Positions 1 to 64,000 of a DNA stretch of 64,000 nucleotides are shown here, one piece after another. The notes under the pieces are model-generated. The model had not been told where the DNA came from. It made no database searches and worked only from the letters and a program-made list of their open reading frames with translations. The stretch lies in contig JBMNVW010000001.1 in NCBI GenBank assembly GCA_050947035.1, positions 48,967 through 112,966 of the forward strand, given 5' to 3'. Source of the DNA: Patescibacteria group bacterium (GTDB lineage Bacteria > Patescibacteriota > Microgenomatia > 0-14-0-10-38-17). Within the stretch, counting starts at the first letter, position 1, and every line of letters begins with the position of its first letter. Made by a program: the position numbers and the translations under genes.

Positions 1-1403
1 TCACCCTTCTTATCGGTAACGATACCAATAGCAATTCCGGCTACAGGATCAGAAATGGGAACTCCGGCATCCATTAGTGACAAAGATGAGGAGCAAACTG
101 AAGCCATCGAAGTGGAACCATTGGAAGACATCACTTCAGAAACCAAAAGAATCGTGTAAGGAAAATCTTCCTCCGAAGGAATAACCGGCAACAGGGCTTT
201 TTCAGCCAAAGCGCCATGGCCAATTTCTCTTCTACCCGGACCACGCATAAAGCCGGCTTCACCAACAGTAAAGGGAGGCATAGAATAATGATGAATATAG
301 CGTTTTTCTTCTTCACCCTCAGGGCTTTCAATCATTTGACCCAAAGATAATGGCCCCAAAGTAGCAATATTCAAAACATGAGTTTGGCCTCTTTTGAAAA
401 GAGAACTACCGTGAGTCCGAGGCAAAAGATCGATCTCAGCACTAATTGGCCGAACCTCGTCTGTCTTTCGGCCATCAGGACGAAGCCCTTTTAGAAGACG
501 TTTCTTAATCGCTTTCTTAAAGAGTTTTTCAACTATCTTGCCAACCTCTTTGGAATCGTCATCTTGAAAATGATCAATGGCTGCCTCTTTAATGGCTGAT
601 AAATGATCTAAGCAATTCCCCTTCTTTTCAAAAATTGCCGATAGATCTTTGCTTGCAAAGCGGGAAACTTCTTCTTCCAAAACCTTGTTTTCGGTCGGTT
701 TGAAAGTAACCTTATCTTTACCCGCCTCTTTACCCATATCGACAATAAAGTCTATCAATTTGCCATTGCCTTTCATAGCAAAATCAATCGCTGAATCAAC
801 GGTTTCTTCTTTAACTTGGTTGCCTTCTGCCTCAATCATAACCGCTCTCTTATCGGTACCAGCCACAATTAAATCTAGGGCCGACTTCTCTTTTTGATCA
901 GTAGTAGGGTTAAGAATTAGCTCTCCCTTTTCATCTTGACCAACACCAACAATTCCTAATGGTCCTTGCCAGGGGGCTGGTGAAAAGGTTAAAGCAGTAA
1001 AAGAGGCAATTGCTCCCAGCAAAACCGGATCATTTTGTCCATCAACTGACAAAACAGTAATAACAATATGTGTCTCATTCAAATAGCCTTCAGGGAAAAA
1101 TGGTCTAATAGAACGATCAATTAAGCGCCCTGCCAAAACCGCCTCATCGGAAGGGCGGCCCTCACGCTTTACCCAACGACTACCCTTAATACGACCACCG
1201 GCATAAAGCTTTTCTAAATAATCAACGGTTAGGGGAAAATAACCCAATTCCGGCTTCTCCCTACCGGTAACTACTGTTGCTAAAACACAAGTATCGCCAT
1301 ATTGGGCCAAAACCGCCATATCGGCTTGAGGAGCAAAACGCCCCACTTCTAAGCTTAGGGACCGACCACCTAATTTGATTTCTTTTTTAATAACTTTGGT
1401 CAT
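1..1403 (-). CDS. pnp: Polynucleotide phosphorylase (PNPase), N-terminal ~467 aa; gene continues beyond the window start
   Basis: Reverse strand reads MTKVIKKEIKLGGRSLSLEVGRFAPQADMAVLAQYGDTCVLATVV...GRIKGSRWVKREGRPSDEAVLAGRLIDRSIRPFFPEGY..., typical of the RNase PH domains of PNPase. ATG is at 1403..1401. No stop before position 1, so it is absent from the ORF track. Directly downstream of rpsO as in the conserved rpsO-pnp operon. Confidence 0.9.
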   Translation of the reverse strand, partial: MTKVIKKEIKLGGRSLSLEVGRFAPQADMAVLAQYGDTCVLATVVTGREKPELGYFPLTVDYLEKLYAGGRIKGSRWVKREGRPSDEAVLAGRLIDRSIRPFFPEGYLNETHIVITVLSVDGQNDPVLLGAIASFTALTFSPAPWQGPLGIVGVGQDEKGELILNPTTDQKEKSALDLIVAGTDKRAVMIEAEGNQVKEETVDSAIDFAMKGNGKLIDFIVDMGKEAGKDKVTFKPTENKVLEEEVSRFASKDLSAIFEKKGNCLDHLSAIKEAAIDHFQDDDSKEVGKIVEKLFKKAIKKRLLKGLRPDGRKTDEVRPISAEIDLLPRTHGSSLFKRGQTHVLNIATLGPLSLGQMIESPEGEEEKRYIHHYSMPPFTVGEAGFMRGPGRREIGHGALAEKALLPVIPSEEDFPYTILLVSEVMSSNGSTSMASVCSSSLSLMDAGVPISDPVAGIAIGIVTDKKG

Positions 1404-1507
1404 AATAATGTTTGTTCTTTAAACTTCGAATAATTTTTAATAACAAGAGGGATTTGGCCAAGGGAAATTCTTTATTTGGAAGGTCCTTGGGGAAACAATC
1501 CTTAAGT

Positions 1508-1777
1508 TTATCTTTTTAATTCTAATTTTTTGATTAATCCTTGATAGCGTTTTTGATAACGGTTAGACAGATAGTTTAATAATCGACGTCTTTTAGAGAC
1601 CATCGAAAGCAAGCCTCGACGAGAATGAACGTCTTTTTTGTGTTCTTTCAAATGATCAGCCAACTTGTTGATTTGGGCGGTTAAGAGAGCAACTTGAATC
1701 TCGGGAGAACCAGTATCACCTTTTTCAACCGCAAACTCTTTAATAATCTTCTCTTTTTCCTCTTTTTTTAAAGACAT
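1508..1777 (-). CDS. rpsO: 30S ribosomal protein S15
   Basis: 89 aa, [70 protein letters not shown], the classic S15 sequence; sits upstream of pnp. Confidence 0.92.
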
Positions 1778-1869
1778 TTTAAGTGGACTTGATTTTTTTT
1801 ATCCTTTTTAATCGTTCTTATTCTAACACCTTAATGGGGAAAAAAACAAGAGGCAATTTTTTCATCACT

Positions 1870-2697
1870 TTATTGACCGCTGCCTCGATAAATTTTGGGC
1901 TTATTAAAACGGCCTGGCTCTTTTTGCTTTTCTTGACTTTGACTGACTTCTTTATCTTTAAGTTGACCGCCAGCCCTCAGACAAAAAGCCGCCGCTTCAA
2001 AAGGACCAGGACCAATTTCCGAAAGAGAAAAAGAATTAGTGGCCGCTTGAAGCCCCAATAATAAATTCTGGGCCGCCTCTGATCCAAAAGACAACGATAG
2101 ACCTTCAATAACCCCAGCAACAACCTCGGAAAAAGAGAAGGCCTCAGTATCAATTAACTTAATTTGACCAAAAAACTCCGCCTGGTCAATGTTAATGTTA
2201 ATCAAGTTTAAATTATTAGGAATATCTTTGGCTCCCACAGACTGAATGGCTTGATCAAGCTGGGCTCGAGAAGAAAAACCCAAAGCAATAATATTATTAA
2301 TTTGGCCATCGCCTTTTTTAAACTTGACTAGATCCTGGCTAATAGCCGGAGCCTGGGTTTTTGGTTCAATTACCAAACTAACCCGTTCTTCTTCTTGATC
2401 ATCCCAATTAATTTTCTCAATATTTTTTAAAGGATAATTAATATTAATAATAAAGCTTCTTCCTTCCGCCTGATCGGTGATTTTGTCAACACCAATAACT
2501 TGACTAAACTCGACTGTCAATGATCGGGGACAAAGAACCTGAGTTTTTTTACCACTTTTATTTAATGAATCAGAAAGAGCAGCGGCAGCGGCCACCTGAT
2601 CTAAACGAGGCTTTTGGGGAAGCAAAATCTTAATCTCTTCAACCTGGCTTAACCAAGCATTGAGATCAGAAAGTGGATAACTTTTTTTATTCATCAA
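1870..2697 (-). CDS. DHH/NrnA-like protein with degenerate catalytic motifs (hypothetical)
   Basis: 275 aa between infB and rpsO, where many bacteria carry rbfA/truB/nrnA. The N-terminus LLPQKPRLDQVAAAAALSDSLNKSGKKTQVL aligns in shape with the DHH motif region (HxxPDGDAIGSxLAL) but lacks DHH/GGGH residues. Confidence 0.35.
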   Translation of the reverse strand: MMNKKSYPLSDLNAWLSQVEEIKILLPQKPRLDQVAAAAALSDSLNKSGKKTQVLCPRSLTVEFSQVIGVDKITDQAEGRSFIININYPLKNIEKINWDDQEEERVSLVIEPKTQAPAISQDLVKFKKGDGQINNIIALGFSSRAQLDQAIQSVGAKDIPNNLNLININIDQAEFFGQIKLIDTEAFSFSEVVAGVIEGLSLSFGSEAAQNLLLGLQAATNSFSLSEIGPGPFEAAAFCLRAGGQLKDKEVSQSQEKQKEPGRFNKPKIYRGSGQ

Positions 2698-2713
2698 TAT
2701 AGTGAATCAAACT

Positions 2714-4153
2714 TTAATCTTGCTGATATTTTATCATATCGCCAATCTTAAAATCAACGGCCGGAGAAAATGTTGCCCCAAACTCTTGGCCTTTTTTGAC
2801 ACGGTCAATTTTCTTCGATCCCTGTTGTAAAGAAACAATTTTAGTTTTTTTCTTCTTCCCTCCCTGGTTAATAATTGTTACTCTGGTTCCTTTTTCAATT
2901 TCACCTAAAATAACTTTAGCTCCTGCCACTCGGCCATCAGGAACGGTAAAATCGGCAATAATTTCTGCTTGACCGAGAATTTTTTTCTCCTCTTCGATTG
3001 TTTCCAAAGCTTTCAACTTTTCTTCAATAGACTGAAGTAGCTCATAAATTATTTCTTCCGTCTGGACATCAACTTCTTCGGCTTCAGCCAAATCAGCCAC
3101 TCGCCGAGAAAGAGAAACATTAAAACCAATAATTTCCGCCCCACCTGAAGAAGCAAAGAAAACATCAGAATCATTAATGTCACCGACTCCACTTTCAATT
3201 ATAGAGATTTTCTTCTGGGGGATTGAATTAATCAATGCCTCCAGAGTTCCTTGAGTATCGGCCTTAACAACTAATCTTAATAGGGTCTTTTCTTCTTGAT
3301 CAGCGGAGACTTCCTTTAAAAAGGGACGATCCGATTTGCCTACTTCAAGGGCAGGATCAGAAATTAAGCTTCCCGCCGCCAAGGGTTTGGTAAAACCCAA
3401 AATTGATACCGGCTGACTAATAAGGGCCTCTTTAATTGGCTGACCAGAATCATCAAAAAGGGCCCGAACCTTAGCCTCCTCTTCTTCGGCAACTAATTTC
3501 TGACCAACCAATAGCTTGCCCTGCTTAACAATCGCTGTTACTAGCATCCCTCTTTTGACATCAAGACCAGATTCAAGTACCACTCCTTGAAACGGCTTCT
3601 GGGGTTGATAGTCAAGTTCATTCATTTGAGAAAGCAGGACAATCATTTCTAAAAGTTCGTCAATTCCTTCCCCAGTTTTGGCCGAAACGGGCACCAAAAC
3701 AATATCTCCACCTCGATCCTCAGCAACAATCCCAAATTGGGTTAATTTATTTTTAACTTCTTCTTGATTGGCATTGGGTAAATCCATCTTGTTTAGGGCA
3801 ATTAGAAAGGGTACACCGGCACTTTTTATATGGTCAAGACATTCTTTGGTTTGAGGCTTAATTCCCTCATCGGCGGCAATAACCAAAACAACTAAATCGG
3901 TAATTTTAGCTCCTTGGGCCCTCATTTTCTCAAAAACCTTGTGACCAGGAGTATCAATAAAAGTAATTTTTTGATCATTGAAAACAATCTGATAAGCACC
4001 AACGTGCTGGGTAATACCACCAGCCTCCTTGTCTTGCAGTTTGCTTTGACGAATCCGATCTAAAAGAGATGTTTTACCATGATCAATGTGCCCCATTAGG
4101 GTAACGACAGGGGGGCGAGAAGGGGTGGAGGAATTTGTCTTTTTCTTGACCAT
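2714..4153 (-). CDS. infB: Translation initiation factor IF-2 (short form lacking N-terminal domains)
   Basis: 479 aa with a GTPase G-domain (GHIDHGKTSLLD, DTPGH, NKMD) followed by typical IF-2 domains; directly downstream of nusA. Confidence 0.95.
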   Translation of the reverse strand: MVKKKTNSSTPSRPPVVTLMGHIDHGKTSLLDRIRQSKLQDKEAGGITQHVGAYQIVFNDQKITFIDTPGHKVFEKMRAQGAKITDLVVLVIAADEGIKPQTKECLDHIKSAGVPFLIALNKMDLPNANQEEVKNKLTQFGIVAEDRGGDIVLVPVSAKTGEGIDELLEMIVLLSQMNELDYQPQKPFQGVVLESGLDVKRGMLVTAIVKQGKLLVGQKLVAEEEEAKVRALFDDSGQPIKEALISQPVSILGFTKPLAAGSLISDPALEVGKSDRPFLKEVSADQEEKTLLRLVVKADTQGTLEALINSIPQKKISIIESGVGDINDSDVFFASSGGAEIIGFNVSLSRRVADLAEAEEVDVQTEEIIYELLQSIEEKLKALETIEEEKKILGQAEIIADFTVPDGRVAGAKVILGEIEKGTRVTIINQGGKKKKTKIVSLQQGSKKIDRVKKGQEFGATFSPAVDFKIGDMIKYQQD

Positions 4154-4209
4154 AAATATTAATTAATAAATTGTTTTCGAAAATCTGGCTAATTAGAAAA
4201 TTCTTGCCT

Positions 4210-5370
4210 TTATTCATCTTTTCCAGACTGCTTTTTGTCTTGATCAGGCTTTTTGTCTTGATCAGGCTTTTTCTTTTTAGTCTTCTTGGCTTTTTTATTT
4301 TTTTTGGTTTCTTTAGCCTCATCAGCCGTTTCATTAGCGGACTCATCAGCGGATTTTTTATCAGCCTTTTTGGTCTTTTTTTCAGGCAAGGCTGAGGAGT
4401 CGATGTCAATCTCAAAATCAGTTAATTGACTGGCCAAACGAACGTTTTGACCATCTTTGCCAATTGCCAAAGATAATTGGTCCTCAGGAGCAGAAACTTT
4501 AGCTTTTTTTTCTTCTTGATCAAGATCAATAACTAAGTCCTCGGCCGGTAAAAGAGCCGCCGCAATCAATTTCTCCGGATCGGAAGAAAACTGAATAACA
4601 TCAACCTTTTCTCCTCCCAAAGCCTTAATAACTTCGGCCACTCGAACTCCTTTTTGGCCAACACAAGCTCCCACCGGATCAACGCCCCGCCGATTAGAAT
4701 AAACCGCCAACTTTGTTCTAACACCGGCTTGACGAGCGATAGCCCGAATTTCAACCGTGTTGTTGTTAATTTCCGGTACTTCTCGACGAAAAAGAGATTT
4801 AACCAAATCCGAACTTGTCCGAGAAAGAACAATTTGCCGCCCTCTTTCTTCGCTTTGGGTAATTTCTTTAATTAAAAAGTTAAGCTTAACTCCAATCGAG
4901 TAATCTTCGCCGTGAATTTGCTCTGATAAAGGCAAAATCCCATAAGTTCGACCAATATCAACAACCACCCTCCGACCATCTTGGCGAATAACTGTTCCCA
5001 TTGTCACCGAACCCACCTTGTCTTTATAATCATCAATAATGGCCGATTTTTCTGCCTCACGCACTTTTTGTAAAATAACTTGTTTGGCTGTTTGAGTAGC
5101 AATTCGGCCAAAACCGGGCGGAGTTACTTCCAACTTTTGGTCCGGTTTTTCTTCTGGAAACCCATAAATTTTTACTCCACCAGTTTTATTATCCAGACTA
5201 ACCTGATACTCCCAGTCCTCATGAAAACTACCCTCTTCTTGGGCATCACGGACAAAGGCGGCTAAAATTGCCTCCTCAATACTCAATAAAACCACCTCTG
5301 GGTCAATACTTCTTTCCCGAGCTAGCTCAGCAACGGCAATAGAAAATTCTGTTCTTGATAATTGGGCCAT
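4210..5370 (-). CDS. nusA: Transcription termination/antitermination factor NusA with Lys-rich C-terminal tail
   Basis: 386 aa, MAQLSRTEFSIAVAELARERSIDPEVVLLSIEEAILAAF..., S1/KH architecture, nusA-infB order. C-terminus is KK/PDQDKK repeat-rich. Confidence 0.93.
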   Translation of the reverse strand: MAQLSRTEFSIAVAELARERSIDPEVVLLSIEEAILAAFVRDAQEEGSFHEDWEYQVSLDNKTGGVKIYGFPEEKPDQKLEVTPPGFGRIATQTAKQVILQKVREAEKSAIIDDYKDKVGSVTMGTVIRQDGRRVVVDIGRTYGILPLSEQIHGEDYSIGVKLNFLIKEITQSEERGRQIVLSRTSSDLVKSLFRREVPEINNNTVEIRAIARQAGVRTKLAVYSNRRGVDPVGACVGQKGVRVAEVIKALGGEKVDVIQFSSDPEKLIAAALLPAEDLVIDLDQEEKKAKVSAPEDQLSLAIGKDGQNVRLASQLTDFEIDIDSSALPEKKTKKADKKSADESANETADEAKETKKNKKAKKTKKKKPDQDKKPDQDKKQSGKDE

Positions 5371-5599
5371 AAATAATTAATAAAAAATTAAAAAAAATGG
5401 TGGGCTCTCCCCACCACCAACTTCTTCTCTTAAAAAATAACTAACGCTACTACTAATGGTAGTTTTCTTTATCGCTATTAACCGTCTAACTTTCTAAACC
5501 TTCTTGTTCGTTATTCGATTAAAAGCTATCAAAACCACCCTCTAATCTAACATAAAAAGGCTCCCTAGTCAATGAAAAATATAGACAAAATTGCTCTTT

Positions 5600-5652
5600 C
5601 TAAGGGTCCGAAGCTATCCGACCCTTAGGGTTAAACAGCTTCGGACCTTTGG
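5600..5652. repeat. REP-like palindromic element, copy A (full, one mismatch in left arm)
   Basis: CTAAGGGTCCGAAGCTATCCGACCCTTAGGGTTAAACAGCTTCGGACCTTTGG. Outer inverted repeat GGTCCGAAGCT/AGCTTCGGACC encloses an inner near-palindrome CCGACCCTTAGGGTT. It is the reverse complement of the copies at 14860 and 34201. Confidence 0.8.
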
Positions 5653-5689
5653 TTTTGATTGGCAAGGACCAGCCAAGCTTGACATCTTC

Positions 5690-5716
5690 TTAGCAATCGT
5701 GATATAGTTTTGCTAA
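5690..5716 (+). promoter_or_regulatory. CIRCE-like HrcA operator (TTAGCAATC-N9-TTTTGCTAA) overlapping a -10-like TATAGT
   Basis: TTAGCAATCGTGATATAGTTTTGCTAA lies 16 nt upstream of the hrcA ATG. Consensus CIRCE is TTAGCACTC-N9-GAGTGCTAA; the 7-bp inverted repeat TTAGCAA/TTGCTAA is conserved. Confidence 0.7.
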
Positions 5717-5732
5717 TCAAGGCGAGAAAAAT

Positions 5733-6458
5733 ATGGCCCCAACTAATCGTCAAATTGCCATCTTGAAAGCTCTAATCGAAGAATACATTGAAACAGCCGA
5801 ACCCGTTTCTTCTGATGCGGTAGAAAAAAAATATAACCTTGGAGTTTCTCCGGCTACCATTAGAAATGAAATGGCCGTTTTAACTGAGGAGGGCTTCATC
5901 AAAAAACCTCATGTTTCGGCCGGACGAGTCCCTACCCCAATGGGGCTCAAGTTTTATATTCAAAATCTTCTGGAAACCAAGCCTGTTCCCGTTACTCAAG
6001 AAGTCACGGTAAAAGAGCGGGTTTGGGATTATCGCCAAGAAGTTAATAAATTAATTGACGAAGCCCTTAGTGAGTTAGCCAGATTAACCGGTTCGATGGC
6101 TTTGGCGATATCAGAAAAGGACCAAGAGTTTAATTGGTCGGGGGTAGCTAATATTTTAGATTTCCCCGAATTTTGGGATATTGACCTAACCCACGCCCTA
6201 CTTTCTCTTTTAGATGATGTTTCTTTTTGGCAAAAATTAGCCAATCAAGTTCACGGCGAAGCTCGAGTTAGCGTTTTATTGGGGGATGATTTTGGCAACG
6301 AAATCTTAGAGCCTTGTGGTTTTGTTTTTACTAAAATTAAGCTTGGCTCCAAAGACTATATCTTGGGAATTGTCGGCCCTAGCCGCTGTCCATACCAACA
6401 AGTTATTCCTTTAGTTGATTATTTTGGCCGATTAATTAGTGAAATTGGCCAAGAGTAA
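5733..6458 (+). CDS. hrcA: Heat-inducible transcription repressor HrcA (short, 241 aa)
   Basis: MAPTNRQIAILKALIEEYIETAEPVSSDAVEKKYNLGVSPATIRNEMAVLTEEGFIKKPHVSAGRVPT is a winged-helix HrcA N-terminus; first gene of the hrcA-grpE-dnaK-dnaJ operon. Confidence 0.85.
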   Translation: MAPTNRQIAILKALIEEYIETAEPVSSDAVEKKYNLGVSPATIRNEMAVLTEEGFIKKPHVSAGRVPTPMGLKFYIQNLLETKPVPVTQEVTVKERVWDYRQEVNKLIDEALSELARLTGSMALAISEKDQEFNWSGVANILDFPEFWDIDLTHALLSLLDDVSFWQKLANQVHGEARVSVLLGDDFGNEILEPCGFVFTKIKLGSKDYILGIVGPSRCPYQQVIPLVDYFGRLISEIGQE

Positions 6459-6557
6459 GAAATAAAAATTTCCAATTCCCAAGTCCCAATTTCCAAATCC
6501 CAGACATTAAATCATTAAAAATTAACTAAAAACCTTAAATTAATAATTTTTAATATT

Positions 6558-7025
6558 ATGGTTAAGAAAAAAACCGAAAAAAGCAAGAAAAATTCAAAAA
6601 AAGATCAAGATTTTCGTCAAGAACTTAAAAAATTAGAGGAACAATTAAAAAGGGCTCTGGCTGATTATGATAATTTGGAAAAAAGAATTAATCGGGAAAA
6701 AAATAATTGGATCAATTCGGCCAATGAGGCTCTAATTGACAAGTTGCTGTTTGTTTTTGATGATTTAGAACGAGCCTGTCAAAGCATCTCTGATCCCGGT
6801 CTGTCCATGGTTCGAGATCAGTTTTGGAAAATTTTATCTAACGAGGGTGTGGAAAAAGTTGACAGTCAAGGCAAAAAATTCAACGCCCAAACCATGGACG
6901 CCCAAGAATTGGTACCCGGAGAAAAAGAAAAAGTTATTGAGGAAACTTGTCCTGGCTATTTATATCAAGGCAAATGTCTTCGTCCAGCCAAAGTCAAGGT
7001 TGGCCAAGGAAAAAATGGCTCTTGA
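6558..7025 (+). CDS. grpE: Nucleotide exchange factor GrpE
   Basis: 155 aa, coiled-coil N-terminus, LKRALADYDNLEKRINREK... GrpE signature; between hrcA and dnaK. Confidence 0.9.
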   Translation: MVKKKTEKSKKNSKKDQDFRQELKKLEEQLKRALADYDNLEKRINREKNNWINSANEALIDKLLFVFDDLERACQSISDPGLSMVRDQFWKILSNEGVEKVDSQGKKFNAQTMDAQELVPGEKEKVIEETCPGYLYQGKCLRPAKVKVGQGKNGS

Positions 7026-7068
7026 CAACTCTTTAGCAGTCATGATAACTTATTGCTAAGAATTAATT

Positions 7069-8982
7069 ATGACCGACAAAACAAGCGCAAAAATTATTGG
7101 CATTGATCTGGGTACCACCAACTCCTGTGTGGCCGTTATGGAGGGAGGCAAACCCACCGTTATCCCCACTGAAGAAGGCGGCCGACTTATTCCTTCTGTG
7201 GTTGAACCCACTAAAAGCTTGGTTGGCGAACCAGCCAAAAGGCAAATGATCATTAATCCCCAAAATACTTTCTTTTCTATTAAGCGATTGATGGGCAAGC
7301 GTTTTGATGCCGATTCCGTCAAAAAGGACAAAAAATGGCTCCCCTACAAAGTAGTTAAAGGAAAAAACGATTTGGCGGTTGTCGAAACTGAAGATGGCAA
7401 ACAGTTTACCCCCCAAGAAATTTCGGCCAAAATTTTACAAAAGGCCCGAGCAGACGCTGAGAGCTATTTGGGTGAAAAAGTAGGCCAAGCCGTTATTACT
7501 GTTCCGGCCTATTTTGATGATTCTCAACGCCAAGCCACCAAAGAGGCCGGCGAGATTGCTGGCTTAAAAGTGGCCCGAATTATCAACGAACCAACCGCTT
7601 CGGCTCTAGCTTATGGTTTAGATAAAAAAAAGGCCGAGAAAGTAGCTGTTTTTGATTTAGGCGGGGGAACCTTTGATATTTCTATTTTAGAAATCAGTGA
7701 TGGGGTCTATGAGGTCCTTTCCACTAACGGCGATACCCACCTGGGGGGAGACGACTGGAATCAAAAAATTATCGAATATGTTTTAGCTGAATTTAAAAAG
7801 GAACAGGGCATCGACCTGTCCAGCGACTCCCAGGCCAAACAAAGAATAAAAGATGCCGCCGAAAAAGCTAAAATTGAACTTTCTTCTTCCCAAAAAACCG
7901 AAATTAACCTCCCCTTTATCACTCAAGGAGAGTCTGGCCCTCTTCATCTTAACGTTTCCTTAACCAGAGCCAAACTAGAACAAATTACCAACGATCTGAT
8001 AGATCGGCTTCTGTCCCCAGTCAAAGCCGCCCTAAAAGATGCCAAGCTTAAGGTTGACGACATTGATGAGATTTTATTAGTAGGCGGTCAAACTCGAATG
8101 CCCAAAATCCGTCAAATAGTCAAAAAATTCTTTGATAAAGAGCCTAATAAATCGGTTAATCCTGACGAGGTAGTGGCTCTGGGAGCCGCCGTCCAGGGCG
8201 GGGTTTTGGCTGGTGAAGTCAAAGATGTAGTTTTACTAGATGTTACCCCACTCACCTTGGGTTTGGAAACTTTGGGCGGAGTGGCGACGCCTTTAATTGA
8301 AAGAAATACTACTATCCCAGTTAGTAAATCCCAAGTTTTTTCCACCGCCGCCGATAACCAAACCCAAGTAGAAGTTCACGTTGTTCAAGGCGAGCGGCCA
8401 ATGGCGACTGACAATAAATCTCTGGGCCGTTTTATTCTTGATGGCCTACCACCAGCTCCTCGAGGCGTACCCCAAATTGAAATTACTTTCGATATCGATT
8501 CTAACGGAATTTTAACCGTTACCGCCAAAGACAAGGCTACTGGCAAATCTCAAGATATTACTATTAAAGGTTCAACCGGCTTGTCAGAAGAAGAAATTGA
8601 AAAAATGACCCAAGAAGCTAAAGCCCATGAAGAAGAAGACCAAAATAAAAAAGCCCTAATTGAAGCCAAAAATAAAGCCGACAACTTGGTCTTCAGCGTA
8701 GAAAAAAACTTAAAAGACCTGGGTGATAAAATGGGCAAAGACGATCAAAAAACCCTAAAAAGCCAAATTGAAAAAATTAAAAAACTGTTAGAAAAAGAAT
8801 CGGTCACCAAAGAAGAGCTGGATAAAGAAACTAACCAATTAATGGAAACCTGGCAAAAATTAGGCCAAAAAATTCACCAAGCTGCTCAAAAAAATAAAGA
8901 CGACCAAGCCAAGGGATCAGCCAAATCAAAAAATAAAGAAAATGATAAGGGGGAAGCTGAAGAAGGCGAAGTAGTTAATTAA
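7069..8982 (+). CDS. dnaK: Chaperone DnaK (Hsp70)
   Basis: 637 aa, [30 protein letters not shown] Hsp70 signatures. Confidence 0.97.
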
Positions 8983-9012
8983 TTTACCTTTCCCCTACCA
9001 ATTTATTAATAG

Positions 9013-9039
9013 GGCGCCCTTTTTAGGAGCGCCTTTTTT
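9013..9039 (+). terminator. Rho-independent terminator after dnaK
   Basis: GGCGCCC...GGAGCGCC stem (7 bp with a 1-nt bulge) followed by TTTTTT. Confidence 0.5.
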
Positions 9040-9090
9040 GTTAAAATAAATTACATTGCTAGATTCTAAATACTAAATACTATTTTACTT

Positions 9091-9924
9091 ATGGCCAAAG
9101 ACTATTATCAAATTCTAGGTTTAGAAAAGGGGGCCAGCCCTGAAGAAATCAAAAAAGCTTATCGAAAATTGGCTCTTAAATGGCATCCGGACAAAAACAA
9201 GTCGGCTGAAGCGGAAAAGCGTTTTAAGGAAATTAATCAAGCCTACGAAGTCTTGTCTGACCCACAAAAAAAACAAGCCTACGACCAATATGGAAAAGCG
9301 GCTTTCTCGGGCGACTCTCCTTTTGGTCAAAACAAAGGCCAGCAAGGCCCTTTTACTTATAGTTACTCCTGGGGTGGGCAGGGTGACGATTTTTTTGCCG
9401 GTTTCTCCGATCCTTTTGATATTTTTGAATCATTTTTTGGCGGTCGGTCTCCTTTTGGTCGTCGAGAACAAGTTCCCGGATATCAAATTAATCTTCCCCT
9501 AAAAGAGGCAATTACCGGCACAGAAAAAGAAATTGAAATTAACGGGGAAAAAAGGAAAGTTAAAATTCCCCCCGGTGTTGAAACCGGCTCTCGCATTAAG
9601 TTTAAAGACTTTTACTTAATCACCCAAGTTTTACCTGATGACAATTTCTCTCGTCAGGGCACTGATTTAATTACCAAAAAAAAGATCAAATTTAAAACCG
9701 CCATCTTGGGCGATACCGTTACTATTACCAATATCGATGGTGAAAAAATTAAATTCCGGGTTCGACCGGGAACCGATTCTGGTAAGGTTATTCGGCTAAG
9801 AGGTTACGGAGCCCCAAAAAGAATTGGTTCCGGACGAGGCGATTTATATGTCCGCTTGGAAATTAAGACTCCAAAAAAATTATCAAGAAAGGAAAAAGAA
9901 ATAATTAAAAACCTAAATTTTTAA
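9091..9924 (+). CDS. dnaJ: DnaJ-family co-chaperone lacking the Cys-rich zinc-finger domain (CbpA/type II-like)
   Basis: J domain with HPD ([13 protein letters not shown]), G/F-rich region and a C-terminal substrate-binding domain; no CxxCxGxG repeats. Confidence 0.8.
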
Positions 9925-10625
9925 TCCTCGAGGCTTTGGGCTTGTTGGCCAATTAGATAGGTGATTTTGGCTTCTTCTCTTAGAGTCTGATACCAATCTT
10001 GAAATTTTTGGTTCATCTTGTCCATTCTTATCGCCTCAGTGGCTTCATCGGTTCGCTCTTTCTCACCCTCAGCCATAATTGTTTCCTCATTATCAACCAA
10101 ATATTGATCAATTTCCTCCTGAGACACTTCCACTCCTGACGATAATAGCTCTTCTAAAATCAACTGGTTCTTAATTTCTTCTCTTAGACCGGCCATCGTC
10201 ATTCCCTGAAAAGTCAAAATTTCTTCTAAGGAATTGTCTGGACCCAAGCTTTCTTTAATCTGATCAATTTCTTGATCGATAACCTCTTGATCAACAACCA
10301 CTCCTTCTTCCTTAGCCTTTTGCTCAATCAAACGCTTATCAATTATTTGATCCAACACCTGAGTGCCATATTGCTCTTCTAGAGTCTGATTATACTGCCA
10401 ACGCCAAATTGGTTGACCATTAACAACCGCCACCACCAGCCAGTGACGCTTAAAATAAAAAAAGCCCAATAAAAACAGGCCAATAACTATGGCGATAGTT
10501 GTTTTTCGAGAAAAACGAGGAAAATTTTTGCCTTTTTGAGTAGTTTTTTTCAGGCTGGTTTTAGAGGCTTTCTTGGCTTTGGAATCTTTGCTTTTAGTTT
10601 TAACCATCGCTAAATATTGTATCAT
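9921..10625 (-). CDS. Membrane-anchored SurA N-terminal-domain-like chaperone (PrsA/SurA family, no obvious PPIase domain)
   Basis: 234 aa, Lys-rich N-terminus, one TM helix, then an acidic helical domain resembling the SurA_N domain. Confidence 0.45.
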
Positions 10626-10667
10626 AAGTTTTTTTAAAACAAAATGTTATTTACATTATCCGAGGTC

Positions 10668-10704
10668 ATCCGACCCTTAGGGTTAAACAGCTTCGGACCT
10701 TTAG
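10668..10704. repeat. REP-like element, copy B (right half only)
   Basis: ATCCGACCCTTAGGGTTAAACAGCTTCGGACCTTTAG; lacks the left arm. Confidence 0.7.
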
Positions 10705-10785
10705 AATTAAGTAAAAAAAGGGCAAAAAAACAACCAACGGGGTTGCCAAGAAGCCCTCTTCTTGATAATAATATTCTATAAATAA

Positions 10786-11379
10786 ATGGCCAATCCAGAA
10801 AGAAGTAATCTCGATCGCTTAAAAACAATTTATGGTTCCCAAACTGGTGACCTTTGGGCTGAACCCACTACCCCCTTAGAAATTCAAAGAAGAGTTTTGG
10901 CCAGCCAAGACCGGCTCGAGGAACTGCCTTTTTCCTATTTGGTTGATCAATACCCTCCCTTCCAGGAAGATGTTCTGGCCAAGGGAGATGGACCAGAAAA
11001 CAAGGAAAATCTTAACCAAGAAAAAGAAAAAAGTTTTCTTCTTGGGATTAAGACAATTTTTGAAGAAATAAGCTCTTGGCCTGATTTTCCTTACCAACAA
11101 TGCGATCGAGCCTCGCGTTTCTTAGCCAAAAAAATGAAAAATATAAGCGTGGTCATGGGTTGGTTTCATCTTGATCGACCCATTGGCCTTTACTTGCCCT
11201 CTTGGGACAAGCCAATTGAACCTCATACTTGGAATGTCGACCAGAGAGGACGCATTATTGATCTAACTGTTTTTCAATTTAATCAGGGCCTTGATGATCC
11301 TTTTCCCAAACAACCCCTAATCATTGAAAAAGACATCTTTGTTGCTAATCGCTACCAAAAATCAGGCGGCCAAATTTAA
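10786..11379 (+). CDS. Hypothetical protein (197 aa)
   Basis: ORF only; no recognisable motifs. Confidence 0.3.
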   Translation: MANPERSNLDRLKTIYGSQTGDLWAEPTTPLEIQRRVLASQDRLEELPFSYLVDQYPPFQEDVLAKGDGPENKENLNQEKEKSFLLGIKTIFEEISSWPDFPYQQCDRASRFLAKKMKNISVVMGWFHLDRPIGLYLPSWDKPIEPHTWNVDQRGRIIDLTVFQFNQGLDDPFPKQPLIIEKDIFVANRYQKSGGQI

Positions 11380-11435
11380 AAAACTTCTTTTTTCCTCTTT
11401 TCAAAACACCTTCCTCTGTTATACTAAAAACCAGA

Positions 11436-13067
11436 ATGATCAATAGGGCTTTTAAAAACGGTAAAAAGTTTTTTTCTCAACAACAAACCAGCATTTTTTC
11501 CGCTGCTTTTACCATCGGCTTGGCTATGTTGGGGTCAGCAATTTTAGGAATTTTGCGCGACCGGCTTCTTTACGCTAAATTCTTTGCTACCAACCCGGCC
11601 CAATTAGACGTCTATAACGCCGCCTTTAAAATTCCTGACATTCTCTTCCAAATTTTAATCACCGGCGCTCTTTCGGCTGCTTTCATCCCTATCTTTTCCG
11701 AATGGATTAACAAAGATAAAAAAACCGCCAATCGCATTGCCTCCATTATGCTCAATTGGCTGTTGTTGGCTTTTATGGGTTTGGGAGTGCTCATTTTTAT
11801 TTTTGCCCGGCCATTGTCTGGCTTAATTACTTTTGGATTTTCGGCTGATCAGCTAGGCCTAATGGCCCTGTTGACCCAAATTTTAATTTTGGCCCAACTC
11901 TTTCTTTTGACTTCTAATTTCTTAACCGGCATTATTCACTCTCATCAACGCTTTGTTATGCCCGCCCTATCGCCGATTGTTTACAATCTCGGCATTATCG
12001 GCGGGATTATCTTTTTTTCTGATCAGGTCGGCATTCTTGGTCCTACCATTGGCGTAGTTATTGGTGCTTTTTTCCATCTCTTAATCCAGGTACCACTGGC
12101 GCTATCTTTAGGCTTTTCTTTCAAGCCATTTCTTTTTGATTTTTCTGATCCGGTTATCAAAAAAATTGTCAATCTTATGGCCCCAAGAAGTATCAGCCTA
12201 ATTATTTCTCAAGTTGAAGCGGCTATTATTATCTATTGGGCCACGGCAGTCGGGGAGGGGATGTTGTCTTTATTTTATCTAGCCCAGCACTTATCACAAT
12301 TACCGGTTCGGTTAATTGGCGCCACTATTGGCCAGGCCACCCTGCCCGCCTTGTCTCATCAAAAAGTCAAAAACGGCCTAAATTCTTTTGGTAAATTACT
12401 TCGACAAACTTTTTCTCAAACCGCCTACCTGGCTCTGCCGGTAACCGCTCTTTTATTAACCCTAAGGATTCCCTTGGTTCGCTTGGCTTTCGGAGCTCAA
12501 GAATTCCCCTGGGAAGCCACTGTTTTAACTGGGCAAATTTTGGCCATTCTTTCCGTGGCTATTTTTACCCAAACCCTTTGCGAAATTACCCGTCGGGCCT
12601 TTTATGCTTTTACCGATACCAAAACCGTTCTAATCATCGATGGTTTAGCCACCGTTTTTAATCTAATCTTCATTGCCATTGCTGTTAATTTTAGTTGGGG
12701 AATTTTGGGGTTAACCGCCGGCATTTCCTTATCCAACCTCATTCGCCTAATTTTATTCACAGCAAAACTGGAGAAAAAAATTAATCTTATCACCAAACCA
12801 GCAGTCTACTCTTGGTTAAAGATGGGGATTTCGGCCATGGTCAGTATTTTAATTTCCTGGCAGGCAATGCGGCTTTTAGATCGTTTTGTCTTTGATACTA
12901 GCCGGGTTATTCCTTTGGTTTTTTTGACCACTTTTTCTGCCCTTTTGGGAGGAAGCGCTTACTTGGCTTCTTCTTGGATCTTAAAAATTGCTGAATTTAC
13001 TCAATTTGCTAATTTGGCCCAGAAATTAATTAAAAAATCTCTCCTTCTTAAAAGTAAAAAAACCTAA
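11436..13067 (+). CDS. murJ: Lipid II flippase MurJ/MviN
   Basis: 543 aa polytopic membrane protein; the N-terminus SQQQTSIFSAAFTIGLAMLGSAILGILRDRLLYAKFFATNPAQLDVYNAAFKIPD is typical of MurJ. Confidence 0.85.
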   Translation: MINRAFKNGKKFFSQQQTSIFSAAFTIGLAMLGSAILGILRDRLLYAKFFATNPAQLDVYNAAFKIPDILFQILITGALSAAFIPIFSEWINKDKKTANRIASIMLNWLLLAFMGLGVLIFIFARPLSGLITFGFSADQLGLMALLTQILILAQLFLLTSNFLTGIIHSHQRFVMPALSPIVYNLGIIGGIIFFSDQVGILGPTIGVVIGAFFHLLIQVPLALSLGFSFKPFLFDFSDPVIKKIVNLMAPRSISLIISQVEAAIIIYWATAVGEGMLSLFYLAQHLSQLPVRLIGATIGQATLPALSHQKVKNGLNSFGKLLRQTFSQTAYLALPVTALLLTLRIPLVRLAFGAQEFPWEATVLTGQILAILSVAIFTQTLCEITRRAFYAFTDTKTVLIIDGLATVFNLIFIAIAVNFSWGILGLTAGISLSNLIRLILFTAKLEKKINLITKPAVYSWLKMGISAMVSILISWQAMRLLDRFVFDTSRVIPLVFLTTFSALLGGSAYLASSWILKIAEFTQFANLAQKLIKKSLLLKSKKT

Positions 13068-13152
13068 TTTCACTTCTTTTTTTGTGTTAAAATAAACCTT
13101 GCCTCAACAAGCCCTATTTGTTCCTAAACAAACTTTGCTTGTTTTAATAATT

Positions 13153-13225
13153 GGCCTGGTCGCCAAGTAGTAAGGCAAGGGTCTGCAAAACCCTCATTTC
13201 GTGGGTGCAATTCCCACCCAGGCCT
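13153..13225 (+). tRNA. tRNA-Cys (GCA)
   Basis: Cloverleaf with acceptor GGCCTGG/CCAGGCC, anticodon stem AGGGT/ACCCT, loop CTGCAAA (anticodon GCA), T-arm GTGGG-TGCAATT-CCCAC, and discriminator U73 (a Cys identity element). No encoded CCA. Confidence 0.8.
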
Positions 13226-13248
13226 CAAAATTTTAAAATTAGCCAATA

Positions 13249-14103
13249 ATGAAAAAATTTGTTCTGCCCTTATCAGCCCTTTTGACAGCCGCTGCTTTTG
13301 GGCTTTTTTTTCGTCATTCCTTGTTTTCTGCTCAGGGAGTTTTAGAAATAAACTCTAATCCACCGGTATCAGTTTTCATAAATGACCAAAAAATGGGAAC
13401 AACACCATTTAAAAAAGAGTTTAAACCCCAAAAACTAACAATTAAATTGGTCTCAGAAGAAGACCCAGAAAAAGCGCTTTGGCAAGGAAAAGCTCCCATT
13501 ACCTCCTCGGCCATCACTTTAATAAAATATCAGTTTGGCCAAGAAAGACAAGAAGATTATGGCGAAATTTTAACTCTAAGCAAAATTCCCGATAGAAAAA
13601 ACGGCGCCCTTTTGGTTTCCTCCTATCCTGATAAGGCTATCGTTAATCTAGACGGAGAAACTAAGGGTTACACACCACTGCTTTTAGAAGAAATTTCTCC
13701 TGGTCATCATAGCCTAGAAATTAATCTCGATGGTTATAAAAATTCTATTATTGGTCTTAATATCGCCACTGGTTTTCAACTTAACGCCGAAATAAAACTG
13801 GCCGAAATTATGGCTAGCCAAGACCAGGAAACTATCCCAGAAGAACAAGCTTTAACCCAAAAAACCCTCGTCACTATTCTTTCTACTCCTACCGGTTGGC
13901 TCAGGGTTAGAAGTGGGCCGGGAACTGGTTTTGCCGAGATTGCCAAGGTCTCTCCCGGTGAAAAATATCCTCTTTTAGCAGAAGATGAGGGTTGGCTAAA
14001 AATCTCCCTAGAAGACGAAATTGAAGAAGCCGAAGGAAAACAAACCGAGGGCTGGATATCAAGCCAATACGCAGAAACAGATGAACAAGACACCCTCCCC
14101 TAA
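13249..14103 (+). CDS. Secreted PEGA-domain protein with C-terminal SH3b-like domain
   Basis: Signal peptide, two PEGA-like beta domains (VSVFINDQKMGTTP, AIVNLDGETKGYTPLLLEEISPGHHSLEI) and a C-terminal GWLRVRSGPGTGFAEIAKVSPGEKYPLL SH3b-like segment. Confidence 0.55.
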   Translation: MKKFVLPLSALLTAAAFGLFFRHSLFSAQGVLEINSNPPVSVFINDQKMGTTPFKKEFKPQKLTIKLVSEEDPEKALWQGKAPITSSAITLIKYQFGQERQEDYGEILTLSKIPDRKNGALLVSSYPDKAIVNLDGETKGYTPLLLEEISPGHHSLEINLDGYKNSIIGLNIATGFQLNAEIKLAEIMASQDQETIPEEQALTQKTLVTILSTPTGWLRVRSGPGTGFAEIAKVSPGEKYPLLAEDEGWLKISLEDEIEEAEGKQTEGWISSQYAETDEQDTLP

Positions 14104-14117
14104 TCCAACCCCTTCCA

Positions 14118-14152
14118 ACCCGACCCTAAGGGTCGGATAGCTTCGGACCTTT
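14118..14152. repeat. REP-like element, copy C (right half), immediately 3' of the RAYT gene
   Basis: AACCCGACCCTAAGGGTCGGATAGCTTCGGACCTTTGG; inner palindrome CCGACCCTAAGGGTCGG. Confidence 0.75.
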
Positions 14153-14155
14153 GGA

Positions 14156-14818
14156 TTATTCCAAAATTAAATGCTTAATGGCCTCCAACTTCTTGCCATA
14201 ATTAACCTGATCATAAACAAAAGTCTTTAATTCTTTTATAGAAGAAAAATAATCAAGAATAGGCTTTTTGTTACAAATTCCCCTTTTCTTATCTAAATAT
14301 TCAAAAAAAGAAGAATAAGGATAGTGGTCTAACTCGGCTTCTTTTATTACCAGAGAAACTACCGGATTAATTTGAATATATCGCCAAACATGAATAAATT
14401 GGTCATCGTCTTCTACTCTCACCGCTTTAAAAACCCCTTGGAAAAGATGGCCGACTCTTTTGTATTTAATATTAAGGTAACGAGTATAGCTGTTAGAAAA
14501 ATCACTCATAAACTTGGCGATGCCATTGTCAATTAATTGCTTAAGGAGAAAATGAAAATGGTTGGGCATTAAGCAATAACCGAGAATGTCTACCCGTTTT
14601 TTGCCATCTTTTAATAATTGAGAGAAAAAACGGCTTTTTTCTTCTTCTCCCAACTTAGAAAACTGGCTTAATCCAAAAGGAAGATCGTCAAATCGATAAA
14701 AGTTCAAGGCTGACAAGGCCTTGCCATATTCTCGTTTACTGGTAAAAACCGGCCGTTTCTCGACACCAAGATTAAAAACATGGTAAATTTCTCCATTAGC
14801 AAAAATTGTTTTTCTCAT
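14156..14818 (-). CDS. REP-associated tyrosine transposase (RAYT) / IS200-like HuH Y1 transposase
   Basis: 220 aa, MPNHFHFLL (HuH motif) and WRYIQINPV (catalytic Tyr motif, compare YxxxNP of TnpA_REP); flanked on both sides by the REP-like palindromes. Confidence 0.75.
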   Translation of the reverse strand: MRKTIFANGEIYHVFNLGVEKRPVFTSKREYGKALSALNFYRFDDLPFGLSQFSKLGEEEKSRFFSQLLKDGKKRVDILGYCLMPNHFHFLLKQLIDNGIAKFMSDFSNSYTRYLNIKYKRVGHLFQGVFKAVRVEDDDQFIHVWRYIQINPVVSLVIKEAELDHYPYSSFFEYLDKKRGICNKKPILDYFSSIKELKTFVYDQVNYGKKLEAIKHLILE

Positions 14819-14859
14819 TTTAAAATCTCTCTAAAAAAAACATAAAAATTAATATTTTT

Positions 14860-14912
14860 CTAAAGGTCCGAAGCTGTTTAACCCTAAGGGTCGGATAGCT
14901 TCGGACCTTTAG
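14860..14912. repeat. REP-like element, copy D (full), immediately 5' of the RAYT gene
   Basis: CTAAAGGTCCGAAGCTGTTTAACCCTAAGGGTCGGATAGCTTCGGACCTTTAG; 16-bp perfect outer inverted repeat. Confidence 0.85.
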
Positions 14913-14988
14913 ATTAGTGCCTACTTCAATTTTTACTAATACCCCAATACCCTTCTATTGCCTCTTATTCCCTCTCTGTTGTCCTCTC

Positions 14989-16065
14989 TTACTGTTTTCT
15001 TTTGATAAAAAACAACTTAAACCAAACCGAAAAGGCCAATAAAATAACAAAAACCATTACTATGGCATAGGCTTTTTGCTGAGAATTAAGGGATAAAGCA
15101 ATTAGGCCTAAAGCCAGAGAGGAAAGCAAATAAAAAAGGGCAATTGTTCGTTTGCTAAAACCAAGGTCTAAAAATTTATGATGCAAGTGGCCCCGATCGC
15201 CCCAAACCGGAGATTTCCCCTTAGATACTCTTCTTGCGATGGTAATCAACGCATCCATCGTCGGCACTCCCAAAACCAAAATAGCGGTGGCAATTTTTGC
15301 CCCAGAAAGAATCGCCAGCACTCCTAAAAAAAACCCGGCCAAGCTTTTGCCGCTATAACCGGGCATAATTTTTTGAGGATAAAAGTTCCAAGGCAAAAAA
15401 CCAAAATATGCCCCAGAGACAGAGGCTGACAAAACAATGACCGGCCACTGAGTAATATCAGCCCCAAAACGAGCCCCCAAAATCGCCATTACTAGAGCGG
15501 CGATAAAAACAAAAGCCGGTAGCTGACCATCCACCCCCGAAGACCAACCAACAATATTCATATTCCAAACTATCCATAACAAACCAAACAAACAAGACAG
15601 GAGCCAAATGGAGTGTGGTTGACCCCAGAAATTAAAAATAATTTGCGGTTGGTCAAGACGAACCAAACCATTAAAGGGGTTAGTAATAAAAGCAATGCCA
15701 ATTCCGGCCCCAACTACGCAAAGAGCCGCTAGACAATTAAAAAAGAGTCGCAAATAAGGACTAAGATCGTATTTATCATCAAACAAGCCCACTATCAGAG
15801 TTATTAAGGCCCCAGTAAAAATCCCCCACCAGTGTTTGTCCATTGGCAACCAAAAAAAACCGGTTAAAAAAACTGCTAAAAATATAGGCAACCCCCCACC
15901 CCGAGGAACCGGATACTGATGAACCACCTTAGGATGATGGTGCTCTTGGGGATCATCAATACCAATTAAGTTTGTCCGCCAAGCCAAAAATATCGTTGCC
16001 TTGGTAAGAACAAAACTTAACAAGAAAGAGAGTAAAAAGGGGCCAAAAAATAAACCATTCACCAT
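14989..16065 (-). CDS. Polyprenyl-phosphate sugar-1-phosphate transferase (WecA/MraY/TagO family, GT4 of the GPT superfamily)
   Basis: 358 aa, about 10 TM helices, motifs DDKYDLSP and NMNIVGWSSGVDG typical of the MraY/WecA family. Confidence 0.75.
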   Translation of the reverse strand: MVNGLFFGPFLLSFLLSFVLTKATIFLAWRTNLIGIDDPQEHHHPKVVHQYPVPRGGGLPIFLAVFLTGFFWLPMDKHWWGIFTGALITLIVGLFDDKYDLSPYLRLFFNCLAALCVVGAGIGIAFITNPFNGLVRLDQPQIIFNFWGQPHSIWLLSCLFGLLWIVWNMNIVGWSSGVDGQLPAFVFIAALVMAILGARFGADITQWPVIVLSASVSGAYFGFLPWNFYPQKIMPGYSGKSLAGFFLGVLAILSGAKIATAILVLGVPTMDALITIARRVSKGKSPVWGDRGHLHHKFLDLGFSKRTIALFYLLSSLALGLIALSLNSQQKAYAIVMVFVILLAFSVWFKLFFIKRKQ

Positions 16066-16470
16066 CTAGATAATAATAACAATAATCCGAAAGAGAGTAA
16101 AAAAAGATAAAAAAGAAAAAACAACTGAGGCCCACATGAGAACCTGAACCAAAAAGGGTCGATCAAAAAAAAGCCCGCTTAAAATAAAATTCAACAAACT
16201 AATAAAAAAAGACAGGGCCGGTAAAACTAATAATAACCAAGGAGAAGCTAATTGGGCCTCTCCCCAAGGTCGACTATAAAACAGGGGTACCTGAGGGGGC
16301 AATTTATTATAAACAACAAAAAATAATCCCACCATAAGAAAAATCAACCCCAAGCTAATAAATAGGGCCAACTTAACTGTCTTTTGGCCTAAAACAACCC
16401 CCGATAATAAGCGATTTTGAGACGACACTCTAAGTTTAGGCAAAGTCTTTTCTATTAAAATAAAAACCAA
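16066..16470 (-). CDS. Small hydrophobic membrane protein (hypothetical)
   Basis: 134 aa, about 4 TM helices; overlaps the upstream GT-C gene by 16 nt (same operon). Confidence 0.3.
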   Translation of the reverse strand: MVFILIEKTLPKLRVSSQNRLLSGVVLGQKTVKLALFISLGLIFLMVGLFFVVYNKLPPQVPLFYSRPWGEAQLASPWLLLVLPALSFFISLLNFILSGLFFDRPFLVQVLMWASVVFSFLSFFTLFRIIVIII

Positions 16471-17948
16471 ACTTGTAATGAGCCAAATTCTTCAATCGGA
16501 TAATAATTTTTGTTTAAAAAAGTTAATAAATCAGGAAAAGAATATCGATAATCTCGATCATAAACGACAATTTTAGGTAAATTCGTTTTAATGGCCGATA
16601 ACACTTCTTGGTGACGATCAAAATCACGAATATGATAAGCAACCGTATAACGACCAGCCGGCAAATGTCGAGACAGGGCATAAATATGAGGCTGATTTCC
16701 CCAAACAAAAATTTCCTCATTCCAAGGCAAGGCTTGGCTGATAAATTCGACCACTTGATAGTTCTCCAAAACATCTTGACCAAACCAACTAAAATATTCC
16801 TGCCGATTCTTTCTTCCTAAAGCAAACTGAGCGAAGTTTTGATAATAAGAAACAACGGTGTGGGTATAAAAATGATAACTAAAAAAACCGGCTACTAAAA
16901 AAACAACCGGGATTATGCCAACCAAAAGAAGTCGAATTTTCTTCTCAAAAAGAAAAACAAATAAAAACCCAAATAGAATTAACAAGGGGGCAACAACTTG
17001 AAGCAAATAATGGGGATAGGGTCGGGATGATAAAAAAGCCCCAAAAATAGCCAAAAACAGCCACAAAAAAACCAAAAGAAATCGTTTATTTTTTAAGAAA
17101 AATTTTCTTTGCCAAAAAATTCCCAACAAAACGATCATTAAAATTATCCCCCGCCAAAATAGTTGGTTAGATAAAAGAGAAGCTTCTTTTTGTCCTCCCC
17201 AAGAAGACAAATAGGGAAGGTTTTGCAACCAGGCTGATTCCCAATAATAAAAAAGAGCTCCCGGCCTTAGGGCATAAAAAACAAAAGTTAAAAGAGGGGG
17301 AATTAAAAAGCCGATCACCAATGGCGCCTTTGCTTTTACTTTGGCAAAAAAATCTTCTTTATTTTTGGCGAGGGTGAAACTTAATAAAAAAGAGAAAATT
17401 AACAGGGCCGACCAATCAAAAAGAGGCGGACTTTTAAAAAGAAAAGCCGCTCCCATCATCAAACCAGAGTGCCAAAGTTTTTCTTCCAAGAAAAAATAAA
17501 CTCCTAAGATAACTAAACCGATAAAAAAATGTTCGGCGTTGGTAATTGGTCCCTCAAAAATAGGCAAAGAGGTTAAAAAAACAAACAAGGTGGTTAAAAC
17601 CAGAGTCAGATTCTTTGACTTAAAAAACTTCTTGGCCAATTTAAAAAATGCTATTGTGGTTCCCATCATCCAAACCAGCAAAATAAAGCGGAACCAAAAA
17701 ACATTTCCGGCTATAGCGGCTAGCCAATATAAAAGCGGAGGCTTGTTGTCGTGAATATCCCGATAGAGAGTTTGGCCTTGACGAACGGATTGGCCGAGAG
17801 TTAAATAAATTCCCTCATCGCCATACCAAAAGGGCTCAAACAAAGAGGGCAACCTTAAAACCAAAATCAAAAACAACAAAACAAGCAAAAAAGCCGGCCA
17901 GTTTTTGGTTTTTGATTCAATTTTTTCTAAAAAAGATGAAAGTTTCAT
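16455..17948 (-). CDS. GT-C fold membrane glycosyltransferase (GT39/GT83, ArnT/PMT-like)
   Basis: 497 aa polytopic protein with a periplasmic-loop acidic motif (FEPFWYGDEGIY), as in ArnT/PMT-type transferases. Confidence 0.55.
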   Translation of the reverse strand: MKLSSFLEKIESKTKNWPAFLLVLLFLILVLRLPSLFEPFWYGDEGIYLTLGQSVRQGQTLYRDIHDNKPPLLYWLAAIAGNVFWFRFILLVWMMGTTIAFFKLAKKFFKSKNLTLVLTTLFVFLTSLPIFEGPITNAEHFFIGLVILGVYFFLEEKLWHSGLMMGAAFLFKSPPLFDWSALLIFSFLLSFTLAKNKEDFFAKVKAKAPLVIGFLIPPLLTFVFYALRPGALFYYWESAWLQNLPYLSSWGGQKEASLLSNQLFWRGIILMIVLLGIFWQRKFFLKNKRFLLVFLWLFLAIFGAFLSSRPYPHYLLQVVAPLLILFGFLFVFLFEKKIRLLLVGIIPVVFLVAGFFSYHFYTHTVVSYYQNFAQFALGRKNRQEYFSWFGQDVLENYQVVEFISQALPWNEEIFVWGNQPHIYALSRHLPAGRYTVAYHIRDFDRHQEVLSAIKTNLPKIVVYDRDYRYSFPDLLTFLNKNYYPIEEFGSLQVWFLF

Positions 17949-18020
17949 TAGATAATCTTTTTAAACCACAAAAATGATTTATGGTCAAGAAAAAAGCGAA
18001 ATTAATTTGAATTTTTTAAC

Positions 18021-19508
18021 CTATACCTTCTCTGTTACTCGATATTCTAGATACTTACCTAACATTAATCTAGTGTGAGCATCAATGCCGGGAAGAGCAC
18101 CAAAGAAAAAGCCGGAAATAGGCATCAAGAAAAACTCAAAAGGAATTAAAAGAGCCCGAAGTCGAGAAACACTTTTTGGTCTTTGAGGCCGCTGTTTACC
18201 ATTAACCCAAAGGGCCATCGCCAGGGAAAGCAAAGTCAAAGAAAGAATCGCTGAAGAAAAATTGGCCATCATATAACCCATCGATGATTTAGTAAATTGG
18301 GGATTTATAAGGGCGGGAATGTTCACTCCCAAAGTAACAACAAACCAATGAACCGGCCACAAAAAATGATCCCGCAAAACATGCAAAACCCGAACCGTTT
18401 TATTCCAAAAAGAAATTGACCCGGAAGTTAAATAACGATAAATTATATAAGCATCATCAACCACTCCCCACGCCCAACGTTTATATTGTTCATATTGATT
18501 AATTAGGGTTTTCCAAGTTGAGGTCGATTCGGCCGCATCAACCAAAACCGGCAAAGAAATTGGGTCAACTTCTACTTGGCCTTGCTTGTCAAAATAGGCC
18601 TTGAAAAAAATTCGATAATCTTCCGGAATAACATCCGGGTCCCAATAACCAACTTCGTCAACCAATCTTAACGAAGTTGAATAATTAGCACAACTAACAA
18701 CTCGATAAGAATGAACTGATAAAGAAATGTGGCGAATGGAGGAAAAAGTATTGCTAATTCTGGTTAGGGCCGGCAAATTCCAAAAGTTGTTATAAAACAA
18801 AACCACCGGCTGCCAAAACCTTAAGTATCGCTTAGGATTATCTAAAAAGTGATAGGCAAGAGCGGAAAAATACTTGGGATGATAAACGTGATCGGCATCG
18901 CAACTGGAAATAGTTAAATAATTAATGTCATAACCGTTCTCATCAACCAAATATTTTTTTGCCTTTTGAGCGGCCCAACGTTCATTGGAAGATTTACCCG
19001 CTACTTCACCAGACTGAAGCTCGTGAACCGTTACTAAAAAATGACCAAACTTATCACCAAATTCTTTCTTCAAAGCTCCAACCTTCCTTTGCCTTGCCTT
19101 AGCCTCCTCTTTGGCTTCAGTAGCCAAAACAACGGTAATATTTTCTAAAGGAAAATCCTGCTGAGCAATTGCCTTAAGGGTCCTTTTCAAAACATGAAGC
19201 GGTTCTTTATAAGTGACTACCATAACAATATGATGAACCCTCTTCCAATCACCAAAGCCCTTGGCCTCGCCTAACCAATCGGTAATCTTTGAGGCTTCCA
19301 TTTTATAATGGCCCATAACCGCTCCCACCCCAAAAACGGCCGACTGATAAAGCCAATAAATATCATAAAAAAGAATTAAATAAGCTACCGCCAAAGGAAA
19401 GAAAAACGATCCCCAAAACAAAAAAAGGATTAAGTTCCAAGAAGCAAGCCCGGGTAGAATTTCTAAAAACCGAATAACTAAATGACGGTGTTTTTTCAAA
19501 AAACTCAT
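18021..19508 (-). CDS. Processive family-2 glycosyltransferase (cellulose-synthase/NodC-like, QxxRW type)
   Basis: 495 aa, DAD (SSCDADHVY) and QYEQYKRWAWG (QxxRW) motifs, N- and C-terminal TM segments. Its ATG overlaps the metG stop (TAATG). Confidence 0.8.
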   Translation of the reverse strand: MSFLKKHRHLVIRFLEILPGLASWNLILFLFWGSFFFPLAVAYLILFYDIYWLYQSAVFGVGAVMGHYKMEASKITDWLGEAKGFGDWKRVHHIVMVVTYKEPLHVLKRTLKAIAQQDFPLENITVVLATEAKEEAKARQRKVGALKKEFGDKFGHFLVTVHELQSGEVAGKSSNERWAAQKAKKYLVDENGYDINYLTISSCDADHVYHPKYFSALAYHFLDNPKRYLRFWQPVVLFYNNFWNLPALTRISNTFSSIRHISLSVHSYRVVSCANYSTSLRLVDEVGYWDPDVIPEDYRIFFKAYFDKQGQVEVDPISLPVLVDAAESTSTWKTLINQYEQYKRWAWGVVDDAYIIYRYLTSGSISFWNKTVRVLHVLRDHFLWPVHWFVVTLGVNIPALINPQFTKSSMGYMMANFSSAILSLTLLSLAMALWVNGKQRPQRPKSVSRLRALLIPFEFFLMPISGFFFGALPGIDAHTRLMLGKYLEYRVTEKV

Positions 19509-20908
19509 TACTTCTTTCTAATAAATAAAGTCTTGGGGGGGGTAATTTTTTGGGCCAAAAAAGTCTCTTTGATTATTTTGGTTGTCCGAGGCAAAAATGG
19601 CTCAATCATCACCGCAACTAACAAAATATCATCAACAAACCCAGCCAGTAGTTGGCCTTTTTTCTTCTTATCCTTAATTTTCCAGGGTTGAGCCCGATTA
19701 AGCCTTTGATCAATTAAGGTAATTTTTTGCCAAATTAATTTTAAAGATTTTAAAATTTGGTAATTATTTAGGGCCTGGCCAGCTTCTCCCTGAAAAACCT
19801 TTTCGGGATTTGGCCAAGAAGCAAAAAATTCTTGTTCCGATAATTGACAAAGCCTAGAAAGACGAGCCACCAAATTACCCAGGCCATTAGCTAAATCAGC
19901 ATTATATTTTTCCTTCATTTTAGACCAAGAAATATCACCATCACCACTTAGAGTTTTGGCGGTAGCCAATAAATACCGGGCTCCATCAGAACCAAACTCT
20001 TCGGCTAATTCCTGAGGACGAATAATATTACCCAAAGATTTGCTAATTTTTTGACCATTAAGAGTCAAAAAACCATGAGCATAAATTGTTTTAGGCAAGG
20101 GGTAACCGGCTGATTTTAACATTGCCGGCCAAAGTAGAGCGTGCCAGCGAGTATTGTCTTTGCCTAAAAGATGAAGGTCGGCCGGCCAAAAATCTTTTGG
20201 CGCCCCCGTTAAATAATTAATCAAAGCATCAAACCAAACATAAAGAGTTTGATCCGGATCATCAGGAACAGGAATTCCCCAGCTAACATTTTGCCGAGAA
20301 ATAGAAATATCCTTTAAGTCCTGGTCTAAAAAAGCCAACATTTCCTTGGCCCGACTTTGGGGTTTAATAAATTCAGGGTTATTTTTAATATGATCCTTTA
20401 AGAAGTCCTCATATTTTGACCAAGCAAAAAAATAGTTTTCTTCGGCTAATTTTTTAATTGACAAATTGGGGTGATGGGGGCAATGACCGTCCTCAAGATC
20501 GGCCACCGTCTTATACTCCTCACAACCGGAGCAATAAAAACCAGAAAACTTATCTCGATAGATATCGCCTGATTTTTTAACCCGAAGATAAAAGTCCGTT
20601 GCTTGTTTGACATGGTCTTTGTCGGTAGTACGAATATAGCGGTCAGGACAAATATCAAGAGCGGATAATTGTTTTTTGTTACCCGAAACTACTCGATCAA
20701 CAAAATCAGCCACCTTGAAACCGGCTTCTTTGGCCGCCTCTTCGGCTTTGCCACCATGCTCATCAGACCCAGTCAAGAAGAAAACCTCCTCACCCAAAAG
20801 CCGGTGAAAACGAGCCAAAATATCGGCTACTACCTTTTGATAGGCATGACCGATATGAACCACATCATTGACATAATCAATGGCCGTAGTAAGATAAAAT
20901 CTTTTCAT
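19508..20908 (-). CDS. metG: Methionyl-tRNA synthetase (short form)
   Basis: 466 aa, class I aaRS with HIGH (VHIGHAY) and KMSKS (KISKS) motifs and a CxxC zinc knuckle; the N-terminus is MetRS-like. Confidence 0.9.
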   Translation of the reverse strand: MKRFYLTTAIDYVNDVVHIGHAYQKVVADILARFHRLLGEEVFFLTGSDEHGGKAEEAAKEAGFKVADFVDRVVSGNKKQLSALDICPDRYIRTTDKDHVKQATDFYLRVKKSGDIYRDKFSGFYCSGCEEYKTVADLEDGHCPHHPNLSIKKLAEENYFFAWSKYEDFLKDHIKNNPEFIKPQSRAKEMLAFLDQDLKDISISRQNVSWGIPVPDDPDQTLYVWFDALINYLTGAPKDFWPADLHLLGKDNTRWHALLWPAMLKSAGYPLPKTIYAHGFLTLNGQKISKSLGNIIRPQELAEEFGSDGARYLLATAKTLSGDGDISWSKMKEKYNADLANGLGNLVARLSRLCQLSEQEFFASWPNPEKVFQGEAGQALNNYQILKSLKLIWQKITLIDQRLNRAQPWKIKDKKKKGQLLAGFVDDILLVAVMIEPFLPRTTKIIKETFLAQKITPPKTLFIRKK

Positions 20909-20979
20909 AATTTGTTAAAAAAAATTATCAGTGCTTTTTATTAATCTTACCACTCTCCAGAAGAAGGTAAAGGGTTTTT

Positions 20980-21339
20980 TTAAGAGGAAAGGCTAAAAAT
21001 ATTCTTAATCTTCTTTTCCCAATTAGCTGCCCATTCTTCTGCTTCTAGTTTTTCTAAGATCTTTTTAACCCCCGGTTTAGTAAGATCATTTTGAAGCTTG
21101 GCAATCGTGGCTGGGGAAATGTGAAACCTGGCCCTAATTTGACTATATTTTTGGCCTTTTTTTAAGGCCCAAAGAATGGCTAATCTTTTGGCTAAAGCAA
21201 TTTGTTCGGCCGAGCTTAATAATTGACGACAAAAACTTTCGGCCTCTTTGGGAGAGCCAATATCAGCAATCAACTGATAAAGATAAGCAAAAATCTCCTC
21301 TTTAACTTTGGGATCTAATTTCTTGCCGGATAGGCGCAT
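20980..21339 (-). CDS. TrpR-like DNA-binding protein (YerC/YecD family)
   Basis: 119 aa; SFCRQLLSSAEQIALAKRLAILWALKKGQKYSQIRARFHISPATIAKLQNDL aligns with the YerC/YecD TrpR-fold family. Confidence 0.6.
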   Translation of the reverse strand: MRLSGKKLDPKVKEEIFAYLYQLIADIGSPKEAESFCRQLLSSAEQIALAKRLAILWALKKGQKYSQIRARFHISPATIAKLQNDLTKPGVKKILEKLEAEEWAANWEKKIKNIFSLSS

Positions 21340-21454
21340 AATTCAATAGATTAATGATTATTACAATATAGTATAGCATATTTTTTCTTCTGACTATCTT
21401 GCATAATTAGTTGTCTACTGATAGAATGGCACCAGATAAACAAAATAATAATTT

Positions 21455-21703
21455 ATGCCTATTACCAAATCGGCCAAAGGGGCCCTTAAAAAAGACCAGC
21501 GACGCCAAGCAGAAAACCTAAAAACCAAAAGCGCCTATAAAAAGGCGATTGACTATTTTAAGAAAAATATTTCTGCCAAAGCTTTATCTAAGGCTTATAC
21601 CAAAATTGACCGAGCCGCCAAAAAACACGTAATTCATAAAAACAAAGCCTCCCGTCTTAAGTCCCAGCTGGCCAAACTCCTAAAAGAAAAGGGGGAAAAA
21701 TAA
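21455..21703 (+). CDS. rpsT: 30S ribosomal protein S20
   Basis: 82 aa basic protein, MPITKSAKGALKKDQRRQAENLKTKSAYKKAI... S20 pattern. Confidence 0.85.
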   Translation: MPITKSAKGALKKDQRRQAENLKTKSAYKKAIDYFKKNISAKALSKAYTKIDRAAKKHVIHKNKASRLKSQLAKLLKEKGEK

Positions 21704-21831
21704 TCAAGATCGTATTTATCTTTCCTCTTTCTTTCTTAGACTTTTACTTTTCTTCCGACTAACAATAATAGCAAATAATTAAAACCTTATTTAGCTAAAG
21801 ACCAAGGACAAAAGACCAAAGACCAAAGTCT

Positions 21832-21860
21832 TTGACAATCCCTCAAAAAATGCCTATACT
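21832..21860 (+). promoter_or_regulatory. Sigma-70-type promoter (TTGACA-N17-TATACT) for the pilN/pilO-like operon
   Basis: Exact -35 TTGACA (21832..21837), a 17-nt spacer, and -10 TATACT (21855..21860), 25 nt upstream of the 21885 ATG. Confidence 0.65.
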
Positions 21861-21884
21861 GGTTTTTAAGATTGTTTATCTTTC

Positions 21885-22418
21885 GTGCCTAAAAAAAAGC
21901 CAGAAATTTCACTATTACCAAAAGAGGGGGGACGATTTGACCAAGTCTCCGATTGGGTTATCGAAACTGGCCGCTGGATTGTAGTTTTAACGCTTTTTTT
22001 TGTTCTCTTGGCCTTTTTATCTCGTTTTTGGTTAGATCAAAAAATTGCCGACCTTTACGCCCAAACGGCTCAAAGAGTGGCTATTGTTGAGGCCACTCAA
22101 GATTTTGAAGAAGAATTTCGTTTTTTACAAAACCGGCTTGAAAAAATAAAAGCTCTTGATGGGCAAAAACCCGACCAAGCAGAAAAAATTGAAAAAATTG
22201 TTGCTATTCTACCCGAAAAAATTAACCTAACCTCTCTCGAAATCAGCCAAGATCAAGTTAGTTTTTCTGTTGTTTCTCGAAACGAGACCGACTTAAATAC
22301 TTTTTTCCAAAACTTAATCCTTTGCCCTTATCTAGATCAAATCAATATTGCTAGCATTTCTAGCAAAACCTTTGGCCTAGAAACAGAACTATCTATTAAG
22401 GCCAAATTTAATGATTAA
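21885..22418 (+). CDS. pilN: Type IV pilus assembly protein PilN-like
   Basis: 177 aa; N-terminal ISLLP (INLLP-like) motif, single TM, periplasmic coiled coil plus a ferredoxin-like domain. Confidence 0.5.
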   Translation: MPKKKPEISLLPKEGGRFDQVSDWVIETGRWIVVLTLFFVLLAFLSRFWLDQKIADLYAQTAQRVAIVEATQDFEEEFRFLQNRLEKIKALDGQKPDQAEKIEKIVAILPEKINLTSLEISQDQVSFSVVSRNETDLNTFFQNLILCPYLDQINIASISSKTFGLETELSIKAKFND

Positions 22419-22420
22419 AA

Positions 22421-23068
22421 ATGATTAACCTGCCAAAACCATCTTTTCGCCATTATCTGTCTCAAGTTCCCGCTCCGGTTCGGGAAAAAAGTCAAAAATG
22501 GGCCCCCACTGTCGCCGCTCTTTTCTTAACCACTTTTTTTATTATTTTTGCCATTCGGCCAACCGTTATTACTATTTCTGAGCTTTTGGCCGAAATTAAA
22601 GCCCGAGAAGAATTAAACCAAAAGTTAGGGGTAAAAATTGATCAAATCTTTGCCGCCCAAGCCCTTTACAATCAGGTTTATGATCGTCTTTATCTTCTCG
22701 ATCAGACTTTACCCACCAATCCCGACTTTGCCCACTTTTCTCAAACTCTGGAAGGCAATCGCTTAGAGACTAATTTGGCTCTAAAAACCCTTAACTATTC
22801 TTCAATTGTTTTAACAGAAAAAAAAGATCAGGGGTTAACAAAAGAAAGTCAAAGTTTTATTTTCTCTTCTGGTCTAGCCGGCAATTATCCCAATTTAAAA
22901 ACCCTTCTTGATAATATTTTTCATCAAAGAAGAATTGTCTATATCGACAACCTTAAAATTAGCCAAACCAAAAACAATCAAGATGAGGAAGAATCAACTA
23001 ATTTACCATTGACAATTAGCCTTAACGGCAAAGCTTTTTATCTGGGTTATGAACAAAACAAAGAATAA
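22421..23068 (+). CDS. pilO: Type IV pilus assembly protein PilO-like
   Basis: 215 aa bitopic protein with a coiled coil, immediately after pilN (3-nt gap). Confidence 0.4.
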   Translation: MINLPKPSFRHYLSQVPAPVREKSQKWAPTVAALFLTTFFIIFAIRPTVITISELLAEIKAREELNQKLGVKIDQIFAAQALYNQVYDRLYLLDQTLPTNPDFAHFSQTLEGNRLETNLALKTLNYSSIVLTEKKDQGLTKESQSFIFSSGLAGNYPNLKTLLDNIFHQRRIVYIDNLKISQTKNNQDEEESTNLPLTISLNGKAFYLGYEQNKE

Positions 23069-23393
23069 AATAAAAAAAGACAACGACTGGTTGATTATTG
23101 CTATTTTTGTCTTGATTTGCGCTCTTGCTTGGGTAGGCACCAACACTTATCACAGTTATGTTGATAAAAAAGAAGTTGTGGCTCAAAAAGATTTGCTTGT
23201 TCCTCTAGAACCGAAAATAGACCAAGCCCTGTTTGATATTTTGGAAACAAAAAATTATTTAGAGGAAGGAAGACTAATCGAAATTCTTTCTGATTCTGAT
23301 ATCAGCCTAATAACCCCAACCCCAAGCCCAGTTGAATTGCCAACCGAAGAGGATTTGGCCCCTATTCCACCAGAAGAAATAGAAATTCCGTAA
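23049..23393 (+). CDS. Small bitopic membrane protein with Pro-rich C-terminus (hypothetical, pilus-operon associated)
   Basis: 114 aa, one TM helix, overlaps the pilO-like gene by 20 nt. Confidence 0.3.
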   Translation: MNKTKNKIKKDNDWLIIAIFVLICALAWVGTNTYHSYVDKKEVVAQKDLLVPLEPKIDQALFDILETKNYLEEGRLIEILSDSDISLITPTPSPVELPTEEDLAPIPPEEIEIP

Positions 23394-23397
23394 AATT

Positions 23398-24807
23398 ATG
23401 GGGAGAAAAAAAAGAACAAGGACAATCCCCAGTATCGTCGGTCTATTAATCTTATCCAGTCTTGTTTTGGGTGGTGTTTATCTGACGCAAAGGTTAAAAA
23501 CAGGCCGACAGGTTTCCGCCTCCGCTCAACCGGTGTCAGTAAGGGTAGCCAATATCAAGGCTCAATCGGCCACCATATATTGGTTAACTGAAGAGCCGGC
23601 CCAGGGCAGCGTTAAAATTAATAATCAAGTTTATCTTGACGACCGAGACAAAAATCTTAACCAACCCCAAAACTATCTAACCCACTACGTCACCCTTGAC
23701 AATTTAAAGCCAGAAAAAAATTATCAATTTACTATTATTAGCCAAGGCCAAGATCATCAAGAAAATAATTTCCAATTTACTACCGCCCGCTCTTTGGCTG
23801 GTCCGACTAAAGAGGCTGATTTGGCCTTTGGCCTAGTCTTGGACCAAACAGGCCAACCCTCGTCTGGAGCCCTGGTTACTTTATCTTTAACCGGGGCGGC
23901 TAGTCTTGCCAGCCTAACCGATCAGGCCGGCTTTTGGTCTATTCCCTTAAGTACGGCTTATCAAAAAAATTTAACTAATCCAATTGATTACGACCAGGAA
24001 AAACAAATCTTGGAAATTTTTGTTGAGGCTAAAATTGGCACAGCGGCTACCGTTATCACCAATACCGGTAACGATCACCCTGTTCCCCCCATTACTATTG
24101 GCCAAACTTATGATTATTCCCAAAATCCCCCCTCTCCTAAACAACACCCCCAAGATTTCGACTGGTCAAGTCCGGAAATAAAAGAAGAAATAAATAATCA
24201 TTTTTCTCAAGAGGAACCGGCCAAAACCGAGACAACAACTCAAGAAGCAGAGAAGCTTCTTCTTGATATTGACAACCCTCAAGAAGGAGAAACTGTTCTT
24301 ACTACTCGACCAAAATTTTCCGGTCAAGGACCGGCCAATCAAAAAATTAAAATTACCCTAGAATCGGAAAAAAAGTTTGAAGAAGAGGTGGCTGTTTCTT
24401 CTTTTGGCTCCTGGCAATGGACCCCGCCGGAGGGCCTTGCCCCCGGCCAACATACCATTACTGTTGAATATTACGATGATAATAATCTTCTTCAAACTAT
24501 CTCTCGAACTTTTGTTGTCCAAGCCGCCAGCGCTTCTCCTTCGCCAACCCCAATTACCCCCCTGCCAACCAGACCAGCCAATACCCCAACCCCAACTCCA
24601 AAACCACAAAATACAATTACCCCTTTATCATCACCAACAACAACTTTAACCAGCCAGCCTTCTCCCACTACAGTCTCTCCCATCCAAGAAGATCCCGGCC
24701 CGGAAAAAATTGTTTCCGGCAGCTTGACTCCCTTGGTCATTCTTGCTATCTTGGGTTTAGGCCTTATCTGTTTTGCGGTTAATATTTATCAAAATAAATG
24801 GCAATGA
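23398..24807 (+). CDS. Cell-surface protein with N-terminal FN3-like domain, Pro/Thr-rich stalk and C-terminal TM anchor
   Basis: 469 aa; signal/TM at the N-terminus, an FN3/purple-acid-phosphatase-N-like domain (SATIYWLTEEPAQGSV...KPEKNYQFTII), a PTPxP linker, and a C-terminal hydrophobic helix. Confidence 0.45.
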   Translation: MGRKKRTRTIPSIVGLLILSSLVLGGVYLTQRLKTGRQVSASAQPVSVRVANIKAQSATIYWLTEEPAQGSVKINNQVYLDDRDKNLNQPQNYLTHYVTLDNLKPEKNYQFTIISQGQDHQENNFQFTTARSLAGPTKEADLAFGLVLDQTGQPSSGALVTLSLTGAASLASLTDQAGFWSIPLSTAYQKNLTNPIDYDQEKQILEIFVEAKIGTAATVITNTGNDHPVPPITIGQTYDYSQNPPSPKQHPQDFDWSSPEIKEEINNHFSQEEPAKTETTTQEAEKLLLDIDNPQEGETVLTTRPKFSGQGPANQKIKITLESEKKFEEEVAVSSFGSWQWTPPEGLAPGQHTITVEYYDDNNLLQTISRTFVVQAASASPSPTPITPLPTRPANTPTPTPKPQNTITPLSSPTTTLTSQPSPTTVSPIQEDPGPEKIVSGSLTPLVILAILGLGLICFAVNIYQNKWQ

Positions 24808-26171
24808 TACCACCTAAGCCCCAAAAACCACCCCTACCACCGAAACCCGACCAAAAACCCTTAAAGGTTAACACTAAAACCGCTAACATTAATCAACCAA
24901 AAGAAGGAAAAACTTCCTCCTCCCAAAACCAAAAAAGAAAAAATATTTTTATAATTGTGGCCCTTATTCTTTTGGCGGCGGCGGCCATAGCCGGAGCCTT
25001 CTTCCTGCTTCAAGAAAGGCAAGATATTAGAAAAGCGGCCGCCCCATCAGATCTACCCTCATGTGATAATTACACGACAACCCGTTGCTATGGTGAATGT
25101 GAGGGATGTATAGAATATGAAATTTGCGAAATTGACGGAGGAGGTTGGTGCCGAAATCGTCTAATTAATCCTGATTCTCCCCGGTGCGGCCCCGATTGTG
25201 GTGAGGATAGCGGTGGTGGTGATGATGGTGGAAGTGGCGACGAAGAAGCCCAAACTTGCTCACCAGAAAATCCGGGAGCAGAAAACAGCTGGTGTGTTAG
25301 CCAACACAGTCAGGAAACCAAAGAAAATGCTACTTGGTCTTGCGAACCGAATAGCCCGGATTCCGGCGATGACGGCTGCTTGCAAATTTGCCAATCCGGC
25401 TACGTTTGGGAAAGCGATTTTAGCAAATGTATAAAAACCGCCGGAGAATCGGGCCAGCTAATTTGTCAAAGAATTAACAACCACGAAATCAAAATTACCA
25501 ACAATACGGGCACGACTATTCCTTATGAGAAAATTGTCTTCCGCGGCTGCCCCTATGATAGTGCTGATTGCCAAGGCAGTCAATATCGAACCGAATATGT
25601 CCAGCCCTCAATTAATACCGGCCAGACTAAAACCGAATCCACCGCCCCAGCCTATTGCGAAACAATCCAGCTTGATATTAAGAGTCTTTCTTCCCAATAC
25701 TCCTGCCTTACTTCTGAGGGCCAACCTTGGGACGGAGGAGTCGCTTTTGCCATTGATCATCATTGGGACGAAACCTGCGAAGAAGATGAACCCCCAACAC
25801 CAACAGAACCAGAACCCACTATTACTCAACCCGAATATAGTTGCAACTGTCATACGATAAAAATTTACGATCAAGATAAAAACCTAATCAACGCTGACAA
25901 TCTAGAAAATTTAAGGGCCGGCGATCTAATTTATATTGGCGTTGTTGCCAACAACGGCTATCCCAATTACCCGGTTACCAAGGCCCAGATCCGGGTTAAT
26001 CGCAATTACTGGCTCGAACAAGACGAAACAACGGAAAAAATTGATCACGACCATCCGGCCCATCTAGTGGAATTTATTAAGCCCTACACAATCCCTGACG
26101 GTATTTTAAACTTTAAGGTTGAAGCAGAAGTTTATCTTGATGCCCCGGGCGATCTTGGGGGCTGGTTATAA
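24798..26171 (+). CDS. Cys-rich surface protein with N-terminal signal anchor (hypothetical)
   Basis: 457 aa, Pro-rich cytoplasmic head, one TM helix, about 30 Cys in the extracellular part. Confidence 0.4.
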   Translation: MAMIPPKPQKPPLPPKPDQKPLKVNTKTANINQPKEGKTSSSQNQKRKNIFIIVALILLAAAAIAGAFFLLQERQDIRKAAAPSDLPSCDNYTTTRCYGECEGCIEYEICEIDGGGWCRNRLINPDSPRCGPDCGEDSGGGDDGGSGDEEAQTCSPENPGAENSWCVSQHSQETKENATWSCEPNSPDSGDDGCLQICQSGYVWESDFSKCIKTAGESGQLICQRINNHEIKITNNTGTTIPYEKIVFRGCPYDSADCQGSQYRTEYVQPSINTGQTKTESTAPAYCETIQLDIKSLSSQYSCLTSEGQPWDGGVAFAIDHHWDETCEEDEPPTPTEPEPTITQPEYSCNCHTIKIYDQDKNLINADNLENLRAGDLIYIGVVANNGYPNYPVTKAQIRVNRNYWLEQDETTEKIDHDHPAHLVEFIKPYTIPDGILNFKVEAEVYLDAPGDLGGWL

Positions 26172-26177
26172 GTTATT

Positions 26178-26909
26178 ATGACAATTAAAAAATTCTTTAA
26201 AACTATTGCTATTGTTCTTTCGGTCCTTTCCCTTTTAGGACTAACGGTTTTTTTGGCTTATAAAATCCATCAAACCCGGCAGGAAAGCCTGGCCCCCACC
26301 GAGCCGGAAGCGGTGAGTCAGGACTGTACCCTAGAATTTAGCATTAAGCCGGCCCCGGTAGAACCGGAATGTTATCAAACCTGTGACCTTGATAATGACC
26401 TTTGTCCTGATGGTCTAGCCTGCCAAGAAGTCGATGGAAGCCCGGTTTGTGTTAATCCCGATTGTCCGGAAGAGGAAGATTGCCTTTGTCCGGAACCTAT
26501 TCCTGAATGCTATCAAACCTGTGACCTTGATAATGATCTCTGCGCTGGCGATTTAGTTTGCCAAGAAGTCGATGGAAGCCCGGTTTGTGTTAATCCCGAT
26601 TGTCCGGAAGAGGAAGATTGCACCTGCCCGGGGGAACCAACCGCCACTCCCACCCCCACCGCTACTCCGACTCCAACCGCTACCGCTACTCCTTCCCCAA
26701 CAGTAACTCCTACTCCCACTTCTCAACCAGAAGCCACTACTACCCCTGGCCAAGATGAGCCCACCCAAAAACCAGCCACCGTTGCTCAGACTACTCCTAC
26801 CAGTCCACCCCCAACAACCCTACCGGAAGCTGGCAGTATCTTGCCTACTTTGGGAGTAATTTTGGGCGGGTTAACCCTGGCTGCTCTAGGCTTCTTTTTC
26901 GTCTTTTAA
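26178..26909 (+). CDS. Surface protein with 2 x 46-aa Cys-rich tandem repeat, TP-rich linker and LPEAG sorting-signal-like C-terminus
   Basis: 243 aa; a repeat unit ECYQTCDLDNDLC..CQEVDGSPVCVNPDCPEEEDC.CP occurs twice, then TPTPTATPTPTAT, then LPEAG followed by a hydrophobic helix at the extreme C-terminus. Confidence 0.5.
   Translation: MTIKKFFKTIAIVLSVLSLLGLTVFLAYKIHQTRQESLAPTEPEAVSQDCTLEFSIKPAPVEPECYQTCDLDNDLCPDGLACQEVDGSPVCVNPDCPEEEDCLCPEPIPECYQTCDLDNDLCAGDLVCQEVDGSPVCVNPDCPEEEDCTCPGEPTATPTPTATPTPTATATPSPTVTPTPTSQPEATTTPGQDEPTQKPATVAQTTPTSPPPTTLPEAGSILPTLGVILGGLTLAALGFFFVF
26367..26642 (+). repeat. Tandem 138-bp near-identical direct repeat inside the CDS (2 units)
   Basis: Units 26367..26504 and 26505..26642 are about 90% identical at the nucleotide level. 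Confidence 0.85.
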
Positions 26910-26921
26910 CCACTTTTAACA

Positions 26922-28145
26922 ATGACCAAGAAAAAAATCGCTATTGTCGGCGGCGGTATTACCGGTTTATATCTTGGCTACCGATTAGGCGCCAAAAACA
27001 AAGTAACTATCTTTGAGAAAAAAAAAGCCCTCGGCGGACTGTTATCGAGTTTTTCTCTAGGCAATAACGGTTGGGCCGTTGATAATTTCTACCACCACTT
27101 TTTTCCCTCCGATAAAAATTTAATCAGCCTCCTAAAAGAACTTTCCTTACCATACTCTTTTAGTAAACCAACCAGCGCCATTTGGCATAACGGAAAAATT
27201 AGCCGCTTTTCTTCCCCCGCTGATTTAATTGCTTTTCCCAACCTTGGTCTTATTAATAAACTGCGCTTTGGGGCAACCATCGCCTTGGCAAAATTAATTC
27301 CTAATTATCACCTAATCCCCGATCAAAAAACAAAAAAGATTTTTTTACCCCTTGGCGGTAAAAAAGCCTATCAGGTGGTTTGGGAACCGTTAATGAGGGG
27401 CAAGTTTGGTCCCAAAAGCGAGCAAATATCGGCCATTTGGCTTTGGGCCAGAATCAAAAAAAGATCAGCCCGTCTTGGCTATCCTAAGGGAGGATTTATT
27501 ACCCTAAACCAAAAATTAGCCCAAGAAATAATTAATCAGGGCGGGCAAATTAAAACAAAAAATAAAATAAGCCAAATAAAGCAGCTGGAAAATTTTGACC
27601 AGATTATTTTCACCACTCCCAAAGCCGTCTTCAACCAAATTACCAAGCAAAAAAGGACCGATAACATTGACTATTTAGCCAGCCTTAACTTGGTTCTATC
27701 TGGAAAAGAACCTATTCTTAATAACAATCTTTACTGGCTTAGCATTGCCGATGCCTCCTTTCCTTTTGTGGCCGTTGTCAACCAGGCCGGATTAGTTGAT
27801 AAAAAAAATTACCATAATCTTTACCCGACCTATATCGGTGGCTACTACCAGCAAGACGATCCCTTATTGGCCGCTTCACCTCAGGAAATTTTGGCCCGAT
27901 TTGCTCCTTTTATTAAAAAAATTAACCCCCGCTTTGAAGAAAAAAATTTTCAAGCAAAAATAACTAAATACCGCTGGGCCCAACCGATCGTCGAGCCGGG
28001 CTACCAAAAAAAACGCCCCGCCTTTAAAACTAAATGGCCCAATACCTATCTGGTTAATATGGCCCAAATTTACCCTTGGGACAGGGGGGTTAATTATGCC
28101 ATTTTTCTAGCCGATCAATTCTTGAAAACAGTTGCTTTTGGATAG
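26922..28145 (+). CDS. FAD/NAD(P)-binding oxidoreductase (amine-oxidase / protoporphyrinogen-oxidase-like fold)
   Basis: 407 aa; N-terminal Rossmann dinucleotide motif IAIVGGGITGLYLGYRL...E....GG. Confidence 0.6.
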   Translation: MTKKKIAIVGGGITGLYLGYRLGAKNKVTIFEKKKALGGLLSSFSLGNNGWAVDNFYHHFFPSDKNLISLLKELSLPYSFSKPTSAIWHNGKISRFSSPADLIAFPNLGLINKLRFGATIALAKLIPNYHLIPDQKTKKIFLPLGGKKAYQVVWEPLMRGKFGPKSEQISAIWLWARIKKRSARLGYPKGGFITLNQKLAQEIINQGGQIKTKNKISQIKQLENFDQIIFTTPKAVFNQITKQKRTDNIDYLASLNLVLSGKEPILNNNLYWLSIADASFPFVAVVNQAGLVDKKNYHNLYPTYIGGYYQQDDPLLAASPQEILARFAPFIKKINPRFEEKNFQAKITKYRWAQPIVEPGYQKKRPAFKTKWPNTYLVNMAQIYPWDRGVNYAIFLADQFLKTVAFG

Positions 28146-28169
28146 TTAATTAGTTTAGAATAAGGCTAA

Positions 28170-29081
28170 ATGAACAACCTTAAGGCCGTAATCACCTCCC
28201 TAAGGCCCTATCAGTGGATTAAAAATTTAGCTATTTATTCGGCGATTCTTTTTACTGGTCATCTTTTTGACGAAAACTATTTTCTAATCACCACCGCCGG
28301 TTTCGTAATTTTTTCTCTTCTTTCTTCAGCCTCATACTTGCTAAATGATATCGCTGATATTGCCCATGATCGGCTTCATCCAGTGAAAAAAAAGCGGCCC
28401 ATTGCCTCCGGTAAATTGCCAATAAACACCGCTTTTCAAATTTCAATTTCTCTTTTTATTTTTGGTTTAGCGGGAGCCTTTTTAATCAATAAAAATTTCT
28501 TTTTTATTTCTTTAGTTTTTTCTCTTCTTCATCTTGTCTACTCCTTTTTTCTAAAAAAACACCCCCCCCTAGATATCTTGGCTATTGCCACTTCCTTTGT
28601 TTTGCGCACCTTGGCCGGGGAAACACTAACCGGATTCCATATCCCTATCTGGTTAATCTTTTCAGTAATTTTCTTGTCTTTATTCATTGCCAGTGGTAAA
28701 AGAAGGTCGGAATTATTAAAAGAGGGCCAAGAAACCAGACCAGCTCTAAAACAATATCGCCAGGAATTGCTAAATTCTTATTTATCTATTTTTGGCACCG
28801 CCACTCTAATTTCTTATGCCCTTTTTACCTTTACCGCCTCACCACCAGACTTTAGTGGTAAGCTTTTAAGTTTTTTATTGGCCAATTATCCTAAAACTGT
28901 TGACCGAAAATGGCTAATGCTCTCTGTCCCCTTTGTCATCATCGGCCTAATGCGCTACGCTCAACTGGTCTTCTTGGTTCAAGAAGGGGAAGCACCGGAA
29001 AAAACCATCAAAGATCCTTACCTATTTCTTTCTATTTTGAGTTGGGGAGCCACTATTTTTGCCATCATTTATGTCTTCTAG
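28170..29081 (+). CDS. UbiA-family polyprenyl-phosphate 5-phosphoribosyltransferase (DPPRT-like, Rv3806c family)
   Basis: 303 aa, 8-9 TM helices. LRPYQWIKNLAIYSAIL, YLLNDIADIAHDRLHPVKKKRPIASGKL (NDxxDxxxD) and ASGKRRSELL align closely with mycobacterial decaprenyl-phosphate phosphoribosyltransferase. Confidence 0.85.
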   Translation: MNNLKAVITSLRPYQWIKNLAIYSAILFTGHLFDENYFLITTAGFVIFSLLSSASYLLNDIADIAHDRLHPVKKKRPIASGKLPINTAFQISISLFIFGLAGAFLINKNFFFISLVFSLLHLVYSFFLKKHPPLDILAIATSFVLRTLAGETLTGFHIPIWLIFSVIFLSLFIASGKRRSELLKEGQETRPALKQYRQELLNSYLSIFGTATLISYALFTFTASPPDFSGKLLSFLLANYPKTVDRKWLMLSVPFVIIGLMRYAQLVFLVQEGEAPEKTIKDPYLFLSILSWGATIFAIIYVF

Positions 29082-30675
29082 GAAAAAAGTCTTTTTCCTA
29101 ATTATTATTTTAGCTTTGGCGCTTTTCTTTCGCTTTGCTGGTCTTGATTGGGGAGGAGGCCACTATTTTCATCCTGACGAAAATAATATGGCCCAAGCCG
29201 TTCTTTCCCTAGAAAAAAATGGTCAACCCGATTTTTATGCTTATGGTCAGTTACCGCTTTTTTTGACCCTTTTTTCGGCTCGAACCTATAAACTGTTTTC
29301 TTTTATTCACCAGCAAAACCAGCTGGACTTTTCGGAGGCCATATTTTTCCTCCGCTTTTGGTCAGCAATAGCCGGAGTAACCACTGTTTTTTTGGTTTAC
29401 CTATTGGGAAAAAAACTAATTAACACCCAATCAGGGATAATGGCCGCTTTGGTTACCGCCTTTTTGCCCGGTTTAATTCAAGCCAGCCACTTCGGTACCA
29501 CCGAGTCTTATTTGGCCCTTTTCTATTTGGCAACTGCTTATTTTTCTTTAAATATTTACCAAGAAAAAAATCGCAAAAACTTCTTGTTCACCGGTTTATT
29601 TTTAGGGCTAGGACTAGCTACTAAAATATCAGCCGCTGCCTTTTTCCTCTTGCCGCTTACTGCCAGCGCTCTGGCCGGTAAAAACAAAAAAAGGCCGATA
29701 GGGGATTTAGCTAAAAATCTTTTTGCTGGCGGTCTTCTTGCCGTTATCACTTGGCTGATCTTTTCTCCTTTTTTAATCATTAACTTTTCCCAAACTCTAA
29801 CCACCCTAAAGTATGAAATTGCTGTTGCCAAAGGGGAAGTTATTCCTTTTTATACTCGACAATTCCTAAACACTATCCCTTTTTGGTTTCAGGCCAAAAG
29901 GGTCTTGCCCTTTTTGCTGGGCTGGCCGGTTTTTATTATTTACTTATTGGGAATAGTTAGATTAGTGAAAGAAAAAAAGAAGGCTCCTCTCTGGTTGATT
30001 ATTCTTTTACCAAGTTTGATTTTCTTTCTTTATCAGGGACAGTTATTTGTTAAGTGGACTCGTTTTATGGTACCGATCGTCCCTGTTTTTCCACTGCTGT
30101 TTGCTAAAGCAATTAATAAAATATCTAAGCCACTACAATATATTGTACTAATAGTTTCTTGCTTGCCGGGACTTTTTTTCTTCGACTTAGTTTATAATCA
30201 ACCCAATATTCGCTGGCAATTTTCCTCTTGGGCTAAAGAAAATCTACCTAAAAATTCACTTATCTTATCCGAATCAGGCAACGTTATTAATCTTCCCATT
30301 AATACTAACCATCAAGTCATTAACTTTGATTTTTATCAACTAGAAGAGGGGCAAAATTTAAAACTCCTTTGTCAACATCTTGAAGGGGCTGATTATATTC
30401 TTGTTCCCAGCCGAAGAGTTTTTGCCAACCACCAAGAGAACCAATTTCCCAATATTGCCGACTACTACCAAAAGCTTTTTTCCAACCAATTAGGTTTCTC
30501 TTTAGTAAAAACCTTTTCTCCTACTAGTCGTTATCCTTTAGCTAATCTTTATTATCAAAAAAGCGAAATCAGGGCTGAGGAGACCTGGACTGTCTTTGAT
30601 CATCCCACCATTAGGCTGTATCAAAAAAATAAACCCCTATCAACAGAGGAATATTGTCACATTTTAACCTATTAA
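29059..30675 (+). CDS. GT-C fold membrane glycosyltransferase, paralog 1 (PMT/ArnT-like, HPDE motif)
   Basis: 538 aa polytopic protein; first extracytoplasmic loop GGHYFHPDENNMAQAV. The start may be the internal Met at 29071. Confidence 0.6.
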   Translation: MPSFMSSRKKVFFLIIILALALFFRFAGLDWGGGHYFHPDENNMAQAVLSLEKNGQPDFYAYGQLPLFLTLFSARTYKLFSFIHQQNQLDFSEAIFFLRFWSAIAGVTTVFLVYLLGKKLINTQSGIMAALVTAFLPGLIQASHFGTTESYLALFYLATAYFSLNIYQEKNRKNFLFTGLFLGLGLATKISAAAFFLLPLTASALAGKNKKRPIGDLAKNLFAGGLLAVITWLIFSPFLIINFSQTLTTLKYEIAVAKGEVIPFYTRQFLNTIPFWFQAKRVLPFLLGWPVFIIYLLGIVRLVKEKKKAPLWLIILLPSLIFFLYQGQLFVKWTRFMVPIVPVFPLLFAKAINKISKPLQYIVLIVSCLPGLFFFDLVYNQPNIRWQFSSWAKENLPKNSLILSESGNVINLPINTNHQVINFDFYQLEEGQNLKLLCQHLEGADYILVPSRRVFANHQENQFPNIADYYQKLFSNQLGFSLVKTFSPTSRYPLANLYYQKSEIRAEETWTVFDHPTIRLYQKNKPLSTEEYCHILTY

Positions 30676-30696
30676 ATAAAATTAATAATCAACTAA

Positions 30697-32361
30697 ATGA
30701 CTAACAAAAAAAAACTTCTTTTTTTCTTAATCATTATTTTGTTAGCCGGTTTTTTTCGGTTTTTGGGTTTAAGTTGGGACCAAGGCCAAATGCTTCATCC
30801 CGACGAAAGGTTCTTAATGATGGTAACCAACAACCTTGATTGGCCCCAAAACTGGTCTAGTTTTTTTAATACCGATCTTTCTCCCCTTAATCCCCATAAT
30901 CGAGGTTACGATTTTTTTGTTTATGGCACTTTGCCGATTTTTTTGCTTAAAAAATTGGCCAATATTTTTGGCATAAGCGGCTATCAAGACCTTCTTCTGT
31001 TAGGTCGATCTTTGTCGGCCACTTTTGATCTTGCTTCTGTGGTTTTGGTCATCCTTATCGGCCAAAAACTTTTCCCCAAAAAATCGATCGGTCTTTGGGC
31101 CGGTCTTTTCTACGCTATTAGCGTTTTACCTATGCAACTGGCTCATTTTTACACCACGGATGTCTTTTTAAACTTTTTTTTACTAGTCGCTTTTTATTGG
31201 CTGGTGCTTTTTAGCCAAAAGGGAAAGGTCGGCCCTTTAATCTTGTCGGCAGTTTTTTGGGGAATGGCAGCCGCCTGCAAAATTACCGCCCTATTTTTTG
31301 GCCCCGTCTTAGCCGCCGTAGTTTTTTTCCAAAATAAAAAAAGATTTTTATCTAAACTGATAATTGCTCTTTTGGCTTTTTTTATTACCTGGCGCCTTTT
31401 CCAGCCCTATGCTTTTACCGGCCTTTTTACCCCTAATCAAAAATTCTTGGCTAATCTTGCCTCACTTAAAAATTTTAGCCGACCCGATTCTCTCTATCCT
31501 CCCTCTGTCCAGTGGCTAAACACCCGGCCGATTCTTTATTCTTTAAAAAACTTGACCCTTTGGGGCCTAGGGATACCGCTATTCGTTATTATAATTACCA
31601 GCCTATTCTTTTTCCCTCTTTATCTTAAGAAGAAAAAAATATTTTCCCAAGAGATAATCTATTATTGTCTTTATTTTTGGCCCCTGGCTCTTTTCTTTTA
31701 CCAAGCTTGCCAGTTTGTTAAACCAATGCGCTATCTTCTGCCTATTTATCCCTTTTGGTCAATTATTGGCGCCTGGGGGATAAGAAAAATTATAAATAAT
31801 AATGGCCAAGTTGGTTCTAAAATAGTTTGGGTTTTGGCTGGGTTAGCCTTTATTTGGCCCTTAAGTTTTATCAGTATTTATCTTCGCCCCCATTCCCGCC
31901 TCCAAGCCTCAAGCTGGATTTATGATCACATTAGCCCCGGCTCAACTTTATCTTGTGAGCACTGGGATGACTGTTTGCCCTTATCGGTCGAGAGCAAAAG
32001 CTGGCAGAGTCAGCCTTACCAAATCGAAACTCTTTCTCTTTATGATCCAGAAAGCCCGGAAAAATGGCAGAAAATAAATCACCAGCTGGAAAAAATCGAC
32101 TATTTAATCTTGTCTTCTAATCGTCTTTGGGGCAGTATTCCCAAAAACCCCAAGCGATATCCCAAAACAACCAAATTCTATCAAGATTTGTTTCGAGATA
32201 AACTGCAATTTAAAAAAGTGGCCGAGTTTACCTCTTTGCCCTGTTTTCCTCCCGGCCTGGACTGGTTTTGTTTTAATGACCAGGGGGCGGATGAATCTTT
32301 TACTGTTTACGACCACCCTCAAGTTATTATTTATCAAAAAGCCAATCATAGCAGTCAATAG
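30697..32361 (+). CDS. GT-C fold membrane glycosyltransferase, paralog 2 (PMT/ArnT-like, HPDE motif)
   Basis: 554 aa; N-terminus LLFFLIIILLAGFFRFLGLSWDQGQMLHPDERF parallels the upstream paralog. Confidence 0.6.
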   Translation: MTNKKKLLFFLIIILLAGFFRFLGLSWDQGQMLHPDERFLMMVTNNLDWPQNWSSFFNTDLSPLNPHNRGYDFFVYGTLPIFLLKKLANIFGISGYQDLLLLGRSLSATFDLASVVLVILIGQKLFPKKSIGLWAGLFYAISVLPMQLAHFYTTDVFLNFFLLVAFYWLVLFSQKGKVGPLILSAVFWGMAAACKITALFFGPVLAAVVFFQNKKRFLSKLIIALLAFFITWRLFQPYAFTGLFTPNQKFLANLASLKNFSRPDSLYPPSVQWLNTRPILYSLKNLTLWGLGIPLFVIIITSLFFFPLYLKKKKIFSQEIIYYCLYFWPLALFFYQACQFVKPMRYLLPIYPFWSIIGAWGIRKIINNNGQVGSKIVWVLAGLAFIWPLSFISIYLRPHSRLQASSWIYDHISPGSTLSCEHWDDCLPLSVESKSWQSQPYQIETLSLYDPESPEKWQKINHQLEKIDYLILSSNRLWGSIPKNPKRYPKTTKFYQDLFRDKLQFKKVAEFTSLPCFPPGLDWFCFNDQGADESFTVYDHPQVIIYQKANHSSQ

Positions 32362-33457
32362 TTTTTTGATAAGAAAAAATCTCTTCAGCCTTGCTTTTAT
32401 CAACGGCTGTTTTAGGACCACTTAAAAGGCTAACAATTTTTTTAGCTAAATCGGAAGAATCGCCCACCAAGAAAGTCTTGCCAAAACCGGTTTTTTCAAC
32501 CGGCTCTCTTACTCCAGGTAAATTAGCCGCCACTACCGGCCTACCAAAAAGCATCGCCTCAACTTGAACAATACCAAAAGATTCCAGAGTATCATCGCTT
32601 GGCAAAACCAAAAGGTCAATGACTTGATAAAAAGCGGCCAATTGTTTTTGGTCAAGAGGGCCTAAAAAAAGAATATTTTCGGAATATTTTTTAATTTCTG
32701 GGGCAATTTCTTGGGCAAAATCTTCGCCAATAATTTTCTTTGGACCGGCTAAAATAATCTTAAAAGAGGCCAGCTCTTTTTTTAAAATGGGAATCGCCTT
32801 TAGCAAGATCGGCAAACCCTTTTGGCGGGCAATTCTACCCGAAAAACCGATCCGATATTTTACTCCCGACAACTTTTGAGACAATTCTTTTTTATAAGCC
32901 TTGTCAGGCTGGGCAACGACTACCGGCGGATAGGTAAAAACCAACTTTTGCCTAAAGCGCGATAAAAACCGAGAATGATTAGCATAGTCTTTGGTATAAA
33001 CCACGATTTTATCAGCCAGACTGGCCGTTATAATCTGCGACAGGTTAACCACCCCTTCCGACAGACGATTAAAAAATCCCGGCCAGCCGGAAAGATCAGT
33101 ATGATGAGTCAAAATTAGCCTTTTTTTTAAAATTTTGGCCCAAAAGGCTAAAAAAATTGCCTCAAATTGAGGCAAGTGGCAATTGACTACATCGGCTTCT
33201 TTTACTAGTCGATAAGAAGAAAAGGGAAAAAGGGGCATTATTACTCCCTTGCCCAAACAAAAAGCTACCCAGTCCCGAATAATTGTTAAACCGGCTTTTT
33301 TTTCTCTCTTAGGCAAATCTGGTTGGTGCCGAGAAGTTAAAATCGTAACTTGATGGCCTCGGGCTAACAAGCCTTGGGCTAACCTTTTAGCATAAATTGT
33401 TACCCCGGAAATATTGGGCTCAAAGTAGGTTAAAGAGATTAAAATTTTCATCGTCAA
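32327..33457 (-). CDS. Glycosyltransferase family 4 (GT-B fold)
   Basis: 376 aa; C-terminal EAMLFGRPVVAANLPGVREPVE (E-x7-E) motif. Confidence 0.8.
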   Translation of the reverse strand: MTMKILISLTYFEPNISGVTIYAKRLAQGLLARGHQVTILTSRHQPDLPKREKKAGLTIIRDWVAFCLGKGVIMPLFPFSSYRLVKEADVVNCHLPQFEAIFLAFWAKILKKRLILTHHTDLSGWPGFFNRLSEGVVNLSQIITASLADKIVVYTKDYANHSRFLSRFRQKLVFTYPPVVVAQPDKAYKKELSQKLSGVKYRIGFSGRIARQKGLPILLKAIPILKKELASFKIILAGPKKIIGEDFAQEIAPEIKKYSENILFLGPLDQKQLAAFYQVIDLLVLPSDDTLESFGIVQVEAMLFGRPVVAANLPGVREPVEKTGFGKTFLVGDSSDLAKKIVSLLSGPKTAVDKSKAEEIFSYQKTIDCYDWLFDK

Positions 33458-33941
33458 CCCAATAAAACTTCGTTTGGGGAAGGTTCTCTTTCAAGAAAGA
33501 AACAATCTGCTCATCATCCTCCAAATAAATATCTAAATTAAGCTTTTTAATAATCTTTTCTTTAAAAAGATGAGGAGGCAAATTTTCTTCATTAAGGAAA
33601 ATACCACCAATGCCATTGTTTATTCCCCATCTATTAAGCCATTTTTGGGTTTCTTTTTTCAAAAAACCATAACGGCCGGAAATTAAATAAACTTCAACAT
33701 CTGGGTCCTGAGCCAGCTTTTTTAAAAAGGTCAAATTTTCTTTTATCGGCGGCCGAAAAAAATAATGATGAGATAATTTTCTTAAGTGTTGCTGAAATTT
33801 GCTAGTGGGAAAACGATAAACCAACCCCTCTTTTCCACCGCGAAAAAGCCTCTCTAAAAACTTCTTTGGTACTAAGGGAGGGCGGCCAATAATCACCCCA
33901 TCCAAATCAAAACCAATTTTTATTTTTTTTCTTTGGGCCAT
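33420..33941 (-). CDS. HAD-superfamily hydrolase/phosphatase-like protein
   Basis: 173 aa; motif I FDLDGVII near the N-terminus. Confidence 0.55.
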   Translation of the reverse strand: MAQRKKIKIGFDLDGVIIGRPPLVPKKFLERLFRGGKEGLVYRFPTSKFQQHLRKLSHHYFFRPPIKENLTFLKKLAQDPDVEVYLISGRYGFLKKETQKWLNRWGINNGIGGIFLNEENLPPHLFKEKIIKKLNLDIYLEDDEQIVSFLKENLPQTKFYWVDDENFNLFNLL

Positions 33942-34020
33942 TATTCAAAAATCTTTCTTAGATTATAACAAGTTTTGGACTTTGTTTTTTTCTTAAAATT
34001 CATACCCTAAAAATAGATAC

Positions 34021-34118
34021 CCACGGGCAAAGCCCGTGGTTCTTGTGTTTCGCCCTGAGCACTCGTCTTCGGCGAGTGAACTATTGATATCGGCTTTATC
34101 CATGGGTATAACCCATGG
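34021..34118. other. Cluster of three GC-rich perfect hairpins (candidate structured RNA / terminator array)
   Basis: CCACGGGC-AAA-GCCCGTGG (34021..34039), CACTCG-TCTTCGG-CGAGTG (34060..34078, UUCG-type loop), CCATGGGT-ATA-ACCCATGG (34100..34118), in an otherwise AT-rich spacer. Confidence 0.5.
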
Positions 34119-34200
34119 TTTTCACCTTTCTTAAAATAAAAGAGCCAACCCAACCCTTAGAGTAGCTTAGGTTTCCCATCTCTGCCTGTTTGCTTGTTTT

Positions 34201-34255
34201 TCTAAAGGTCCGAAGCTGTTTAACCCTAAGGGTCGGATAGCTTCGGACCTTTAGA
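34201..34255. repeat. REP-like element, copy E (full), 3' of the 1024-aa secreted-protein gene
   Basis: TCTAAAGGTCCGAAGCTGTTTAACCCTAAGGGTCGGATAGCTTCGGACCTTTAGA; identical to copy D. Confidence 0.85.
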
Positions 34256-34300
34256 AGGAGCCGGATAAATAGGCTAAATACTAAATACTAAATACTATTT

Positions 34301-37300
34301 TTACGGGGCCAGTTCCTGCCAAATTTGGGGACTGTAACGAAAAACTTTTGGAGCAGTAAAAAAGTATTTCGGGTCAAAACGGAAAAATTCCGCTGATAAA
34401 GTTTCATTATTCGAGCCCAAATCCCGGCCTAAAGAGAAACCATTACGAGCAAAGAAAATCCCCCGGCCAATAAAGCGACTAGAAGAAACGCTAGTGGTTA
34501 TCTGATCACCGGCAACAAAAACACCCAAGGCCGAAGCGGTACCAATGTAAACACCGGAGGTGTCACCAGTGTTACCGGTGAAGTTAATACTGCCTGAAGC
34601 AATTAAGGCAAAAAAGTCAGCCGGAGCCAATTGTTCACCATCTTCCAAACTAACCTCAACATCGCCATCAAAGAGAACAATTACTTTTCGCCCCGAAAAA
34701 TCAGCCGAATCAGTAAATAATAAGGTTCCGTCACCACCCGGCTCCTGATAAACAAAAACCTCCTTACTGGGATTACCATTAATGGCATTAACAACTGCAT
34801 CCCCCTCACCGCCTTCAACCCAAACAATCTCTTCGTTGGCCTGGTTTAGATCCAAAAGAGAAGCAAAATAATTATAAGTGTAACGATCGGCCAAACGGGA
34901 AAGATCAGCCTCAACCAACCAATCATCATTATCAGGATTAGATTTTGTCGCCGCTAGGGCGTCACCAAATTCCTTAGCGGTTCCTTGCGGGGAAGCAATA
35001 ATAGCAGAAGAACCAAAATCACCAGAATCAAGGGAAAAATATCTGGCCCAATCGGAAACACTGCTAGAAACCAAAGAAGAAACACCATTATGGCCATATA
35101 CATTGCCCGATTGGCCCTGGAACCAGCCAACCGGAGACAGAGTTTCAAAGCACCAAACTTCGGAATCGGCCGTTAGAGCGCCATTGTCGGCCCGCACCCC
35201 CCAACAATAGCGGGTATCATAACTAACGTCCAAGCCAACGCTGCTCGTGTTCTCATCAACCGTCTGGTAACTACCCAAGGCAGAAAACTCCGGTGTGCCG
35301 GAAGGAACTTCGTTAACAAAAACCTCGAAGCTGTTATTATTGCCGGCGGAATTTACCCCCCACGCTCCATCATGGGTCCAGACTAAGGAAACATCATCAA
35401 TCCGAATTTGGGCTCCATCAGGAGGCTGGGAAAGAGAGGGGGCAGTTGGCGGTGAAATCGGTTCTGGACACTCGCAAATACTAAAATTTTCAAAAGCCGA
35501 TTGCTGAAGATACCCGCCACAGCCGTGCTTAGTTCCCTTGCTCGTTAGGGTGGCCGTTATGGTACCATCCTGAGGAACAATCCTCATTGTTTTTTCCTGC
35601 CAGTCACATTCTTTATCCACTATCATATAGTCTACCGTGCTTAAACTGCCTGATTCCAACTTCATAAAGGGTCTGGTTTGAGATTCACAATCAAAACCGG
35701 GAGCGTGGGCATTAACACCATAACCATAAACAGACACTAAATACTCCCGATCAGAATCCAAATTCTGGATATCTAAAGATACACTATAGTCATCGTTATC
35801 ATCGTTTGATGTACCCAAAAAATTACTAGCATTATATCCTTCAATACCAGCGCAACCATCTGGACAACTATCACTTCCCCTCAAATAACAAGTCCAACTA
35901 GAACCAGTACTTTTCGGATCCCCATATTCTGTTCTCCAAACCCGCAGAAAACCACCCCAATCAAAGTTTGATACCCACTCATTATCAGTCCAAATACCAT
36001 AATCAATATAATCACCGCTGGTAAGATCTAATGGAACACATTCCCCTCCATAGCTACAAGTCTGCGAAGCGGTAAAATAAATTTCAGATTCCCCCCACAA
36101 AGTAGTATCGTCAGAGGCATCGGCTGATTCATCCTTGCAAACGGGGTCGCTATGACCACCATAGTAAACCCCGGCCGTATACGGCCCGGCCGGATACTGC
36201 CTCACCGGCAACTCATAGGCCCGATCATCAGGAGCCGCCTGAACATTATTAGTATTCCAAATACAGGTTCGGCATCTTCCCTCATCTCCTCCCCAACTAC
36301 AGCCATTGTCCACCGATTCATCTTTGAACCCTCCAGCCTCACAAACAACATAATCAGGTGGCAAAACTATTCCTCCCGGATTGTTTACCTTCACCTCAAT
36401 ACTGGCATAATAGCAATCATCATTGGGAGTATCAGTATTGGCCGGCTCTTGATAAACTTGAATTGTTACCGGCTCTCCCACCTCGTGTTCTGTGCCAACA
36501 ATATTGACTTTTATCCGGGCAGCTTCTTCCTGAGAAGAAGGACAGCTACAGCAAATATCCCCCTCAATAGCACAGGCCCCATAGGGAGTATCGGCCACAG
36601 TGCAACCACTAGCCGCACACTGGTCAGGATTAGTGCACCACTGAGCCCCCACAGCACAACTTCCTGTTGTCGGAGTGGGATCACCGGGGGCTGAAGTTGG
36701 AGCGGTAGTCGGAACTCCACCACAAGGACCCACTGTCCAGGTGCCATAAGCATCAACTGAACCTAAACAACCATCGCAGCTGGTCCCCCAGACTCTGGCC
36801 CCACTACTACAACCACCACCATTGGTACAGCTAGTCCGATTTCCTGTTAGTTGGGCTCCCGACTGAACGACGCCGCTAACTTGACAGCAAGTCTTATACC
36901 AACCGCCATTAGCACAGCCCGTAACACAAGAGGTACTGCACCAACCAGCCAAAATTTTACCAGTATCATTTGACCCTGAAGGGTCACCATCGCAGGCATA
37001 AGCGACATTGGAACTACCTTCACAGCGATCAGCCGCCGAGCAATCCCGATATTGCCACTCCCAAGAACACTCAAAGCCAAGATCGTCAACACGAGTAACC
37101 TTACATTGAGCATCATAGGCATAGTCCCAGGTGTCCCAACCCTCAGGACAATCGGCGTTTGGCAAACAGCAAATATCCTCCGGCTTATTCCCGGGGCAGT
37201 TAGGAGTACTACAAGAAGACCCAACATAACAATCTGATGGTGGAGAACAATAAACATAATCCTCTATTTCACAAATACCATTACCGCAATACGGCGATTG

Positions 37301-37375
37301 GGCCCAAGCAGAAAAAGCCCCAAAAAACAACCCGCCCAAAAAAATTGATAAAAACAATAAGAATTTTCTAGTCAT
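34301..37375 (-). CDS. Large secreted Cys/Gly/Ser/Thr-rich protein (1024 aa; hypothetical adhesin/toxin-like)
   Basis: Signal peptide (FGAFSAWA|QSP), then more than 60 Cys in CxxC/CC-rich modules (CGNGICE, CSTPNCPGNKPEDICC), a Pro/Thr linker and a long C-terminal beta-rich region. Codon composition is visibly more GC-rich than neighbouring genes. Confidence 0.5.
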   Translation of the reverse strand: MTRKFLLFLSIFLGGLFFGAFSAWAQSPYCGNGICEIEDYVYCSPPSDCYVGSSCSTPNCPGNKPEDICCLPNADCPEGWDTWDYAYDAQCKVTRVDDLGFECSWEWQYRDCSAADRCEGSSNVAYACDGDPSGSNDTGKILAGWCSTSCVTGCANGGWYKTCCQVSGVVQSGAQLTGNRTSCTNGGGCSSGARVWGTSCDGCLGSVDAYGTWTVGPCGGVPTTAPTSAPGDPTPTTGSCAVGAQWCTNPDQCAASGCTVADTPYGACAIEGDICCSCPSSQEEAARIKVNIVGTEHEVGEPVTIQVYQEPANTDTPNDDCYYASIEVKVNNPGGIVLPPDYVVCEAGGFKDESVDNGCSWGGDEGRCRTCIWNTNNVQAAPDDRAYELPVRQYPAGPYTAGVYYGGHSDPVCKDESADASDDTTLWGESEIYFTASQTCSYGGECVPLDLTSGDYIDYGIWTDNEWVSNFDWGGFLRVWRTEYGDPKSTGSSWTCYLRGSDSCPDGCAGIEGYNASNFLGTSNDDNDDYSVSLDIQNLDSDREYLVSVYGYGVNAHAPGFDCESQTRPFMKLESGSLSTVDYMIVDKECDWQEKTMRIVPQDGTITATLTSKGTKHGCGGYLQQSAFENFSICECPEPISPPTAPSLSQPPDGAQIRIDDVSLVWTHDGAWGVNSAGNNNSFEVFVNEVPSGTPEFSALGSYQTVDENTSSVGLDVSYDTRYCWGVRADNGALTADSEVWCFETLSPVGWFQGQSGNVYGHNGVSSLVSSSVSDWARYFSLDSGDFGSSAIIASPQGTAKEFGDALAATKSNPDNDDWLVEADLSRLADRYTYNYFASLLDLNQANEEIVWVEGGEGDAVVNAINGNPSKEVFVYQEPGGDGTLLFTDSADFSGRKVIVLFDGDVEVSLEDGEQLAPADFFALIASGSINFTGNTGDTSGVYIGTASALGVFVAGDQITTSVSSSRFIGRGIFFARNGFSLGRDLGSNNETLSAEFFRFDPKYFFTAPKVFRYSPQIWQELAP

Positions 37376-37928
37376 TTTTAATAAAGTTCTGCGGCTCCAG
37401 TTTTAGCCTATCCTGATCATCGTAAACTGAGACCAAAAGATTAACTTTAAAATTAGCAATATTACCGACTCGGGCGGTTGAAATTTCTTCTGTTTGAATA
37501 ACATTATCAAAGCCTAGATAATCATCCCCCGTTAATATGTAATGGACTCTAAGATCGTTGCTGGGACTAGAAATTATCAGACCCGGATAACGACCGGTGC
37601 CGCCGCCGCTTTCTTTTAAAACAACTCCACTACCCTTTATGTGGCCAGGTAATACTGCCAAAATCGGCGTTCCCTCTGGCACCCGATAACCAACGCCAAC
37701 ATATTCCCCCTCAAGCTCAATTATTTTACCCTTAGAACAGTATTCTCTTGGAACTGGACAAGAAAAACTTTTTTGACCTTCTTCTTCTTTTAAAAAGTCA
37801 ACCCTATTATTACCGAAAAGCAGAAAATAAAAAGTCAAAAAAATACCGAAAGAAAGAAAGAGAAAAAAAACCAAAAACAAAAGCTTCTTCATAAATTTCA
37901 GTTTAGGAAAAAGGGGGGACAATGTCAA
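37368..37928 (-). CDS. Membrane-anchored hypothetical protein (186 aa)
   Basis: N-terminal TM helix; overlaps the downstream large gene by 8 nt (operon). Confidence 0.3.
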   Translation of the reverse strand: MTLSPLFPKLKFMKKLLFLVFFLFLSFGIFLTFYFLLFGNNRVDFLKEEEGQKSFSCPVPREYCSKGKIIELEGEYVGVGYRVPEGTPILAVLPGHIKGSGVVLKESGGGTGRYPGLIISSPSNDLRVHYILTGDDYLGFDNVIQTEEISTARVGNIANFKVNLLVSVYDDQDRLKLEPQNFIKND

Positions 37929-37933
37929 GAATT

Positions 37934-39907
37934 TTACTCATTATCCAAACTAAAAACGGGGGCATCATCAATCATCAAAATTCGATTTACGGAAAAATCA
38001 ATTGGACCCCTTAGACTACCGCCGGTAATAATAATTTGATTATCACTAGATACAGACGGATGAGATAAATAAGAATTATCAATATTAGCAAAAATAAGTT
38101 CATCAAAATTAACTTTCCGGCCAAAATTATCCATCGTTACCTTTTCCGCCGAAACGAAAGTAAACCCCAAGGAATAATTAATTCCCTTCTGAGAATCAGC
38201 CAAGAGATTTTCCGGAATCCATAAACCAACAGAATCGCGTGTTTGATGAAAAAATCTTTTAGCAAGAACCGCCTCAATAAACGGAGACCTAAACTCCACC
38301 CTATTAGGCAAATTAGCAATCCCGATAGAATTAACAGTTATTTTAATATGCCTTATCGTTATTCCTTCTCCTTTCGGATCAAAGGGGAAAGTCATTCGCC
38401 ACTCACCTCTCTCGATCGCCTCTGGCGTATTGGCCTGCTCTAACAATCTTCTCCTTACTTCACCAGCCAAAACCAAACCTTGTCCGGAGGAAACACTAGT
38501 CTCATCATCAAATTCAAATAAATACCCGGCATATTCGCCCTCTTTCATATTGTAAGGATTACCAGATTCAGCTCGATAAATTATTTTATCTCCCTCCTCA
38601 AAGGCCGATAAGCCCTCGATAATTGGTGCCCGGTTTAACAAATCCTCCGCGCTAGAACCTCCCATCTCCTCCCACCCCCACGCCTCTTTCTCCTGATCAT
38701 AACTGGCCTTAAAGGTAATTTCTTTGCCTTCCTCGTTTTGGCCGGTAAAGATGAATTGATTATCCTCTCTTTCCAACTGGTATCTATCTTGGACTCCTTG
38801 AGGATAGGGCAAGATAGGATTTTTAATCTGCTCCCCATCAAGCTGGTCAACAAAGGTTAAACCAGCCGCTCGGTAAAGATCAGAAGACAAATCCTGACCA
38901 ACAAGCTTATTTAACTGCCAAATTGTTTTTTGATCAGTATCCGGATCAACAAAAGAAACGGCTCTTTGGACAGGATCATAATCATAACCATTGCCCTCCA
39001 AGAGGTTGGCTAATGTTAGGGCTTGTTTGTTGTCCGGATCAGCCGGGAAGTGAGTAGGAAGAAGGGCCAAATAGTGGCGGGGAGCGCCGCTATCTTCATC
39101 GGCCCGATTATAATCGGTGAAAGCTGTTAAAGCATAAACCAGCTCTGAGCCTTCTTTTCCCTGGTCAATAACCAGCTTGCCTTCTCTATCTTGCTCGAGA
39201 TAGCCCAAAACAGTCATTTGAGTGTCTCTTAAAAGCTCTAACCCTTGAGGAAAAGTCCACTCTGAATAATCTTCTCCAGAAGGATCTTTTGAGGGTAAAT
39301 TTTCAAGCTCCAATCTTAATAGAGTCAGGGGTTTTTCCTGGCCTTCTTTGTCTTCAACCAAACCGGGAAAGGCAATTGTTTCTCCTTCCTTGCCCGGGCA
39401 AAAGAAACCAAGTCGACCCTGATAAGCCCCCAAAGAAACTAGATATTTTAATGAGGTAATAGAATCTTCTGATAAAGAGGCAAAATCAATTTCCTCACCC
39501 CAAGATCGTCTAACATAGTCTTGGCCAAACTGGGCAAAGGAGACCTCTTTCCCTCCATTGTCAATTGTTTCTCCCCCGCCGATACCGGTAAAAGCATTTT
39601 GTAAATATTCCCGGTCAATATCAACCCCCTCCAGTAATTTGGCCTCCGGGGTGGGGGTCACTTCCGGAGTAGGAATGCCGGTGGGTTCTTCGGTAGCTGT
39701 GGGTAATGAGGTAGGCGAGACTTCTTTAGTAGGGGTTTTGCTGGGTTGATCGGTGGGGCTTTTTTCCGGTTGAGAAGAAGGGGTTTCTGGCTGACAACCA
39801 GAACCAACCAAAGCGCTAGCTCCCAAGGCTAAGGCGCCTTTCAAAAACTGCCTTCGAGTAAAGCCTTTCTTTTCTTTAGTCGGCTGGTTCTCTTTCCTGT
39901 TAGCCAT
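37934..39907 (-). CDS. Tat-signal lipoprotein (657 aa, hypothetical extracytoplasmic protein)
   Basis: N-terminus KGFTRRQFLKGALALGASALVGSGC has a twin-arginine motif (T-R-R-Q-F-L-K) followed by a lipobox-like LVGSGC, then a Pro/Thr/Glu-rich linker. Confidence 0.5.
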   Translation of the reverse strand: MANRKENQPTKEKKGFTRRQFLKGALALGASALVGSGCQPETPSSQPEKSPTDQPSKTPTKEVSPTSLPTATEEPTGIPTPEVTPTPEAKLLEGVDIDREYLQNAFTGIGGGETIDNGGKEVSFAQFGQDYVRRSWGEEIDFASLSEDSITSLKYLVSLGAYQGRLGFFCPGKEGETIAFPGLVEDKEGQEKPLTLLRLELENLPSKDPSGEDYSEWTFPQGLELLRDTQMTVLGYLEQDREGKLVIDQGKEGSELVYALTAFTDYNRADEDSGAPRHYLALLPTHFPADPDNKQALTLANLLEGNGYDYDPVQRAVSFVDPDTDQKTIWQLNKLVGQDLSSDLYRAAGLTFVDQLDGEQIKNPILPYPQGVQDRYQLEREDNQFIFTGQNEEGKEITFKASYDQEKEAWGWEEMGGSSAEDLLNRAPIIEGLSAFEEGDKIIYRAESGNPYNMKEGEYAGYLFEFDDETSVSSGQGLVLAGEVRRRLLEQANTPEAIERGEWRMTFPFDPKGEGITIRHIKITVNSIGIANLPNRVEFRSPFIEAVLAKRFFHQTRDSVGLWIPENLLADSQKGINYSLGFTFVSAEKVTMDNFGRKVNFDELIFANIDNSYLSHPSVSSDNQIIITGGSLRGPIDFSVNRILMIDDAPVFSLDNE

Positions 39908-40080
39908 AAAATTTTGATTAAAATATCAAAAAGCCTATAACAAGAACAACTACTTTGCTATAATAAACTTTAATCCCGGCTTTGTCAAGTCTTGCCCCCT
40001 CAACAACCAAGACCCTATAGTAAATGTGGGGTCAATCAAAAATTTCTTGGAAAAGAATATCACGCCCCCCCCAAACCTCC

Positions 40081-40116
40081 AACCCGACCCTTAGGGTTAA
40101 ACAGCTTTGGACCTTT
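40081..40116. repeat. REP-like element, copy F (right half, one mismatch)
   Basis: AACCCGACCCTTAGGGTTAAACAGCTTTGGACCTTTATTC. Confidence 0.65.
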
Positions 40117-40951
40117 ATTCCGGCTTGGAATCCTCAATTTCAGATAGGGCTTCAGAAACGGTAATCATCTTTAAACTTTTTTCTTTAATGCCGGCAGCTA
40201 TGGTTTCTAAACAAGTCGTGTCCCACTTATTCCAGTGAAGAAGAAAAATTGAGCCCCTTTGGGAAGCACCAACAACATGATCGGCCACCTCTTGGGCGAT
40301 AGGTAAAACCGGATCAACCTTAAGATCGTAGTGTCTTAAAATGGCATAATAAGTATCGGCCGACCAAGCAATCGGGCGGTAACCGGCTTCGGCCACGGCA
40401 GCCAAAACCTGTTCGTCTTTATGACCAGCCCCTCCGGGAAAACGAATAAAAGGGTGTTTTTGTTTAACTTTCTCAAGATAATCCTGGCCCAAAACTTCTT
40501 TTGCTGCTTCCTCCCAACGAAAAATTTCTTTCTTAATTTGTTCCGAAGAAAGAGAGGTTAAATAAGTATGGCTATAGGTGTGGTTGCAAATCTCATGGCC
40601 ATCAATGGCCGCCTGCTGCCAAAGATCAGGATAGGCTTCTAACTGCCGGCCAATAACAAAAAAGCTGCTTTTAATTTCATTGGCCCGCAAAACTTCTAAG
40701 CTGGTAGCCACTGATTGACGACAAAAGCCGTCGTCAAAGGTTAGAGCCATTTCCGGACGCTGGCGATTTCCCCAAAAAACAGGCCGATAAACCCTGACTG
40801 GCGCTTCTTTTTCAATAGGAGAATCTTTTTTTATCTGGGGTTCAGGCCAATTAGGAGAAATTTGGTCCAAAAATAAACCGCCCGCCACCCCTCCAGATAA
40901 ACGCAGAAATTCCCGTCGAGAAAATTTGGGTTCTTTTTCACTATCTCTCAT
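40115..40951 (-). CDS. Polysaccharide deacetylase (NodB-homology, CE4) with twin-arginine signal peptide
   Basis: 278 aa; FSRREFLRLSGGVAGGLF Tat-like signal; TFDDG and HTYSH catalytic motifs. Confidence 0.8.
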   Translation of the reverse strand: MRDSEKEPKFSRREFLRLSGGVAGGLFLDQISPNWPEPQIKKDSPIEKEAPVRVYRPVFWGNRQRPEMALTFDDGFCRQSVATSLEVLRANEIKSSFFVIGRQLEAYPDLWQQAAIDGHEICNHTYSHTYLTSLSSEQIKKEIFRWEEAAKEVLGQDYLEKVKQKHPFIRFPGGAGHKDEQVLAAVAEAGYRPIAWSADTYYAILRHYDLKVDPVLPIAQEVADHVVGASQRGSIFLLHWNKWDTTCLETIAAGIKEKSLKMITVSEALSEIEDSKPE

Positions 40952-41085
40952 AAATAATTCTTGCTGAGTAAATAGTCTTGGATCAGGGTTGGCCCAATCT
41001 TACTATTAAAATAACTATAAGTCAACTAATCGATAATCATTTTGGCCCCTTTATCTTGAACCCCTGATCAATTAAAATAAAATCC

Positions 41086-43104
41086 ATGATTAATGATTTT
41101 TTAATTACTTTTTACTGGTGGTTTTTGCTCTTTGCTTTAGGATTAATTTTTTTGCCGATCAGCCAAAAATTATTTAAAAATTTCTTTGACCGGGGCTATT
41201 TGCTCTCCAAAACCATCGCCATTGCTCTTCTTTCCTGGCCAATGTTTTTGCTGGCCCACTTAAAAATTCTACCCTTTAGCCAAATTGGGATCTTATTTCT
41301 TTTGATTTTAGCAATGGCGATTAATATTTTTTTGGCCCAAAAAAAAGCTTTCTTAGATAAAAAACTCATTAAAACCATTATTTTCGAAGAGGGGTTTTTC
41401 TTACTGGCCCTGCTTTCCTGGTCTTATATCCGCAGCCTAAGACCCGACATCGCCGGTTTAGAAAAATTTATGGACTTTGGCTTTATGAAAAGCTTAGTTA
41501 ACAGCCGTTTCTTGCCCCCGACCGATATGTGGTTTGCTGGCCAAACTATTAATTATTATTATTATGGTCATTTTATCGCCGCCCTTTTAACTAAATTCTC
41601 CGGCTTAACGGCTGATATTACCTATAATTTAATGATCGCCACCCTTTTTGCCCTAACTACCACCGGAGTTTTTTCTCTCATTGCCAGTCTTCTTGCCAAG
41701 ATAACCAAAAATAAAAAGACGATTATTTTTGCCGCCCTTATTGGCGCCCTAATTATTGGCCTGGGTAGTAATTTTCACACCCCCTATCATCTTTTAAAAG
41801 ACGGTTTCCAAAATTATTGGTATCCCAATGCCACCCGCTATATCGGTTATGATCCTCCCACCAATGACAAAACTATTCACGAATTTCCTGCTTATTCTTT
41901 TATTGTCGCCGACCTGCATGGTCATGTTTCCGGACTACCATTAGTAATTTTATTTATTGGCCTGGCCTGGTCGATTTTTCAAGAAAAGAAAACCGCTTGG
42001 ACAAAACTTGTTTTTTTGGGTTTTCTTTTAGGACTTGTCTATATGACTAATGCCTGGGATTTGCCAATTTATCTTTTGCTCTTGGGGCTGGTTTTATTAG
42101 TTAAAAAACTAGCCAAAGAAAAGACTTGGCAAGGAAAAAAAACTTTCTTTTCTATCCTATCAATTATTCCACCCCTCCTGGTTGTTATCGGCCTATTTTT
42201 TCTAACCTCCCTGCCTTTTAATCTTAACTTTGACTCCATGGCCGAAGGCGTTGGCCTGGTGCATAGTCAAACTCCCATTTTTCAGCTTATTATTCTTTGG
42301 GGAGCTTTTATGTTTTGGGCAATAAGTTTTCTTGTTTTTCTAAAGCTTTTTCCCCAAACTAAAAACGCTGACCTTTTCATTCTTAGCCTAACCTTAACTG
42401 CCCTAATTTTAATCATCTTGCCGGAAATAATTTATATCAAAGATATTTACGGAGCGGATTTTTACCGGGCTAACACCATGTTTAAGTTCACTTTTCAGGC
42501 CTATTTAATGTTAACGATTGTCTCCGGCTATAGTCTTATTCGCATCAGCCAACAATTAAAAACACCAATCAAAATTATTTTCTTAACAATTAGTTTTGTT
42601 TTAATTTCTGGGGTATTAATTTATCCGGCTTACTCTATTCCAGGTTTTTACGGCAAGATCAGTCTTAAAAATTTTCAAGGCCTGTCAGGACAAAACTTTT
42701 TGGCTCAACGCTACCCAGAAGATTATCAAGCAATTGTCTGGATTGAAAAAAATCTCCCCCAAGAAGCAGTCATTTTGGAGGCCGCCGGAGACAGCTATAC
42801 TGATTATGGCCGAGTGTCCACCTTTACCGGCCGGCCCACTATTCAGGGCTGGATCGTTCATGAATGGCTTTGGCGGGGAGGTTACGATTTACCGGCCAAA
42901 AGGGCTAGCCAAGTTAAGCAGGTCTATCAAGAGGCTAATATTAAACTGGCCCAAAATATTCTAAACCAATATTCGGTCGATTATGTTTTCTTTGGTAAAC
43001 TAGAACAAGAAAAATATCCTAACGCCGATTTTGATCGCCTAAGCCTTCTGGGAAAGCCTGTCTTTAGAGCCGGGGAAACAGTAGTCTTTGAAGTAGGGAA
43101 ATAG
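41086..43104 (+). CDS. Large polytopic membrane protein of the DUF2298 / Chlor_Arch_YYY family (putative GT-C-like)
   Basis: 672 aa, more than 12 TM helices, motif GQTINYYYYGHF (YYY motif). Confidence 0.55.
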   Translation: MINDFLITFYWWFLLFALGLIFLPISQKLFKNFFDRGYLLSKTIAIALLSWPMFLLAHLKILPFSQIGILFLLILAMAINIFLAQKKAFLDKKLIKTIIFEEGFFLLALLSWSYIRSLRPDIAGLEKFMDFGFMKSLVNSRFLPPTDMWFAGQTINYYYYGHFIAALLTKFSGLTADITYNLMIATLFALTTTGVFSLIASLLAKITKNKKTIIFAALIGALIIGLGSNFHTPYHLLKDGFQNYWYPNATRYIGYDPPTNDKTIHEFPAYSFIVADLHGHVSGLPLVILFIGLAWSIFQEKKTAWTKLVFLGFLLGLVYMTNAWDLPIYLLLLGLVLLVKKLAKEKTWQGKKTFFSILSIIPPLLVVIGLFFLTSLPFNLNFDSMAEGVGLVHSQTPIFQLIILWGAFMFWAISFLVFLKLFPQTKNADLFILSLTLTALILIILPEIIYIKDIYGADFYRANTMFKFTFQAYLMLTIVSGYSLIRISQQLKTPIKIIFLTISFVLISGVLIYPAYSIPGFYGKISLKNFQGLSGQNFLAQRYPEDYQAIVWIEKNLPQEAVILEAAGDSYTDYGRVSTFTGRPTIQGWIVHEWLWRGGYDLPAKRASQVKQVYQEANIKLAQNILNQYSVDYVFFGKLEQEKYPNADFDRLSLLGKPVFRAGETVVFEVGK

Positions 43105-43116
43105 TAGCGCTATGGT

Positions 43117-43154
43117 CTGGCGCGAACTGTAAGTTCGCTAGTCCAGTCTTTTTC
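43117..43154 (+). terminator. Rho-independent terminator downstream of the 41086..43104 gene
   Basis: CTGG-C-GCGAAC-TGTAA-GTTCGC-TAGT-CCAG stem-loop followed by TCTTTTTC. Confidence 0.55.
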
Positions 43155-43299
43155 AAAGAGGTTTAAGAAATAAATAATAATTTAAATTAAGCTTGGGATT
43201 TAAAAACTTGTAGTTTATTTGTAATTTGGAATCCTGCCTACCGGCAGGCAGGTTGATATTTGAAATTTATTTTTAATTTGAAAAATTAAAAACTATCTT

Positions 43300-45102
43300 A
43301 TGTCTTTACTCGATTCTCTAAACCCTCAACAAAAAAAAGCCGTTTGCTTTAGCCAGGGACCATTGTTGGTTTTGGCTGGCGCCGGTTCAGGCAAAACTAG
43401 AGTAATTACTTACCGAACCGCCTACTTAATTGAACAAAAACTGGCCAATCCGGACGAAATTCTTTGTATTACCTTCACCAACAAAGCCGCCCAAGAAATG
43501 AGAAAAAGACTAGAAGGATTGCTCTCCTCATCGCCAACTCTTCCCTGGGCCGGCACTTTCCACGCTTTCTGCGCTCGAACGCTGCGAATTGAGGGTGAAG
43601 CCATTGGCATACCGGCCAATTATGTTATTTGGGACAGGAATGATCAATTATCCACTATTAAAAAATTAATCAAGGACAAGAGTAGCAAAAAGTATTCTCC
43701 TAGCACCATTATTAATAATATCTCCAGCGCCAAAAGCGAGCTTATCGGACCGCTTGATTATGCTCGTTTTGCCCAAGGATCGTTTCAGGAACTAATAGCC
43801 GAAATTTATTTAGGCTATCAGAAAGAGCTTCGTCTATCAGGCGCTCTTGATTTTGACGACCTATTGGTAAAAACAGTTAGCCTCTTCGATCAGGCACCAA
43901 AAATTTTAGAAAAATATCAACAAAAATACCGTTATCTTTTTGTTGATGAATACCAAGATACCAATCGAGCCCAATATCGATTAACCAAAATTTTGGCCCA
44001 AAAACATCATAATCTTTGTGTGGTCGCCGATGCTTCGCAGTCTATTTATAGTTGGCGGGGGGCCGATTATCGCAATATCAATCGCTTATCAAAAGATTTT
44101 CCCCAAATTAAAACTATTAACCTAGAACAAAATTATCGCTCTACTCAAAATATTCTTGATGCTGCTTATCACGTTATTATTCAAAATCGATCCCATCCGA
44201 TTCTTGATCTTTGGACCAAGAATAACCAAGGAGAAAAGGTTGACCTTTATCAAGCCCAAAGTGCCCAAGACGAGGCTCGTTTTATTACGGAAAAAATTTT
44301 AGAGCTAAAAAAAAGGGGCTTTTCTCTAAATGAATGCGCTGTTCTTTATCGGACCAACGCTCAATCTCGAAGTCTGGAAGAAGCACTACTTCATTATAAT
44401 ATACCGTATCATCTGGTCGGCGGTTTTCGCTTTTATGAGCGTAAAGAAATCAAAGATGTTTTGGCTTTTTTAAAAATTATTGCCAACCCTAAAGACTTAG
44501 CTTCAAAAAGAAGGGTCGAGAAAATCGGCAAAAGAATTTCGGCAGCTATCAAAACCTTAACTAAAGACGAAGCTAATCAAAAATTAAAAACAAGCGAAAT
44601 TATTAATTTGGTTTTATCTAAAACTAACTATTTATCCCGCTTTAAAGTCGAAAACGAAGAAGACTTGGGCCGACTAGAAAATATTGAAGAGTTAAAAAGC
44701 GTTGCCCTTGAATTCCCTGATTTAAATAAATTTTTAGAAAATATTGCTCTAATGGAACAAGAATATTTCCCTCAAGGAAAAATAAAAGAAAAAGAAACAG
44801 AATCAGAAAAGGTTACTCTAATGACCCTTCACGCCGCCAAGGGCACTGAGTTTGGAGCGGTTTTTTTGGCCGGCTTTGAAGAAGGATTATTGCCTCACTC
44901 TCGGTCCTTATTTGAAAAAGAGGCCTTAGAAGAAGAGCGGAGGCTGGCTTATGTTGGCATTACTCGAGCCAAAAGAAAATTATTCTTAACTTATGCTTCT
45001 TCTAGATTAATCTTTGGCCGAAATCAAACTAATGGACCATCAAGGTTTTTGGCCGATATTCCCGAAGAAATAATTAATCAAGAGACTACTTCGTGGCTTT
45101 AA
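43300..45102 (+). CDS. pcrA: ATP-dependent DNA helicase PcrA/UvrD (compact form)
   Basis: 600 aa, SF1 helicase motifs (AGAGSGKT, DEYQDTN, ...VGITRAK...). Confidence 0.9.
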   Translation: MSLLDSLNPQQKKAVCFSQGPLLVLAGAGSGKTRVITYRTAYLIEQKLANPDEILCITFTNKAAQEMRKRLEGLLSSSPTLPWAGTFHAFCARTLRIEGEAIGIPANYVIWDRNDQLSTIKKLIKDKSSKKYSPSTIINNISSAKSELIGPLDYARFAQGSFQELIAEIYLGYQKELRLSGALDFDDLLVKTVSLFDQAPKILEKYQQKYRYLFVDEYQDTNRAQYRLTKILAQKHHNLCVVADASQSIYSWRGADYRNINRLSKDFPQIKTINLEQNYRSTQNILDAAYHVIIQNRSHPILDLWTKNNQGEKVDLYQAQSAQDEARFITEKILELKKRGFSLNECAVLYRTNAQSRSLEEALLHYNIPYHLVGGFRFYERKEIKDVLAFLKIIANPKDLASKRRVEKIGKRISAAIKTLTKDEANQKLKTSEIINLVLSKTNYLSRFKVENEEDLGRLENIEELKSVALEFPDLNKFLENIALMEQEYFPQGKIKEKETESEKVTLMTLHAAKGTEFGAVFLAGFEEGLLPHSRSLFEKEALEEERRLAYVGITRAKRKLFLTYASSRLIFGRNQTNGPSRFLADIPEEIINQETTSWL

Positions 45103-45382
45103 TTTCAAAACCGGAGAAAAAATTCTTGTTAATTTTTTTCCGATCAATTATTTCAATATCGTCCACTCTGGCCAAGGGCGAGCCTTGGTTTAGCCAAGCC
45201 AAAAAATCCTCTATCTTATCTTTTGGGCCAATCGCCTTAATTTCCACTCGACCATCCGTCCGATTTCTTACCCAACCAGACAAATCTAGTTTTTGAGCTT
45301 TCTGGCGAGTAAAAAAACGAAAACCAACCCCTTGCACCCGACCGGAAATAAAAAGGTGAATTTTAATCATCTTGAAAAACAA
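45086..45382 (-). CDS. acyP: Acylphosphatase
   Basis: 98 aa, GRVQGVGFR signature. Confidence 0.85.
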   Translation of the reverse strand: MFFKMIKIHLFISGRVQGVGFRFFTRQKAQKLDLSGWVRNRTDGRVEIKAIGPKDKIEDFLAWLNQGSPLARVDDIEIIDRKKINKNFFSGFEIKATK

Positions 45383-45441
45383 TTCATTATTATATAGCTG
45401 CTCTTTGAATTTGTTTTATCAGTAAGTTATTATAACAACTA

Positions 45442-46431
45442 ATGAAGGCTAATATAAACACCAACCCCGAACAAAAAAAATACGACTCGCTGGTTACTCA
45501 TCCCATCCAATCTTGGGCTTGGGGCCAATTTCGTCAAAAAATGGGCGCCCAGGTTGACCGCTTTATAATTGAAAAATTGGCCGGGGAAGTCTTTTTTTAT
45601 CAACTGCCCCTACTGCCATTCACCATCGGCCATTGCCCTAAAGTTAACTTTATTAATCAAAATTTAATCGATCATCTTACTTTACTTGGCCAAAAAAGAA
45701 AAGCCTTGTTTATTAAAATTGAACCTCATCTTTTGGCCAATCAAGAAAGAGAAAAAAAATTGATTGGGTGGGGTTTAAAAAGAGGTAAAGAAATTTTCTC
45801 TCAATACACCATGATTGTTGATTTAACCCAAAGCAAAGATCAGCTTTTAGCTGGCTTTAATTCCAAAACTCGCTATAATATTCGCTTGGCCAAAAGAAAG
45901 GGGGTAAAAATAATCGAAGATAATTCCCCAGCGGCTTTTAGGATCTATTGGCAATTAACCAAAAAAACTACCGCCAGGCAAGGATTTTATGCTCATAATT
46001 ACCAGTATCATGAAAAAATGTGGCAAACCATGAGTCAAGCCGGCATTGCCCACCTCTTTCGAGCCGAATTTCAAAAAGAAACTTTGGCCACTTGGATTCT
46101 TTTCAAGTTTAAAGACGCCCTTTATTATCCTTATGGGGCCTCCTCTAGAAAAAATCGCCAAGTTATGCCTTCAAATTTATTAATGTGGGAGGCTATTTTG
46201 TTTGGCAAAAAAAATGGCTGTCGGGAGTTTGATCTTTGGGGAACACCAGGACCAAATCCTAAAAAGACGGACCCCTGGTATGGTTTTCATCGTTTTAAAG
46301 CCGGCTATAGCCCTGAGATTATTAAACTCGTTGGTGCTTATGATTTTGTCATTCGCCCTGGCCTATATCGACTCTATCAAACAAGCGATTATCTTCGCCG
46401 CCAATTTCTAAAACTGAAAACCCGTCTTTAA
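45442..46431 (+). CDS. FemAB-family peptidoglycan interpeptide-bridge aminoacyltransferase
   Basis: 329 aa; NSKTRYNIRLAKRKGV and the overall FemX/FemA pattern. Confidence 0.7.
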   Translation: MKANINTNPEQKKYDSLVTHPIQSWAWGQFRQKMGAQVDRFIIEKLAGEVFFYQLPLLPFTIGHCPKVNFINQNLIDHLTLLGQKRKALFIKIEPHLLANQEREKKLIGWGLKRGKEIFSQYTMIVDLTQSKDQLLAGFNSKTRYNIRLAKRKGVKIIEDNSPAAFRIYWQLTKKTTARQGFYAHNYQYHEKMWQTMSQAGIAHLFRAEFQKETLATWILFKFKDALYYPYGASSRKNRQVMPSNLLMWEAILFGKKNGCREFDLWGTPGPNPKKTDPWYGFHRFKAGYSPEIIKLVGAYDFVIRPGLYRLYQTSDYLRRQFLKLKTRL

Positions 46432-46477
46432 CCTCTTTAGAAAAAATGCCAAAGAAGGCGTGGTAAAATTAGCCAAC

Positions 46478-46500
46478 ACGGGAAAAACCCCGTATTTTTT
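46478..46500 (+). terminator. Rho-independent terminator after the femAB-family gene
   Basis: ACGGG-AAAAAC-CCCGT stem-loop followed by ATTTTTT. Confidence 0.55.
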
Positions 46501-46508
46501 AAACCAAA

Positions 46509-47321
46509 ATGAAAATCGGCGTTTTTGATTCTGGCTTAGGGGGTTTGTCAATTTTAAAAGCTTTTAGAGAAAACCTTCCCCAATACAAATATCTTTATCT
46601 TGGCGATAATCTTCATGTCCCCTATGGCAATCAAAACCCGGAAAAAATTACCAATTGGGCCAGAAAAATTATCCCTTTTTTTATCGAAAAAGAATGCCCT
46701 TTGGTAATTTTTGCCTGCAATACTATCACTGCCACTTCTTTACCTAAAATCCAAAAAGAATTTGCCAATCAAGTTAAGGTTTTGGGAATTGTTAGGCCAA
46801 CAACAGAGTTTCTCCTTAGTCAAAGAGGCAAAAAAATTGGTCTTATCGGTACCACTAATACTATTAACTCCAATATTTTTAATCGAGATTTGGCCAAAAT
46901 AAATCAAGGCAAAACAATTAAATTTTATCAACATGATTGTCCCGGCCTGGTAAAAGAGATTGAAAAAGGCGCTTTCTATTCTAAAAAGTTAAAAAGATCT
47001 CTTCGCTCCTGTCTTGGCCCTTTACAAAAAAAGGAAATTAATCTCCTGGTTCTGGGTTGTACCCACTATAATCTAATTACCGACCAGATACAGGCTCTTT
47101 TACCCAAAACAAAAATTATTACTCAAGGGGCAATCGCCAGCCAAAAACTAGCTCAATATTTAAAAAAACACTTCGATATCGACCAAAAACTAGGCAAACA
47201 AAAAAAATTAGCCCTATATTTTACTAAAGAAAATGATAATTATCCTTCTTTAGTCAACTTAATTCTAGGTGAAGAGCATCAATATACTAAATTAAAGAAG
47301 GCAAAAATCGACTTTGAATAA
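46509..47321 (+). CDS. murI: Glutamate racemase
   Basis: 270 aa; GVFDSGLGGL, ACNTITA and GCTHY motifs. Confidence 0.9.
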   Translation: MKIGVFDSGLGGLSILKAFRENLPQYKYLYLGDNLHVPYGNQNPEKITNWARKIIPFFIEKECPLVIFACNTITATSLPKIQKEFANQVKVLGIVRPTTEFLLSQRGKKIGLIGTTNTINSNIFNRDLAKINQGKTIKFYQHDCPGLVKEIEKGAFYSKKLKRSLRSCLGPLQKKEINLLVLGCTHYNLITDQIQALLPKTKIITQGAIASQKLAQYLKKHFDIDQKLGKQKKLALYFTKENDNYPSLVNLILGEEHQYTKLKKAKIDFE

Positions 47322-47328
47322 AAAGAAA

Positions 47329-48366
47329 TCATTTTTCTAAAGAAATTCTCTTGGCCTGATAATCAAGATCAACATCTTCTGCTGAAGTTACCAGTGTCTG
47401 ATGATTAACAAAACTGGCTACCACCAACTTCTTATGTTCCTTGTCAAGTTCAGAAAAAATATCATCCAACAATAAAACCGGCCGTTTTTTAGTCATCTCT
47501 TCTAAGAATCTTAATTGGGCTAATTTTAGCCAAAGCACGCTTAATCTTTGTTCTCCCCGACTACCAAAAACAGCCAAACCCCGATCACCAGCAAAAACTA
47601 AAAAATCGTCTCGATGGGGACCAAAAAGAGTTTGGCCAGCGGCAATTTCAGCTGATTGTTTTTCCGATAATTTTTTAGGAGAAATAAGGCTGGGTTGATA
47701 AACTAATTTATAGCCAGCCGCCGACTCCTGCTGATTAACAAACTCTATTAAATTCCTTCTTTCTTGATTAATTTTTTGGCCATTTTCTATTAAAAGACGA
47801 TTCCAAAAAAACAAGGCCTTGGCTTCGGCTTGGCCATTTCTAATCTGTTCCAAAACCTTGTTTCGAGAACGCAAACCCTTTAGATAAGAACGCCTGGATC
47901 GATAATAATCTTTATCAGCCTGATCTAAAACATCATCTAAAAACCGCCTCCTAAAAGAAGGCGAGTCAGTAACAATATCCAAGTCTTGAGGGGAAAAAAG
48001 AACTGTTAGCAAATTGCCGACAAACTTGCTTTGGCTTCTTTTATTGCCATCAACAGAAAATTGCCTTAAAGGAGTTTTTTTACCATTAATTTCGCCTCGA
48101 GATAACACCGAAACCAAATTTTTTTCTTCCTGATCTCGACTGACCAAAGCCTTAACATGAGCCACTGGTGATTGATGGTTAATCATTTGAACAATTTTAC
48201 TGGCTCGAAAGCTTTTGCCAACTGAAAGAAGGACCACCGCCTCTAAAAGATTGGTTTTTCCAGAAGCGTTAGGGCCCAAAATCAAATTAATACCATCAGA
48301 AAAAGAAAAACTCTTTTCCTCTTTATAATTGCGAAAATCGGTTAAAGATAATTCTTTTAAAAACAT
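47329..48366 (-). CDS. recF: DNA replication and repair protein RecF
   Basis: 345 aa; Walker A GPNASGKTN and an SMC-like architecture. Confidence 0.9.
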   Translation of the reverse strand: MFLKELSLTDFRNYKEEKSFSFSDGINLILGPNASGKTNLLEAVVLLSVGKSFRASKIVQMINHQSPVAHVKALVSRDQEEKNLVSVLSRGEINGKKTPLRQFSVDGNKRSQSKFVGNLLTVLFSPQDLDIVTDSPSFRRRFLDDVLDQADKDYYRSRRSYLKGLRSRNKVLEQIRNGQAEAKALFFWNRLLIENGQKINQERRNLIEFVNQQESAAGYKLVYQPSLISPKKLSEKQSAEIAAGQTLFGPHRDDFLVFAGDRGLAVFGSRGEQRLSVLWLKLAQLRFLEEMTKKRPVLLLDDIFSELDKEHKKLVVASFVNHQTLVTSAEDVDLDYQAKRISLEK

Positions 48367-48581
48367 TCTAATTAATTTTCAATTTTTAATGATTTAATGT
48401 TTCTTCCTCCGTCATCATGAGCCTTCGGCGAAGGATCTTATTCTTAATTACCTTCTCGGTCGAGATTCTTCGAGAGTACTCTCAGAATGACGAAAACTGA
48501 GTTTTTTATTTTTAACTTTGCCCCAACACCACGTGGGGTGTGGGGCAACCCTGAACCCGACGTGGTTCACGGGTTGGACTG

Positions 48582-49445
48582 TTAACTGTTAACTGATCTT
48601 TGGCAGTCTGGACACCAAAAAGTACTCCGGCCACTTTGCTTGAATCTTTTTACTATTCCCTCACAACGATAACACTTTTGACCATCCCTCTGGTACACCC
48701 TAAGCTTTTCTTGATATCGGCCAGGTGAGGCATCCGGTTGAACATAGGCCTGATCAGCGGCGCTAGTTCCGCCATAACTAATTGCCTCCGACAAGATCTT
48801 CTTTATTGCCTGATGCAACTTGATAATCTCTTGCTCAGACAGGGAATTAGCCTGACGATGAGGGTCAATCCCGGCCCTGAATAAAGCTTCACTGACATAA
48901 ATATTGCCAATCCCGGCTACCACCTTCTGGTCCAAAAGAACCGTTTTTATCGCCCGCTTAGTTTGACCTAATTTATTAACCAAATATTTTTGGGTAAAGG
49001 CTTTTTTTAACGGCTCCGGACCAAATTTTGATAGCTCCCTTTTTACTTCTTTCTGATTTAATAATTTTAACCAGCCAAATTTCCTTAAATCATTAAAAAA
49101 TAGTTTTCCCCCATCGTCTAAATCAATAATTACTCGGGTAGTTTTATTGGGCAACTGATTAGCCGAAAACGGCAAGGGATGACCAACACTAACTAGTTCT
49201 TTTTCATTAGAAAGATAAATAATTTGACCCGTCATTTTGAGATGAATCAGTAAGGAAAGGCTATCAATATCAATAGCCAGTATTTTAGCTCGCCGCCAAA
49301 GACTTTTTATTTTTTGGCCAATAATTGCTTTCGGATCACCTAAAAACTGCTTTTCTTCCAAAACCTTTACTTTGGTAATTTGGCGACCGATAATCTTTTT
49401 TGTTAATTTTCTTTTGACTGTTTCTACCTCTGGTAATTCCGGCAC
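48582..49445 (-). CDS. mutM: Formamidopyrimidine-DNA glycosylase (Fpg/MutM), GTG start
   Basis: The track ORF runs to the ATG at 49571, but the conserved N-terminal PELPEVETV (catalytic Pro2) begins at the GTG at 49445..49443. The C-terminus has a CxxC...CxxC zinc finger. True product is about 287 aa. Confidence 0.85.
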   Translation of the reverse strand: MPELPEVETVKRKLTKKIIGRQITKVKVLEEKQFLGDPKAIIGQKIKSLWRRAKILAIDIDSLSLLIHLKMTGQIIYLSNEKELVSVGHPLPFSANQLPNKTTRVIIDLDDGGKLFFNDLRKFGWLKLLNQKEVKRELSKFGPEPLKKAFTQKYLVNKLGQTKRAIKTVLLDQKVVAGIGNIYVSEALFRAGIDPHRQANSLSEQEIIKLHQAIKKILSEAISYGGTSAADQAYVQPDASPGRYQEKLRVYQRDGQKCYRCEGIVKRFKQSGRSTFWCPDCQRSVNS

Positions 49446-49484
49446 AATGACAATTAAAAATTGATAATTAAAAGTTAAAAAATA

Positions 49485-49552
49485 AATGGCTAAATGGTTA
49501 TATGGCTGGCGCGCACTAAAGTGCGCTACTTCAAAAACTGAAGTGGCGGGCT
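49485..49552. other. Cluster of three GC-rich hairpins between mutM and the upstream GT4 gene (candidate terminator/structured RNA)
   Basis: GCGCAC-TAAA-GTGCGC, ACTTCA-AAAAC-TGAAGT, GCGGGCT-TT-AGCCCGC in series. Confidence 0.45.
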
Positions 49553-49628
49553 TTAGCCCGCGCTTTGGCATTAAAAAAACAATTTAACAATATAACAATT
49601 GGGTTTCGGGTTTTGCTTCATAAATAAT

Positions 49629-50747
49629 TCAGTCAAAGCTAACAACCCCACTAATAAAACCCCTAATCTTTTTTTTAAATCTTTCTTCGCTAAAGTTTTT
49701 AGCCCAAGACTGAAGAACTCTTTTGTCCCACTTTATTTTATTAAATCTCTTTATCGCCTGACTGATAGTCGAAACTTGAGTGCTATCAATTAAAATTCCA
49801 GTTTTGCCATCCTTAACCGATTCCTTAAACCCACCACCGTTGAAGGCAATTACCGGCGTTCCGGCAGCTTGAGCCTCAACAACCGTAATACCAAAATCTT
49901 CATCTTGGGCTAAGGCCAAAAAACCCTTGGCCCGAGCATAAAAATCAGCCAAAGCTTCATCAGAAACTCGACCCAAAAACTCGACTCTTCCCTGGCCAAT
50001 TTTTTCCAACTTCTTTTTAACAGTTTCATATCCGGCCGTGCCACCAATAATTTTTAAATTAAAGCCTAAATTTTTGGCGGCAACAATCGCTTCTTCCAAG
50101 CCCTTGGCCCCGACTAGGCGAGAAACAATTAAAAAATAGTCTTCTTTTTTATTTTTTTGGCTTGCTTTAATAAAGCGGTCAACCGCCACCGGTGGATAAA
50201 TAACCTTCGATTTGGCCCGATAAAATTTTTTCACCCGCTTGGCCACGTTATTGGAATTAACCAGCCAATGATCAACTCTTTGGGCTGATCGATAATCAAA
50301 TTGGCGCAAAAAGTGATTAACAACCAAACCATAAACCCGAACCGGCCAATATTTTTGCCAATCTCGACTAGTCTGATAACCATATAAAAACCTGGGCGGA
50401 GTATGACAATAAGCAACAATTTTAGTCGTCGGCCCAACTCGAAAACCTCGAGCAAAATAACCAGAACAAGAGGTGATCACCAAATCATAAGCGGACAAGT
50501 CCAGGCTTTTCCAAATTTGGGGAACAAGAAAGCGCAAGGGACTGTAAAGATTTTTTTTCTTAATTAAGCTGGCCCAAGAACTTTCAATAATCTTCCGATC
50601 GGCAAAAGATCGAGCCGCCAAAGAATCTTGATTGGCAAAAGCTGTATAAATCGGTGCCTGAGGAAAGATATCACACAGGGCCCGCAAAACTCTCTCGGCA
50701 CCACCAAATTCCTTTAAATAATCATGGATTAGAGCAACTTTTACCAT
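49629..50747 (-). CDS. Glycosyltransferase family 4 (GT-B)
   Basis: 372 aa; C-terminal E-x7-E region (GITVVEAQAAGTPVIAF). Confidence 0.8.
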   Translation of the reverse strand: MVKVALIHDYLKEFGGAERVLRALCDIFPQAPIYTAFANQDSLAARSFADRKIIESSWASLIKKKNLYSPLRFLVPQIWKSLDLSAYDLVITSCSGYFARGFRVGPTTKIVAYCHTPPRFLYGYQTSRDWQKYWPVRVYGLVVNHFLRQFDYRSAQRVDHWLVNSNNVAKRVKKFYRAKSKVIYPPVAVDRFIKASQKNKKEDYFLIVSRLVGAKGLEEAIVAAKNLGFNLKIIGGTAGYETVKKKLEKIGQGRVEFLGRVSDEALADFYARAKGFLALAQDEDFGITVVEAQAAGTPVIAFNGGGFKESVKDGKTGILIDSTQVSTISQAIKRFNKIKWDKRVLQSWAKNFSEERFKKKIRGFISGVVSFD

Positions 50748-50752
50748 TTTTT

Positions 50753-51637
50753 TTAAAATAAGTTCATCTGCTGGTCTTTTTTCTCTAAATCGGCCAAAAG
50801 AGAACGAAAACCCAAAAAAGAAAAAGCCAACCTTAGTTGTTCGGTATCAACCCTATCCAGCCGATATTCTTCTAAATTAATTTTAATCGGTACTTGGCAA
50901 TCAATTTTAGCTAAATCAGCCGATAAAAAAACATCATCTTTATAATCAACCAATTTTTCCCTTACCGCTGGTGAGTCAACCTTATCAAGATCATTATAAA
51001 TTGCTTTTATCGTTCCAAAATGATTTAACAGCTTGGCTCCGGTTTTGGGACCAATGCCCAGAGCGCCGGGATAATTGTCGGAATTATCACCCACCAACCC
51101 CTTATAATCAACCACTTGATCAGGCCTAACGTCTAAATCTTTCTTTACCTGAGATGGCCCAACAATTTGACCAGTGGATAGACCATTCTTAGGTAAAAAC
51201 AAACTAACCCGATCATTAACCAATTGCATTAAATCTTTGTCACCGGTAACAATTAAAACCGGCAATTTCTTGCTTACCTTTTTGGCAACCGTCCCGATAA
51301 CATCATCAGCTTCAAAACCCTCTTTTTGCTTGTTGGCAATTTTGGCTCGGTTAAGAATCTCCCCCACTAAAATAATTTGATCAACCAGCTTTTTGTCAGC
51401 TTTTGGTCGTTTGGCCTGGTAACCAACAAATTTTTCATGACGAAAGTTGGGTCCCGGAGCATCAAGGGCCACTAAAAAATATTTCGGAGAAAAATTGTCC
51501 CAAAGACGAAAAAGCATTTTAAAAAACCCATAAACCGCTCCTGTCGGCTGACCATCAGGAGAAGTTAGAGCGGGCAGGGCGTGAAAGGCTCGATGCAAAA
51601 CGGCGTGGCCGTCAACAATAATAAACTTTTTATTCAT
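50753..51637 (-). CDS. Stand-alone 5'-3' exonuclease (Pol I N-terminal/FEN-like)
   Basis: FIIVDGHAVLHRAFHALP... and EADDVIGT motifs. The start is reset to Met17 (51637) because the longer ORF would overlap ftsH by 56 nt. Confidence 0.8.
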   Translation of the reverse strand: MNKKFIIVDGHAVLHRAFHALPALTSPDGQPTGAVYGFFKMLFRLWDNFSPKYFLVALDAPGPNFRHEKFVGYQAKRPKADKKLVDQIILVGEILNRAKIANKQKEGFEADDVIGTVAKKVSKKLPVLIVTGDKDLMQLVNDRVSLFLPKNGLSTGQIVGPSQVKKDLDVRPDQVVDYKGLVGDNSDNYPGALGIGPKTGAKLLNHFGTIKAIYNDLDKVDSPAVREKLVDYKDDVFLSADLAKIDCQVPIKINLEEYRLDRVDTEQLRLAFSFLGFRSLLADLEKKDQQMNLF

Positions 51638-53504
51638 TGGCGTTTTTCTTTTTGCCAACCACCTTTTCAAATTCAGTTTGATCAAGAGTTTCTTTGGCTA
51701 ATAATTCTTTGGCTAATTTTGCCAAAACTTGCTTGTCTCCTTTTAATAATTTTTTGGCTTGCTGATAAGCCCGGTTAATAATTGTCTCTATTTCTTTATC
51801 AATTCTGGCTTTCATTTTGGCCGAAACAGGATCAATTATTGACCATTCACCTTCTTCGCCTTGGCTATCCCAAGTAACCGGACCCAAAGAGCCCATACCA
51901 AAATCAACCACCATTTTCCGCGCCAATTGATTGGCTTTTTTAATATCATCAGTGGCCCCAGTAGTCATTTCTGAAAAAATTAACTCTTCAGCCGCTCGTC
52001 CCCCCAACAAAACTGATATCCTTTCCATTAGTCGGCTTTTTGTCTCTTGGGTCCGATCTTGAACCGGCGAAATCATCGTGTGGCCCAAAGTAAGGCCTCG
52101 GGCTACAATTGAGACTCGCCCAATCGGATCAACATTGGGCAAAAGATGAGCAATTAAGGCATGGCCCGACTCGTGATAAGCGGCAATTTCGCGTTCTTTT
52201 TTACTCTGCAATCTTTTTCTTTGTGGACCCAGTTTAACTTTGGTAGCCGCTTCTTGCAAATCCTCCATTTCGATTGATTTTTTATTCCCCCTAGCCGCTA
52301 AAATTGCCGCTTCATTGAGCATGTTTTCTAAATCAGCACCAGAAAAGCCCACCGTTTGCTTGGCAATTCTGTCCCAATCAACCGACTTAGCAAATGGTTT
52401 GCCTTGAGCATGAATTTTCAAAATTGCTCCTCGCCCCTGAATATCAGGCATATCCAAAACCACTCGCCGATCAAAACGACCCGGACGAAGTAGAGCCGAA
52501 TCTAAAAGATCGGGCCGATTGGAAGCCCCAATGACAATCACATTATCATTAGGCGAAAAGCCGTCCATCTCCACCAACATCTGATTTAGAGTTTGTTCCC
52601 TTTCGTCATGGCCACTACTGACGGTGCGGGATCGGGACCGACCAATGCTTTCAATTTCGTCAATAAAAATAATGGCGGGGGCGTTTTTCTTGGCCGTTTC
52701 AAACAAATCGCGCATTCTGGCCGAACCAACTCCAACCAACATCTCCATAAATTCTGAACCGGCCATAGAATAAAAAGGAACACTGGCTTCTCCGGCTACC
52801 GCCCGGGCCAACAGGGTCTTTCCTGTTCCTGGCGGCCCAACTAAAAGAACCCCCTTGGGGGTTCTGGCTCCCAGGCGCCGATATTTGGCCGGATTTTTTA
52901 AAAAATCAACTACTTCTTCTAGTTCTCTTTTAGCCTCATCAACACCAGCCACATCACCAAAAGTGGCATCCTGCTTACCTTTAAAAAACTGTTTTGCTTT
53001 CGACTTCCCAAAAGAAAAAATTGAATTTTGCGCTCCTTTAGCCTGTTTAAAGGTGTAGTAAAAAAAGCCGCCAATCAAAACCAGGGGAACAATAGTAAGA
53101 AGAACATCAATCCAAACCTGAGAAAGGGTTTCGTCTTTTACCTTAATCTCCAGGCTTGAAGGATCAACTCCTTCTTGCTGTAAGATACTAACCAAGCTTT
53201 CGCCTGATTCTTTTCTGGTTGTTACCAAAGACTCATCCTGATAATAAAGACTAATTTGGTTGCCGGAAATTTCCGCTTCTTCAACTTTTTCATTCTTAAT
53301 ATCAGACAGAGCCTGAGAAAAAGGAATTTCTTCCGGTGAAACAGTAAAGCTCGCCAAAGCTCCCAAAAGCCAAAAAATTAAAAATATAGCTAATATCCAA
53401 GTAAAAATCTTCTTAAGATTAATTTTTATCTCCACCTTTTTAAATTTTTTTTGAGAAAATTTTGAAATCGGGGTCTTTTTTTTCTCTTTTTTAGCCATGG
53501 ACAT
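51630..53504 (-). CDS. ftsH: ATP-dependent zinc metalloprotease FtsH
   Basis: 624 aa; two N-terminal TM helices, AAA module ([18 protein letters not shown]), HESGHAL zinc site. Confidence 0.97.
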
Positions 53505-53571
53505 ATTGTATCAAATCAGCCACCAATAAAGTAGAGTTTCTTTTCTTAAAATATCTAGTAAATACCCCATT

Positions 53572-53636
53572 TCTAAAGGTCCGAAGCTATTTGACCCTAA
53601 GGGTCGGTTTGGTTTTGGACCCTAAGGGTCGGATTT
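53572..53636. repeat. REP-like element, copy G (variant with duplicated inner palindrome)
   Basis: TCTAAAGGTCCGAAGCTATTTGACCCTAAGGGTCGG...GGACCCTAAGGGTCGGATTTTC; has the left arm plus two copies of GACCCTAAGGGTCGG and no right arm. Confidence 0.7.
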
Positions 53637-53677
53637 TCTTTTAATAGCCGCCCTTTATGCTATAATATTTTTTGACG

Positions 53678-53747
53678 TGCGGGGTAGTGTACGGTGGCAC
53701 GTGAGGCTCATAATCTCACAGATCAGGTTCAACTCCTGACCCCGCAA
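53678..53747 (+). tRNA. tRNA with CAT anticodon (Met elongator or Ile2-lysidine type; not initiator-like)
   Basis: Acceptor TGCGGGG/CCCCGCA, short D-arm, anticodon stem TGAGG/TCTCA with loop CTCATAA (CAT), T-arm TCAGG-TTCAACT-CCTGA, discriminator A, no encoded CCA. A TATAAT -10 lies at 53661..53666. Confidence 0.7.
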
Positions 53748-53781
53748 CACTAGTCTTTAGTCGTTAGTCATTGGTCGTTGG
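53728..53781 (+). repeat. 54-bp perfect direct repeat, copy 1 (3' 20 nt of tRNA-CAT plus 34 nt of flank)
   Basis: TTCAACTCCTGACCCCGCAACACTAGTCTTTAGTCGTTAGTCATTGGTCGTTGG. Confidence 0.9.
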
Positions 53782-53933
53782 CAATTTGAAAAGTAAATAA
53801 TTAAGGCCTATTTAAGGCTTAGGGGCTCAGGTGGTGAACCTGATAAAGGATTCCTAAATTAACGCGGCACCTTAACTAACAGTCGTGGTGTTATTACACC
53901 AACCAGCGAGGAAAGAAAAAGGAGCGTGTCGTC

Positions 53934-53987
53934 TTCAACTCCTGACCCCGCAACACTAGTCTTTAGTCGTTAGTCATTGGTCGTTGG
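53934..53987 (+). repeat. 54-bp perfect direct repeat, copy 2 (not associated with a complete tRNA)
   Basis: Identical 54-mer 206 bp downstream of copy 1; the upstream context cannot form the tRNA 5' half. Confidence 0.9.
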
Positions 53988-54014
53988 TTCCTGATACTTT
54001 TTCTCTTTCCGAAA

Positions 54015-54383
54015 ATGTATAAATTCGAAAAATTAAGGGTTTGGCAATCGGCGATGGATTTGGTAGTTGAAGTTTACAAATTCACAAAACAGCTACCCAA
54101 AGAGGAAACTTATGGCCTAAGAGACCAAATAAGAAGAGCAAGCGTTTCTATTGCTTTAAACATTGCCGAAGGGACGGGAGATAAAAGCGACAAAGAATTA
54201 ATAAGATATCTTTATTTATCTAAAAAGTCTCTTTTTGAAACAATAACCGGATTAAAGCTTACTCAAAGAATTTATCAACTAAAGCCAGAACAAATTTTAA
54301 AAAATTGCGATAACCTTGGTAGATCGCTTCAAGCTTTAATAAACTCTTTATCTAAAAGCCAAAAACTAAAGACTAACGACTAA
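54015..54383 (+). CDS. Four-helix-bundle protein (TIGR02436 / 23S rRNA intervening-sequence protein family; Avd-like)
   Basis: 122 aa, MYKFEKLRVWQSAMDLVVEVYKFTKQLPKEETYGLRDQIRRASVSIALNIAEGTG.... The family signature is unmistakable. Confidence 0.8.
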   Translation: MYKFEKLRVWQSAMDLVVEVYKFTKQLPKEETYGLRDQIRRASVSIALNIAEGTGDKSDKELIRYLYLSKKSLFETITGLKLTQRIYQLKPEQILKNCDNLGRSLQALINSLSKSQKLKTND

Positions 54384-54400
54384 AGACCAAGGACTAACCT

Positions 54401-54474
54401 GGCAGGGTAGCTCAGGTGGTTAGAGCAGGCGAATCATAACCGTCAGGTCGTCGGTTCAACTCCGACCCCTGCCA
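54401..54474 (+). tRNA. tRNA with CAT anticodon (second, distinct species)
   Basis: Acceptor GGCAGGG/CCCTGCC, D-arm GCTC-AGGTGGTTA-GAGC, anticodon stem GGCGA/CCGTC (A31.C39 mismatch) with loop ATCATAA, T-arm GTCGG-TTCAACT-CCGAC, discriminator A, followed by a T5 run. Confidence 0.7.
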
Positions 54475-54478
54475 CTTT

Positions 54479-54826
54479 TTAAAAAAATAATTCCCACCAC
54501 TGGCGCCAATTGGGGACTGGACTAATTTCTTGACTATCAGCCTCATTTTGCCAGAGAATATCTTGAGGTAAGATTAAAATTGTTTCATCTTTTGTCAATC
54601 CCAAACTATTACGCGCTTCTTGCTCCAAGAATTCATCGGTTTTAATATAATCAAGGTGGGCCCTAAGCTGTTCGTTTTTTTCTTGTAAGGCCTCTAGTTC
54701 TTGGTGTTCTTTTCTAACCACCAAGCCGCGACTAATAAGATTGACAGTATTAGTGCCCAAAGAAATAATAACAAAAATTAAAAATATCAATAGTAGAATC
54801 TTAAAGGTCTTCTTTATGGTTGACAT
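54479..54826 (-). CDS. Septum formation initiator (FtsB/DivIC-like) protein
   Basis: About 115 aa from the internal Met (MSTIKKTFKILLLIFLIFVII...): one TM, a coiled coil (EHQELEALQEKNEQLRAHLDYIKTDEFLEQEARNSLGL) and a C-terminal tail. Confidence 0.55.
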   Translation of the reverse strand: MSTIKKTFKILLLIFLIFVIISLGTNTVNLISRGLVVRKEHQELEALQEKNEQLRAHLDYIKTDEFLEQEARNSLGLTKDETILILPQDILWQNEADSQEISPVPNWRQWWELFF

Positions 54827-54950
54827 ATGGGCCGATCCAGTGTTATTATAAGCCATACTTGAGCTAAAACCTCTTCGCTTGAAAAATTTTCTTATTTTGT
54901 CAAGAAAAAGCCAAGAAAAAGCCAAGAAAAAAATTAAATCTTACTAAAAA

Positions 54951-55823
54951 ATGAACAGCAATCTTACTTCTTTTGACGGGGCCATAGACAAATTTTTAAC
55001 CCACCTAAAAAACGAAAATCGCTCCAGCAACACTATCATAGCATACGAAAACGACCTTAAGCAGTTGGCGGACTTTATCAGGCCCCAAAAAATTACCGAA
55101 ATCGATCAGGTCAAGACCGACCACATTAAAGCCTTTAAAAACCATCTTTTAGAAGAAAAAAAATACACCAACAAAACCGTTTCCCGCAAACTAAACTCAA
55201 TTAAATCTTTCTTCCGCTTCTTAACTAATTCTGCCGTTATTAAAAAAGACCCGGCCGACGATATTGCCCACCCAAAAATTAAACAAAAACTGCCCCGAAT
55301 TCTTTCTCCTCTAGAATACCGAGCCCTAAGAGATGTCTGCCGAGACGACTCCCGAAGTTATGCCATTATCGAGCTGATGCTTCAGGCCGGTTTACGAATT
55401 TCGGAAGTGGCCAATTTGGAAATAGCCGATATCCAAGAAGACAAAATCATCATCCGCCCTTACGAGTCTCACGATGGACGAGTAATCCCTCTTAACAAGG
55501 CCGCCAAAAGAGCGATTGAGGACTATTTGGAGGAACGACCCAAAACTAGAAAATCAAATAACTTGTTTATTACCAAAAACGGCAACCCTTTGTTAGTAAG
55601 AAACATTAGAAACAGCATTAACCGCTATTTTAAAATCGCCGAAATTACCGATGTTTATGTTAATAATTTGCGGGACACTTTTGTCGTCCAGCAATTAAAG
55701 GCCGGCGTTCCTTTAAATGTTGTCTCCCAAATTATCGGCCACAAACGAGTCTCCTCAACCGAAAAATACCTAGAACTAGTCGAAGAAAAAGAAACTGACA
55801 ACGTTAAGCTAAAAGAGCTCTAA
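54951..55823 (+). CDS. Tyrosine recombinase (XerC/XerD-like / phage-integrase family)
   Basis: 290 aa; N-terminal core-binding domain, C-terminal catalytic domain with R...HxxR...Y (IGHKRVSSTEKYLEL). Confidence 0.75.
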   Translation: MNSNLTSFDGAIDKFLTHLKNENRSSNTIIAYENDLKQLADFIRPQKITEIDQVKTDHIKAFKNHLLEEKKYTNKTVSRKLNSIKSFFRFLTNSAVIKKDPADDIAHPKIKQKLPRILSPLEYRALRDVCRDDSRSYAIIELMLQAGLRISEVANLEIADIQEDKIIIRPYESHDGRVIPLNKAAKRAIEDYLEERPKTRKSNNLFITKNGNPLLVRNIRNSINRYFKIAEITDVYVNNLRDTFVVQQLKAGVPLNVVSQIIGHKRVSSTEKYLELVEEKETDNVKLKEL

Positions 55824-56564
55824 AGATATCCCTACCGGGCAATGATCAGAACCCAAAATTTTGGGTAAAATAAAAGCCTTCTTAACCTCTTTTTTTAAGT
55901 CTTGGCTGACAAAACAATAATCTATTCGCCAACCAACATTCCTTTCCCTTGCCCGGGCAAAATAAGCCCAAAAAGAATAATTGTTTCCCTCTTTATTAAA
56001 CATTCTAAAAGTATCTACAAAACCCAAATCCAAAAGTTGGTCAATCTTTTTCCTTTCTTCCGGAGTGAAACCAGTATTGTTTTTGTTTTCTTGCGGCCTA
56101 GCCAAATCAATCGCTTTATGGGCAATGTTAAAATCACCAATCAAAATCAGCCTTTTTTTATTTTTAATATAATCAAAAAGTTTATCGTAAGTTTTAAGTT
56201 TATAAGCCATGTCCTGTTTTTGCCGGCCGCCGTTGGGTAAATATAAATTCATTATATTAAAGTCGGCAAATTCTAATTCTATTAACCGGCCCTCATTATC
56301 AAAACGATCAAGGCCTAAGCTTTTGTTTGTTGGCTTTGGCTCTTTTTTAGAATAAACGGCTGTACCGCTATAGCCGGGCCTTTGGGCCGGATTTAGAATT
56401 AATTGATAACCGGCAACCTCAAGAAGATCAGTCGGCAATTGCTCTCTTTTGGCTTTAATTTCTTGAAGGCCGATAATATCGGGGTCAATCTTTTTTAAGC
56501 TAGCAAGAAAGTTTTTTCGATAAACTGCCCTTAGGCCATTGATGTTCCAAGAAACAATTTTCAT
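55809..56564 (-). CDS. xth: Exodeoxyribonuclease III
   Basis: The conserved start MKIVSWNINGLRAV is at 56564 (the track ORF extends further 5'). The EEP-nuclease motifs continue through to SDHCPV. Confidence 0.9.
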   Translation of the reverse strand: MKIVSWNINGLRAVYRKNFLASLKKIDPDIIGLQEIKAKREQLPTDLLEVAGYQLILNPAQRPGYSGTAVYSKKEPKPTNKSLGLDRFDNEGRLIELEFADFNIMNLYLPNGGRQKQDMAYKLKTYDKLFDYIKNKKRLILIGDFNIAHKAIDLARPQENKNNTGFTPEERKKIDQLLDLGFVDTFRMFNKEGNNYSFWAYFARARERNVGWRIDYCFVSQDLKKEVKKAFILPKILGSDHCPVGISLELF

Positions 56565-56648
56565 ATCACCAAAAACAAACAACTGAATTGTCCAAAGTAA
56601 ATAAACCAATGGAGGATGGTAAGGACGAAACGAACACAATACCCCCAG

Positions 56649-56723
56649 TGGGTCAGGGTGGATTCGAACCACCGAACCTCGATTTTATAAGAATCGCGCT
56701 CTTACCAACTGAGCTACTGACCC
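56649..56723 (-). tRNA. tRNA-Ile (TAT anticodon, AUA-reading)
   Basis: Minus-strand sequence GGGTCAG-TA-GCTC-AGTTGGTAA-GAGC-G-CGATT-CTTATAA-AATCG-...-GGTGG-TTCGAAT-CCACC-CTGACCC-A. The anticodon loop has U33, TAT at 34-36 and A37. Confidence 0.65.
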
Positions 56724-56763
56724 AAAAGACTGGCTTTCCCCATATTATACCCGAAAAAGGGGA

Positions 56764-59106
56764 TTATAATTTAGCTCGTCGGGTAATCTGCGCCTCAATT
56801 ACCGCTTTGTCCTTGCCATACTTTAGTCGAGACAGCTCAATAATATTCTTAGCCAGCTCCGGTTTCTCTAAAACCTTCTCCTTAGTCATATCCTTAGTCA
56901 AATCAAGAGAGAATGGCGGCACCGGTTCATTATTAACAATTGTTTTAACATAGGCGTTAAACCTCTCGATATTAAGAAGATCGTTTTCAGAAAAATCGGG
57001 CTGGAACTCATGTTGAAGGTAGGAGGCATCGGCTACCCCCACCCGAAAAGAAATCAAGCTCCCCACATTGCCAAAAACAGCGTTTTTAACTTCTTCTTCC
57101 ATCTGACCAATAAACTGATTGGCCACTGCCAAATTAAGATGATATTTTCTGGCTTCGGATAAAATCTGGGCAAAGTCTGGAGTAGCAAAATTTTGGAACT
57201 CATCAACATAAAGATAAAAATCGCGCCTTTTCTCTTCGGGAATATCCTGTCGGCTCATGGCGGCAATTAAAATCTTGGGTACCAAAACCAAACCCAAAAA
57301 GCTTGAGTTTTCTTCGCCAATCTTGCCTTTAGCCAAATTAATTAAAAGAATTTTCCCCTCATCCATTACTTTTCTAAAATCAAAAGATGATTGAGATTGA
57401 CCGATAATGTTGCGCATCATACTATCAGTAACAAAACGGCCAAATTTGGAAACAATATAATCCAAAACTTCGCTTTTATGAAAGTCTGATGTTTGAGCAA
57501 TCTGATCGGTCCAATAACGTTTAACCATTGGGTCCTTAATTTTAGGCAGTAACTCTTGAACATAGGAAACATCGGTTAGGACCCGAACCACCTCAACAAA
57601 AGTCGCTCCCGGTTCCGACATTACCGTTAACATCGCATTCCTAATAGCATGCTCAAAACGGGGACCAATAATACCGGTTTTATAAGGATCATAAAGCTTG
57701 TACATCAAATTAATAATTGAAGAAACAACAAAGTTTTTTTGCTCCTCAGTATAAGCCTCCAGTAAATTAAGACCCATGGGGCGAGCAGTATCGGAAGGGT
57801 CAAAATAAATTACATCTTCGGCCCGATCGGCAGGAATTCTAGGCAGAATTTTTTCAATCGTATCGTGGGGATCAATAAAACAAACTCCTTTGCCTTCTTC
57901 AATATCCTGGACAATCATCTGTTTTAATAGCTCGGACTTACCGGTGCCAGTTTTACCAATAATATAAAGGTGGCGACGACGATCGTCATCAGATAAACAA
58001 ACCGGACGAACCTCACCCCGATGAACGCTTTTGCCTAAATAAAGACCGGTTTTGGGCACTTCCGACGGCACTGGGGCTCGTTTGGCATTAAGCCAAGCAA
58101 TATTGGGCGTTTCAACAGTCTTGTTAGGAAGATGAAATATCGTCGCCAATTCGGCTGAATTAAGAATAATCTTTTTTCTATTCCATGGCCAAAGCGGCCA
58201 ATATCGATAAATAAAATTAATCATAAAAGCTCGCTTCCACCAAACTTTTTTACTGCTCAGGCCATTTTGGTCAGAATTAAATTGAGAAAGAGCGCTTTTG
58301 ATTGATGACAAATGCGCCTTGGCTTGATCGGTAGTTTTAGAACAAACCACTACCCGCAATTCCACCTCAAAACCGGGCTTAGCACACTTTTCTTCTATTT
58401 TTTCCAAAGTCTTACTATCCATCTTAAACTCGGCCTCTTCAGGATCAGCCTCTTTCTTTTTGGTCGAAGATAAAAACGACTTACCAATTTTTTGCCACTT
58501 ATTTCCTGCTGGCGATATTAAAATTTGGATAGCCACTCCTTCACCTTCAGCTAATTTAGATAAGGTTGAGGTTAAAGAAGAAAGGGGATCAACCGAAAAA
58601 TCCTGATAGGTTTTAATTGGATAAAAGGGTGAGTTTTTGAATTCGAAGGTTTTATAAACGACTTTGCCTTTTTGGGAGAAAATATTATACTCATCAATCC
58701 GTTTAATTACCGCATTCGGATAAAGACCATAAATTTGTCTCTCTAAAAGATTAACTTTTCCCTGAGGAATGGCAAAATAAAAACGAATGCTGTCCGGAGT
58801 ACCGACAATTTCGGCACTAAAGAAAAATTTCGGCTTTAAAAAAGAAAATTTACCGCCAGCTTTTAAAGAGTGTAGGTTAGTAAACAGTTGTTCGGCGGCG
58901 TCAATTTTAATTTCATTATCTCGAGGCAAAATTACTTGCAGTAAGACCAAATCAAGAGAGTGTTTTTCCCGATTTCTTTCCCGCCAAAGCAAAAACAAAA
59001 AATAAAACAAAAAACCCAAAAGGGCAAGACAAAAAAAACCCACTACCAACAAGATAATAGAACGGGCTAGAAAATAAAATAAATCATTTAAATTATAAAT
59101 CGTCAT
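56764..59106 (-). CDS. VirD4/TraG/TraD-like type IV coupling protein family membrane ATPase (FtsK-HerA superfamily)
   Basis: 780 aa; N-terminal TM helix, Walker A IIGKTGTGKSE, Walker B LYVDEFQNF. Translationally coupled to the upstream small ORF (ATGA overlap). Confidence 0.55.
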   Translation of the reverse strand: MTIYNLNDLFYFLARSIILLVVGFFCLALLGFLFYFLFLLWRERNREKHSLDLVLLQVILPRDNEIKIDAAEQLFTNLHSLKAGGKFSFLKPKFFFSAEIVGTPDSIRFYFAIPQGKVNLLERQIYGLYPNAVIKRIDEYNIFSQKGKVVYKTFEFKNSPFYPIKTYQDFSVDPLSSLTSTLSKLAEGEGVAIQILISPAGNKWQKIGKSFLSSTKKKEADPEEAEFKMDSKTLEKIEEKCAKPGFEVELRVVVCSKTTDQAKAHLSSIKSALSQFNSDQNGLSSKKVWWKRAFMINFIYRYWPLWPWNRKKIILNSAELATIFHLPNKTVETPNIAWLNAKRAPVPSEVPKTGLYLGKSVHRGEVRPVCLSDDDRRRHLYIIGKTGTGKSELLKQMIVQDIEEGKGVCFIDPHDTIEKILPRIPADRAEDVIYFDPSDTARPMGLNLLEAYTEEQKNFVVSSIINLMYKLYDPYKTGIIGPRFEHAIRNAMLTVMSEPGATFVEVVRVLTDVSYVQELLPKIKDPMVKRYWTDQIAQTSDFHKSEVLDYIVSKFGRFVTDSMMRNIIGQSQSSFDFRKVMDEGKILLINLAKGKIGEENSSFLGLVLVPKILIAAMSRQDIPEEKRRDFYLYVDEFQNFATPDFAQILSEARKYHLNLAVANQFIGQMEEEVKNAVFGNVGSLISFRVGVADASYLQHEFQPDFSENDLLNIERFNAYVKTIVNNEPVPPFSLDLTKDMTKEKVLEKPELAKNIIELSRLKYGKDKAVIEAQITRRAKL

Positions 59107-59441
59107 GACTGCTCCTTAAAGCCAACTTGGGCGCCAAAAATTTTAACCAATCTTTTCGACCATTCGGCCAACCAACGCCAAGAATCTTCTATTTTAGTTC
59201 TTAAGCCCTGTTCATATTCTTCTAGGCTTAAGGGCAAAACAACCTTAGGGTCTTGAGCCTTAGAAGAGGTTACTAAAGTCTGGCCGGTTTGGTCGTCTTG
59301 AATCGGCTGAATTAAATCATGCTCAGCTTTTTTTACTTCTTCAATATGACCGGCCATTTCCGGAGGAATACCCGAGGGTTTTATTTCTATAATCGGATAT
59401 TGATCAAGAGGAGCTAGTCGTTCTTTTTTGGCCGCTGACAT
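59103..59441 (-). CDS. Hypothetical small protein coupled to the T4CP-like ATPase
   Basis: 112 aa; its stop overlaps the start of the 56764..59106 gene. Confidence 0.3.
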   Translation of the reverse strand: MSAAKKERLAPLDQYPIIEIKPSGIPPEMAGHIEEVKKAEHDLIQPIQDDQTGQTLVTSSKAQDPKVVLPLSLEEYEQGLRTKIEDSWRWLAEWSKRLVKIFGAQVGFKEQS

Positions 59442-59462
59442 ATTAGCTATTAGTATACAAGA

Positions 59463-60215
59463 TTACTCCCGTCCTCGCCAAATAGTTTGGGGCAAAATTT
59501 CCTGAACGGTCTTTAAAAATTTTTCTTCTTGATTATAGGAAAAGGGGGTTAGTTTGCTGAACTTATTGTCAAGACAATTTTGGGGGCGAAAACTTTGCAA
59601 CGCCCAAAAACGGTCTTTTTCTTCAATCTCTTGCTCAACAAAAAAAGCCTTAAGCTGATTGGCCATTATTAACAACTCTTTTTCATTGTGAAGACTAGGA
59701 ACCACCGTTGTCCTAAAATCATATTGGCCGCTACCGGTTAAAAACCAATCTAGCACTAGTTTAAAACTCTCCTGAACCTTTTCTGACGGAAATTTCACTC
59801 CAACTGCTTCGGCGTATCTTGACCAGCTAATTTTATAATCTAGAGCAAAATAATCAACCACACCTGCCGTTATCAATTTCTTAACTATTTCGGGCCGGCT
59901 GCCATTGGTGTCTAACTTAAGAGCCAGGCCTCGATCTTTTATCTTTTGACAAAACCCAACAAGATCTTTCTGCAAGGTTGGTTCGCCCCCAGTAATACAA
60001 ACCCCATCCAAAATTTTTTGACGAGAAGATAAAAAATTAAAAAAATCCTCTTCTTTTACCTGCTTATAATCAGATTTTTCAAACGCCTCACGGGAAAGAA
60101 TGTCTTTGTTGTGACAAAAAGGGCAAGCAAAATTGCAACCAACCGTAAAAACTGTACAAGCAACCTTGCCAGGATAATCAACCAAAGTGGTTTTTTCTAA
60201 TCCTCCTAATAACAT
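59463..60215 (-). CDS. nrdG: Anaerobic ribonucleoside-triphosphate reductase activating protein (radical SAM)
   Basis: 250 aa, CNFACPFCHN (CxxxCxxC) cluster motif; downstream of nrdD. Confidence 0.85.
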   Translation of the reverse strand: MLLGGLEKTTLVDYPGKVACTVFTVGCNFACPFCHNKDILSREAFEKSDYKQVKEEDFFNFLSSRQKILDGVCITGGEPTLQKDLVGFCQKIKDRGLALKLDTNGSRPEIVKKLITAGVVDYFALDYKISWSRYAEAVGVKFPSEKVQESFKLVLDWFLTGSGQYDFRTTVVPSLHNEKELLIMANQLKAFFVEQEIEEKDRFWALQSFRPQNCLDNKFSKLTPFSYNQEEKFLKTVQEILPQTIWRGRE

Positions 60216-60241
60216 TTTAAGTCGACCGTTTTTAATTTAAT

Positions 60242-60401
60242 CTCAAACCTTATATTCTTTTCTATCACTGTATTCGGAAGACTTGCCGTTATTCCATTGA
60301 TTAACCGGACGTAAATAACCGACAACACGAGAATAAACTTCGCAAGGAGTACGATCGGCGTTTGTTACTTTTTTGGCAGATTTTTTTGCTTTTTTGTTCA
60401 T
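60242..60401 (-). CDS. Separately encoded NrdD C-terminal glycyl-radical tail (mini-ORF with its own SD; needs a +1 shift at 60300-60302 to read the conserved WNNGK segment)
   Basis: ATG at 60401 is preceded by AAAGGGGGTGA. It encodes MNKKAKKSAKKVTNADRTPCEVYSRVVGYLRPV; frame 0 stops at 60288, whereas the +1 frame continues NQWNNGKSSEYSDRKEYKV* to 60242. Together these match the NrdD C-terminus (compare E. coli RRVCGYLGSPDARPFNAGKQEEVKRR). Confidence 0.6.
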
Positions 60402-60623
60402 TTTTCACCCCCTTTATAAAAAATTTATAATTGTTAAAAATAATTTTTTATAAAGCCCACCAACGATTGCGACAAGAGCCATATACGAATAGTATTAAAA
60501 AGGCGACTGCGAAAATTGGGTGGGGCCCACCTTTTAAATTCAAAGCCCTAAGCTCAAAATTAATTTTTAAATTTTAAAATTTCTTTTGGAATTTAGAGTA
60601 TTTGGAATTTCCAGGAAAAGTGT

Positions 60624-63600
60624 TTACTTTTCCTGGTACCCTATTTCTTCATCGCACTTAGGACAAAATTGCCATTCACCCTTAAGGTAGCCATGAATTG
60701 GACAAATCGAAAAAGTAGGCGTAATCGAAAAATAGGGAAGCTTATAATTTTGAGAAACTTTTTTTATTAAGTTCTTAACGCTTTCGGTATCCGGCAGGCT
60801 TTCTCCTAAAAAACCATGTAAAACTGTATTATGAACAAACACCAGACAGTCCTTGCCAGCCAAATAATTATGGTTTTTCTTGGTCATCAAGTCATAGAAC
60901 AATTTGTTTTCTTTGGGCTTCAGCTTGGTTGTTCTCTTAACCCGCACCACCGGCAGTTGTCTTTTGGTTCGCCGTGATAATTGATTATTTATTCTTGAAA
61001 AATTAAAAGTATTTGTTAATCTATCGCTTATTCTCGTCATCTCATAAGCCGGAATTTTCAATCGCCAGATGTTTTTTTCATTTTTTCTCTTGGTCGGTTT
61101 TTCACTCTTGCTAATTAATATCCCGGCCAGAGTAAATATTTCTAATAAGTCGTCCGTTAATTTAGGGGAAACCGTATAATATTCAAAACTCCCGTCCCGC
61201 CTGGACAAATGTCCGTCACTATCCATTAATCCCGATAAAAATGAAAAAATATTATCGTTGCCAATTATATCTTTTACTTTCTTGGGCACCCCAACACTAT
61301 AAACCTTGCTGCCCGGCAAAAAACCCTTTTTTAGAAAAAAATCTACCGCTTCTTTCTTTGAGGTACTAACCTCCAGCAACCGATCGGATCTTTTGTCATT
61401 TTTTATAACATTAACCATACAGCCAAAATTGTCATTTAAAACTTGGGCAACTTTATTCATCGCCTCTTGATGTTCACTAAAAAACCTCAGTTTATATTTT
61501 TTAAGCTTATTACCGCCCCGATTGTCAATAAATTCTGACAGACAACCATCGCCAATATAAAAACCAATTAACCACATCAATTGATTTTCTAGCTCTCCCT
61601 TATTCGGTAAAATATTATTATTATTTTGTAAAATATAGTCTCCTTTTTTAAGTTCATCGGCCCGCCTGGTAACTACCTGATACTTGGATAGCTGGTGGTA
61701 TTTTTTTCGACAATCAGGATGATAACGCAAATGGGCGGCAAAAGCTTTAACATTTATAACCGGCTGATCACAAATCGGACATTTTTTAGCAACCCGTCTT
61801 TTTTTCATGACAAAAAATGGATGCCAATCAGAAGTAACAATATCAAGACCTCGCTCTCCTTCTATTCTTACTTTCCTCTTGCGCTCAACGTCAATTTCAA
61901 CCGCCTCCAACACTTCGTCCCACTCCGAAACCTCTTTCCCGGAATGATAACTTACCACCCGCAAAGGGCGCAATTTATTAAATTTCTCTACAATCTCCTC
62001 TATGGGCATCAACCCCTTATCGGTTAAAACTTTATTGCCTTCTTCGATACAACCTCCCGTATACTTACACTGCAACTTATCTTGCAAGTCTAGAGCTTCA
62101 AAAATATCCGTCGTATAATCAACTGGTAAATGTGAAGAATTGGTGTAATAAGGGGAGGCGCCATTTTCCTGATAATTCTTTTCGTTGGCACAAATTATTT
62201 TAGGAAATTGTTCTTTATCAAGGCGAGCAAAACGATAGGCAGTACTCTCGGCGGGGGTAGCTTCCAAATTAAACATTTCGCCTGTTTCTTGTTGATAAGC
62301 CAATAGTTTTCCTCTCATATAATCCATTATCTCAAGAGCAAAGGCTTGTCCTTCGGGATCGGCAATATTTTTACCTAAAAAATTAACCATCGCTTCATTC
62401 ATACCGTTTAAGCCGATCGTATTAAAATGGTTGCGCCAATAAACTTTGTTGCGCTTTTTTATGTCTTGTAAATAATGACGACAATAGGGGTAAAGCCCTT
62501 TTTCGGTAAATTCTTCTACGGTTTCTCTTTTGATCATCAAAGAATCTTTAGCCAAATCCATTAAGTGCCCAAGAAGAGTAAAAAACTTTCTTTTAGCAAA
62601 CCCTGGTGTCTTGGAATTAGTCTTAGCCAAATAACCAATTCGAGGTAAATTAATGGTTACCACCCCCAAAGAGCCAGTTAAGGGGTTAGCAGAAAAAAGA
62701 CCACCTCTTCGGCGCAATTCCCGATTATCCAAACGAAGTCGGCAGCACATACTCCGGGCATCATCTGGGTCCATATCAGAATTAACAAAATTAGAAAAGT
62801 AAGGAATACCGTATTTTCTAGTCATCTCCCAAACCGGCTCTAAGTTTTTATTATCCCAATCAAAATCTTTGGTAATTGAATAGGTGGGGATTGGGAAAGT
62901 AAAGACTCGGCCTTGAGCATCACCTTCCATCATATTTTCGGCAAAAGACCGATTGATCATGTCCATCTCTTTTTGGAAATCCTTATACTTGTCTTTCGTT
63001 GGCTTTCCGCCGATAATAACCATCTCTTCTCCCACCATCTTGGTTGGGTGAATATCTAGGGAAATATTAGAAAAAGGGGTTTGAAATCCGACCCGAGTAG
63101 GAACGTTCATATTAAAAACAAATTCCTGAAGGGCTTGCTTAGTCTGCTTATAAGTCAGACCATCATAGCGAACAAACGGGGCCAGGTAAGTATCAAAATT
63201 GGAAATGGCTACCGCCCCGGCCACTTCCCCCTGAATGGTATACATAAAATTAACAATTTGGCCCAAGGCGGAAGAAAAATGCTTGGGGGGGGCGCTATTA
63301 ACCTTACCGGAAACACCACCAAAACCCTTAGCCAAAAAATCTTTTAAATCCCAACCGGTACAATAAGCCGAAAGAGAAGACAGGTCATGAATATGAAGAT
63401 CACCCTGGCGATGAGCTTTTCTTATTTCCCGAGAATAAATTTTATTAAGCCAAAAGTTAGCCGAAATAATGCTAGCCACATGGTTATTTAAGCCCTGCAA
63501 AGAATAAGTCATGTTGGCATTTTCCTTCACTCGCCAATCACCTTGATTTAAATATTTTTCCGTTAGCTCATCAGCATCCACCAAACTACTAACACTTCTT

Positions 63601-63935
63601 AATTTATGGTGAAGTTGACGATAAAGGGTATAGGCGTTATGAACCTCGTCGTGGGAATGTTTAAGCAAGGTTTGCTCGACAATATCCTGAACTTGTTCGA
63701 CTTCGGGAACAATCGAAGAATTAAAGCGCTTTTCTAGTTCTGAAATCACCTCTTTGGCTAATCGACGAACCTCTTGGGCATCATCTTTACCGGCGGCTTT
63801 AAAAGCAGACTTAATCGCCCGGGCAATTTTGCTTGGGCTAAAGGCAACTACTCGACCGTTTCTTTTTTTTATCTTGGCAATTTTTGATTTTATTGCTTTT
63901 CTGGCCATCAATAACACCCTAAAAACCCTCTTCAA
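60624..63935 (-). CDS. nrdD: Anaerobic ribonucleoside-triphosphate reductase (class III) with ATP-cone, containing an intein; ORF ends just after the zinc ribbon, before the glycyl-radical motif
   Basis: 1103-aa ORF. ATP-cone N-terminus (KIKKRNGRVVAFSPSKIARAI), NrdD core, KYTGG|[intein]|TVLHGFLGE, and a C-terminal CPIHG...CPKC zinc ribbon, then stop. The likely start is Met10 (63908). Confidence 0.9.
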   Translation of the reverse strand: MKRVFRVLLMARKAIKSKIAKIKKRNGRVVAFSPSKIARAIKSAFKAAGKDDAQEVRRLAKEVISELEKRFNSSIVPEVEQVQDIVEQTLLKHSHDEVHNAYTLYRQLHHKLRSVSSLVDADELTEKYLNQGDWRVKENANMTYSLQGLNNHVASIISANFWLNKIYSREIRKAHRQGDLHIHDLSSLSAYCTGWDLKDFLAKGFGGVSGKVNSAPPKHFSSALGQIVNFMYTIQGEVAGAVAISNFDTYLAPFVRYDGLTYKQTKQALQEFVFNMNVPTRVGFQTPFSNISLDIHPTKMVGEEMVIIGGKPTKDKYKDFQKEMDMINRSFAENMMEGDAQGRVFTFPIPTYSITKDFDWDNKNLEPVWEMTRKYGIPYFSNFVNSDMDPDDARSMCCRLRLDNRELRRRGGLFSANPLTGSLGVVTINLPRIGYLAKTNSKTPGFAKRKFFTLLGHLMDLAKDSLMIKRETVEEFTEKGLYPYCRHYLQDIKKRNKVYWRNHFNTIGLNGMNEAMVNFLGKNIADPEGQAFALEIMDYMRGKLLAYQQETGEMFNLEATPAESTAYRFARLDKEQFPKIICANEKNYQENGASPYYTNSSHLPVDYTTDIFEALDLQDKLQCKYTGGCIEEGNKVLTDKGLMPIEEIVEKFNKLRPLRVVSYHSGKEVSEWDEVLEAVEIDVERKRKVRIEGERGLDIVTSDWHPFFVMKKRRVAKKCPICDQPVINVKAFAAHLRYHPDCRKKYHQLSKYQVVTRRADELKKGDYILQNNNNILPNKGELENQLMWLIGFYIGDGCLSEFIDNRGGNKLKKYKLRFFSEHQEAMNKVAQVLNDNFGCMVNVIKNDKRSDRLLEVSTSKKEAVDFFLKKGFLPGSKVYSVGVPKKVKDIIGNDNIFSFLSGLMDSDGHLSRRDGSFEYYTVSPKLTDDLLEIFTLAGILISKSEKPTKRKNEKNIWRLKIPAYEMTRISDRLTNTFNFSRINNQLSRRTKRQLPVVRVKRTTKLKPKENKLFYDLMTKKNHNYLAGKDCLVFVHNTVLHGFLGESLPDTESVKNLIKKVSQNYKLPYFSITPTFSICPIHGYLKGEWQFCPKCDEEIGYQEK
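60828..62051 (-). mobile_element. Intein (408 aa) with LAGLIDADG homing-endonuclease domain inserted in NrdD after KYTGG
   Basis: Begins with Cys (CIEEGNKVL) and ends VFVHN followed by the +1 Thr; LAGLIDADG blocks LIGFYIGDGCL and FLSGLMDSDGHL; internal CPICD...HPDC zinc knuckle. Removing it restores the conserved NrdD motif KYTGGTVLHGFLGE. Confidence 0.85.
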
Positions 63936-64000
63936 AAAAATAAATAAAGAACAAGCGACCTGAGAAAAGGCCTATTTTGCCGGGGCAGGCTACCTCTTGT

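Follow-up and report, generated by a model that had tools for sequence, protein, structure and literature searches.

The palindromic repeats and the Y1 HuH gene found in this stretch of DNA (hereafter the window, meaning the whole 64,000 nucleotides analyzed) most likely make up a REP/RAYT-type system, a "REPtron" with dispersed REPs, in a Shapirobacteria-like CPR genome; we put the probability of this at about 0.75. The earlier note had described a dispersed REP-like family and a single flanked, cognate HuH Y1 gene of RAYT type in a CPR-like genome, and that core reading holds. The system is atypical for REP/RAYT in that it has no GTAG foot, the contact residues of the protein are not conserved, the palindromes are double-footed, and there are about 10–15 copies. 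The system is not of a new kind; what makes it interesting is that an ultra-small CPR genome carries an apparently domesticated Y1 nuclease associated with REPs, one that belongs to a large protein family (>1,200 clusters at 50% identity) annotated only as "transposase". REP/RAYT systems have been characterized mostly in Proteobacteria, and our literature search found no paper linking RAYT or REP to CPR.

The 16-nt arm of the repeat, CTAAAGGTCCGAAGCT, has 10 matches with up to 3 mismatches in the 64-kb window where 0.53 are expected, a count reached by none of 100 shuffled sequences, and for the inner motif AACCCTAAGGGTCGGAT 9 matches were counted where 0.20 would be expected. Using a 37-nt profile, nhmmer placed 10 hairpin-plus-foot units, all with E ≤ 3.4e-8, at seven sites only. 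Weaker matches (E ≤ 0.064) likewise fell within the seven sites, the three matches elsewhere had E ≥ 1.6, and every one of the top repeated 14-mers of the window comes from this family. The seven sites listed previously hold all 10 units and form a complete list, with coordinates right to 1–3 nt; two copies are re-read here as 14118–14154 and 40081–40118. The sites and the gene are as follows.

5600–5652, unstranded: full double-foot REP palindrome (foot′ - hairpin - foot), with arm, inner-motif and nhmmer matches.
10668–10704, + strand: single-foot REP unit, hairpin then foot AGCTTCGGACC, the opposite foot decayed.
14118–14154, + strand: single-foot REP unit that directly adjoins the stop of the RAYT-like gene and points its foot toward that gene.
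14156–14818, − strand: gene for a RAYT-like putative Y1 HuH nuclease of 220 aa, with HuH residues H87/H89 and catalytic Tyr147 followed by NP.
14860–14912, unstranded: full double-foot REP palindrome, 41 nt upstream of the start codon of the RAYT-like gene.
34201–34255, unstranded: full double-foot REP palindrome with arms extended to TCTAAAGG...CCTTTAGA.
40081–40118, + strand: degenerate single-foot unit with foot AGCTTTGGACC (nhmmer E 3.4e-8).
53572–53636, − strand: composite copy, with a foot and hairpin at 53573–53608 and then a footless second hairpin at 53618–53634.

Three of the sites are full 53-bp palindromes and four are partial copies. The basic unit is a short GC-rich hairpin (GACCC-TAA-GGGTC) followed by a 4–5-nt linker and the 11-nt foot (AGCTTCGGACC), and the 53-bp element is one such hairpin with a foot at each side, a "double-foot" palindrome. 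The earlier division into full and half copies is kept in this sense, but a "half" copy is better read as the basic unit itself, a hairpin with one foot. The outer arms had been called perfect over 16 bp, which is true of the 14860 and 34201 copies but not of the 5600 copy, where each arm carries one mismatch. In the 14118–14154 unit the inner hairpin is lengthened to 9 bp (ACCCGACCC TAA GGGTCGGAT). When folded as single-stranded DNA the full copies are strongly structured, at −19 kcal/mol with z about −8 (−19.1 kcal/mol and z −7.7 for 14860–14912), but the partial copies show no significant folding on their own. An Rfam scan of the window returned four tRNAs only, and the element therefore belongs to no described RNA family. 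Neither GTAG, GTGG nor their complements occur within the 53-bp element, which thus departs from the canonical REP with its 5′ GT[AG]G at the hairpin foot.

It is extremely improbable that the repeats are unreal, through chance or faulty assembly, or that they lie beside the gene by coincidence. The counts exceed those of every shuffle, a separate genome and a separate read assembly contain the same copies, and units of different sequence accompany the gene in the eight other lineages examined. Three contig ends of the independent Logan assembly SRR31066156 fall inside copies, with one contig beginning within 5600–5652 and another stopping within 14860–14912. The repeats are not an assembly artefact. 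Two other repeat classes were also rejected: DNA uptake sequences are far more numerous and occur within genes as well, and a CRISPR-like array does not fit copies that lack regular spacing.

Convergent, tandem and divergent spacers beside unrelated genes all harbour copies. The 5600–5652 copy separates a NusA-like gene (4210–5370, −) from the divergently oriented hrcA (5733–6458, +), with a strong hrcA promoter-like site 27 nt downstream of it, and the 10668–10704 copy lies in another divergent spacer between a SurA_N-like gene (9921–10625, −) and an ORF at 10786–11379 (+). The 34201–34255 copy is found between an ORF at 33420–33941 (−) and the 3′ end of an ORF at 34301–37375 (−), and the 53572–53636 copy between ftsH (51630–53504, −) and tRNA-Met (53678–53748, +). 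The claim that copies are always intergenic stands except for the degenerate 40081–40118 copy, the end of which supplies or overlaps the TAA stop of a polysaccharide deacetylase gene (40115–40951, −; identified by Pfam).

A role for the copies as terminators or mRNA stabilizers had also been suggested, and this is not supported. No T-run follows any copy, a terminator scan of 5000–15500 called none of the four copies in that region, and three of the seven copies sit between divergent gene starts, leading us to reject termination as a general role. In addition, the flanks are T-rich on the 5′ side and A-rich on the 3′ side, the reverse of a terminator. These observations bear on a broader alternative, that the palindromes are host regulatory or structural sites (dimer operators, transcript hairpins, terminators or stabilizers) selected site by site and not mobilized, with the Y1 protein at most binding them, for example in autoregulation. 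In its favour, several copies adjoin promoters or 3′ ends, and one copy with its adjacent promoter is almost identical between species while the flanking coding DNA is only 71–81% identical. The missing T-runs and terminator calls, the reversed flank composition and the unrelated neighbours in every type of spacer count against it, as do the comparisons between genomes given below.

The earlier description of the ORF at 14156–14818 is accurate as to its motifs (HFHFLL and WRYIQINPV) and in placing it between two copies. The gene product matches Pfam Y1_Tnp (PF01797) with 37.1 bits against a cut-off of 23 and has the features of the TnpAY1 superfamily. H87-F-H89, Y147 and the NP are invariant in 26 homologues at 53–75% identity, and the HuH-to-Tyr spacing is 58–60 residues, the catalytic Tyr of TnpAY1 proteins being about 58–67 residues downstream of HuH (Quentin 2018, PMC6006769). 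Nuclease activity of the 220-aa protein is predicted from these intact and conserved catalytic motifs. About 70 aa at the C-terminus form a conserved extension. Its sole curated NCBIfam match is NF047646 (REP_Tyr_transpos), at 44 bits and E 1.9e-11, which is below the equivalog cut-off of 80 for this RAYT model. Across the 26 homologues scanned, NF047646 is the only family matched by every one (best E 6.7e-16), and none of them is matched by an NCBIfam IS200 model.

A single-sequence phmmer search against the PDB found no Y1 structure and the family profile gave marginal matches (E about 0.06–0.07) to ISDra2 TnpA and 4ER8, making a structural comparison necessary. The AF2 model (pLDDT 88.8) has as its best Foldseek match in the PDB 4ER8, E. 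coli TnpAREP bound to REP (E 3.7e-7, TM 0.69 on target, 187 columns), whereas the TnpA proteins of IS608 and ISDra2 gave E about 2e-4 over about 134 columns. The modelled fold thus appears nearer to TnpAREP than to IS200-type TnpA, which is a ranking and no proof. The RAYT model as sole curated match and TnpAREP as closest structure both support the earlier reading of the gene as RAYT-type. Opposite E100, H101 and R104, which contact GTAG in the E. coli protein (residues named in Quentin 2018, PMC6006769), the alignment shows A, V and E, and these three are not conserved; contact residue Q95 is conserved, and W94 is replaced by F in the 220-aa protein.

The gene is bracketed by the 14118–14154 and 14860–14912 units, which are inverted with their feet toward the gene, the arrangement of a REPtron; the gene-proximal half of 14860–14912 is a hairpin-then-foot unit inverted relative to the 14118–14154 unit. 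Relatives whose protein is 98, 75 and 71% identical keep the slot GT4 - gene - PEGA - MurJ unchanged, and the divergence of the gene is commensurate with that of its neighbours. We found dN/dS values of 0.08–0.12 (about 0.10), the comparison of the window with its close relative L002 being uninformative with only 5 differences. The 64-kb window has one copy of the HuH Y1 gene and no TnpB partner. As is typical of RAYTs, this is a single-copy gene (counted within the window) that occupies a fixed slot and is vertically inherited, and it is apparently domesticated.

This locus could alternatively be an autonomous insertion sequence of the IS200/IS605 type, in which the Y1 gene lies between two hairpin ends and the dispersed palindromes are MITE-like derivatives. 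Pfam names the Y1_Tnp family "Transposase IS200 like", the TnpA proteins of IS608 and ISDra2 are significant fold matches that have the HuH/Tyr core in common with the 220-aa protein, and several distant lineages show two flanking units only (10 kb either side). We nevertheless regard it as very unlikely, as the gene appears immobile, keeping the same slot at all three levels of identity with divergence in step with its neighbours and dN/dS about 0.1, and is present once in 64 kb with no TnpB. The flanking units are inverted, with feet on opposite strands, whereas IS200/IS605 ends (IS608, ISDra2) are read on one strand. Furthermore, the 26 family members lack any IS200 NCBIfam match, and IS200-type TnpA proteins are shorter, about 130–155 aa (Foldseek target lengths) against 220 aa here.

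Hairpin-plus-foot units are also found beside the gene in eight further homologue lineages examined, and on both sides in seven of them. Both units are present in the window lineage (including L002), L025/26, L028, L003, L005, L032, L033 and L034, and in L029 the downstream unit alone is recognizable. The layout at 14118–14154, where the unit abuts the stop of the RAYT-like gene, is repeated in L002, L025, L026 and L028. Across lineages the sequence of the flanking units shifts together with the protein. In the cross-lineage alignment of units the hairpin shows 83% pairing and 25 double-change cells, where shuffles give 11.9 ± 2.3 (0/500 reach 25) and slid controls have much lower values; compensatory changes in the arms can be seen between the window (GTCCGAAGCT / AGCTTCGGAC) and L028 (GTCTGAACCT / AGGTTCAGAC). 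Symmetric covariation in a palindrome could also come from a dimer binding to double-stranded DNA, as the host-site alternative would have it. A TTGACA −35 box lies within the gene-proximal foot in distant lineages, which also favours that alternative. We found no dispersed copies within 10 kb on either side of the distant homologues L005, L028, L032, L033 and L034, and proliferation is therefore lineage-specific. Alone, the flanking units of these distant lineages are open to other readings.

Instead of being confined to the ends of the gene, which the earlier note had allowed for, copies occur on at least three contigs and differ in presence and absence between genomes. In the window the 7 sites are spread over 48 kb, and the near-identical NPIE genome (GCA_015657915.1, 98–99% identical) has 10 sites that match the strict pattern, distributed over three contigs; every site is intergenic or touches a gene edge. 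Half of the strict-pattern sites are within 64 kb of the gene, and some 10–15 copies can be seen in each genome (0.6 Mb or more). We counted 11 exact occurrences of the flanking 16-mer in at least 597 kb; the mean for RAYT-flank 16-mers is 41 occurrences (Bertels 2017). When the strict REP pattern was run against species-representative genomes, one other Shapirobacteria MAG was the only match, so the exact sequence type is clade-specific.

The 10668–10704, 34201–34255 (L024) and 53572–53636 (L018) copies are present at the same sites in the NPIE genome, while the 5600–5652 copy is missing from its orthologous spacer. The empty allele (L002) has TCTAAAG, which is identical to the REP end, and a 17-nt tandem duplication, and no clean target or footprint could be discerned at the empty-site junctions in this comparison of the two genomes. 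Looking up HrcA for further relatives at this site gave the same strain only. Between the window's species and STE_48 there are two orthologous pairs of copies, L023/L009 and L022/L010, in which each copy carries the central sequence of its own genome (CCCTAAGGG versus CCCCAGGGG), and the copy at L009:4053–4105 is missing at the orthologous site in L023. Further orthologous pairs (L015/L019 and L021/L020) join the NPIE genome to closer relatives. These presence/absence differences and the genome-wide replacement of the central sequence imply turnover and not site-by-site conservation. Both count against host sites selected individually, an alternative that also fails to explain why units recur beside the gene for a HuH nuclease with intact catalytic residues, and we consider it unlikely.

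Under the REP/RAYT-type reading, and following the paradigm of IS200/IS608, in which a hairpin plus an adjacent short sequence is recognized, and of E. coli TnpAREP, the protein would recognize the hairpin that extrudes when DNA is single-stranded, as at the replication fork. It would read the adjoining foot and may cleave and rejoin nearby using Tyr147 and the HuH metal site, and REP units could thereby be copied, moved or homogenized now and then. The gene itself would not be excisable because its two ends lie on opposite strands. The REP/RAYT architecture claimed previously stands with respect to the flanked gene but is not canonical, and several points count against the REPtron reading, namely the score of 44 bits versus 80, the weak profile match to 4ER8 (E 0.07), the absence of GT[AG]G, the loss of the contact residues, the low copy number and the distant loci without dispersed copies.

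A more tentative proposal, which we hold at somewhat worse than even odds, joins these observations into an old, vertically inherited, Microgenomates-wide REPtron family in which the hairpin and 11-nt foot replace GTAG. The gene-proximal foot would double as the −35 box of the gene (autoregulation), the repeats would proliferate only sporadically, as in this Shapirobacteria clade, and mostly near the gene (a cis or local-hopping bias), and some copies may have been co-opted beside promoters. If so, genomes of about 1 Mb would be the smallest in which a REPIN-like "intragenomic population" is known. The main REP/RAYT reading, if right, would by itself widen the host range of these systems and add a non-GTAG foot to their recognition repertoire. 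It would also provide a compact, alignable hairpin-plus-foot code that covaries with the protein and lends itself to oligonucleotide tests, and would explain recurrent contig breaks in CPR metagenome assemblies.

Among known systems, E. coli REP/BIME with TnpAREP (RayT/YafM; 4ER8) has the same single-Tyr Y1 HuH enzyme with a Y-I-x-x-N-P-V motif, and is the best structural match. The E. coli REPtron is likewise a lone chromosomal gene, vertically inherited at a fixed locus, with inverted hairpin repeats at its flanks and dispersed intergenically. E. coli TnpAREP is a Group 2 RAYT (Bertels 2017) of subclass 2.2 (Quentin 2018, PMC6006769). The protein described here differs from it in having about 14% identity, a score below the RAYT HMM cut-off, a length of 220 aa with the conserved C-terminal extension, and none of the GTAG-contact residues E100, H101 and R104. 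The repeats differ in having an 11-nt foot motif 4–5 nt from the hairpin in place of GTAG, in numbering tens and not hundreds of copies, and in having as host a CPR bacterium whose genome is about 1 Mb; non-IS TnpAY1 genes are reported to occur preferentially in larger genomes (Quentin 2018, PMC6006769).

The GT[AG]G foot defines canonical REPs, but the "double-foot" long REPs of subclass 2.4 also have a foot and its reverse complement at both ends, and genes of subclass 2.6 and class 3 are also flanked by non-GT[AG]G structures with copies elsewhere (Quentin 2018, PMC6006769). The foot sequence of these groups is different. Their described hosts are Bacteroidetes, Planctomycetes, Acidobacteria and Proteobacteria, with CPR not among them (Quentin 2018, PMC6006769). 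The REPIN-RAYT systems of Pseudomonas (Group 3; Bertels & Rainey) also have a palindromic mobile unit made from two inverted REP halves and a single-copy RAYT, and show similar persistence at orthologous sites, sequence types particular to each genome, and single-foot remnants. REPIN linkage is said to hold for Group 2 and 3 RAYTs only. The population here is one to two orders of magnitude smaller than that of Pseudomonas REPINs, which are about 100 bp and consist of two complete REP hairpins and a spacer, whereas the 53-bp element places two feet on one central hairpin.

We examined the REP-like palindrome family, and the flanked RAYT/IS200-type HuH transposase, that an earlier note had claimed for the window. 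The resulting comparisons support the note's reading of a REP/RAYT-type system, with corrections: the window would hold a REPtron (a RAYT gene flanked by its REPs) plus dispersed REPs, by the terms and criteria of Quentin 2018 (PMC6006769), Bertels 2017, and Bertels & Rainey. The sequence features claimed for the seven-copy family are as described. The 16-nt arm CTAAAGGTCCGAAGCT matches the window 10 times when up to 3 mismatches are allowed (0.53 expected), a count that no shuffle attains, and the inner motif of the palindrome has 9 against 0.20 expected. Searching the window using nhmmer and a profile made from the 37-nt REP unit (hairpin plus foot) gave 10 units at E ≤ 3.4e-8, all within the following seven sites:

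5600-5652, full 53-bp palindrome
10668-10704, inner hairpin and one arm
14118-14154, inner hairpin and one arm
14860-14912, full 53-bp palindrome
34201-34255, full 53-bp palindrome
40081-40118, inner hairpin and one arm, degenerate
53572-53636, one arm and hairpin, then a second hairpin without an arm

All weaker matches at E ≤ 0.064 also fall inside these sites, the three matches outside them have E ≥ 1.6, and the most repeated 14-mers of the window all come from this family. In an independent assembly from another read set, three contig ends lie inside copies (both ends of locus L001 and the start of L035), so the repeats are real and break assemblies. An artefact or chance origin is excluded by this recurrence and by copy counts far over expectation.

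Comparison with relatives gives a basic REP unit of three parts: a short hairpin rich in GC (GACCC-TAA-GGGTC), a 4–5-nt linker and the 11-nt foot AGCTTCGGACC, which mostly leads into TTTAG(A). In the 53-bp element, a single hairpin has a foot on either side (double-foot). The copies previously called half do exist, but they are better read as single-foot units, i.e., the basic unit, than as half elements; a decayed second foot is still visible in some (10668 in the window, and L015 from a near-identical genome). Units 14118 and 40081 share sequence beyond the hairpin (14090-14125; 40060-40085), on the minus strand GGGTCGGGTTGGARG and then G-runs, which suggests a single-foot sub-family with a G-rich tract in place of the second foot. 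As single-stranded DNA the full copies have a folding energy near −19 kcal/mol and a z near −8, and folding of the partial copies is not significant. Gene starts are divergent around copies 5600, 10668 and 53572, gene ends are convergent around 14118, and genes are in tandem around 14860, 34201 and 40081; copy 40081 and the TAA stop codon of a polysaccharide deacetylase gene overlap. The terminator role proposed in the earlier note finds no support: a terminator scan of the stretch 5000-15500 called no copy among the four there, and the sequence flanking the copies is rich in T 5′ and in A 3′, opposite to what an intrinsic terminator shows.

The RAYT-like gene (14156-14818, minus strand) encodes a 220-aa Y1 HuH protein that matches Pfam Y1_Tnp at 37 bits (cut-off 23). 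Its sole NCBIfam match is REP_Tyr_transpos NF047646 (44 bits, under the 80-bit equivalog cut-off), a model matched by 26 of 26 homologues scanned (best E 6.7e-16); none of the 26 matches an IS200 NCBIfam model. H87-F-H89, Y147 and N151-P152 are invariant among homologues at 53–75% identity, with conservation over the whole protein length, including a C-terminal extension of ~70 aa. The closest structure to the AlphaFold model (pLDDT 88.8, pTM 0.86) is PDB entry 4ER8, E. coli TnpAREP in complex with a REP hairpin (E 3.7e-7, TM 0.69 on target, 187 aligned columns), followed by the IS608 and ISDra2 TnpA structures (~2e-4, ~134 columns). By sequence, the family profile matches 4ER8 at E 0.07 at best, pairing HuH with HuH and YIhlNPV with YIYINPV. 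Q95 is kept in this alignment, W94 becomes F, and E100, H101 and R104, the residues named as GTAG contacts in E. coli (Quentin 2018, PMC6006769), become A, V and E, which fits with the REP element of the window having no GT[AG]G. The protein family has 2,681 word-indexed matches, the few named ones being Woesebacteria, Levybacteria and Microgenomates, and 1,230 clusters at 50% identity and E ≤ 1e-30. One locus of a Levybacteria MAG carries a second, shorter Y1_Tnp gene of 180 aa (L005:9376-9918, minus strand) as the divergent neighbour of a 225-aa homologue, and the pair yields long imperfect inverted repeats.

In the NPIE genome (GCA_015657915.1, 98–99% identical; L002 on contig NPIE01000344.1), the gene has the same neighbours as in the window, in the order Glycos_transf_4, gene, PEGA/SH3, MurJ. 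The same neighbours occur in genomes whose orthologues are 75% (L025/L026) and 71% (L028) identical, values inside the 55–87% range of the neighbouring genes. The gene has a dN/dS of 0.08–0.12 and is present in one copy in the window, where no tnpB was found. On these comparisons it behaves as a resident gene and not as an insertion sequence. The coding strand reads hairpin, foot, 41 nt, gene, inverted foot, hairpin, with the downstream unit abutting the stop codon; the two flanking units are thus inverted, with their feet toward the gene. An autonomous IS200-type element, with the dispersed palindromes as its MITEs, is contradicted by these inverted feet, the synteny across relatives, the single gene locus, the size of the protein (220 aa) and the HMM results.

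Sequence comparison across lineages indicates that the flanking units of this resident gene co-diverge with the protein.

Flanking units at loci of homologues (locus; identity to the window protein; units)
L025/26; 75%; arms same as window, inner GACCCCTGGAGTC
L028; 71%; arms GTCTGAACCT / AGGTTCAGAC, differing from the window by two compensatory changes
L029; 69%; downstream unit alone clear
L003; 58%; hairpins ACACCTG-TC-AGGTGT, arm AGGTTCAGACC; extra full copy 7 kb off
L005, L032, L033, L034; 53–55%; hairpins CACC...GGTG, foot TAGCTTGACAC upstream, imperfect inverse downstream

Aligning 18 units from these lineages (39 columns) gave invariant columns in the stem (A-C-C / G-T) and foot (A..TT...AC). 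Pairing in the 9-bp hairpin covers 83% of cells, compared with 28–52% when the partner is slid by up to 3 columns. Cells changed on both sides number 25, while shuffling gives 11.9 ± 2.3 (none of 500 shuffles attains 25), a count to be read with the common descent of the sequences in mind and the possibility that palindrome symmetry persists for reasons besides hairpin formation. At the loci of the distant homologues, the foot nearest the gene (TAGCTTGACAC) includes a TTGACA −35 box 16–17 nt upstream of a −10-like hexamer (L005:9941-9996, L032:3583-3637, L033:7115-7170, L034:9944-10000). Here the foot appears to double as the promoter of the Y1 gene, which suggests autoregulation.

A strict REP pattern (foot, linker and hairpin start) has 10 sites in the NPIE genome, of which at least 597 kb was covered; they lie on three contigs (NPIE01000344.1, NPIE01004804.1 and NPIE01006886.1; L012-L024), so the family is not confined to the gene's ends. 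Five of the 10 are the window's own sites, inside the 64-kb equivalent region around the gene. The family is small and, in a window chosen for richness in copies, appears concentrated near the gene, which may reflect local or cis-biased spread. The earlier note had also proposed a presence/absence check in relatives, which found that the orthologous hrcA-nusA spacer in L002 lacks copy 5600-5652. This REP-less allele (L002:19365-19386) has CTTTAGA, equal to the REP end, and next a 17-nt sequence duplicated in tandem (TTTTGATTGGCAAGRGA twice); these features might represent a footprint, mimicry of a target or a scar from repair. Among species-representative genomes, the strict pattern matched only the Candidatus Shapirobacteria MAG STE_48, another species, syntenic with the NPIE genome at 71–81% nucleotide identity. 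The two share copies at two orthologous sites (L023/L009 and L022/L010), and NPIE lacks the STE_48 copy L009:4053-4105; the orthologous pairs L015/L019 and L021/L020 are between NPIE and closer relatives. Complete STE_48 copies are all perfect palindromes with the centre CCCC(A/T)GGGG, whereas all copies of the window and NPIE have CCCT(A/T)AGGG, and the difference is kept at orthologous sites where arms and flanks are identical. Such genome-specific centres point to homogenisation or replacement, indicating ongoing turnover of the copies.

If the palindromes were purely regulatory or structural, this turnover, the unrelated gene contexts and the repeated association with an intact nuclease would be left unexplained. 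Some REP copies may still have been co-opted: between species, one copy and its adjoining promoter show higher conservation than neighbouring coding DNA, and the −35 box lies within the gene-proximal foot in distant lineages. In the former copy, at the orthologous L023:5240-5330 and L009:3366-3450, the REP arms and ~40 nt downstream are nearly identical in the two species, the latter holding an extended −10 (TGCTATACT) ahead of a nitroreductase-like gene. The flanking coding DNA is only 71–81% identical and the REP differs in its central 17 nt alone; this copy may serve as a regulatory element.

If this REP/RAYT-type system works like IS608 and TnpAREP, the 220-aa protein would recognise both the hairpin extruded on single-stranded DNA and the adjacent foot, and its Tyr147 and HuH site would cleave the strand and then rejoin it; with its ends inverted, the gene would not itself move. 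Several features are atypical: the protein scores below the threshold of the curated RAYT model and, unlike canonical REP/RAYT systems, this one lacks a GTAG foot, has different contact residues and has a low copy number. Its double-foot architecture is of a type that has been described in subclass 2.4. Its host, a CPR bacterium, also differs from the REP/RAYT hosts described. Non-IS TnpAY1 genes are reported chiefly from larger genomes (Quentin 2018, PMC6006769), REPIN association is reported for Group 2 and 3 RAYTs only (Bertels & Rainey), and our literature search found no paper tying RAYT or REP to CPR taxa. No new type of system is revealed; rather, the range of REP/RAYT systems would come to include ultra-small CPR genomes, here with a distinct recognition code, and the protein and its hairpin/foot unit form a pairing open to direct test.

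Separately, the window has a perfect 54-nt direct repeat (53728-53781 and 53934-53987, 206 nt apart) made of the last 21 nt of a tRNA-Met (53678-53748) and 33 nt downstream. Beyond it lie a 23S_rRNA_IVP-family gene (54015-54383) and then another tRNA-Met (54401-54475). The repeat resembles a tRNA-3′-end duplication from an integration or recombination event.

What the first reader, a model, noticed from the sequence alone, without database searches (positions are those of the whole stretch)
23398..26909. Surface-protein trio downstream of pilN/pilO: FN3 stalk protein, Cys-rich protein, and a 46-aa tandem-repeat protein ending in LPEAG plus a TM anchor (sortase-substrate-like)
Three consecutive genes encode envelope-exposed proteins. 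The third contains a 138-bp near-perfect tandem duplication (26367-26504 and 26505-26642) encoding a Cys-rich 46-aa module. It then has a TP-rich linker and LPEAG immediately before a C-terminal hydrophobic helix, the layout of an LPXTG-class sorting signal but with Ala at position 4 and no basic tail. The nucleotide-level identity of the repeat suggests recent expansion or contraction (contingency-like variation) of a surface adhesin in an episymbiont-type organism.
Basis: partly seen in the sequence, partly recalled or inferred. Interest (0 to 1): 0.55.

Follow-up and report, generated by a model that had tools for sequence, protein, structure and literature searches.

The report
Sortase-type surface proteins beside pilN/pilO
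Three neighbouring genes in an uncultured ultra-small (Microgenomates) bacterium encode cell-surface proteins in a gene cluster conserved across that lineage, and two of them belong to families ending in an unusual version of the signal Gram-positive bacteria use to attach proteins to their cell wall; the internal repeat is an old duplication, not a fast-switching one.

Summary
The features described are real, but two claims are overstated. The 138-bp tandem duplication is at the stated coordinates. It is 82% identical (113/138), with a 66-nt perfect core, not near-perfect. Copy-specific signatures are shared with an orthologue at 76% protein identity. So the duplication is old and partly homogenised, not a recent expansion.

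LPEAG is conserved. The third gene (F) belongs to a family with no Pfam or NCBIfam model: 1,558 50%-identity clusters. Members have a conserved N-terminal membrane anchor, a swappable middle (0-4 Cys modules, other domains, or nothing), a Thr/Pro stalk, then LPxAG-x3-PT and a hydrophobic end. 111 of 168 tails end exactly 24 residues after the Gly. None has a basic tail.

The same tail occurs on orthologues of the first gene (D) and on E-type proteins. Variants include canonical LPDTG, LPATG and VPETG. The only curated model that aligns is LPXTG_anchor.

All three genes sit in a cassette (pilN-pilO-X-D-E-F) found in every related locus with enough sequence, beside cell-wall genes.

No sortase lies in the window or in ±10 kb of the related loci. 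Literature reports sortase as near-ubiquitous in Microgenomates. Best reading: a lineage-specific sortase-type anchor (confidence about 0.5). I rate it a new variant of a known kind.

The parts
21832..21860 (+). Best sigma-70-like promoter match (TTGACA-17-TATACT, 11/12), 25 nt upstream of pilN
   Evidence: It is the top match in 21300-33000, but the total number of promoter-like sites equals the shuffle expectation, so this is suggestive only.
21885..22418 (+). pilN (177 aa), first gene of the cassette; the N-terminus contains ISLLP
   Evidence: Pfam PilN 36.2 bits against cutoff 22.8. Syntenic in L002, L007-L012. That ISLLP corresponds to the PilM-binding INLLP motif of PilN proteins is recalled from my own knowledge, not tested.
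22421..23068 (+). pilO-like gene (215 aa)
   Evidence: T2SSM_b 20.5 bits and PilO 18.4 bits, both just below cutoff. Orthologues in L008 and L009 are recorded as PF04350 PilO.
23049..23393 (+). Gene X: small bitopic membrane protein (114 aa), no family; conserved third gene of the cassette
   Evidence: Present in every locus that extends far enough upstream.
23398..24807 (+). Gene D: N-terminal TM, fn3, CarboxypepD_reg-like and Big_13 Ig-like domains, PT-rich stalk, C-terminal signal
   Evidence: Pfam; 103 homologues.
24709..24804 (+). D C-terminal signal: IVSG-SLTP, TM helix, NIYQNKWQ tail. This is a degenerate form (Pro at position 2 replaced by Val) of the [LIVM]Px[STA]G-x3-PT signal of D orthologues.
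   Evidence: 79 of 103 D orthologues carry the motif and 59 of those 79 have a K/R tail. No NCBIfam hit for this tail.
24798..26171 (+). Gene E: Pro/Lys-rich cytoplasmic N-terminus, TM + LLQERQDIRK motif, variable Cys-rich middle, two beta-sandwich domains; no C-terminal anchor
   Evidence: The last 115 aa are 77-78% identical to the L001 and L002 orthologues, while the whole protein is 35-43% identical.
26178..26909 (+). Gene F: founding member here of the LPxAG-tail family
26199..26339 (+). F N-terminal TM helix plus conserved juxtamembrane motif (K-I-H-Q-T-R-Q-E..APTEPEA..C-T-L-E-F)
   Evidence: Invariant Q32, P40, P43, C50. Logo: L 100%, Y 96%, Q 100%. AF2 helix 3-35, pLDDT 84-91.
26367..26504 (+). 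Cys-rich module, copy 1 (8 Cys; PDG loop variant)
26505..26642 (+). Cys-rich module, copy 2 (8 Cys; AGD loop variant)
26643..26819 (+). Thr/Pro-rich stalk (disordered linker; contains short 18/24-nt imperfect repeats)
   Evidence: TRF rows 26637-26692; AF2 pLDDT 44-53.
26820..26906 (+). C-terminal sorting-type signal: LPEAG-SIL-PT plus a 19-residue helix ending at the C-terminus
26922..32361 (+). Downstream genes, probably co-transcribed: FAD oxidoreductase (PRK07233), UbiA-family phosphoribosyl/prenyl transferase, two PMT_2 (GT-C) glycosyltransferases
   Evidence: Gene gaps range from -23 to +24 nt, and no intergenic terminator-like site was found. Synteny.

Best explanation
The trio is the distal half of a six-gene cassette, pilN-pilO-X-D-E-F, which is conserved across Microgenomates (CPR bacteria). 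The cassette sits in a cell-wall biogenesis neighbourhood.

Architecture of F:
1. A retained N-terminal membrane anchor with a conserved juxtamembrane motif ([KR]-L-Y-Q-x-R-Q-E..AP-x2-P..C-x-L-x-F).
2. An exchangeable passenger. Here it is two 8-Cys disulfide beta-hairpin modules.
3. A Thr/Pro-rich stalk.
4. A lineage-specific cell-wall-sorting-type signal: LPxAG-x3-PT plus a 19-residue helix that ends the protein, with no basic tail.

Proposed mechanism (inferred):
- The housekeeping sortase of these organisms cleaves between Ala and Gly and links F to the peptidoglycan cross-bridge. In other lineages it does the same to D and to some E-type proteins.
- Because the N-terminal anchor already holds the protein in the membrane, the usual charged stop-transfer tail is dispensable.
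- The Thr/Pro stalk is a plausible substrate for the PMT-type O-glycosyltransferases encoded immediately downstream.

The repeat is an old duplication of a mobile module, locally homogenised by gene conversion. The passenger region diversifies by cassette swapping between species, not by phase variation.

Shown: the architecture, the conservation, the synteny, and the sharing of the tail among different passengers.
Inferred: cleavage, wall linkage, glycosylation, and any functional tie to PilN/PilO.
For: Tail conservation
- Of 168 tails, 116 are LPxAG, 17 LPxSG and 7 LPxVG.
- The protein ends 24 residues after the Gly in 111 tails and 22 residues after it in 33.
- No K or R occurs in the last 7 residues of any of the 168.
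- Logo over the 111 tails of the 24-residue class: P-3 100%, G0 100%, L-4 91%, P+4 91%, T+5 91%, G+12 93%.

The tail behaves as a shared signal, not a single-family feature
- The D orthologue in L013 ends VPVSG + 24 residues with no basic tail.
- A protein with an E-type N-terminus in L012 ends VPETG + 24 residues.
- P0057 and P0152 combine an E-type N-terminus with the F tail.
- An F paralogue in Woesebacteria ends LPDTG + TM + SKNIT.
- 79 of 103 D orthologues end x-[P/V]-x-[S/T/A]-G + TM. 59 of these have a K/R tail. They include LPATG, LPPTG, IPKTG and VPETG.

Database and literature support
- Among 18,950 NCBIfam models, TIGR01167 LPXTG_anchor is the only sorting-signal model that aligns to the tails (a few unrelated models gave E >= 0.2). 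It covers model positions 1-28 of 34 and scores 12.6-16.8 bits against a cutoff of 15.9. One relative passes.
- LPXAG is a documented minor sortase A motif (PMC7137321, PMC2657157).
[quoted passage not shown] A closed Microgenomates genome encodes one (PMC7143001).

Context
- pilN-pilO-X-D-E-F is present in L002, L007-L012 (L011 is the 99%-identical strain of the window's organism). L001 and L005/L006, and L013, where the contig ends first, show D-E-F.
- Neighbours are PMT_2, LCP and FemAB in the related loci, and MurJ, a polysaccharide deacetylase, a Glu racemase and FemAB in the window.

Placement of the motif
- AF2 puts LPEAGSIL outside the last helix (222-242) and makes residues 3-35 one helix.

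Age of the repeat
- Nucleotide identity is 88% between the two copies in the window, 82-83% to the orthologous L002 copies, and 77% between the two L002 copies. The copy-specific signatures are shared between genomes.
Against: - No sortase gene is in the 64-kb window. All but a few ORFs of at least 100 aa that are not nested inside longer ORFs were scanned against Pfam, and no TLxTC motif occurs in any frame.
- No TLxTC motif occurs in the ten loci scanned (L001-L010, about 160 kb), and the gene tables of L011-L013 list no sortase family. The rest of the source genome could not be searched.
- The signal departs from the canonical one on two points. Thr at position 4 occurs in only 2 of 168 tails. 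The positively charged tail, which belongs to the textbook definition (PMC4155245), is absent in 168 of 168.
- The window's own tail scores 12.7 bits, below the TIGR01167 cutoff of 15.9.
- The strong sequence conservation of both TM helices and the fixed tail length would also fit a permanent helical hairpin.
- In about 220 kb searched with the tail HMM, only cassette proteins carry the tail. That is unusual for a housekeeping sortase.
Confidence: 0.5

Rival explanations
1. F is an uncleaved two-helix hairpin membrane protein. The LPxAG-x3-PT stretch and the conserved N-terminal motif are packing or capping elements. They dock the two helices to each other, or to the single TM helices of PilN, PilO and X, and so make F a structural accessory of the type IV pilus alignment complex. 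No transpeptidation takes place.
For: - Both TM helices are conserved in sequence at specific positions: N-terminal L 100%, T 88-90%, A 88-92%; C-terminal G+12 93%. A discarded signal peptide would not be expected to show this.
- The tail has a fixed length and no basic residue in 168 of 168 cases.
- The gene is always linked to pilN/pilO.
- Some members have no passenger at all, only a linker (P0017, P0033, P0035).
- No sortase gene lies nearby.
Against: - A pure packing motif would not be expected to drift to canonical LPDTG, LPATG or VPETG with basic tails in paralogues and D orthologues.
- It would not be expected to be the only thing matching the LPXTG_anchor model.
- AF2 places LPEAGSIL outside the helix.
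- The Thr/Pro stalk directly before the motif is the classical wall-spanning layout of sortase substrates.
Confidence: 0.25
2. The tail is a sorting signal for a different, still unrecognised C-terminal processing enzyme of CPR bacteria. Such an enzyme would be analogous to exosortase, archaeosortase or rhombosortase, and might replace the helix with a lipid or glycan anchor rather than a peptidoglycan link.
For: - The signature is sharply defined and has an extended part that the canonical LPXTG signal does not have (PT at +4/+5, G at +12, exact length, no charged tail).
- Several multi-TM proteins without a family, or with a DUF only, recur nearby. Examples are 16455-17948 and DUF2298 at 41086-43104.
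Against: - No exosortase, archaeosortase or rhombosortase family was hit in the window.
- No PEP-CTERM, PGF-CTERM, GlyGly-CTERM or IPTL-CTERM model aligned to the tails, even at E up to 10.
- Known signals of those systems also carry basic tails (my own knowledge).
- The drift towards canonical LPxTG points to sortase.
Confidence: 0.1
3. One reading: F is an adhesin whose 138-bp repeat recently expanded and acts as a contingency (phase or length-variable) locus.
For: - Copy number differs among relatives, from 0 to 4.
- The two copies share a 66-nt perfect tract.
- The repeat broke a short-read assembly of a 99%-identical strain.
- The 5' part of F differs at 16 of 273 positions between the two strains, against about 1% in the flanks.
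Against: - The copies are only 82-88% identical.
- Copy-specific substitutions are shared with orthologues at 60-76% protein identity.
- Only two units are present, with no short-unit repeat tract.
- No strain-level copy-number variant was found.
- The relatives that differ in copy number are species- or genus-level, with flank genes 55-85% identical.
Confidence: 0.07

Closest known systems
LPXTG cell-wall sorting signal of sortase substrates (TIGR01167 LPXTG_anchor), including the LPXAG variants of staphylococcal and S. uberis proteins
   Same: - A pentapeptide L-P-x-small-G sits directly before a C-terminal hydrophobic helix.
- It is preceded by a Pro/Thr-rich wall-spanning region.
- The domain aligns to TIGR01167 positions 1-28.
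- Canonical LPDTG, LPATG and VPETG occur in cassette paralogues and orthologues.
   Different: - Ala, not Thr, is the rule at position 4 (128 of 168).
- The basic tail is absent in all 168 tails.
- The length is fixed at 24 or 22 residues.
- There is an extra conserved P-T at +4/+5 and a G at +12.
- The tail is coupled to a conserved, probably retained, N-terminal anchor.
- The window's tail scores below the model cutoff (12.7 against 15.9 bits).
- No cognate sortase has been identified.
Actinomyces oris GspA / LcpA / SrtA system (a glycosylated, sortase-anchored surface protein; PMC6381275)
   Same: A sortase-type substrate is encoded together with glycosylation machinery. LCP (LytR_cpsA_psr) genes lie next to the cassette in L008, L009, L010, L012 and L013, and PMT-type glycosyltransferases lie directly downstream in the window.
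   Different: - There is no sequence relationship.
- Glycosylation of F is not shown.
- GspA uses a class E sortase with an LAXTG motif (my own knowledge).
- No LCP gene was found in the window itself.
Type IV pilus alignment subcomplex PilM/N/O(/P)
   Same: pilN passes its Pfam threshold, and a pilO-like gene follows it as the head of the same apparent operon. All six products are bitopic or hairpin membrane proteins.
   Different: - pilM, pilB, pilC and the pilins are absent from the window.
- D, E, F and X have no counterpart in described T4P systems.
- A functional link is inferred only from synteny.
Cysteine-rich eggshell membrane protein (CREMP) modules, PDB 9pgb
   Same: The beta-hairpin core C-P-x-G-x2-C-x3-D-G-x-P-x-C-V matches CREMP modules. 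The summed score is 34.7 bits, E = 1.8e-7.
   Different: - Each individual stretch is weak (i-Evalue 0.9-9) and covers only about 20 residues.
- The flanking Cys pattern (C-x3-C ... C-x5-C-x-C) is not shared.
- The fold search found nothing significant.
- This is probably a recurrent small disulfide-hairpin motif rather than homology.

Membership tests
Sortase substrate (LPXTG-type cell wall sorting signal) | LPXTG pentapeptide (Thr at position 4, Gly at 5) | tested here: not met
   The window has LPEAG. The family has Ala 128, Ser 23, Val 10, Pro 5 and Thr 2 of 168 at position 4. P and G are invariant in the 111 tails of the 24-residue class. LPXAG is a documented minor variant.
Sortase substrate (LPXTG-type cell wall sorting signal) | Hydrophobic membrane-spanning segment directly after the motif | tested here: met
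   24 uncharged residues follow the motif. AF2 predicts a helix at 222-242.
Sortase substrate (LPXTG-type cell wall sorting signal) | Positively charged C-terminal tail | tested here: not met
   0 of 168 tails have K or R in the last 7 residues. D orthologues mostly do have one, 59 of 79.
Sortase substrate (LPXTG-type cell wall sorting signal) | Score at or above the TIGR01167 cutoff (15.9 bits) | tested here: not met
   The window tail scores 12.7 bits. Relatives score 12.6-16.8 bits, and only the P0026 tail passes.
Sortase substrate (LPXTG-type cell wall sorting signal) | A sortase encoded in the same genome | not testable with these tools
   There is none in the window and none in the flanks of the related loci. 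The literature reports sortase as near-ubiquitous in Microgenomates (PMC6744442).
Sortase substrate (LPXTG-type cell wall sorting signal) | Cleavage after position 4 and amide linkage to the peptidoglycan cross-bridge | not testable with these tools
   This needs biochemistry or proteomics.
PilN (PF05137) | Pfam score above the gathering threshold | tested here: met
   36.2 bits against 22.8. The TM segment begins at about residue 24.
PilO (PF04350) / GspM | Pfam score above the gathering threshold | tested here: inconclusive
   PilO scores 18.4 bits against 22, and T2SSM_b 20.5 against 21.7. The orthologues in L008 and L009 are recorded as PilO.
fn3 / Big_13 Ig-like surface protein (gene D) | Pfam scores above the gathering thresholds | tested here: met
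   fn3 scores 27.6 against 25, and Big_13 31.7 against 27.
Contingency locus (repeat-mediated phase or length variation) | Near-identical repeat units | tested here: not met
   The units are 82-88% identical.
Contingency locus (repeat-mediated phase or length variation) | Copy-number variation within a population | tested here: inconclusive
   The only near-identical strain has 120 N in the repeat. Length variation within a 90% cluster was artefactual.
Exosortase, archaeosortase or rhombosortase targets (PEP-CTERM, PGF-CTERM, GlyGly-CTERM, IPTL-CTERM) | Match to one of the curated C-terminal domain models, and a cognate enzyme nearby | tested here: not met
   No such model aligned to eight tails at E up to 10. 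No EpsH-type family was found in the window.

The most novel reading that the evidence does not exclude
The pilN-pilO-X-D-E-F cassette could encode a CPR-specific, wall-anchored extension of the type IV pilus alignment complex, standing in for the missing PilP/PilQ.
- F would act as a two-ended tether. Its conserved N-terminal helix would dock with PilN/PilO in the membrane. Its C-terminus would be covalently attached to peptidoglycan.
- The attachment would be made by a sortase whose specificity has shifted to LPxAG-x3-PT.
- The charged tail would have become dispensable because the substrate is already membrane-anchored.
- The tip modules would be swapped between species under selection from hosts or phages.
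Probability: 0.15. Interest if true: 0.75.

Novelty: new variant of a known kind. Interest (0 to 1): 0.5.

Why it matters
[quoted passage not shown] In the searchable literature I found no description of what it anchors.
- This cassette offers concrete, conserved candidate substrates and a precise signal definition: LPxAG-x3-PT, 22 or 24 residues to the C-terminus, no basic tail. That definition can be turned into a model and tested for co-occurrence with sortase.
- The cassette explains where pilN and pilO sit in genomes whose main pilus locus lacks them (PMC7143001).
- It links pilus-alignment genes to wall-anchored, probably glycosylated, modular surface proteins in organisms whose envelope is otherwise almost unknown.
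- The practical limit is that these organisms are uncultured, so the tests would be bioinformatic, heterologous or metaproteomic.

Tried and rejected
1. Exact-match lookup of F found nothing. The reason emerged later: the public assembly has 120 N inside the repeat.
2. The search for related loci with the broad alignment failed because it had no conserved stretch. The narrow alignment found only 2 genome loci, one of them on a contig labelled Gammaproteobacteria that is probably mis-binned.
3. Sortase hunt. The TLxTC regex over six frames of the window and ten loci gave only non-sortase hits in a GT2 enzyme and a racemase. The Pfam sweep of the window found none. I could not search the rest of the source genome, and I judged a word-indexed search with a Firmicute sortase useless for reaching CPR sortases.
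4. A fold search of the F model found nothing significant. The best E-value was 1.2, and the top matches were knottin, EGF and Dkk-like domains.
5. The fold search of E gave only generic tandem beta-sandwich matches with TM-scores of 0.27 or less. E is not sortase-like.
6. The CREMP similarity is limited to a 20-residue hairpin and was not taken as homology.
7. A taxonomy lookup through cluster members returned almost no names.
8. Prepilin peptidase as the processing enzyme was rejected on topology, as an inference. The LPEAG end of the last helix faces outward, whereas PilD cleaves at the cytoplasmic face.
9. The idea that the post-TM Q-x-RQ motif is a general export feature was rejected. Among predicted exported proteins of the window only E and F have it, and D has a looser form.

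Full report
**1. What is in the sequence**

The window has 40% GC. It matches contig NPIE01000344.1 (467 kb, assembly GCA_015657915.1) at about 99% identity. Named relatives of its proteins are Candidatus Shapirobacteria, Woesebacteria and 'Microgenomates bacterium 39_7'.

The + strand between 21885 and 32361 carries ten tightly packed genes, with gaps from -23 to +24 nt:
- pilN: Pfam 36.2 bits against cutoff 22.8.
- A pilO-like gene: 18.4 bits, below its cutoff. Its orthologues in L008 and L009 are recorded as PilO.
- D, E and F.
- An FAD oxidoreductase, a UbiA-family transferase and two PMT_2 glycosyltransferases.

The best promoter-like site of the region (11/12) is at 21832-21860, just before pilN, and no intergenic terminator-like site follows. 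A single operon is therefore plausible but not shown. The overall count of promoter-like sites equals the chance expectation.

**2. The repeat**

The 138-bp tandem duplication is real and in frame, with TRF score 433. It is not near-perfect.
- Identity is 113/138 (82%) over the stated coordinates and 88% over the 42-codon cores.
- The copies differ by 6 synonymous and 9 non-synonymous codon changes.
- These changes cluster in one loop (PDGLA in copy 1, AGDLV in copy 2) and in the inter-module linker, around a 66-nt perfect tract.

The same copy-specific signatures occur in the orthologues P0002/L002 (two copies) and P0001 (three copies). Nucleotide identity is 88% between the two copies in the window, 82-83% to the positional orthologues, and 77% between the two L002 copies. 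This pattern indicates an old duplication with a local conversion tract, not a recent expansion.

No strain-level evidence is available.
- The only near-identical strain has 120 N exactly inside the repeat. This explains why F is not called in that record and why the exact-match lookup failed.
- Length differences inside a 90%-identity cluster were frameshift or contig-end artefacts.
- Upstream of the gap, F differs at 16 of 273 positions between the two strains, against about 1% in the flanks. This hints at recombination in the passenger region.

**3. The F family**

F matches no Pfam or NCBIfam family. A word-indexed search found 35 relatives. An exhaustive profile search found 1,558 50%-identity clusters at E <= 1e-3 and 723 at E <= 1e-10.

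The conserved parts are the two ends.
- N-terminus: a TM helix with position-specific conservation, then [KR]-L-Y-Q-x-R-Q-E, AP-x2-P and C-x-L-x-F. Y is 96% and Q 100% conserved.
- C-terminus: L(91%)-P(100%)-x-A(75%)-G(100%)-x3-P(91%)-T(91%), then G at +12 (93%), ending ...LLAL. These percentages come from the 111 tails of the modal 24-residue class.
- Of 168 tails, the protein ends 24 residues after the Gly in 111 and 22 residues after it in 33. None has a K or R in the last 7 residues.

The middle is exchangeable.
- It holds 0, 1, 2, 3 or 4 Cys modules (63, 64, 33, 12 and 1 of 173 proteins).
- In L001, L005 and P0006 it is an unrelated domain of about 150 aa.
- In P0004 it is a DUF11-like cassette, which also occurs in the E orthologue of L002.
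- In P0017, P0033 and P0035 it is only a TP linker.

AF2 (23-sequence alignment, mean pLDDT 69) gives a helix at 3-35, two small beta-hairpin modules (pLDDT 79-88), a disordered stalk and a helix at 222-242. LPEAGSIL lies outside that last helix. No significant structural neighbour was found. The CREMP match covers only a 20-residue hairpin.

**4. The tail is a shared sorting-type signal**

The same tail occurs on other passengers within the cassette.
- The D orthologue in L013 ends VPVSG + 24 residues with no basic tail.
- A protein with an E-type N-terminus in L012 ends VPETG + 24 residues.
- P0057 and P0152 join an E-type N-terminus to the F tail.
- A Woesebacteria F paralogue ends LPDTG + TM + SKNIT.
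- Among 103 D homologues, 79 end x-[P/V]-x-[S/T/A]-G, usually followed by SLTPT and a TM helix. 59 of these have a K/R tail. They include fully canonical LPATG, LPPTG, IPKTG and VPETG.
- In the window's clade, D has lost the Pro at position 2 (EIVSG).

Among 18,950 NCBIfam models, TIGR01167 LPXTG_anchor is the only sorting-signal model that aligns to the tails, and a few unrelated models gave E >= 0.2. The alignment covers the whole model except its basic tail. Scores are 12.6-16.8 bits against a cutoff of 15.9. LPXAG is a documented minor sortase A motif.

**5. Context**

pilN-pilO-X-D-E-F is present in L002, L007, L008, L009, L010, L011 and L012. D-E-F is present in L001, L005/L006 and L013, where the contig ends first. 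L011 is the 99%-identical strain of the window's organism. L010 has no D-like gene and instead carries two E-like/F-like pairs.

The neighbours are cell-wall genes: MurJ, PMT_2, LCP, FemAB, a polysaccharide deacetylase and a Glu racemase. A closed Microgenomates genome lists pilA/B/C/D/M/T at one locus without pilN or pilO (PMC7143001). That is consistent with pilN and pilO living in this separate cassette.

The Q-x-RQ motif after the TM helix is specific to E and F, with a looser form in D, among the window's exported proteins. E has a 45-residue cytoplasmic N-terminus, so it is a type II anchor. By analogy, and given the lack of a plausible signal-peptidase site, F's N-terminal helix is probably retained. 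This is an inference.

**6. The enzyme**

No sortase lies in the window. All but a few of its ORFs of at least 100 aa that are not nested inside longer ORFs were scanned against Pfam, and no TLxTC motif occurs in any frame. None was found in the flanks of the related loci either. I could not search the remainder of the genome.

Méheust et al. 2019 report a sortase family as near-ubiquitous in Microgenomates and patchy elsewhere in CPR (PMC6744442). The library search found no paper describing its substrates.

**7. Interpretation**

The best reading (about 0.5) is a lineage-specific variant of the sortase cell-wall sorting signal. F would be cleaved after Ala and linked to peptidoglycan. The retained N-terminal anchor would make the charged tail unnecessary. 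The TP stalk would be a likely substrate of the adjacent PMT-type O-glycosyltransferases, by analogy with A. oris GspA/LcpA (PMC6381275).

The rivals are:
- A permanent two-helix hairpin that associates with PilN/PilO (0.25).
- An unknown non-sortase processing enzyme (0.1).

E resolves only to a TM anchor, a variable Cys-rich stretch and two beta-sandwich domains.

**8. Verdict**

Its main value is a testable set of candidate sortase substrates, and a conserved pilN/pilO-linked envelope cassette, in a poorly understood lineage.

Noticed in passing
window 14855-14913 and 34197-34255 (exact copies); about 5593-5650 (reverse, about 97%): A 59-nt palindromic element (TTTTTCTAAAGGTCCGAAGC...GCTTCGGACCTTTAGA) occurs at least twice exactly. 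One copy lies immediately beside the IS200-like Y1 transposase gene (14156-14818, - strand). This could be a REP/RAYT-like pairing.
   Followed up: partly
window 34301-37375 (-), 37368-37928 (-), 37934-39907 (-): A second block of secreted proteins without families: a 1024-aa Cys-rich protein with a classical signal peptide (…AWA|QSPYCGNG…), a 186-aa protein with no family, and a 657-aa protein whose only hit is a TAT signal.
   Followed up: no
window 60624-63935 (-): The anaerobic ribonucleotide reductase NrdD is interrupted by an intein with a LAGLIDADG homing-endonuclease domain.
   Followed up: no
window 21705-21830 compared with L011 6925-7027: The rpsT-pilN intergenic region, next to the candidate promoter, differs in length (124 against 101 nt) between the window and a 99%-identical strain.
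   Followed up: no
window 24798-26171 compared with L001:1170-2558 and L002:7159-8973: E keeps its N-terminal anchor and its last ~115 residues (77-78% identity), but its middle region is replaced wholesale between species. A DUF11-like cassette is shared between E of L002 and the F homologue P0004. One Cys module also sits in the E-like protein of L003.
   Followed up: partly
window 54951-55823 (+) and 56764-59106 (-): A XerC/D-type tyrosine recombinase lies next to a 780-aa HerA/TraG/VirD4-like ATPase. This may be a remnant of a mobile element.
   Followed up: no
L005 (CAZUWK010000010.1): A contig carrying the complete Shapirobacteria-type F gene is deposited in a MAG labelled 'uncultured Gammaproteobacteria bacterium'. 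This is probably a binning contaminant.
   Followed up: no
window 16066-16470 (-) and 16455-17948 (-): A pair of membrane proteins with no family (134 and 497 aa) lies next to a GT4/MraY-like gene. The pair recurs with the same neighbours in L003 and L007, so it may be an undescribed envelope-glycan component.
   Followed up: no

Follow-up and report, generated by a model that had tools for sequence, protein, structure and literature searches.

A predicted PRPP-dependent, lipid-carrier glycosylation gene cluster of the three-component pentofuranose type in a Microgenomates genome

The window (the whole 64-kb stretch of DNA that was analysed, from an uncultured Microgenomates bacterium of the Patescibacteria) contains a compact cluster of six genes (Table 1), all of which lie where the first-pass annotation had placed them and on the same strands. 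The start of the first GT-C gene overlaps the end of the UbiA-fold gene, and the 3′ end of the GT4 gene overlaps the second GT-C gene by 35 bp. The cluster follows pilN/pilO and is co-directional with them. A strong promoter-like site is found 5′ of pilN and the gaps from there through GT-C2 are tiny; the surface-protein genes and the forward-strand cluster genes through GT-C2 form one predicted transcription unit starting at pilN.

Table 1. Positions of the cluster genes and of other features in the window.
Feature	Position	Strand	Basis
MurJ (possible flippase-like gene)	11436..13067
Family-less 134-aa 3-TM protein (possible flippase-like gene)	16066..16470
Strong promoter-like site	21832..21860
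Three secreted/anchored surface proteins (one fn3/Big_13, two Cys-rich)	23398..26909	+	fn3, Big_13 domains
NF005560-family FAD flavoprotein (PPO/phytoene-desaturase/UGM fold)	26922..28145	+	Amino_oxidase/NAD_binding_8; NCBIfam NF005560
Predicted UbiA-fold polyprenyl-phosphate 5-phosphoribosyltransferase (DPPRS/PPPRS, Rv3806c homologue)	28170..29081	+	profile scores, 8j8j match, conserved site residues
GT-C membrane glycosyltransferase 1, PMT_2 type	29059..30675	+	PMT_2 61 bits, PMT 48.5 bits
GT-C membrane glycosyltransferase 2, GT-C1 paralogue	30697..32361	+	PMT_2 38.7 bits
GT4 Leloir glycosyltransferase, convergent	32327..33457	-	Glycos_transf_1 89 bits, Glyco_transf_4 62 bits
Small HAD-fold phosphatase, candidate for 5-phosphate removal from polyprenyl-P-ribose-5-P	33420..33941	-	motifs, AF2 fold
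DUF2298/Chlor_Arch_YYY polytopic membrane protein	41086..43104	+	PF10060 342 bits, TIGR03662 506 bits

The UbiA-fold protein had been called a DPPRT homologue. In the NCBIfam profile search DPPRT models top all UbiA profiles (NF008978, 196 bits; NF008977, 191 bits; a third, 149 bits) and the HAD-PPPRS fusion model scores 161 bits; the best UbiA model of any other kind reaches 47 bits. The top score is marginally under the NCBI curated DPPRT cutoff (196 vs 207 bits). PDB entry 8j8j (Rv3806c) matches over the full length [residues 4–299, E 1.6e-38], with 30% identity. The structure of Rv3806c defines the residues that contact the pyrophosphate, ribose and 5′-phosphate of PRPP and Mg (PMC10994848). 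These contacts are kept in the window's protein and in 120 CPR homologues, with R22, K28, Y70, N73, D77, K87, R90, Y138 and K143 identical throughout; the exceptions, Q135H, Y157F and K208P, are tolerated changes. The two motifs noted at first pass, NDxxDxxxD and GKRRSEL, are present (the former as NDIADIAHD). Sequence comparison supports a place in the DPPRT/PPPRS clade, as proposed, and not in the quinone/heme prenyltransferase clade, and strongly supports transfer of ribose-5-phosphate from PRPP to polyprenyl phosphate as the predicted activity.

Both GT-C proteins exceed the gathering score for PMT_2/PMT. They are indeed tandem paralogues (28% identity over the full length, E 1e-47) and each carries HPDE in its first extracytoplasmic loop, the Asp being conserved in at least 90% of 14 homologous GT-Cs. 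A GT-C1 profile built from these 14 homologues matches PMT (9i5k, E 7e-7), PIG-M, AglB/STT3 and, very weakly, ArnT (E 0.2); these are PMT/OST-type matches, and the profile gave none to Emb/Aft. The convergent gene encodes a GT4 enzyme, as annotated, an accessory whose presence in the cluster varies: among relatives it occurs only in L034, and a DUF362 gene takes the same position in L001, L002, L032 and L043.

By sequence, the only family match of the smallest protein is to HAD_SAK_2, below threshold. The HAD motifs DxD, S/T, K and D (D12, D14, S/T88, K127 and D142) are invariant in 46 homologues, and a Foldseek search with the AF2 model (pLDDT 90) retrieves HAD phosphatases exclusively, including 5′(3′)-deoxyribonucleotidases and 7shg, a ribofuranosyltransferase with a phosphoribose-phosphatase (PRP) domain. 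The protein shows no particular resemblance to the PRP domains already known. Fold and motifs bear out the earlier identification as a HAD phosphatase; the role in 5-phosphate removal we infer from these and from conserved linkage. The gene is conserved in L001–L003, L032, L034 and L043, the last being a cluster that lacks UbiA.

Conservation of the cluster in relatives, on which the first-pass reading depended, is evident. The arrangement flavoprotein–UbiA–GT-C (one to four copies) with HAD and DUF2298 is found in three Shapirobacteria loci (L001–L003), and the same flavoprotein–UbiA–GT-C block recurs in L032, L033 and L034, where UbiA is only ~50% identical; GT-C1 is immediately 3′ of UbiA in both sets. 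Because this order recurs in several Microgenomates lineages, the cluster is taken as functional and not as chance synteny. The DUF2298/YYY protein, correctly recognized at first pass, belongs to the same conserved block (its gene is directly 3′ of HAD or flavoprotein in L001, L003, L030, L034, L042 and L043) and is here set apart by inserted surface-protein genes. A WecA-like initiating transferase (PF00953 match) and a QxxRW GT2 (QYKRW) are nearby, as reported, while the GT-C assigned to 16455–17948 could not be confirmed: it matches no family model, and hhalign to the GT-C profile gives only 57% probability.

The three co-directional genes upstream of the flavoprotein include Pro/Thr-rich stretches (residues 371–440 of p469 and 143–224 of p243), and from these linkers their products may be candidate acceptors. 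p469, p457 and p243 are syntenic in L001–L003; in L032 and L042–L044 the gene ahead of the flavoprotein is of the fn3/Big_13 kind. The window holds no pilin gene, and the order S20–pilN–pilO–fn3 protein is lineage-wide; what looks like a connection with pili may reflect nothing more than lineage synteny. Neither the cluster nor the window has a MATE, SMR or GtrA flippase, MurJ and a small 3-TM protein being the only possible flippase-like genes in the window.

The flavoprotein matches NF005560 with 345 bits (cutoff 252), a family whose NCBIfam title is ‘hypothetical protein’. This uncharacterized protein forms the cluster's hub and is the interesting lead. Its partners vary by genome (UbiA alone, GT-Cs alone, or both): of 29 genome loci, 21 have it 5′ of UbiA, and it also adjoins GT-Cs or DUF2298 without UbiA. 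Elsewhere the family occurs in fusions with GtrA, with LPG_synthase_TM (an MprF-type flippase domain) and with a methyltransferase. It is also present in GT2/GtrA/GT-C systems that have no UbiA at all, and L045 combines a GT2, a GtrA::flavoprotein with the NF005560 domain and a 10-TM protein. A proteobacterial plasmid cassette [methyltransferase (MT), HAD-UbiA (PRK08238), DprE1-like, DprE2-like, SDR epimerase, NF005560, GtrA], seen in Burkholderia stagnalis, Agrobacterium salinitolerans and Rhodobacteraceae SC52, shares with the cluster a PPPRS and the flavoprotein (23% identity, full length, E 1e-41). Unlike the cluster it has DprE1/E2-like genes, a further SDR, a GtrA flippase and a phosphatase fused to UbiA. 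This cassette is likewise uncharacterized. In such operons translational coupling joins the NF005560 member (548 bits) to GtrA, and DprE1-like (319 bits) and DprE2-like (192 bits) genes accompany it. The family is therefore not simply a substitute for DprE1 or DprE2 and would do something additional; the first-pass annotation was right about an FAD/NAD-binding protein, and its suggestion of a DprE1 stand-in is not supported.

The cluster probably specifies PRPP-dependent glycosylation outside the cytoplasm by way of a lipid carrier, a system of the ‘three-component pentofuranose’ type, with ribofuranose or a derivative as the donor sugar; lipid-linked pentofuranose glycosylation, as first suggested, is the best reading of the genes. 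The UbiA-fold enzyme would move ribose-5-phosphate from PRPP to polyprenyl phosphate and the HAD protein would strip the 5-phosphate to give polyprenyl-P-ribofuranose. The flavoprotein's substrate would then be the lipid-linked sugar, still on the cytoplasmic side and near the flipping step. After translocation by a flippase, the two PMT_2-type GT-C paralogues, probably joined by DUF2298, would pass the pentose on to extracytoplasmic acceptors, speculatively the Pro/Thr-rich surface proteins of the pilN-led unit.

What the flavoprotein does is where other readings diverge. It might be a non-homologous DprE1 analogue that oxidizes the 2′-OH of polyprenyl-P-ribose ahead of reduction to polyprenyl-P-arabinofuranose for arabinosyl-GT-Cs. 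Its tight linkage to the DPPRS gene and the need of a DprE1-type step for an FAD oxidase fit this, as does the known d-Araf glycosylation of Pseudomonas aeruginosa pilins by a GT-C (PMC11127046), given the pilN/pilO genes upstream. The window has no DprE1-type (VAO-fold) oxidase, DprE2-type SDR or other reductase, related CPR clusters have no DprE2-like or other SDR reductase, and the family occurs both alongside DprE1/E2-like genes and in UbiA-less systems; we regard this route as unlikely. Arabinofuranose is not indicated, and the ‘DPA-like’ label is not supported. Equally doubtful is that the flavoprotein saturates or desaturates a polyprenyl unit, so that GT-C donors would have a dolichol-like carrier of their own. 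A hub common to PRPP- and GT2-fed GT-C systems could act on their shared lipid, and in L030 the flavoprotein gene is divergent beside a cis-prenyltransferase (UppS) with other isoprenoid genes near. The tight co-directional coupling there, however, is to DUF2298, and methyltransferase fusions (SAM-dependent) and recurrent pairing with SDR epimerases/dehydratases suit sugar chemistry better. The fold does not discriminate between candidate substrates; the likelier reaction is oxidation, epimerization or isomerization of the sugar rather than a change to the lipid tail.

Doubt could also attach to UbiA itself, as a merely syntenic gene whose product serves another purpose while the GT-Cs use, for example, a polyprenyl-P-hexose from a GT2 encoded elsewhere. 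The flavoprotein/GT-C/HAD/DUF2298 block does occur without UbiA (L042–L044), Roizmanbacteria-type loci have flavoprotein and UbiA beside recA without GT-Cs, and the lineage-wide gene order upstream points the same way. What ties UbiA to the GT-Cs is consequently the flavoprotein hub, together with analogy. Against mere synteny, in at least four divergent lineages UbiA sits exactly between flavoprotein and GT-C, the frames overlapping or all but touching; DPPRS and PMT-type GT-C pairs recur in Archaea, Bacteroidota and Bacillota (Haloterrigena, Lactococcus and Chondrinema have DPPRS, GT39/PMT-type GT-C and phosphatase/epimerase/GtrA modules, in agreement with the experimentally defined system of Kelly et al.); and, as far as is known, DPPRS products serve only as GT-C donors (PMC11127046). 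We give this alternative little weight. Least credible by far is that UbiA has nothing to do with glycosylation and prenylates an aromatic compound or heme, as enzymes of the menaquinone, ubiquinone and heme O types do: the protein matches the generic fold (PF01040) and some source annotations name homologues ‘4-hydroxybenzoate polyprenyltransferase’, but quinone, heme and chlorophyll models stay at or below 47 bits, and the phosphoribose-specific K28 and Y70 are conserved together with the K/R cluster that stands where true prenyltransferases have their second Mg site.

Three-component extracytoplasmic pentofuranose systems have been defined experimentally and called widespread, with ORF15–ORF14–ORF12 of Citrobacter youngae O1/O2 as an exemplar and a Caudoviricetes phage as one example of a separately encoded phosphatase (Kelly et al., PNAS 2024; PMC11127046). 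The cluster, read as a pentofuranose system, has in common with them a UbiA-fold PPPRS acting on PRPP, a HAD-type phosphatase step, at least one GT-C with an extracytoplasmic catalytic loop and accessory enzymes able to diversify the pentose; in its separate phosphatase gene it resembles the phage. It differs in lacking a MATE, SMR or GtrA flippase gene, in a HAD of a different, CPR-restricted subfamily, in PMT_2-like GT-Cs that may not belong to GT136 and in an NF005560 flavoprotein in place of DprE1/E2 or the ORF13 SDR. The acceptor is probably not O antigen, since CPR bacteria are not known to have LPS. No paper in the literature searched ties this pathway to Patescibacteria/CPR, in line with the earlier remark that it was undescribed in the lineage; the system type itself was described in 2024 (PMC11127046), and the Microgenomates cluster adds a lineage and a variant to a kind already known.

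The mycobacterial decaprenyl-phospho-arabinose pathway (Rv3806c, Rv3807c, DprE1, DprE2, Rv3789, Aft/Emb) starts with a homologue of the cluster's UbiA and follows the same logic, a lipid-linked pentofuranose donor for GT-Cs outside the membrane. The cluster differs in having no DprE1 (VAO fold), DprE2 or GtrA-type Rv3789 homologue, a HAD in place of the PAP2 phosphatase and GT-Cs whose profile does not match Emb/Aft. In TfpW pilin O-arabinofuranosylation of P. aeruginosa a DPPRS homologue feeds lipid-linked pentofuranose to a GT-C acting on Ser/Thr of a pilus protein; the cluster is similarly co-directional with pilN/pilO and Pro/Thr-rich surface-protein genes, whereas the TfpW system uses DprE1/E2 homologues. 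Three-component hexose systems of GtrA–GtrB–GtrC type, one of them the L045 set with its GtrA::flavoprotein, resemble the proposed pathway in flipping a lipid-linked monosaccharide for use by a GT-C, and their donor synthase is a nucleotide-sugar GT2 as opposed to a PRPP-dependent UbiA enzyme.

The UbiA-fold protein at the centre of the cluster is a homologue of the polyprenyl-phosphate 5-phosphoribosyltransferases (DPPRS, also DPPRT; Rv3806c family), predicted from its sequence to convert PRPP and polyprenyl phosphate to polyprenyl-phosphate-ribose-5-phosphate. The first motif (NDxxDxxxD) reads NDIADIAHD at residues 59–67 and the second (GKRxxEL) GKRRSEL at residues 176–182. The NCBIfam DPPRT models NF008978, NF008977 and NF008976 give 196.1, 191.2 and 149 bits (curated cutoffs 207, 234 and 474) and PRK08238, which models the HAD–PPPRS fusion, gives 161 bits; DPPRT scores are four-fold higher than the 47 bits of the best non-DPPRT UbiA subfamily model. 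As they fall under the NCBI curated cutoffs (narrowly for 207 and 234), the protein is a divergent member of the family. A sequence search of the PDB aligns residues 4–299 with Mycobacterium tuberculosis Rv3806c (8j8j, E = 1.6e-38), while true prenyltransferases reach only E = 1.7e-8. In the Rv3806c structure, pyrophosphate is contacted by R22, K87, R90, K143 and Y138, Mg by N73 and D77, ribose by N73 and Q135, and the 5'-phosphate by K28, Y70 and Y157; this phosphoribose site is not conserved among true UbiA prenyltransferases (PMC10994848). Nine contact residues are identical in our protein (R12, K18, Y56, N59, D63, K73, R76, Y124 and K129) and three are replaced [Q135 by His, K208 by Pro, and Y157 by Phe, a residue also seen there in some mycobacteria (PMC10994848)]; the same pattern is found in 120 CPR homologues. 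Model scores, the Rv3806c match and the phosphoribose-site residues thus uphold the DPPRT assignment of the first-pass annotation over a place in a quinone prenyltransferase clade. The best UbiA match is named 'Microgenomates bacterium 39_7' (95% identity), and a flavoprotein identical to ours (100%) is on a 149-kb 'Patescibacteria group' contig.

All six ORFs of the cluster (26922–33941) were recovered (see table). The four forward genes are separated by tiny gaps or overlap; HAD and then GT4 are convergent on the reverse strand, the 3' end of GT4 overlapping GT-C2 by 35 bp. The organism is a Shapirobacteria-like Microgenomates CPR bacterium, and conservation was scanned with one genome per species, yielding 29 loci, nearly all from Microgenomates, whose arrangements were read from ORF calling and iterated HMMs and from Pfam-annotated contigs. 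Type A (flavoprotein, UbiA, one to four GT-Cs, DUF362 or GT4, HAD, DUF2298) is found in the window, the Shapirobacteria loci L001–L003 and the comparison loci L032, L033 and L034, with overlapping frames and UbiA identity down to about 50%; the cluster is conserved among relatives. Type B loci (Roizmanbacteria and relatives) are nrdD-nrdR-comF ... recA-recX blocks without GT-Cs, in which 1–6 kb separate UbiA from the flavoprotein upstream of it. Type C (L042–L044) runs S20, pilN, pilO, an fn3/Big_13 protein, flavoprotein and one to four GT-Cs with no UbiA in the locus; some loci have a tail of DUF362, HAD, DUF2298 and LytR, complete in L043, and L030, also of type C, has the order UppS, flavoprotein, DUF2298. 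In 21 of the 29 loci the flavoprotein gene precedes UbiA on the same strand; of the other eight, only one or two extend far enough upstream to tell. The flavoprotein, whose partner is UbiA, GT-Cs or both, is thus the hub of these loci.

Unlike GT4, the HAD-like gene and DUF2298 recur across loci. Where the window has the convergent GT4, four relatives have a DUF362 gene between the GT-Cs and HAD (56–63% identity between loci), of which the window holds no copy. DUF362 is a conceivable redox partner for the flavoprotein; in L032 a radical SAM gene stands beside it. HAD and DUF2298 (41086–43104, forward strand), adjacent in L003 and L034, are separated in the window by 34301–40951 (GC 0.43–0.45, flanks about 0.39), where surface-protein genes look to have been inserted; the products are a Cys-rich secreted protein of 1024 aa, a protein of 186 aa, a polysaccharide deacetylase and a TAT-signal protein whose N-terminus is rich in Pro and Thr. 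At 34021–34039 there is a bidirectional terminator-like hairpin. Terminator-like hairpins number 38 between 21300 and 34400, about twice the 18.8 ± 4.5 expected from shuffled sequence, most of them inside coding regions.

Coordinates of the features in the window and in comparison loci, with profile matches
Feature	Location	Strand	Matches and remarks
Flavoprotein	26922–28145	+	Amino_oxidase, NAD_binding_8, NF005560
UbiA protein	28170–29081	+	PF01040 (90 bits)
GT-C1, GT-C2	29059–30675, 30697–32361	+	both PMT_2 and PMT; PMT_2 61 and 38.7 bits (cutoff 26.1)
GT4	32327–33457	-	Glycos_transf_1, Glyco_transf_4
HAD	33420–33941	-	HAD_SAK_2, sub-threshold match only (Pfam/NCBIfam)
23S rRNA intervening-sequence protein	54015–54383		
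Tyrosine recombinase/integrase	54951–55823		
Exo_endo_phos nuclease	55809–56672		
VirD4/TraG/HerA-like ATPase	56764–59106		
DUF362 gene at GT4 position	L001 8872–9987; L002 12166–13245; L032 19528–20607; L043 12754–13833		
Six-gene cassette, alpha-/beta-proteobacterial plasmids	L035 4509–10748; L036 4371–10553; L038 4361–10528		
Cassette gene 1			HAD–UbiA fusion; PRK08238, 635 bits
Cassette gene 2			DprE1-like FAD oxidase; 319 bits
Cassette gene 3			DprE2-like SDR; 192 bits
Cassette gene 4			NAD epimerase/dehydratase
Cassette gene 5			NF005560 flavoprotein
Cassette gene 6			GtrA; start overlaps gene 5
GtrA::flavoprotein natural fusion	L045 8001–9758 (GCA_003252295.1, contig QKEV01000008.1)		

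GT-C1 and GT-C2 are true paralogues (28% identity over the whole length, E = 1e-47) with at least seven predicted TM segments. The HPDE motif lies in the first extracytoplasmic loop; its Asp (D40) is nearly invariant, with at least 90% conservation in 14 homologous GT-Cs. Since GT-C1 as a single sequence matched nothing among PDB sequences, a profile of 14 homologues was required; this found a protein O-mannosyltransferase (9i5k, E = 7e-7), PIG-M, AglB/STT3 and, very weakly, ArnT (E = 0.2). Among all PDB sequences, Emb and Aft chains are absent from the matches at E ≤ 1. Several genes reported nearby in the first-pass annotation are present: a WecA-like protein (PF00953), a GT2 whose QxxRW motif reads QYKRW, and the DUF2298 gene, which also matches TIGR03662 (Chlor_Arch_YYY). 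DUF2298 resembles neither PDB sequences nor the GT-C profile in any meaningful way, which leaves its description as GT-C-like unproven, and a literature search on it yielded nothing useful. The supposed further GT-C at 16455–17948 has no family-model match and an hhalign probability of only 57% against the GT-C profile.

A system of this kind has been shown experimentally in Citrobacter youngae, whose alpha-pentofuranose side chains are attached outside the cytoplasm: PRPP is turned into undecaprenyl-phosphate-ribofuranose by a UbiA-fold polyprenyl phosphoribose synthase fused to a HAD phosphatase, a MATE protein flips the product and a GT-C of family GT136 transfers the ribofuranose; epimerases can diversify the pentose, DprE1/E2 giving Araf and an SDR Xylf (Kelly et al., 2024; PMC11127046). 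As in that three-component system, UbiA in the window is clustered with GT-C genes, here two of PMT_2 type that follow it directly, an order kept in L001–L003 and L032–L034. The differences are a HAD that is separate and an orphan, and a locus that contains no MATE, SMR or GtrA. Annotated plasmid records confirm that modules of DPPRS with a PMT/GT39-type GT-C occur widely, accompanied by an NAD epimerase and a PHP phosphoesterase in Haloterrigena, a separate HAD-IB and GtrA in Lactococcus and DprE1/E2-like genes in Chondrinema. The cluster is therefore of a known kind and the lineage new for it; a literature search found no paper linking Patescibacteria with DPPRS. The earlier reading was right about the DPPRS homologue and, most likely, about a lipid-linked pentofuranose system. 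Its arabinose (decaprenyl-phospho-arabinose-like) label is wrong or at least unsupported: unlike the mycobacterial pathway, the 64-kb window has neither DprE1 (a PF01565-type VAO FAD oxidase) nor DprE2 (an SDR), no reductase of any kind is found there or in the related CPR clusters, and the GT-Cs have no Emb/Aft-type arabinosyltransferase match among PDB sequences. What the window holds is a variant, in a new lineage, of the kind defined in 2024, with a separate orphan HAD and neither a recognizable flippase nor DprE1/E2. The CPR episymbiotic lifestyle depends on surface structures, and to our knowledge almost nothing has been described of Patescibacteria envelopes and surface glycans; the cluster predicts a PRPP-derived pentofuranose decorating extracytoplasmic targets in many Microgenomates.

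By sequence the HAD protein is a near-orphan (59 homologues, all CPR), and its PDB matches by sequence or profile were no better than marginal (Pnkp1, E = 0.05). It keeps all four catalytic motifs (D12 and D14 of DxD, S/T88, K127 and D142), and its AF2 model (pLDDT 90) matches HAD phosphatases only, among them a Thermobacillus ribofuranosyltransferase with a phosphoribose phosphatase (PRP) domain (7shg) and 5'(3')-deoxyribonucleotidases. Alignment with hhalign to the PRP domain of a PRK08238 fusion and to the Lactococcus HAD-IB gave no specific similarity, motif I alone being aligned, so it is fold, motifs and linkage that make the protein a candidate 5-phosphate phosphatase.

The element of real interest is the flavoprotein, of PPO/PDS-type, HpnE-like fold, whose putative reaction on lipid-linked sugars is testable in cultivable Proteobacteria. 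NF005560 (PRK07233, 'hypothetical protein') matches its residues 5–404 with 345 bits (curated cutoff 252), and a literature search for PRK07233 found nothing. Searching plasmids with tblastn recovered full-length homologues in Burkholderia, Agrobacterium, Rhizobium and one Rhodobacteraceae strain; the one from Burkholderia gives 548 bits against NF005560 and aligns with ours over the full length (23% identity, E = 1e-41). A cassette of six genes is constant in the annotated examples that were inspected, those from Burkholderia, Agrobacterium and the Rhodobacteraceae strain. The gene before it varies, a methyltransferase in L035 and L036 and a hypothetical gene in L038, from the Rhodobacteraceae strain. 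Large hypothetical membrane proteins, probably GT-Cs, flank the cassette. The first-pass annotation had cast the flavoprotein as a 2'-oxidation partner; since NF005560 shares operons with a DprE1/E2-like pair, its role must be a different one. The cassette provides a cultivable model in which, as Burkholderia and Agrobacterium carry the gene, the reaction can be worked out.

An exhaustive profile search returned 1,388 representatives of the family at E ≤ 1e-30 (about 1,400 clusters at 50% identity), and fusions were surveyed in the best 150 of these 1,388. The fusions include GtrA_DPMS_TM::flavoprotein (P0447, three members on two contigs), LPG_synthase_TM (an MprF-type flippase domain)::flavoprotein, two flavoprotein::class I methyltransferase proteins and one flavoprotein with a polytopic N-terminal domain of about 400 aa. 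The GtrA fusion stands in the order methyltransferase, GT2, GtrA::flavoprotein, 10-TM protein, which is a GtrB/GtrA/GtrC-like system and has no UbiA. Four kilobases downstream of the fusion operon in L045 is a second module of SDR, GtrA, a 526-aa amine-oxidase-fold protein and GT-C. The homologue in Embleya (Actinomycetota) is accompanied by a DegT aminotransferase, GMC oxidoreductases and a GT2 that overlaps its gene by 4 bp, and no UbiA is found near it. The family is thus tied to lipid-linked sugar pathways in three ways, by linkage in CPR, by proteobacterial operons and by fusions to GtrA, an MprF-type flippase domain and methyltransferases. From the cassette, the flippase fusions and the GT2 contexts that lack UbiA, the flavoprotein belongs to lipid-linked sugar systems generally and probably acts close to the flipping step.

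As to the substrate, sugar chemistry is favoured by the methyltransferase fusions and by the recurrence of SDR partners; the fold, which resembles PDS/HpnE, and the proximity of UppS in L030 allow for a reaction on the lipid tail. A literature search turned up no relevant paper on an archaeal polyprenol reductase tied to phytoene-desaturase-type enzymes. Uncharacterized 'FAD-dependent oxidoreductases' of a Bacillus system are mentioned in a commentary on Kelly et al. (PMC11194591), and our literature search found no characterization of them; the rhizobial noeCHOP arabinosylation operon has no NF005560-type gene (PMC5080398). We tentatively propose, with rather less than even confidence in the whole, that NF005560 may be an unrecognized, widespread class acting on polyprenyl-phosphate-linked monosaccharides at the flippase step (as oxidase, epimerase or mutase), a new step common to PRPP-fed and GT2-fed three-component systems, which in Microgenomates would replace DprE1/E2 and whose modified pentofuranose would O-glycosylate Pro/Thr-rich surface or pilus-associated proteins. 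Such a reaction could lengthen the standard route to polyprenyl-phosphate sugar donors by a step.

What the model chiefly lacks is a flippase, as neither the cluster nor the 64-kb window has a MATE, SMR or GtrA protein. The only candidates in the window are MurJ (11436–13067), probably the lipid II flippase, and an unassigned 134-aa 3-TM protein (16066–16470), which has no Pfam match and no BLAST similarity to a GtrA from Agrobacterium. A strong promoter-like site (21832–21860, 11 of 12 matches) precedes pilN, and the forward-strand genes from pilN to GT-C2 follow one another with minimal gaps. The three genes just upstream of the flavoprotein (23398–26909) encode an fn3/Big_13 protein and Cys-rich secreted proteins with long Pro/Thr-rich linkers, which are typical O-glycosylation substrates of PMT-type enzymes. 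Together with the position of the fn3/Big_13 gene, kept in L032 and L042–L044, the linkers suggest that the surface proteins may be O-pentosylated, comparable with pilin arabinosylation by Pseudomonas aeruginosa TfpW. Lineage synteny could account equally for the kept position, and a search of the window for a class III signal-peptide motif turned up no pilin gene. The 243-aa protein at 26178–26909 (forward strand) has an internally duplicated Cys-rich module (ECYQTCDLDNDLC...DGSPVCVNPDCPEEEDC, twice) and ends in LPEAG and a hydrophobic tail, resembling a sortase-type sorting signal.

Elsewhere in the window, the anaerobic ribonucleotide reductase NrdD (60624–63935, reverse strand, 1103 aa) contains an intein with a LAGLIDADG homing-endonuclease domain (Intein_splicing and LAGLIDADG_3 at residues ~750–1036). 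AUA is decoded in most bacteria by a lysidine-modified CAU tRNA, a UAU tRNA-Ile being less common; here a tRNA-Ile with anticodon TAT (UAU) is encoded at 56648–56723 (reverse strand), and there are two tRNA-Met(CAT) genes (53678–53748 and 54401–54475). The segment 54015–59106 beside these tRNA genes is possibly mobile or integrated; among its genes are those tabulated for the 23S rRNA intervening-sequence protein, the recombinase, the nuclease and the ATPase. An IS200-like Y1 transposase gene (14156–14818, reverse strand) is flanked by the gene of a PEGA/SH3 surface protein and by that of the WecA-like protein.
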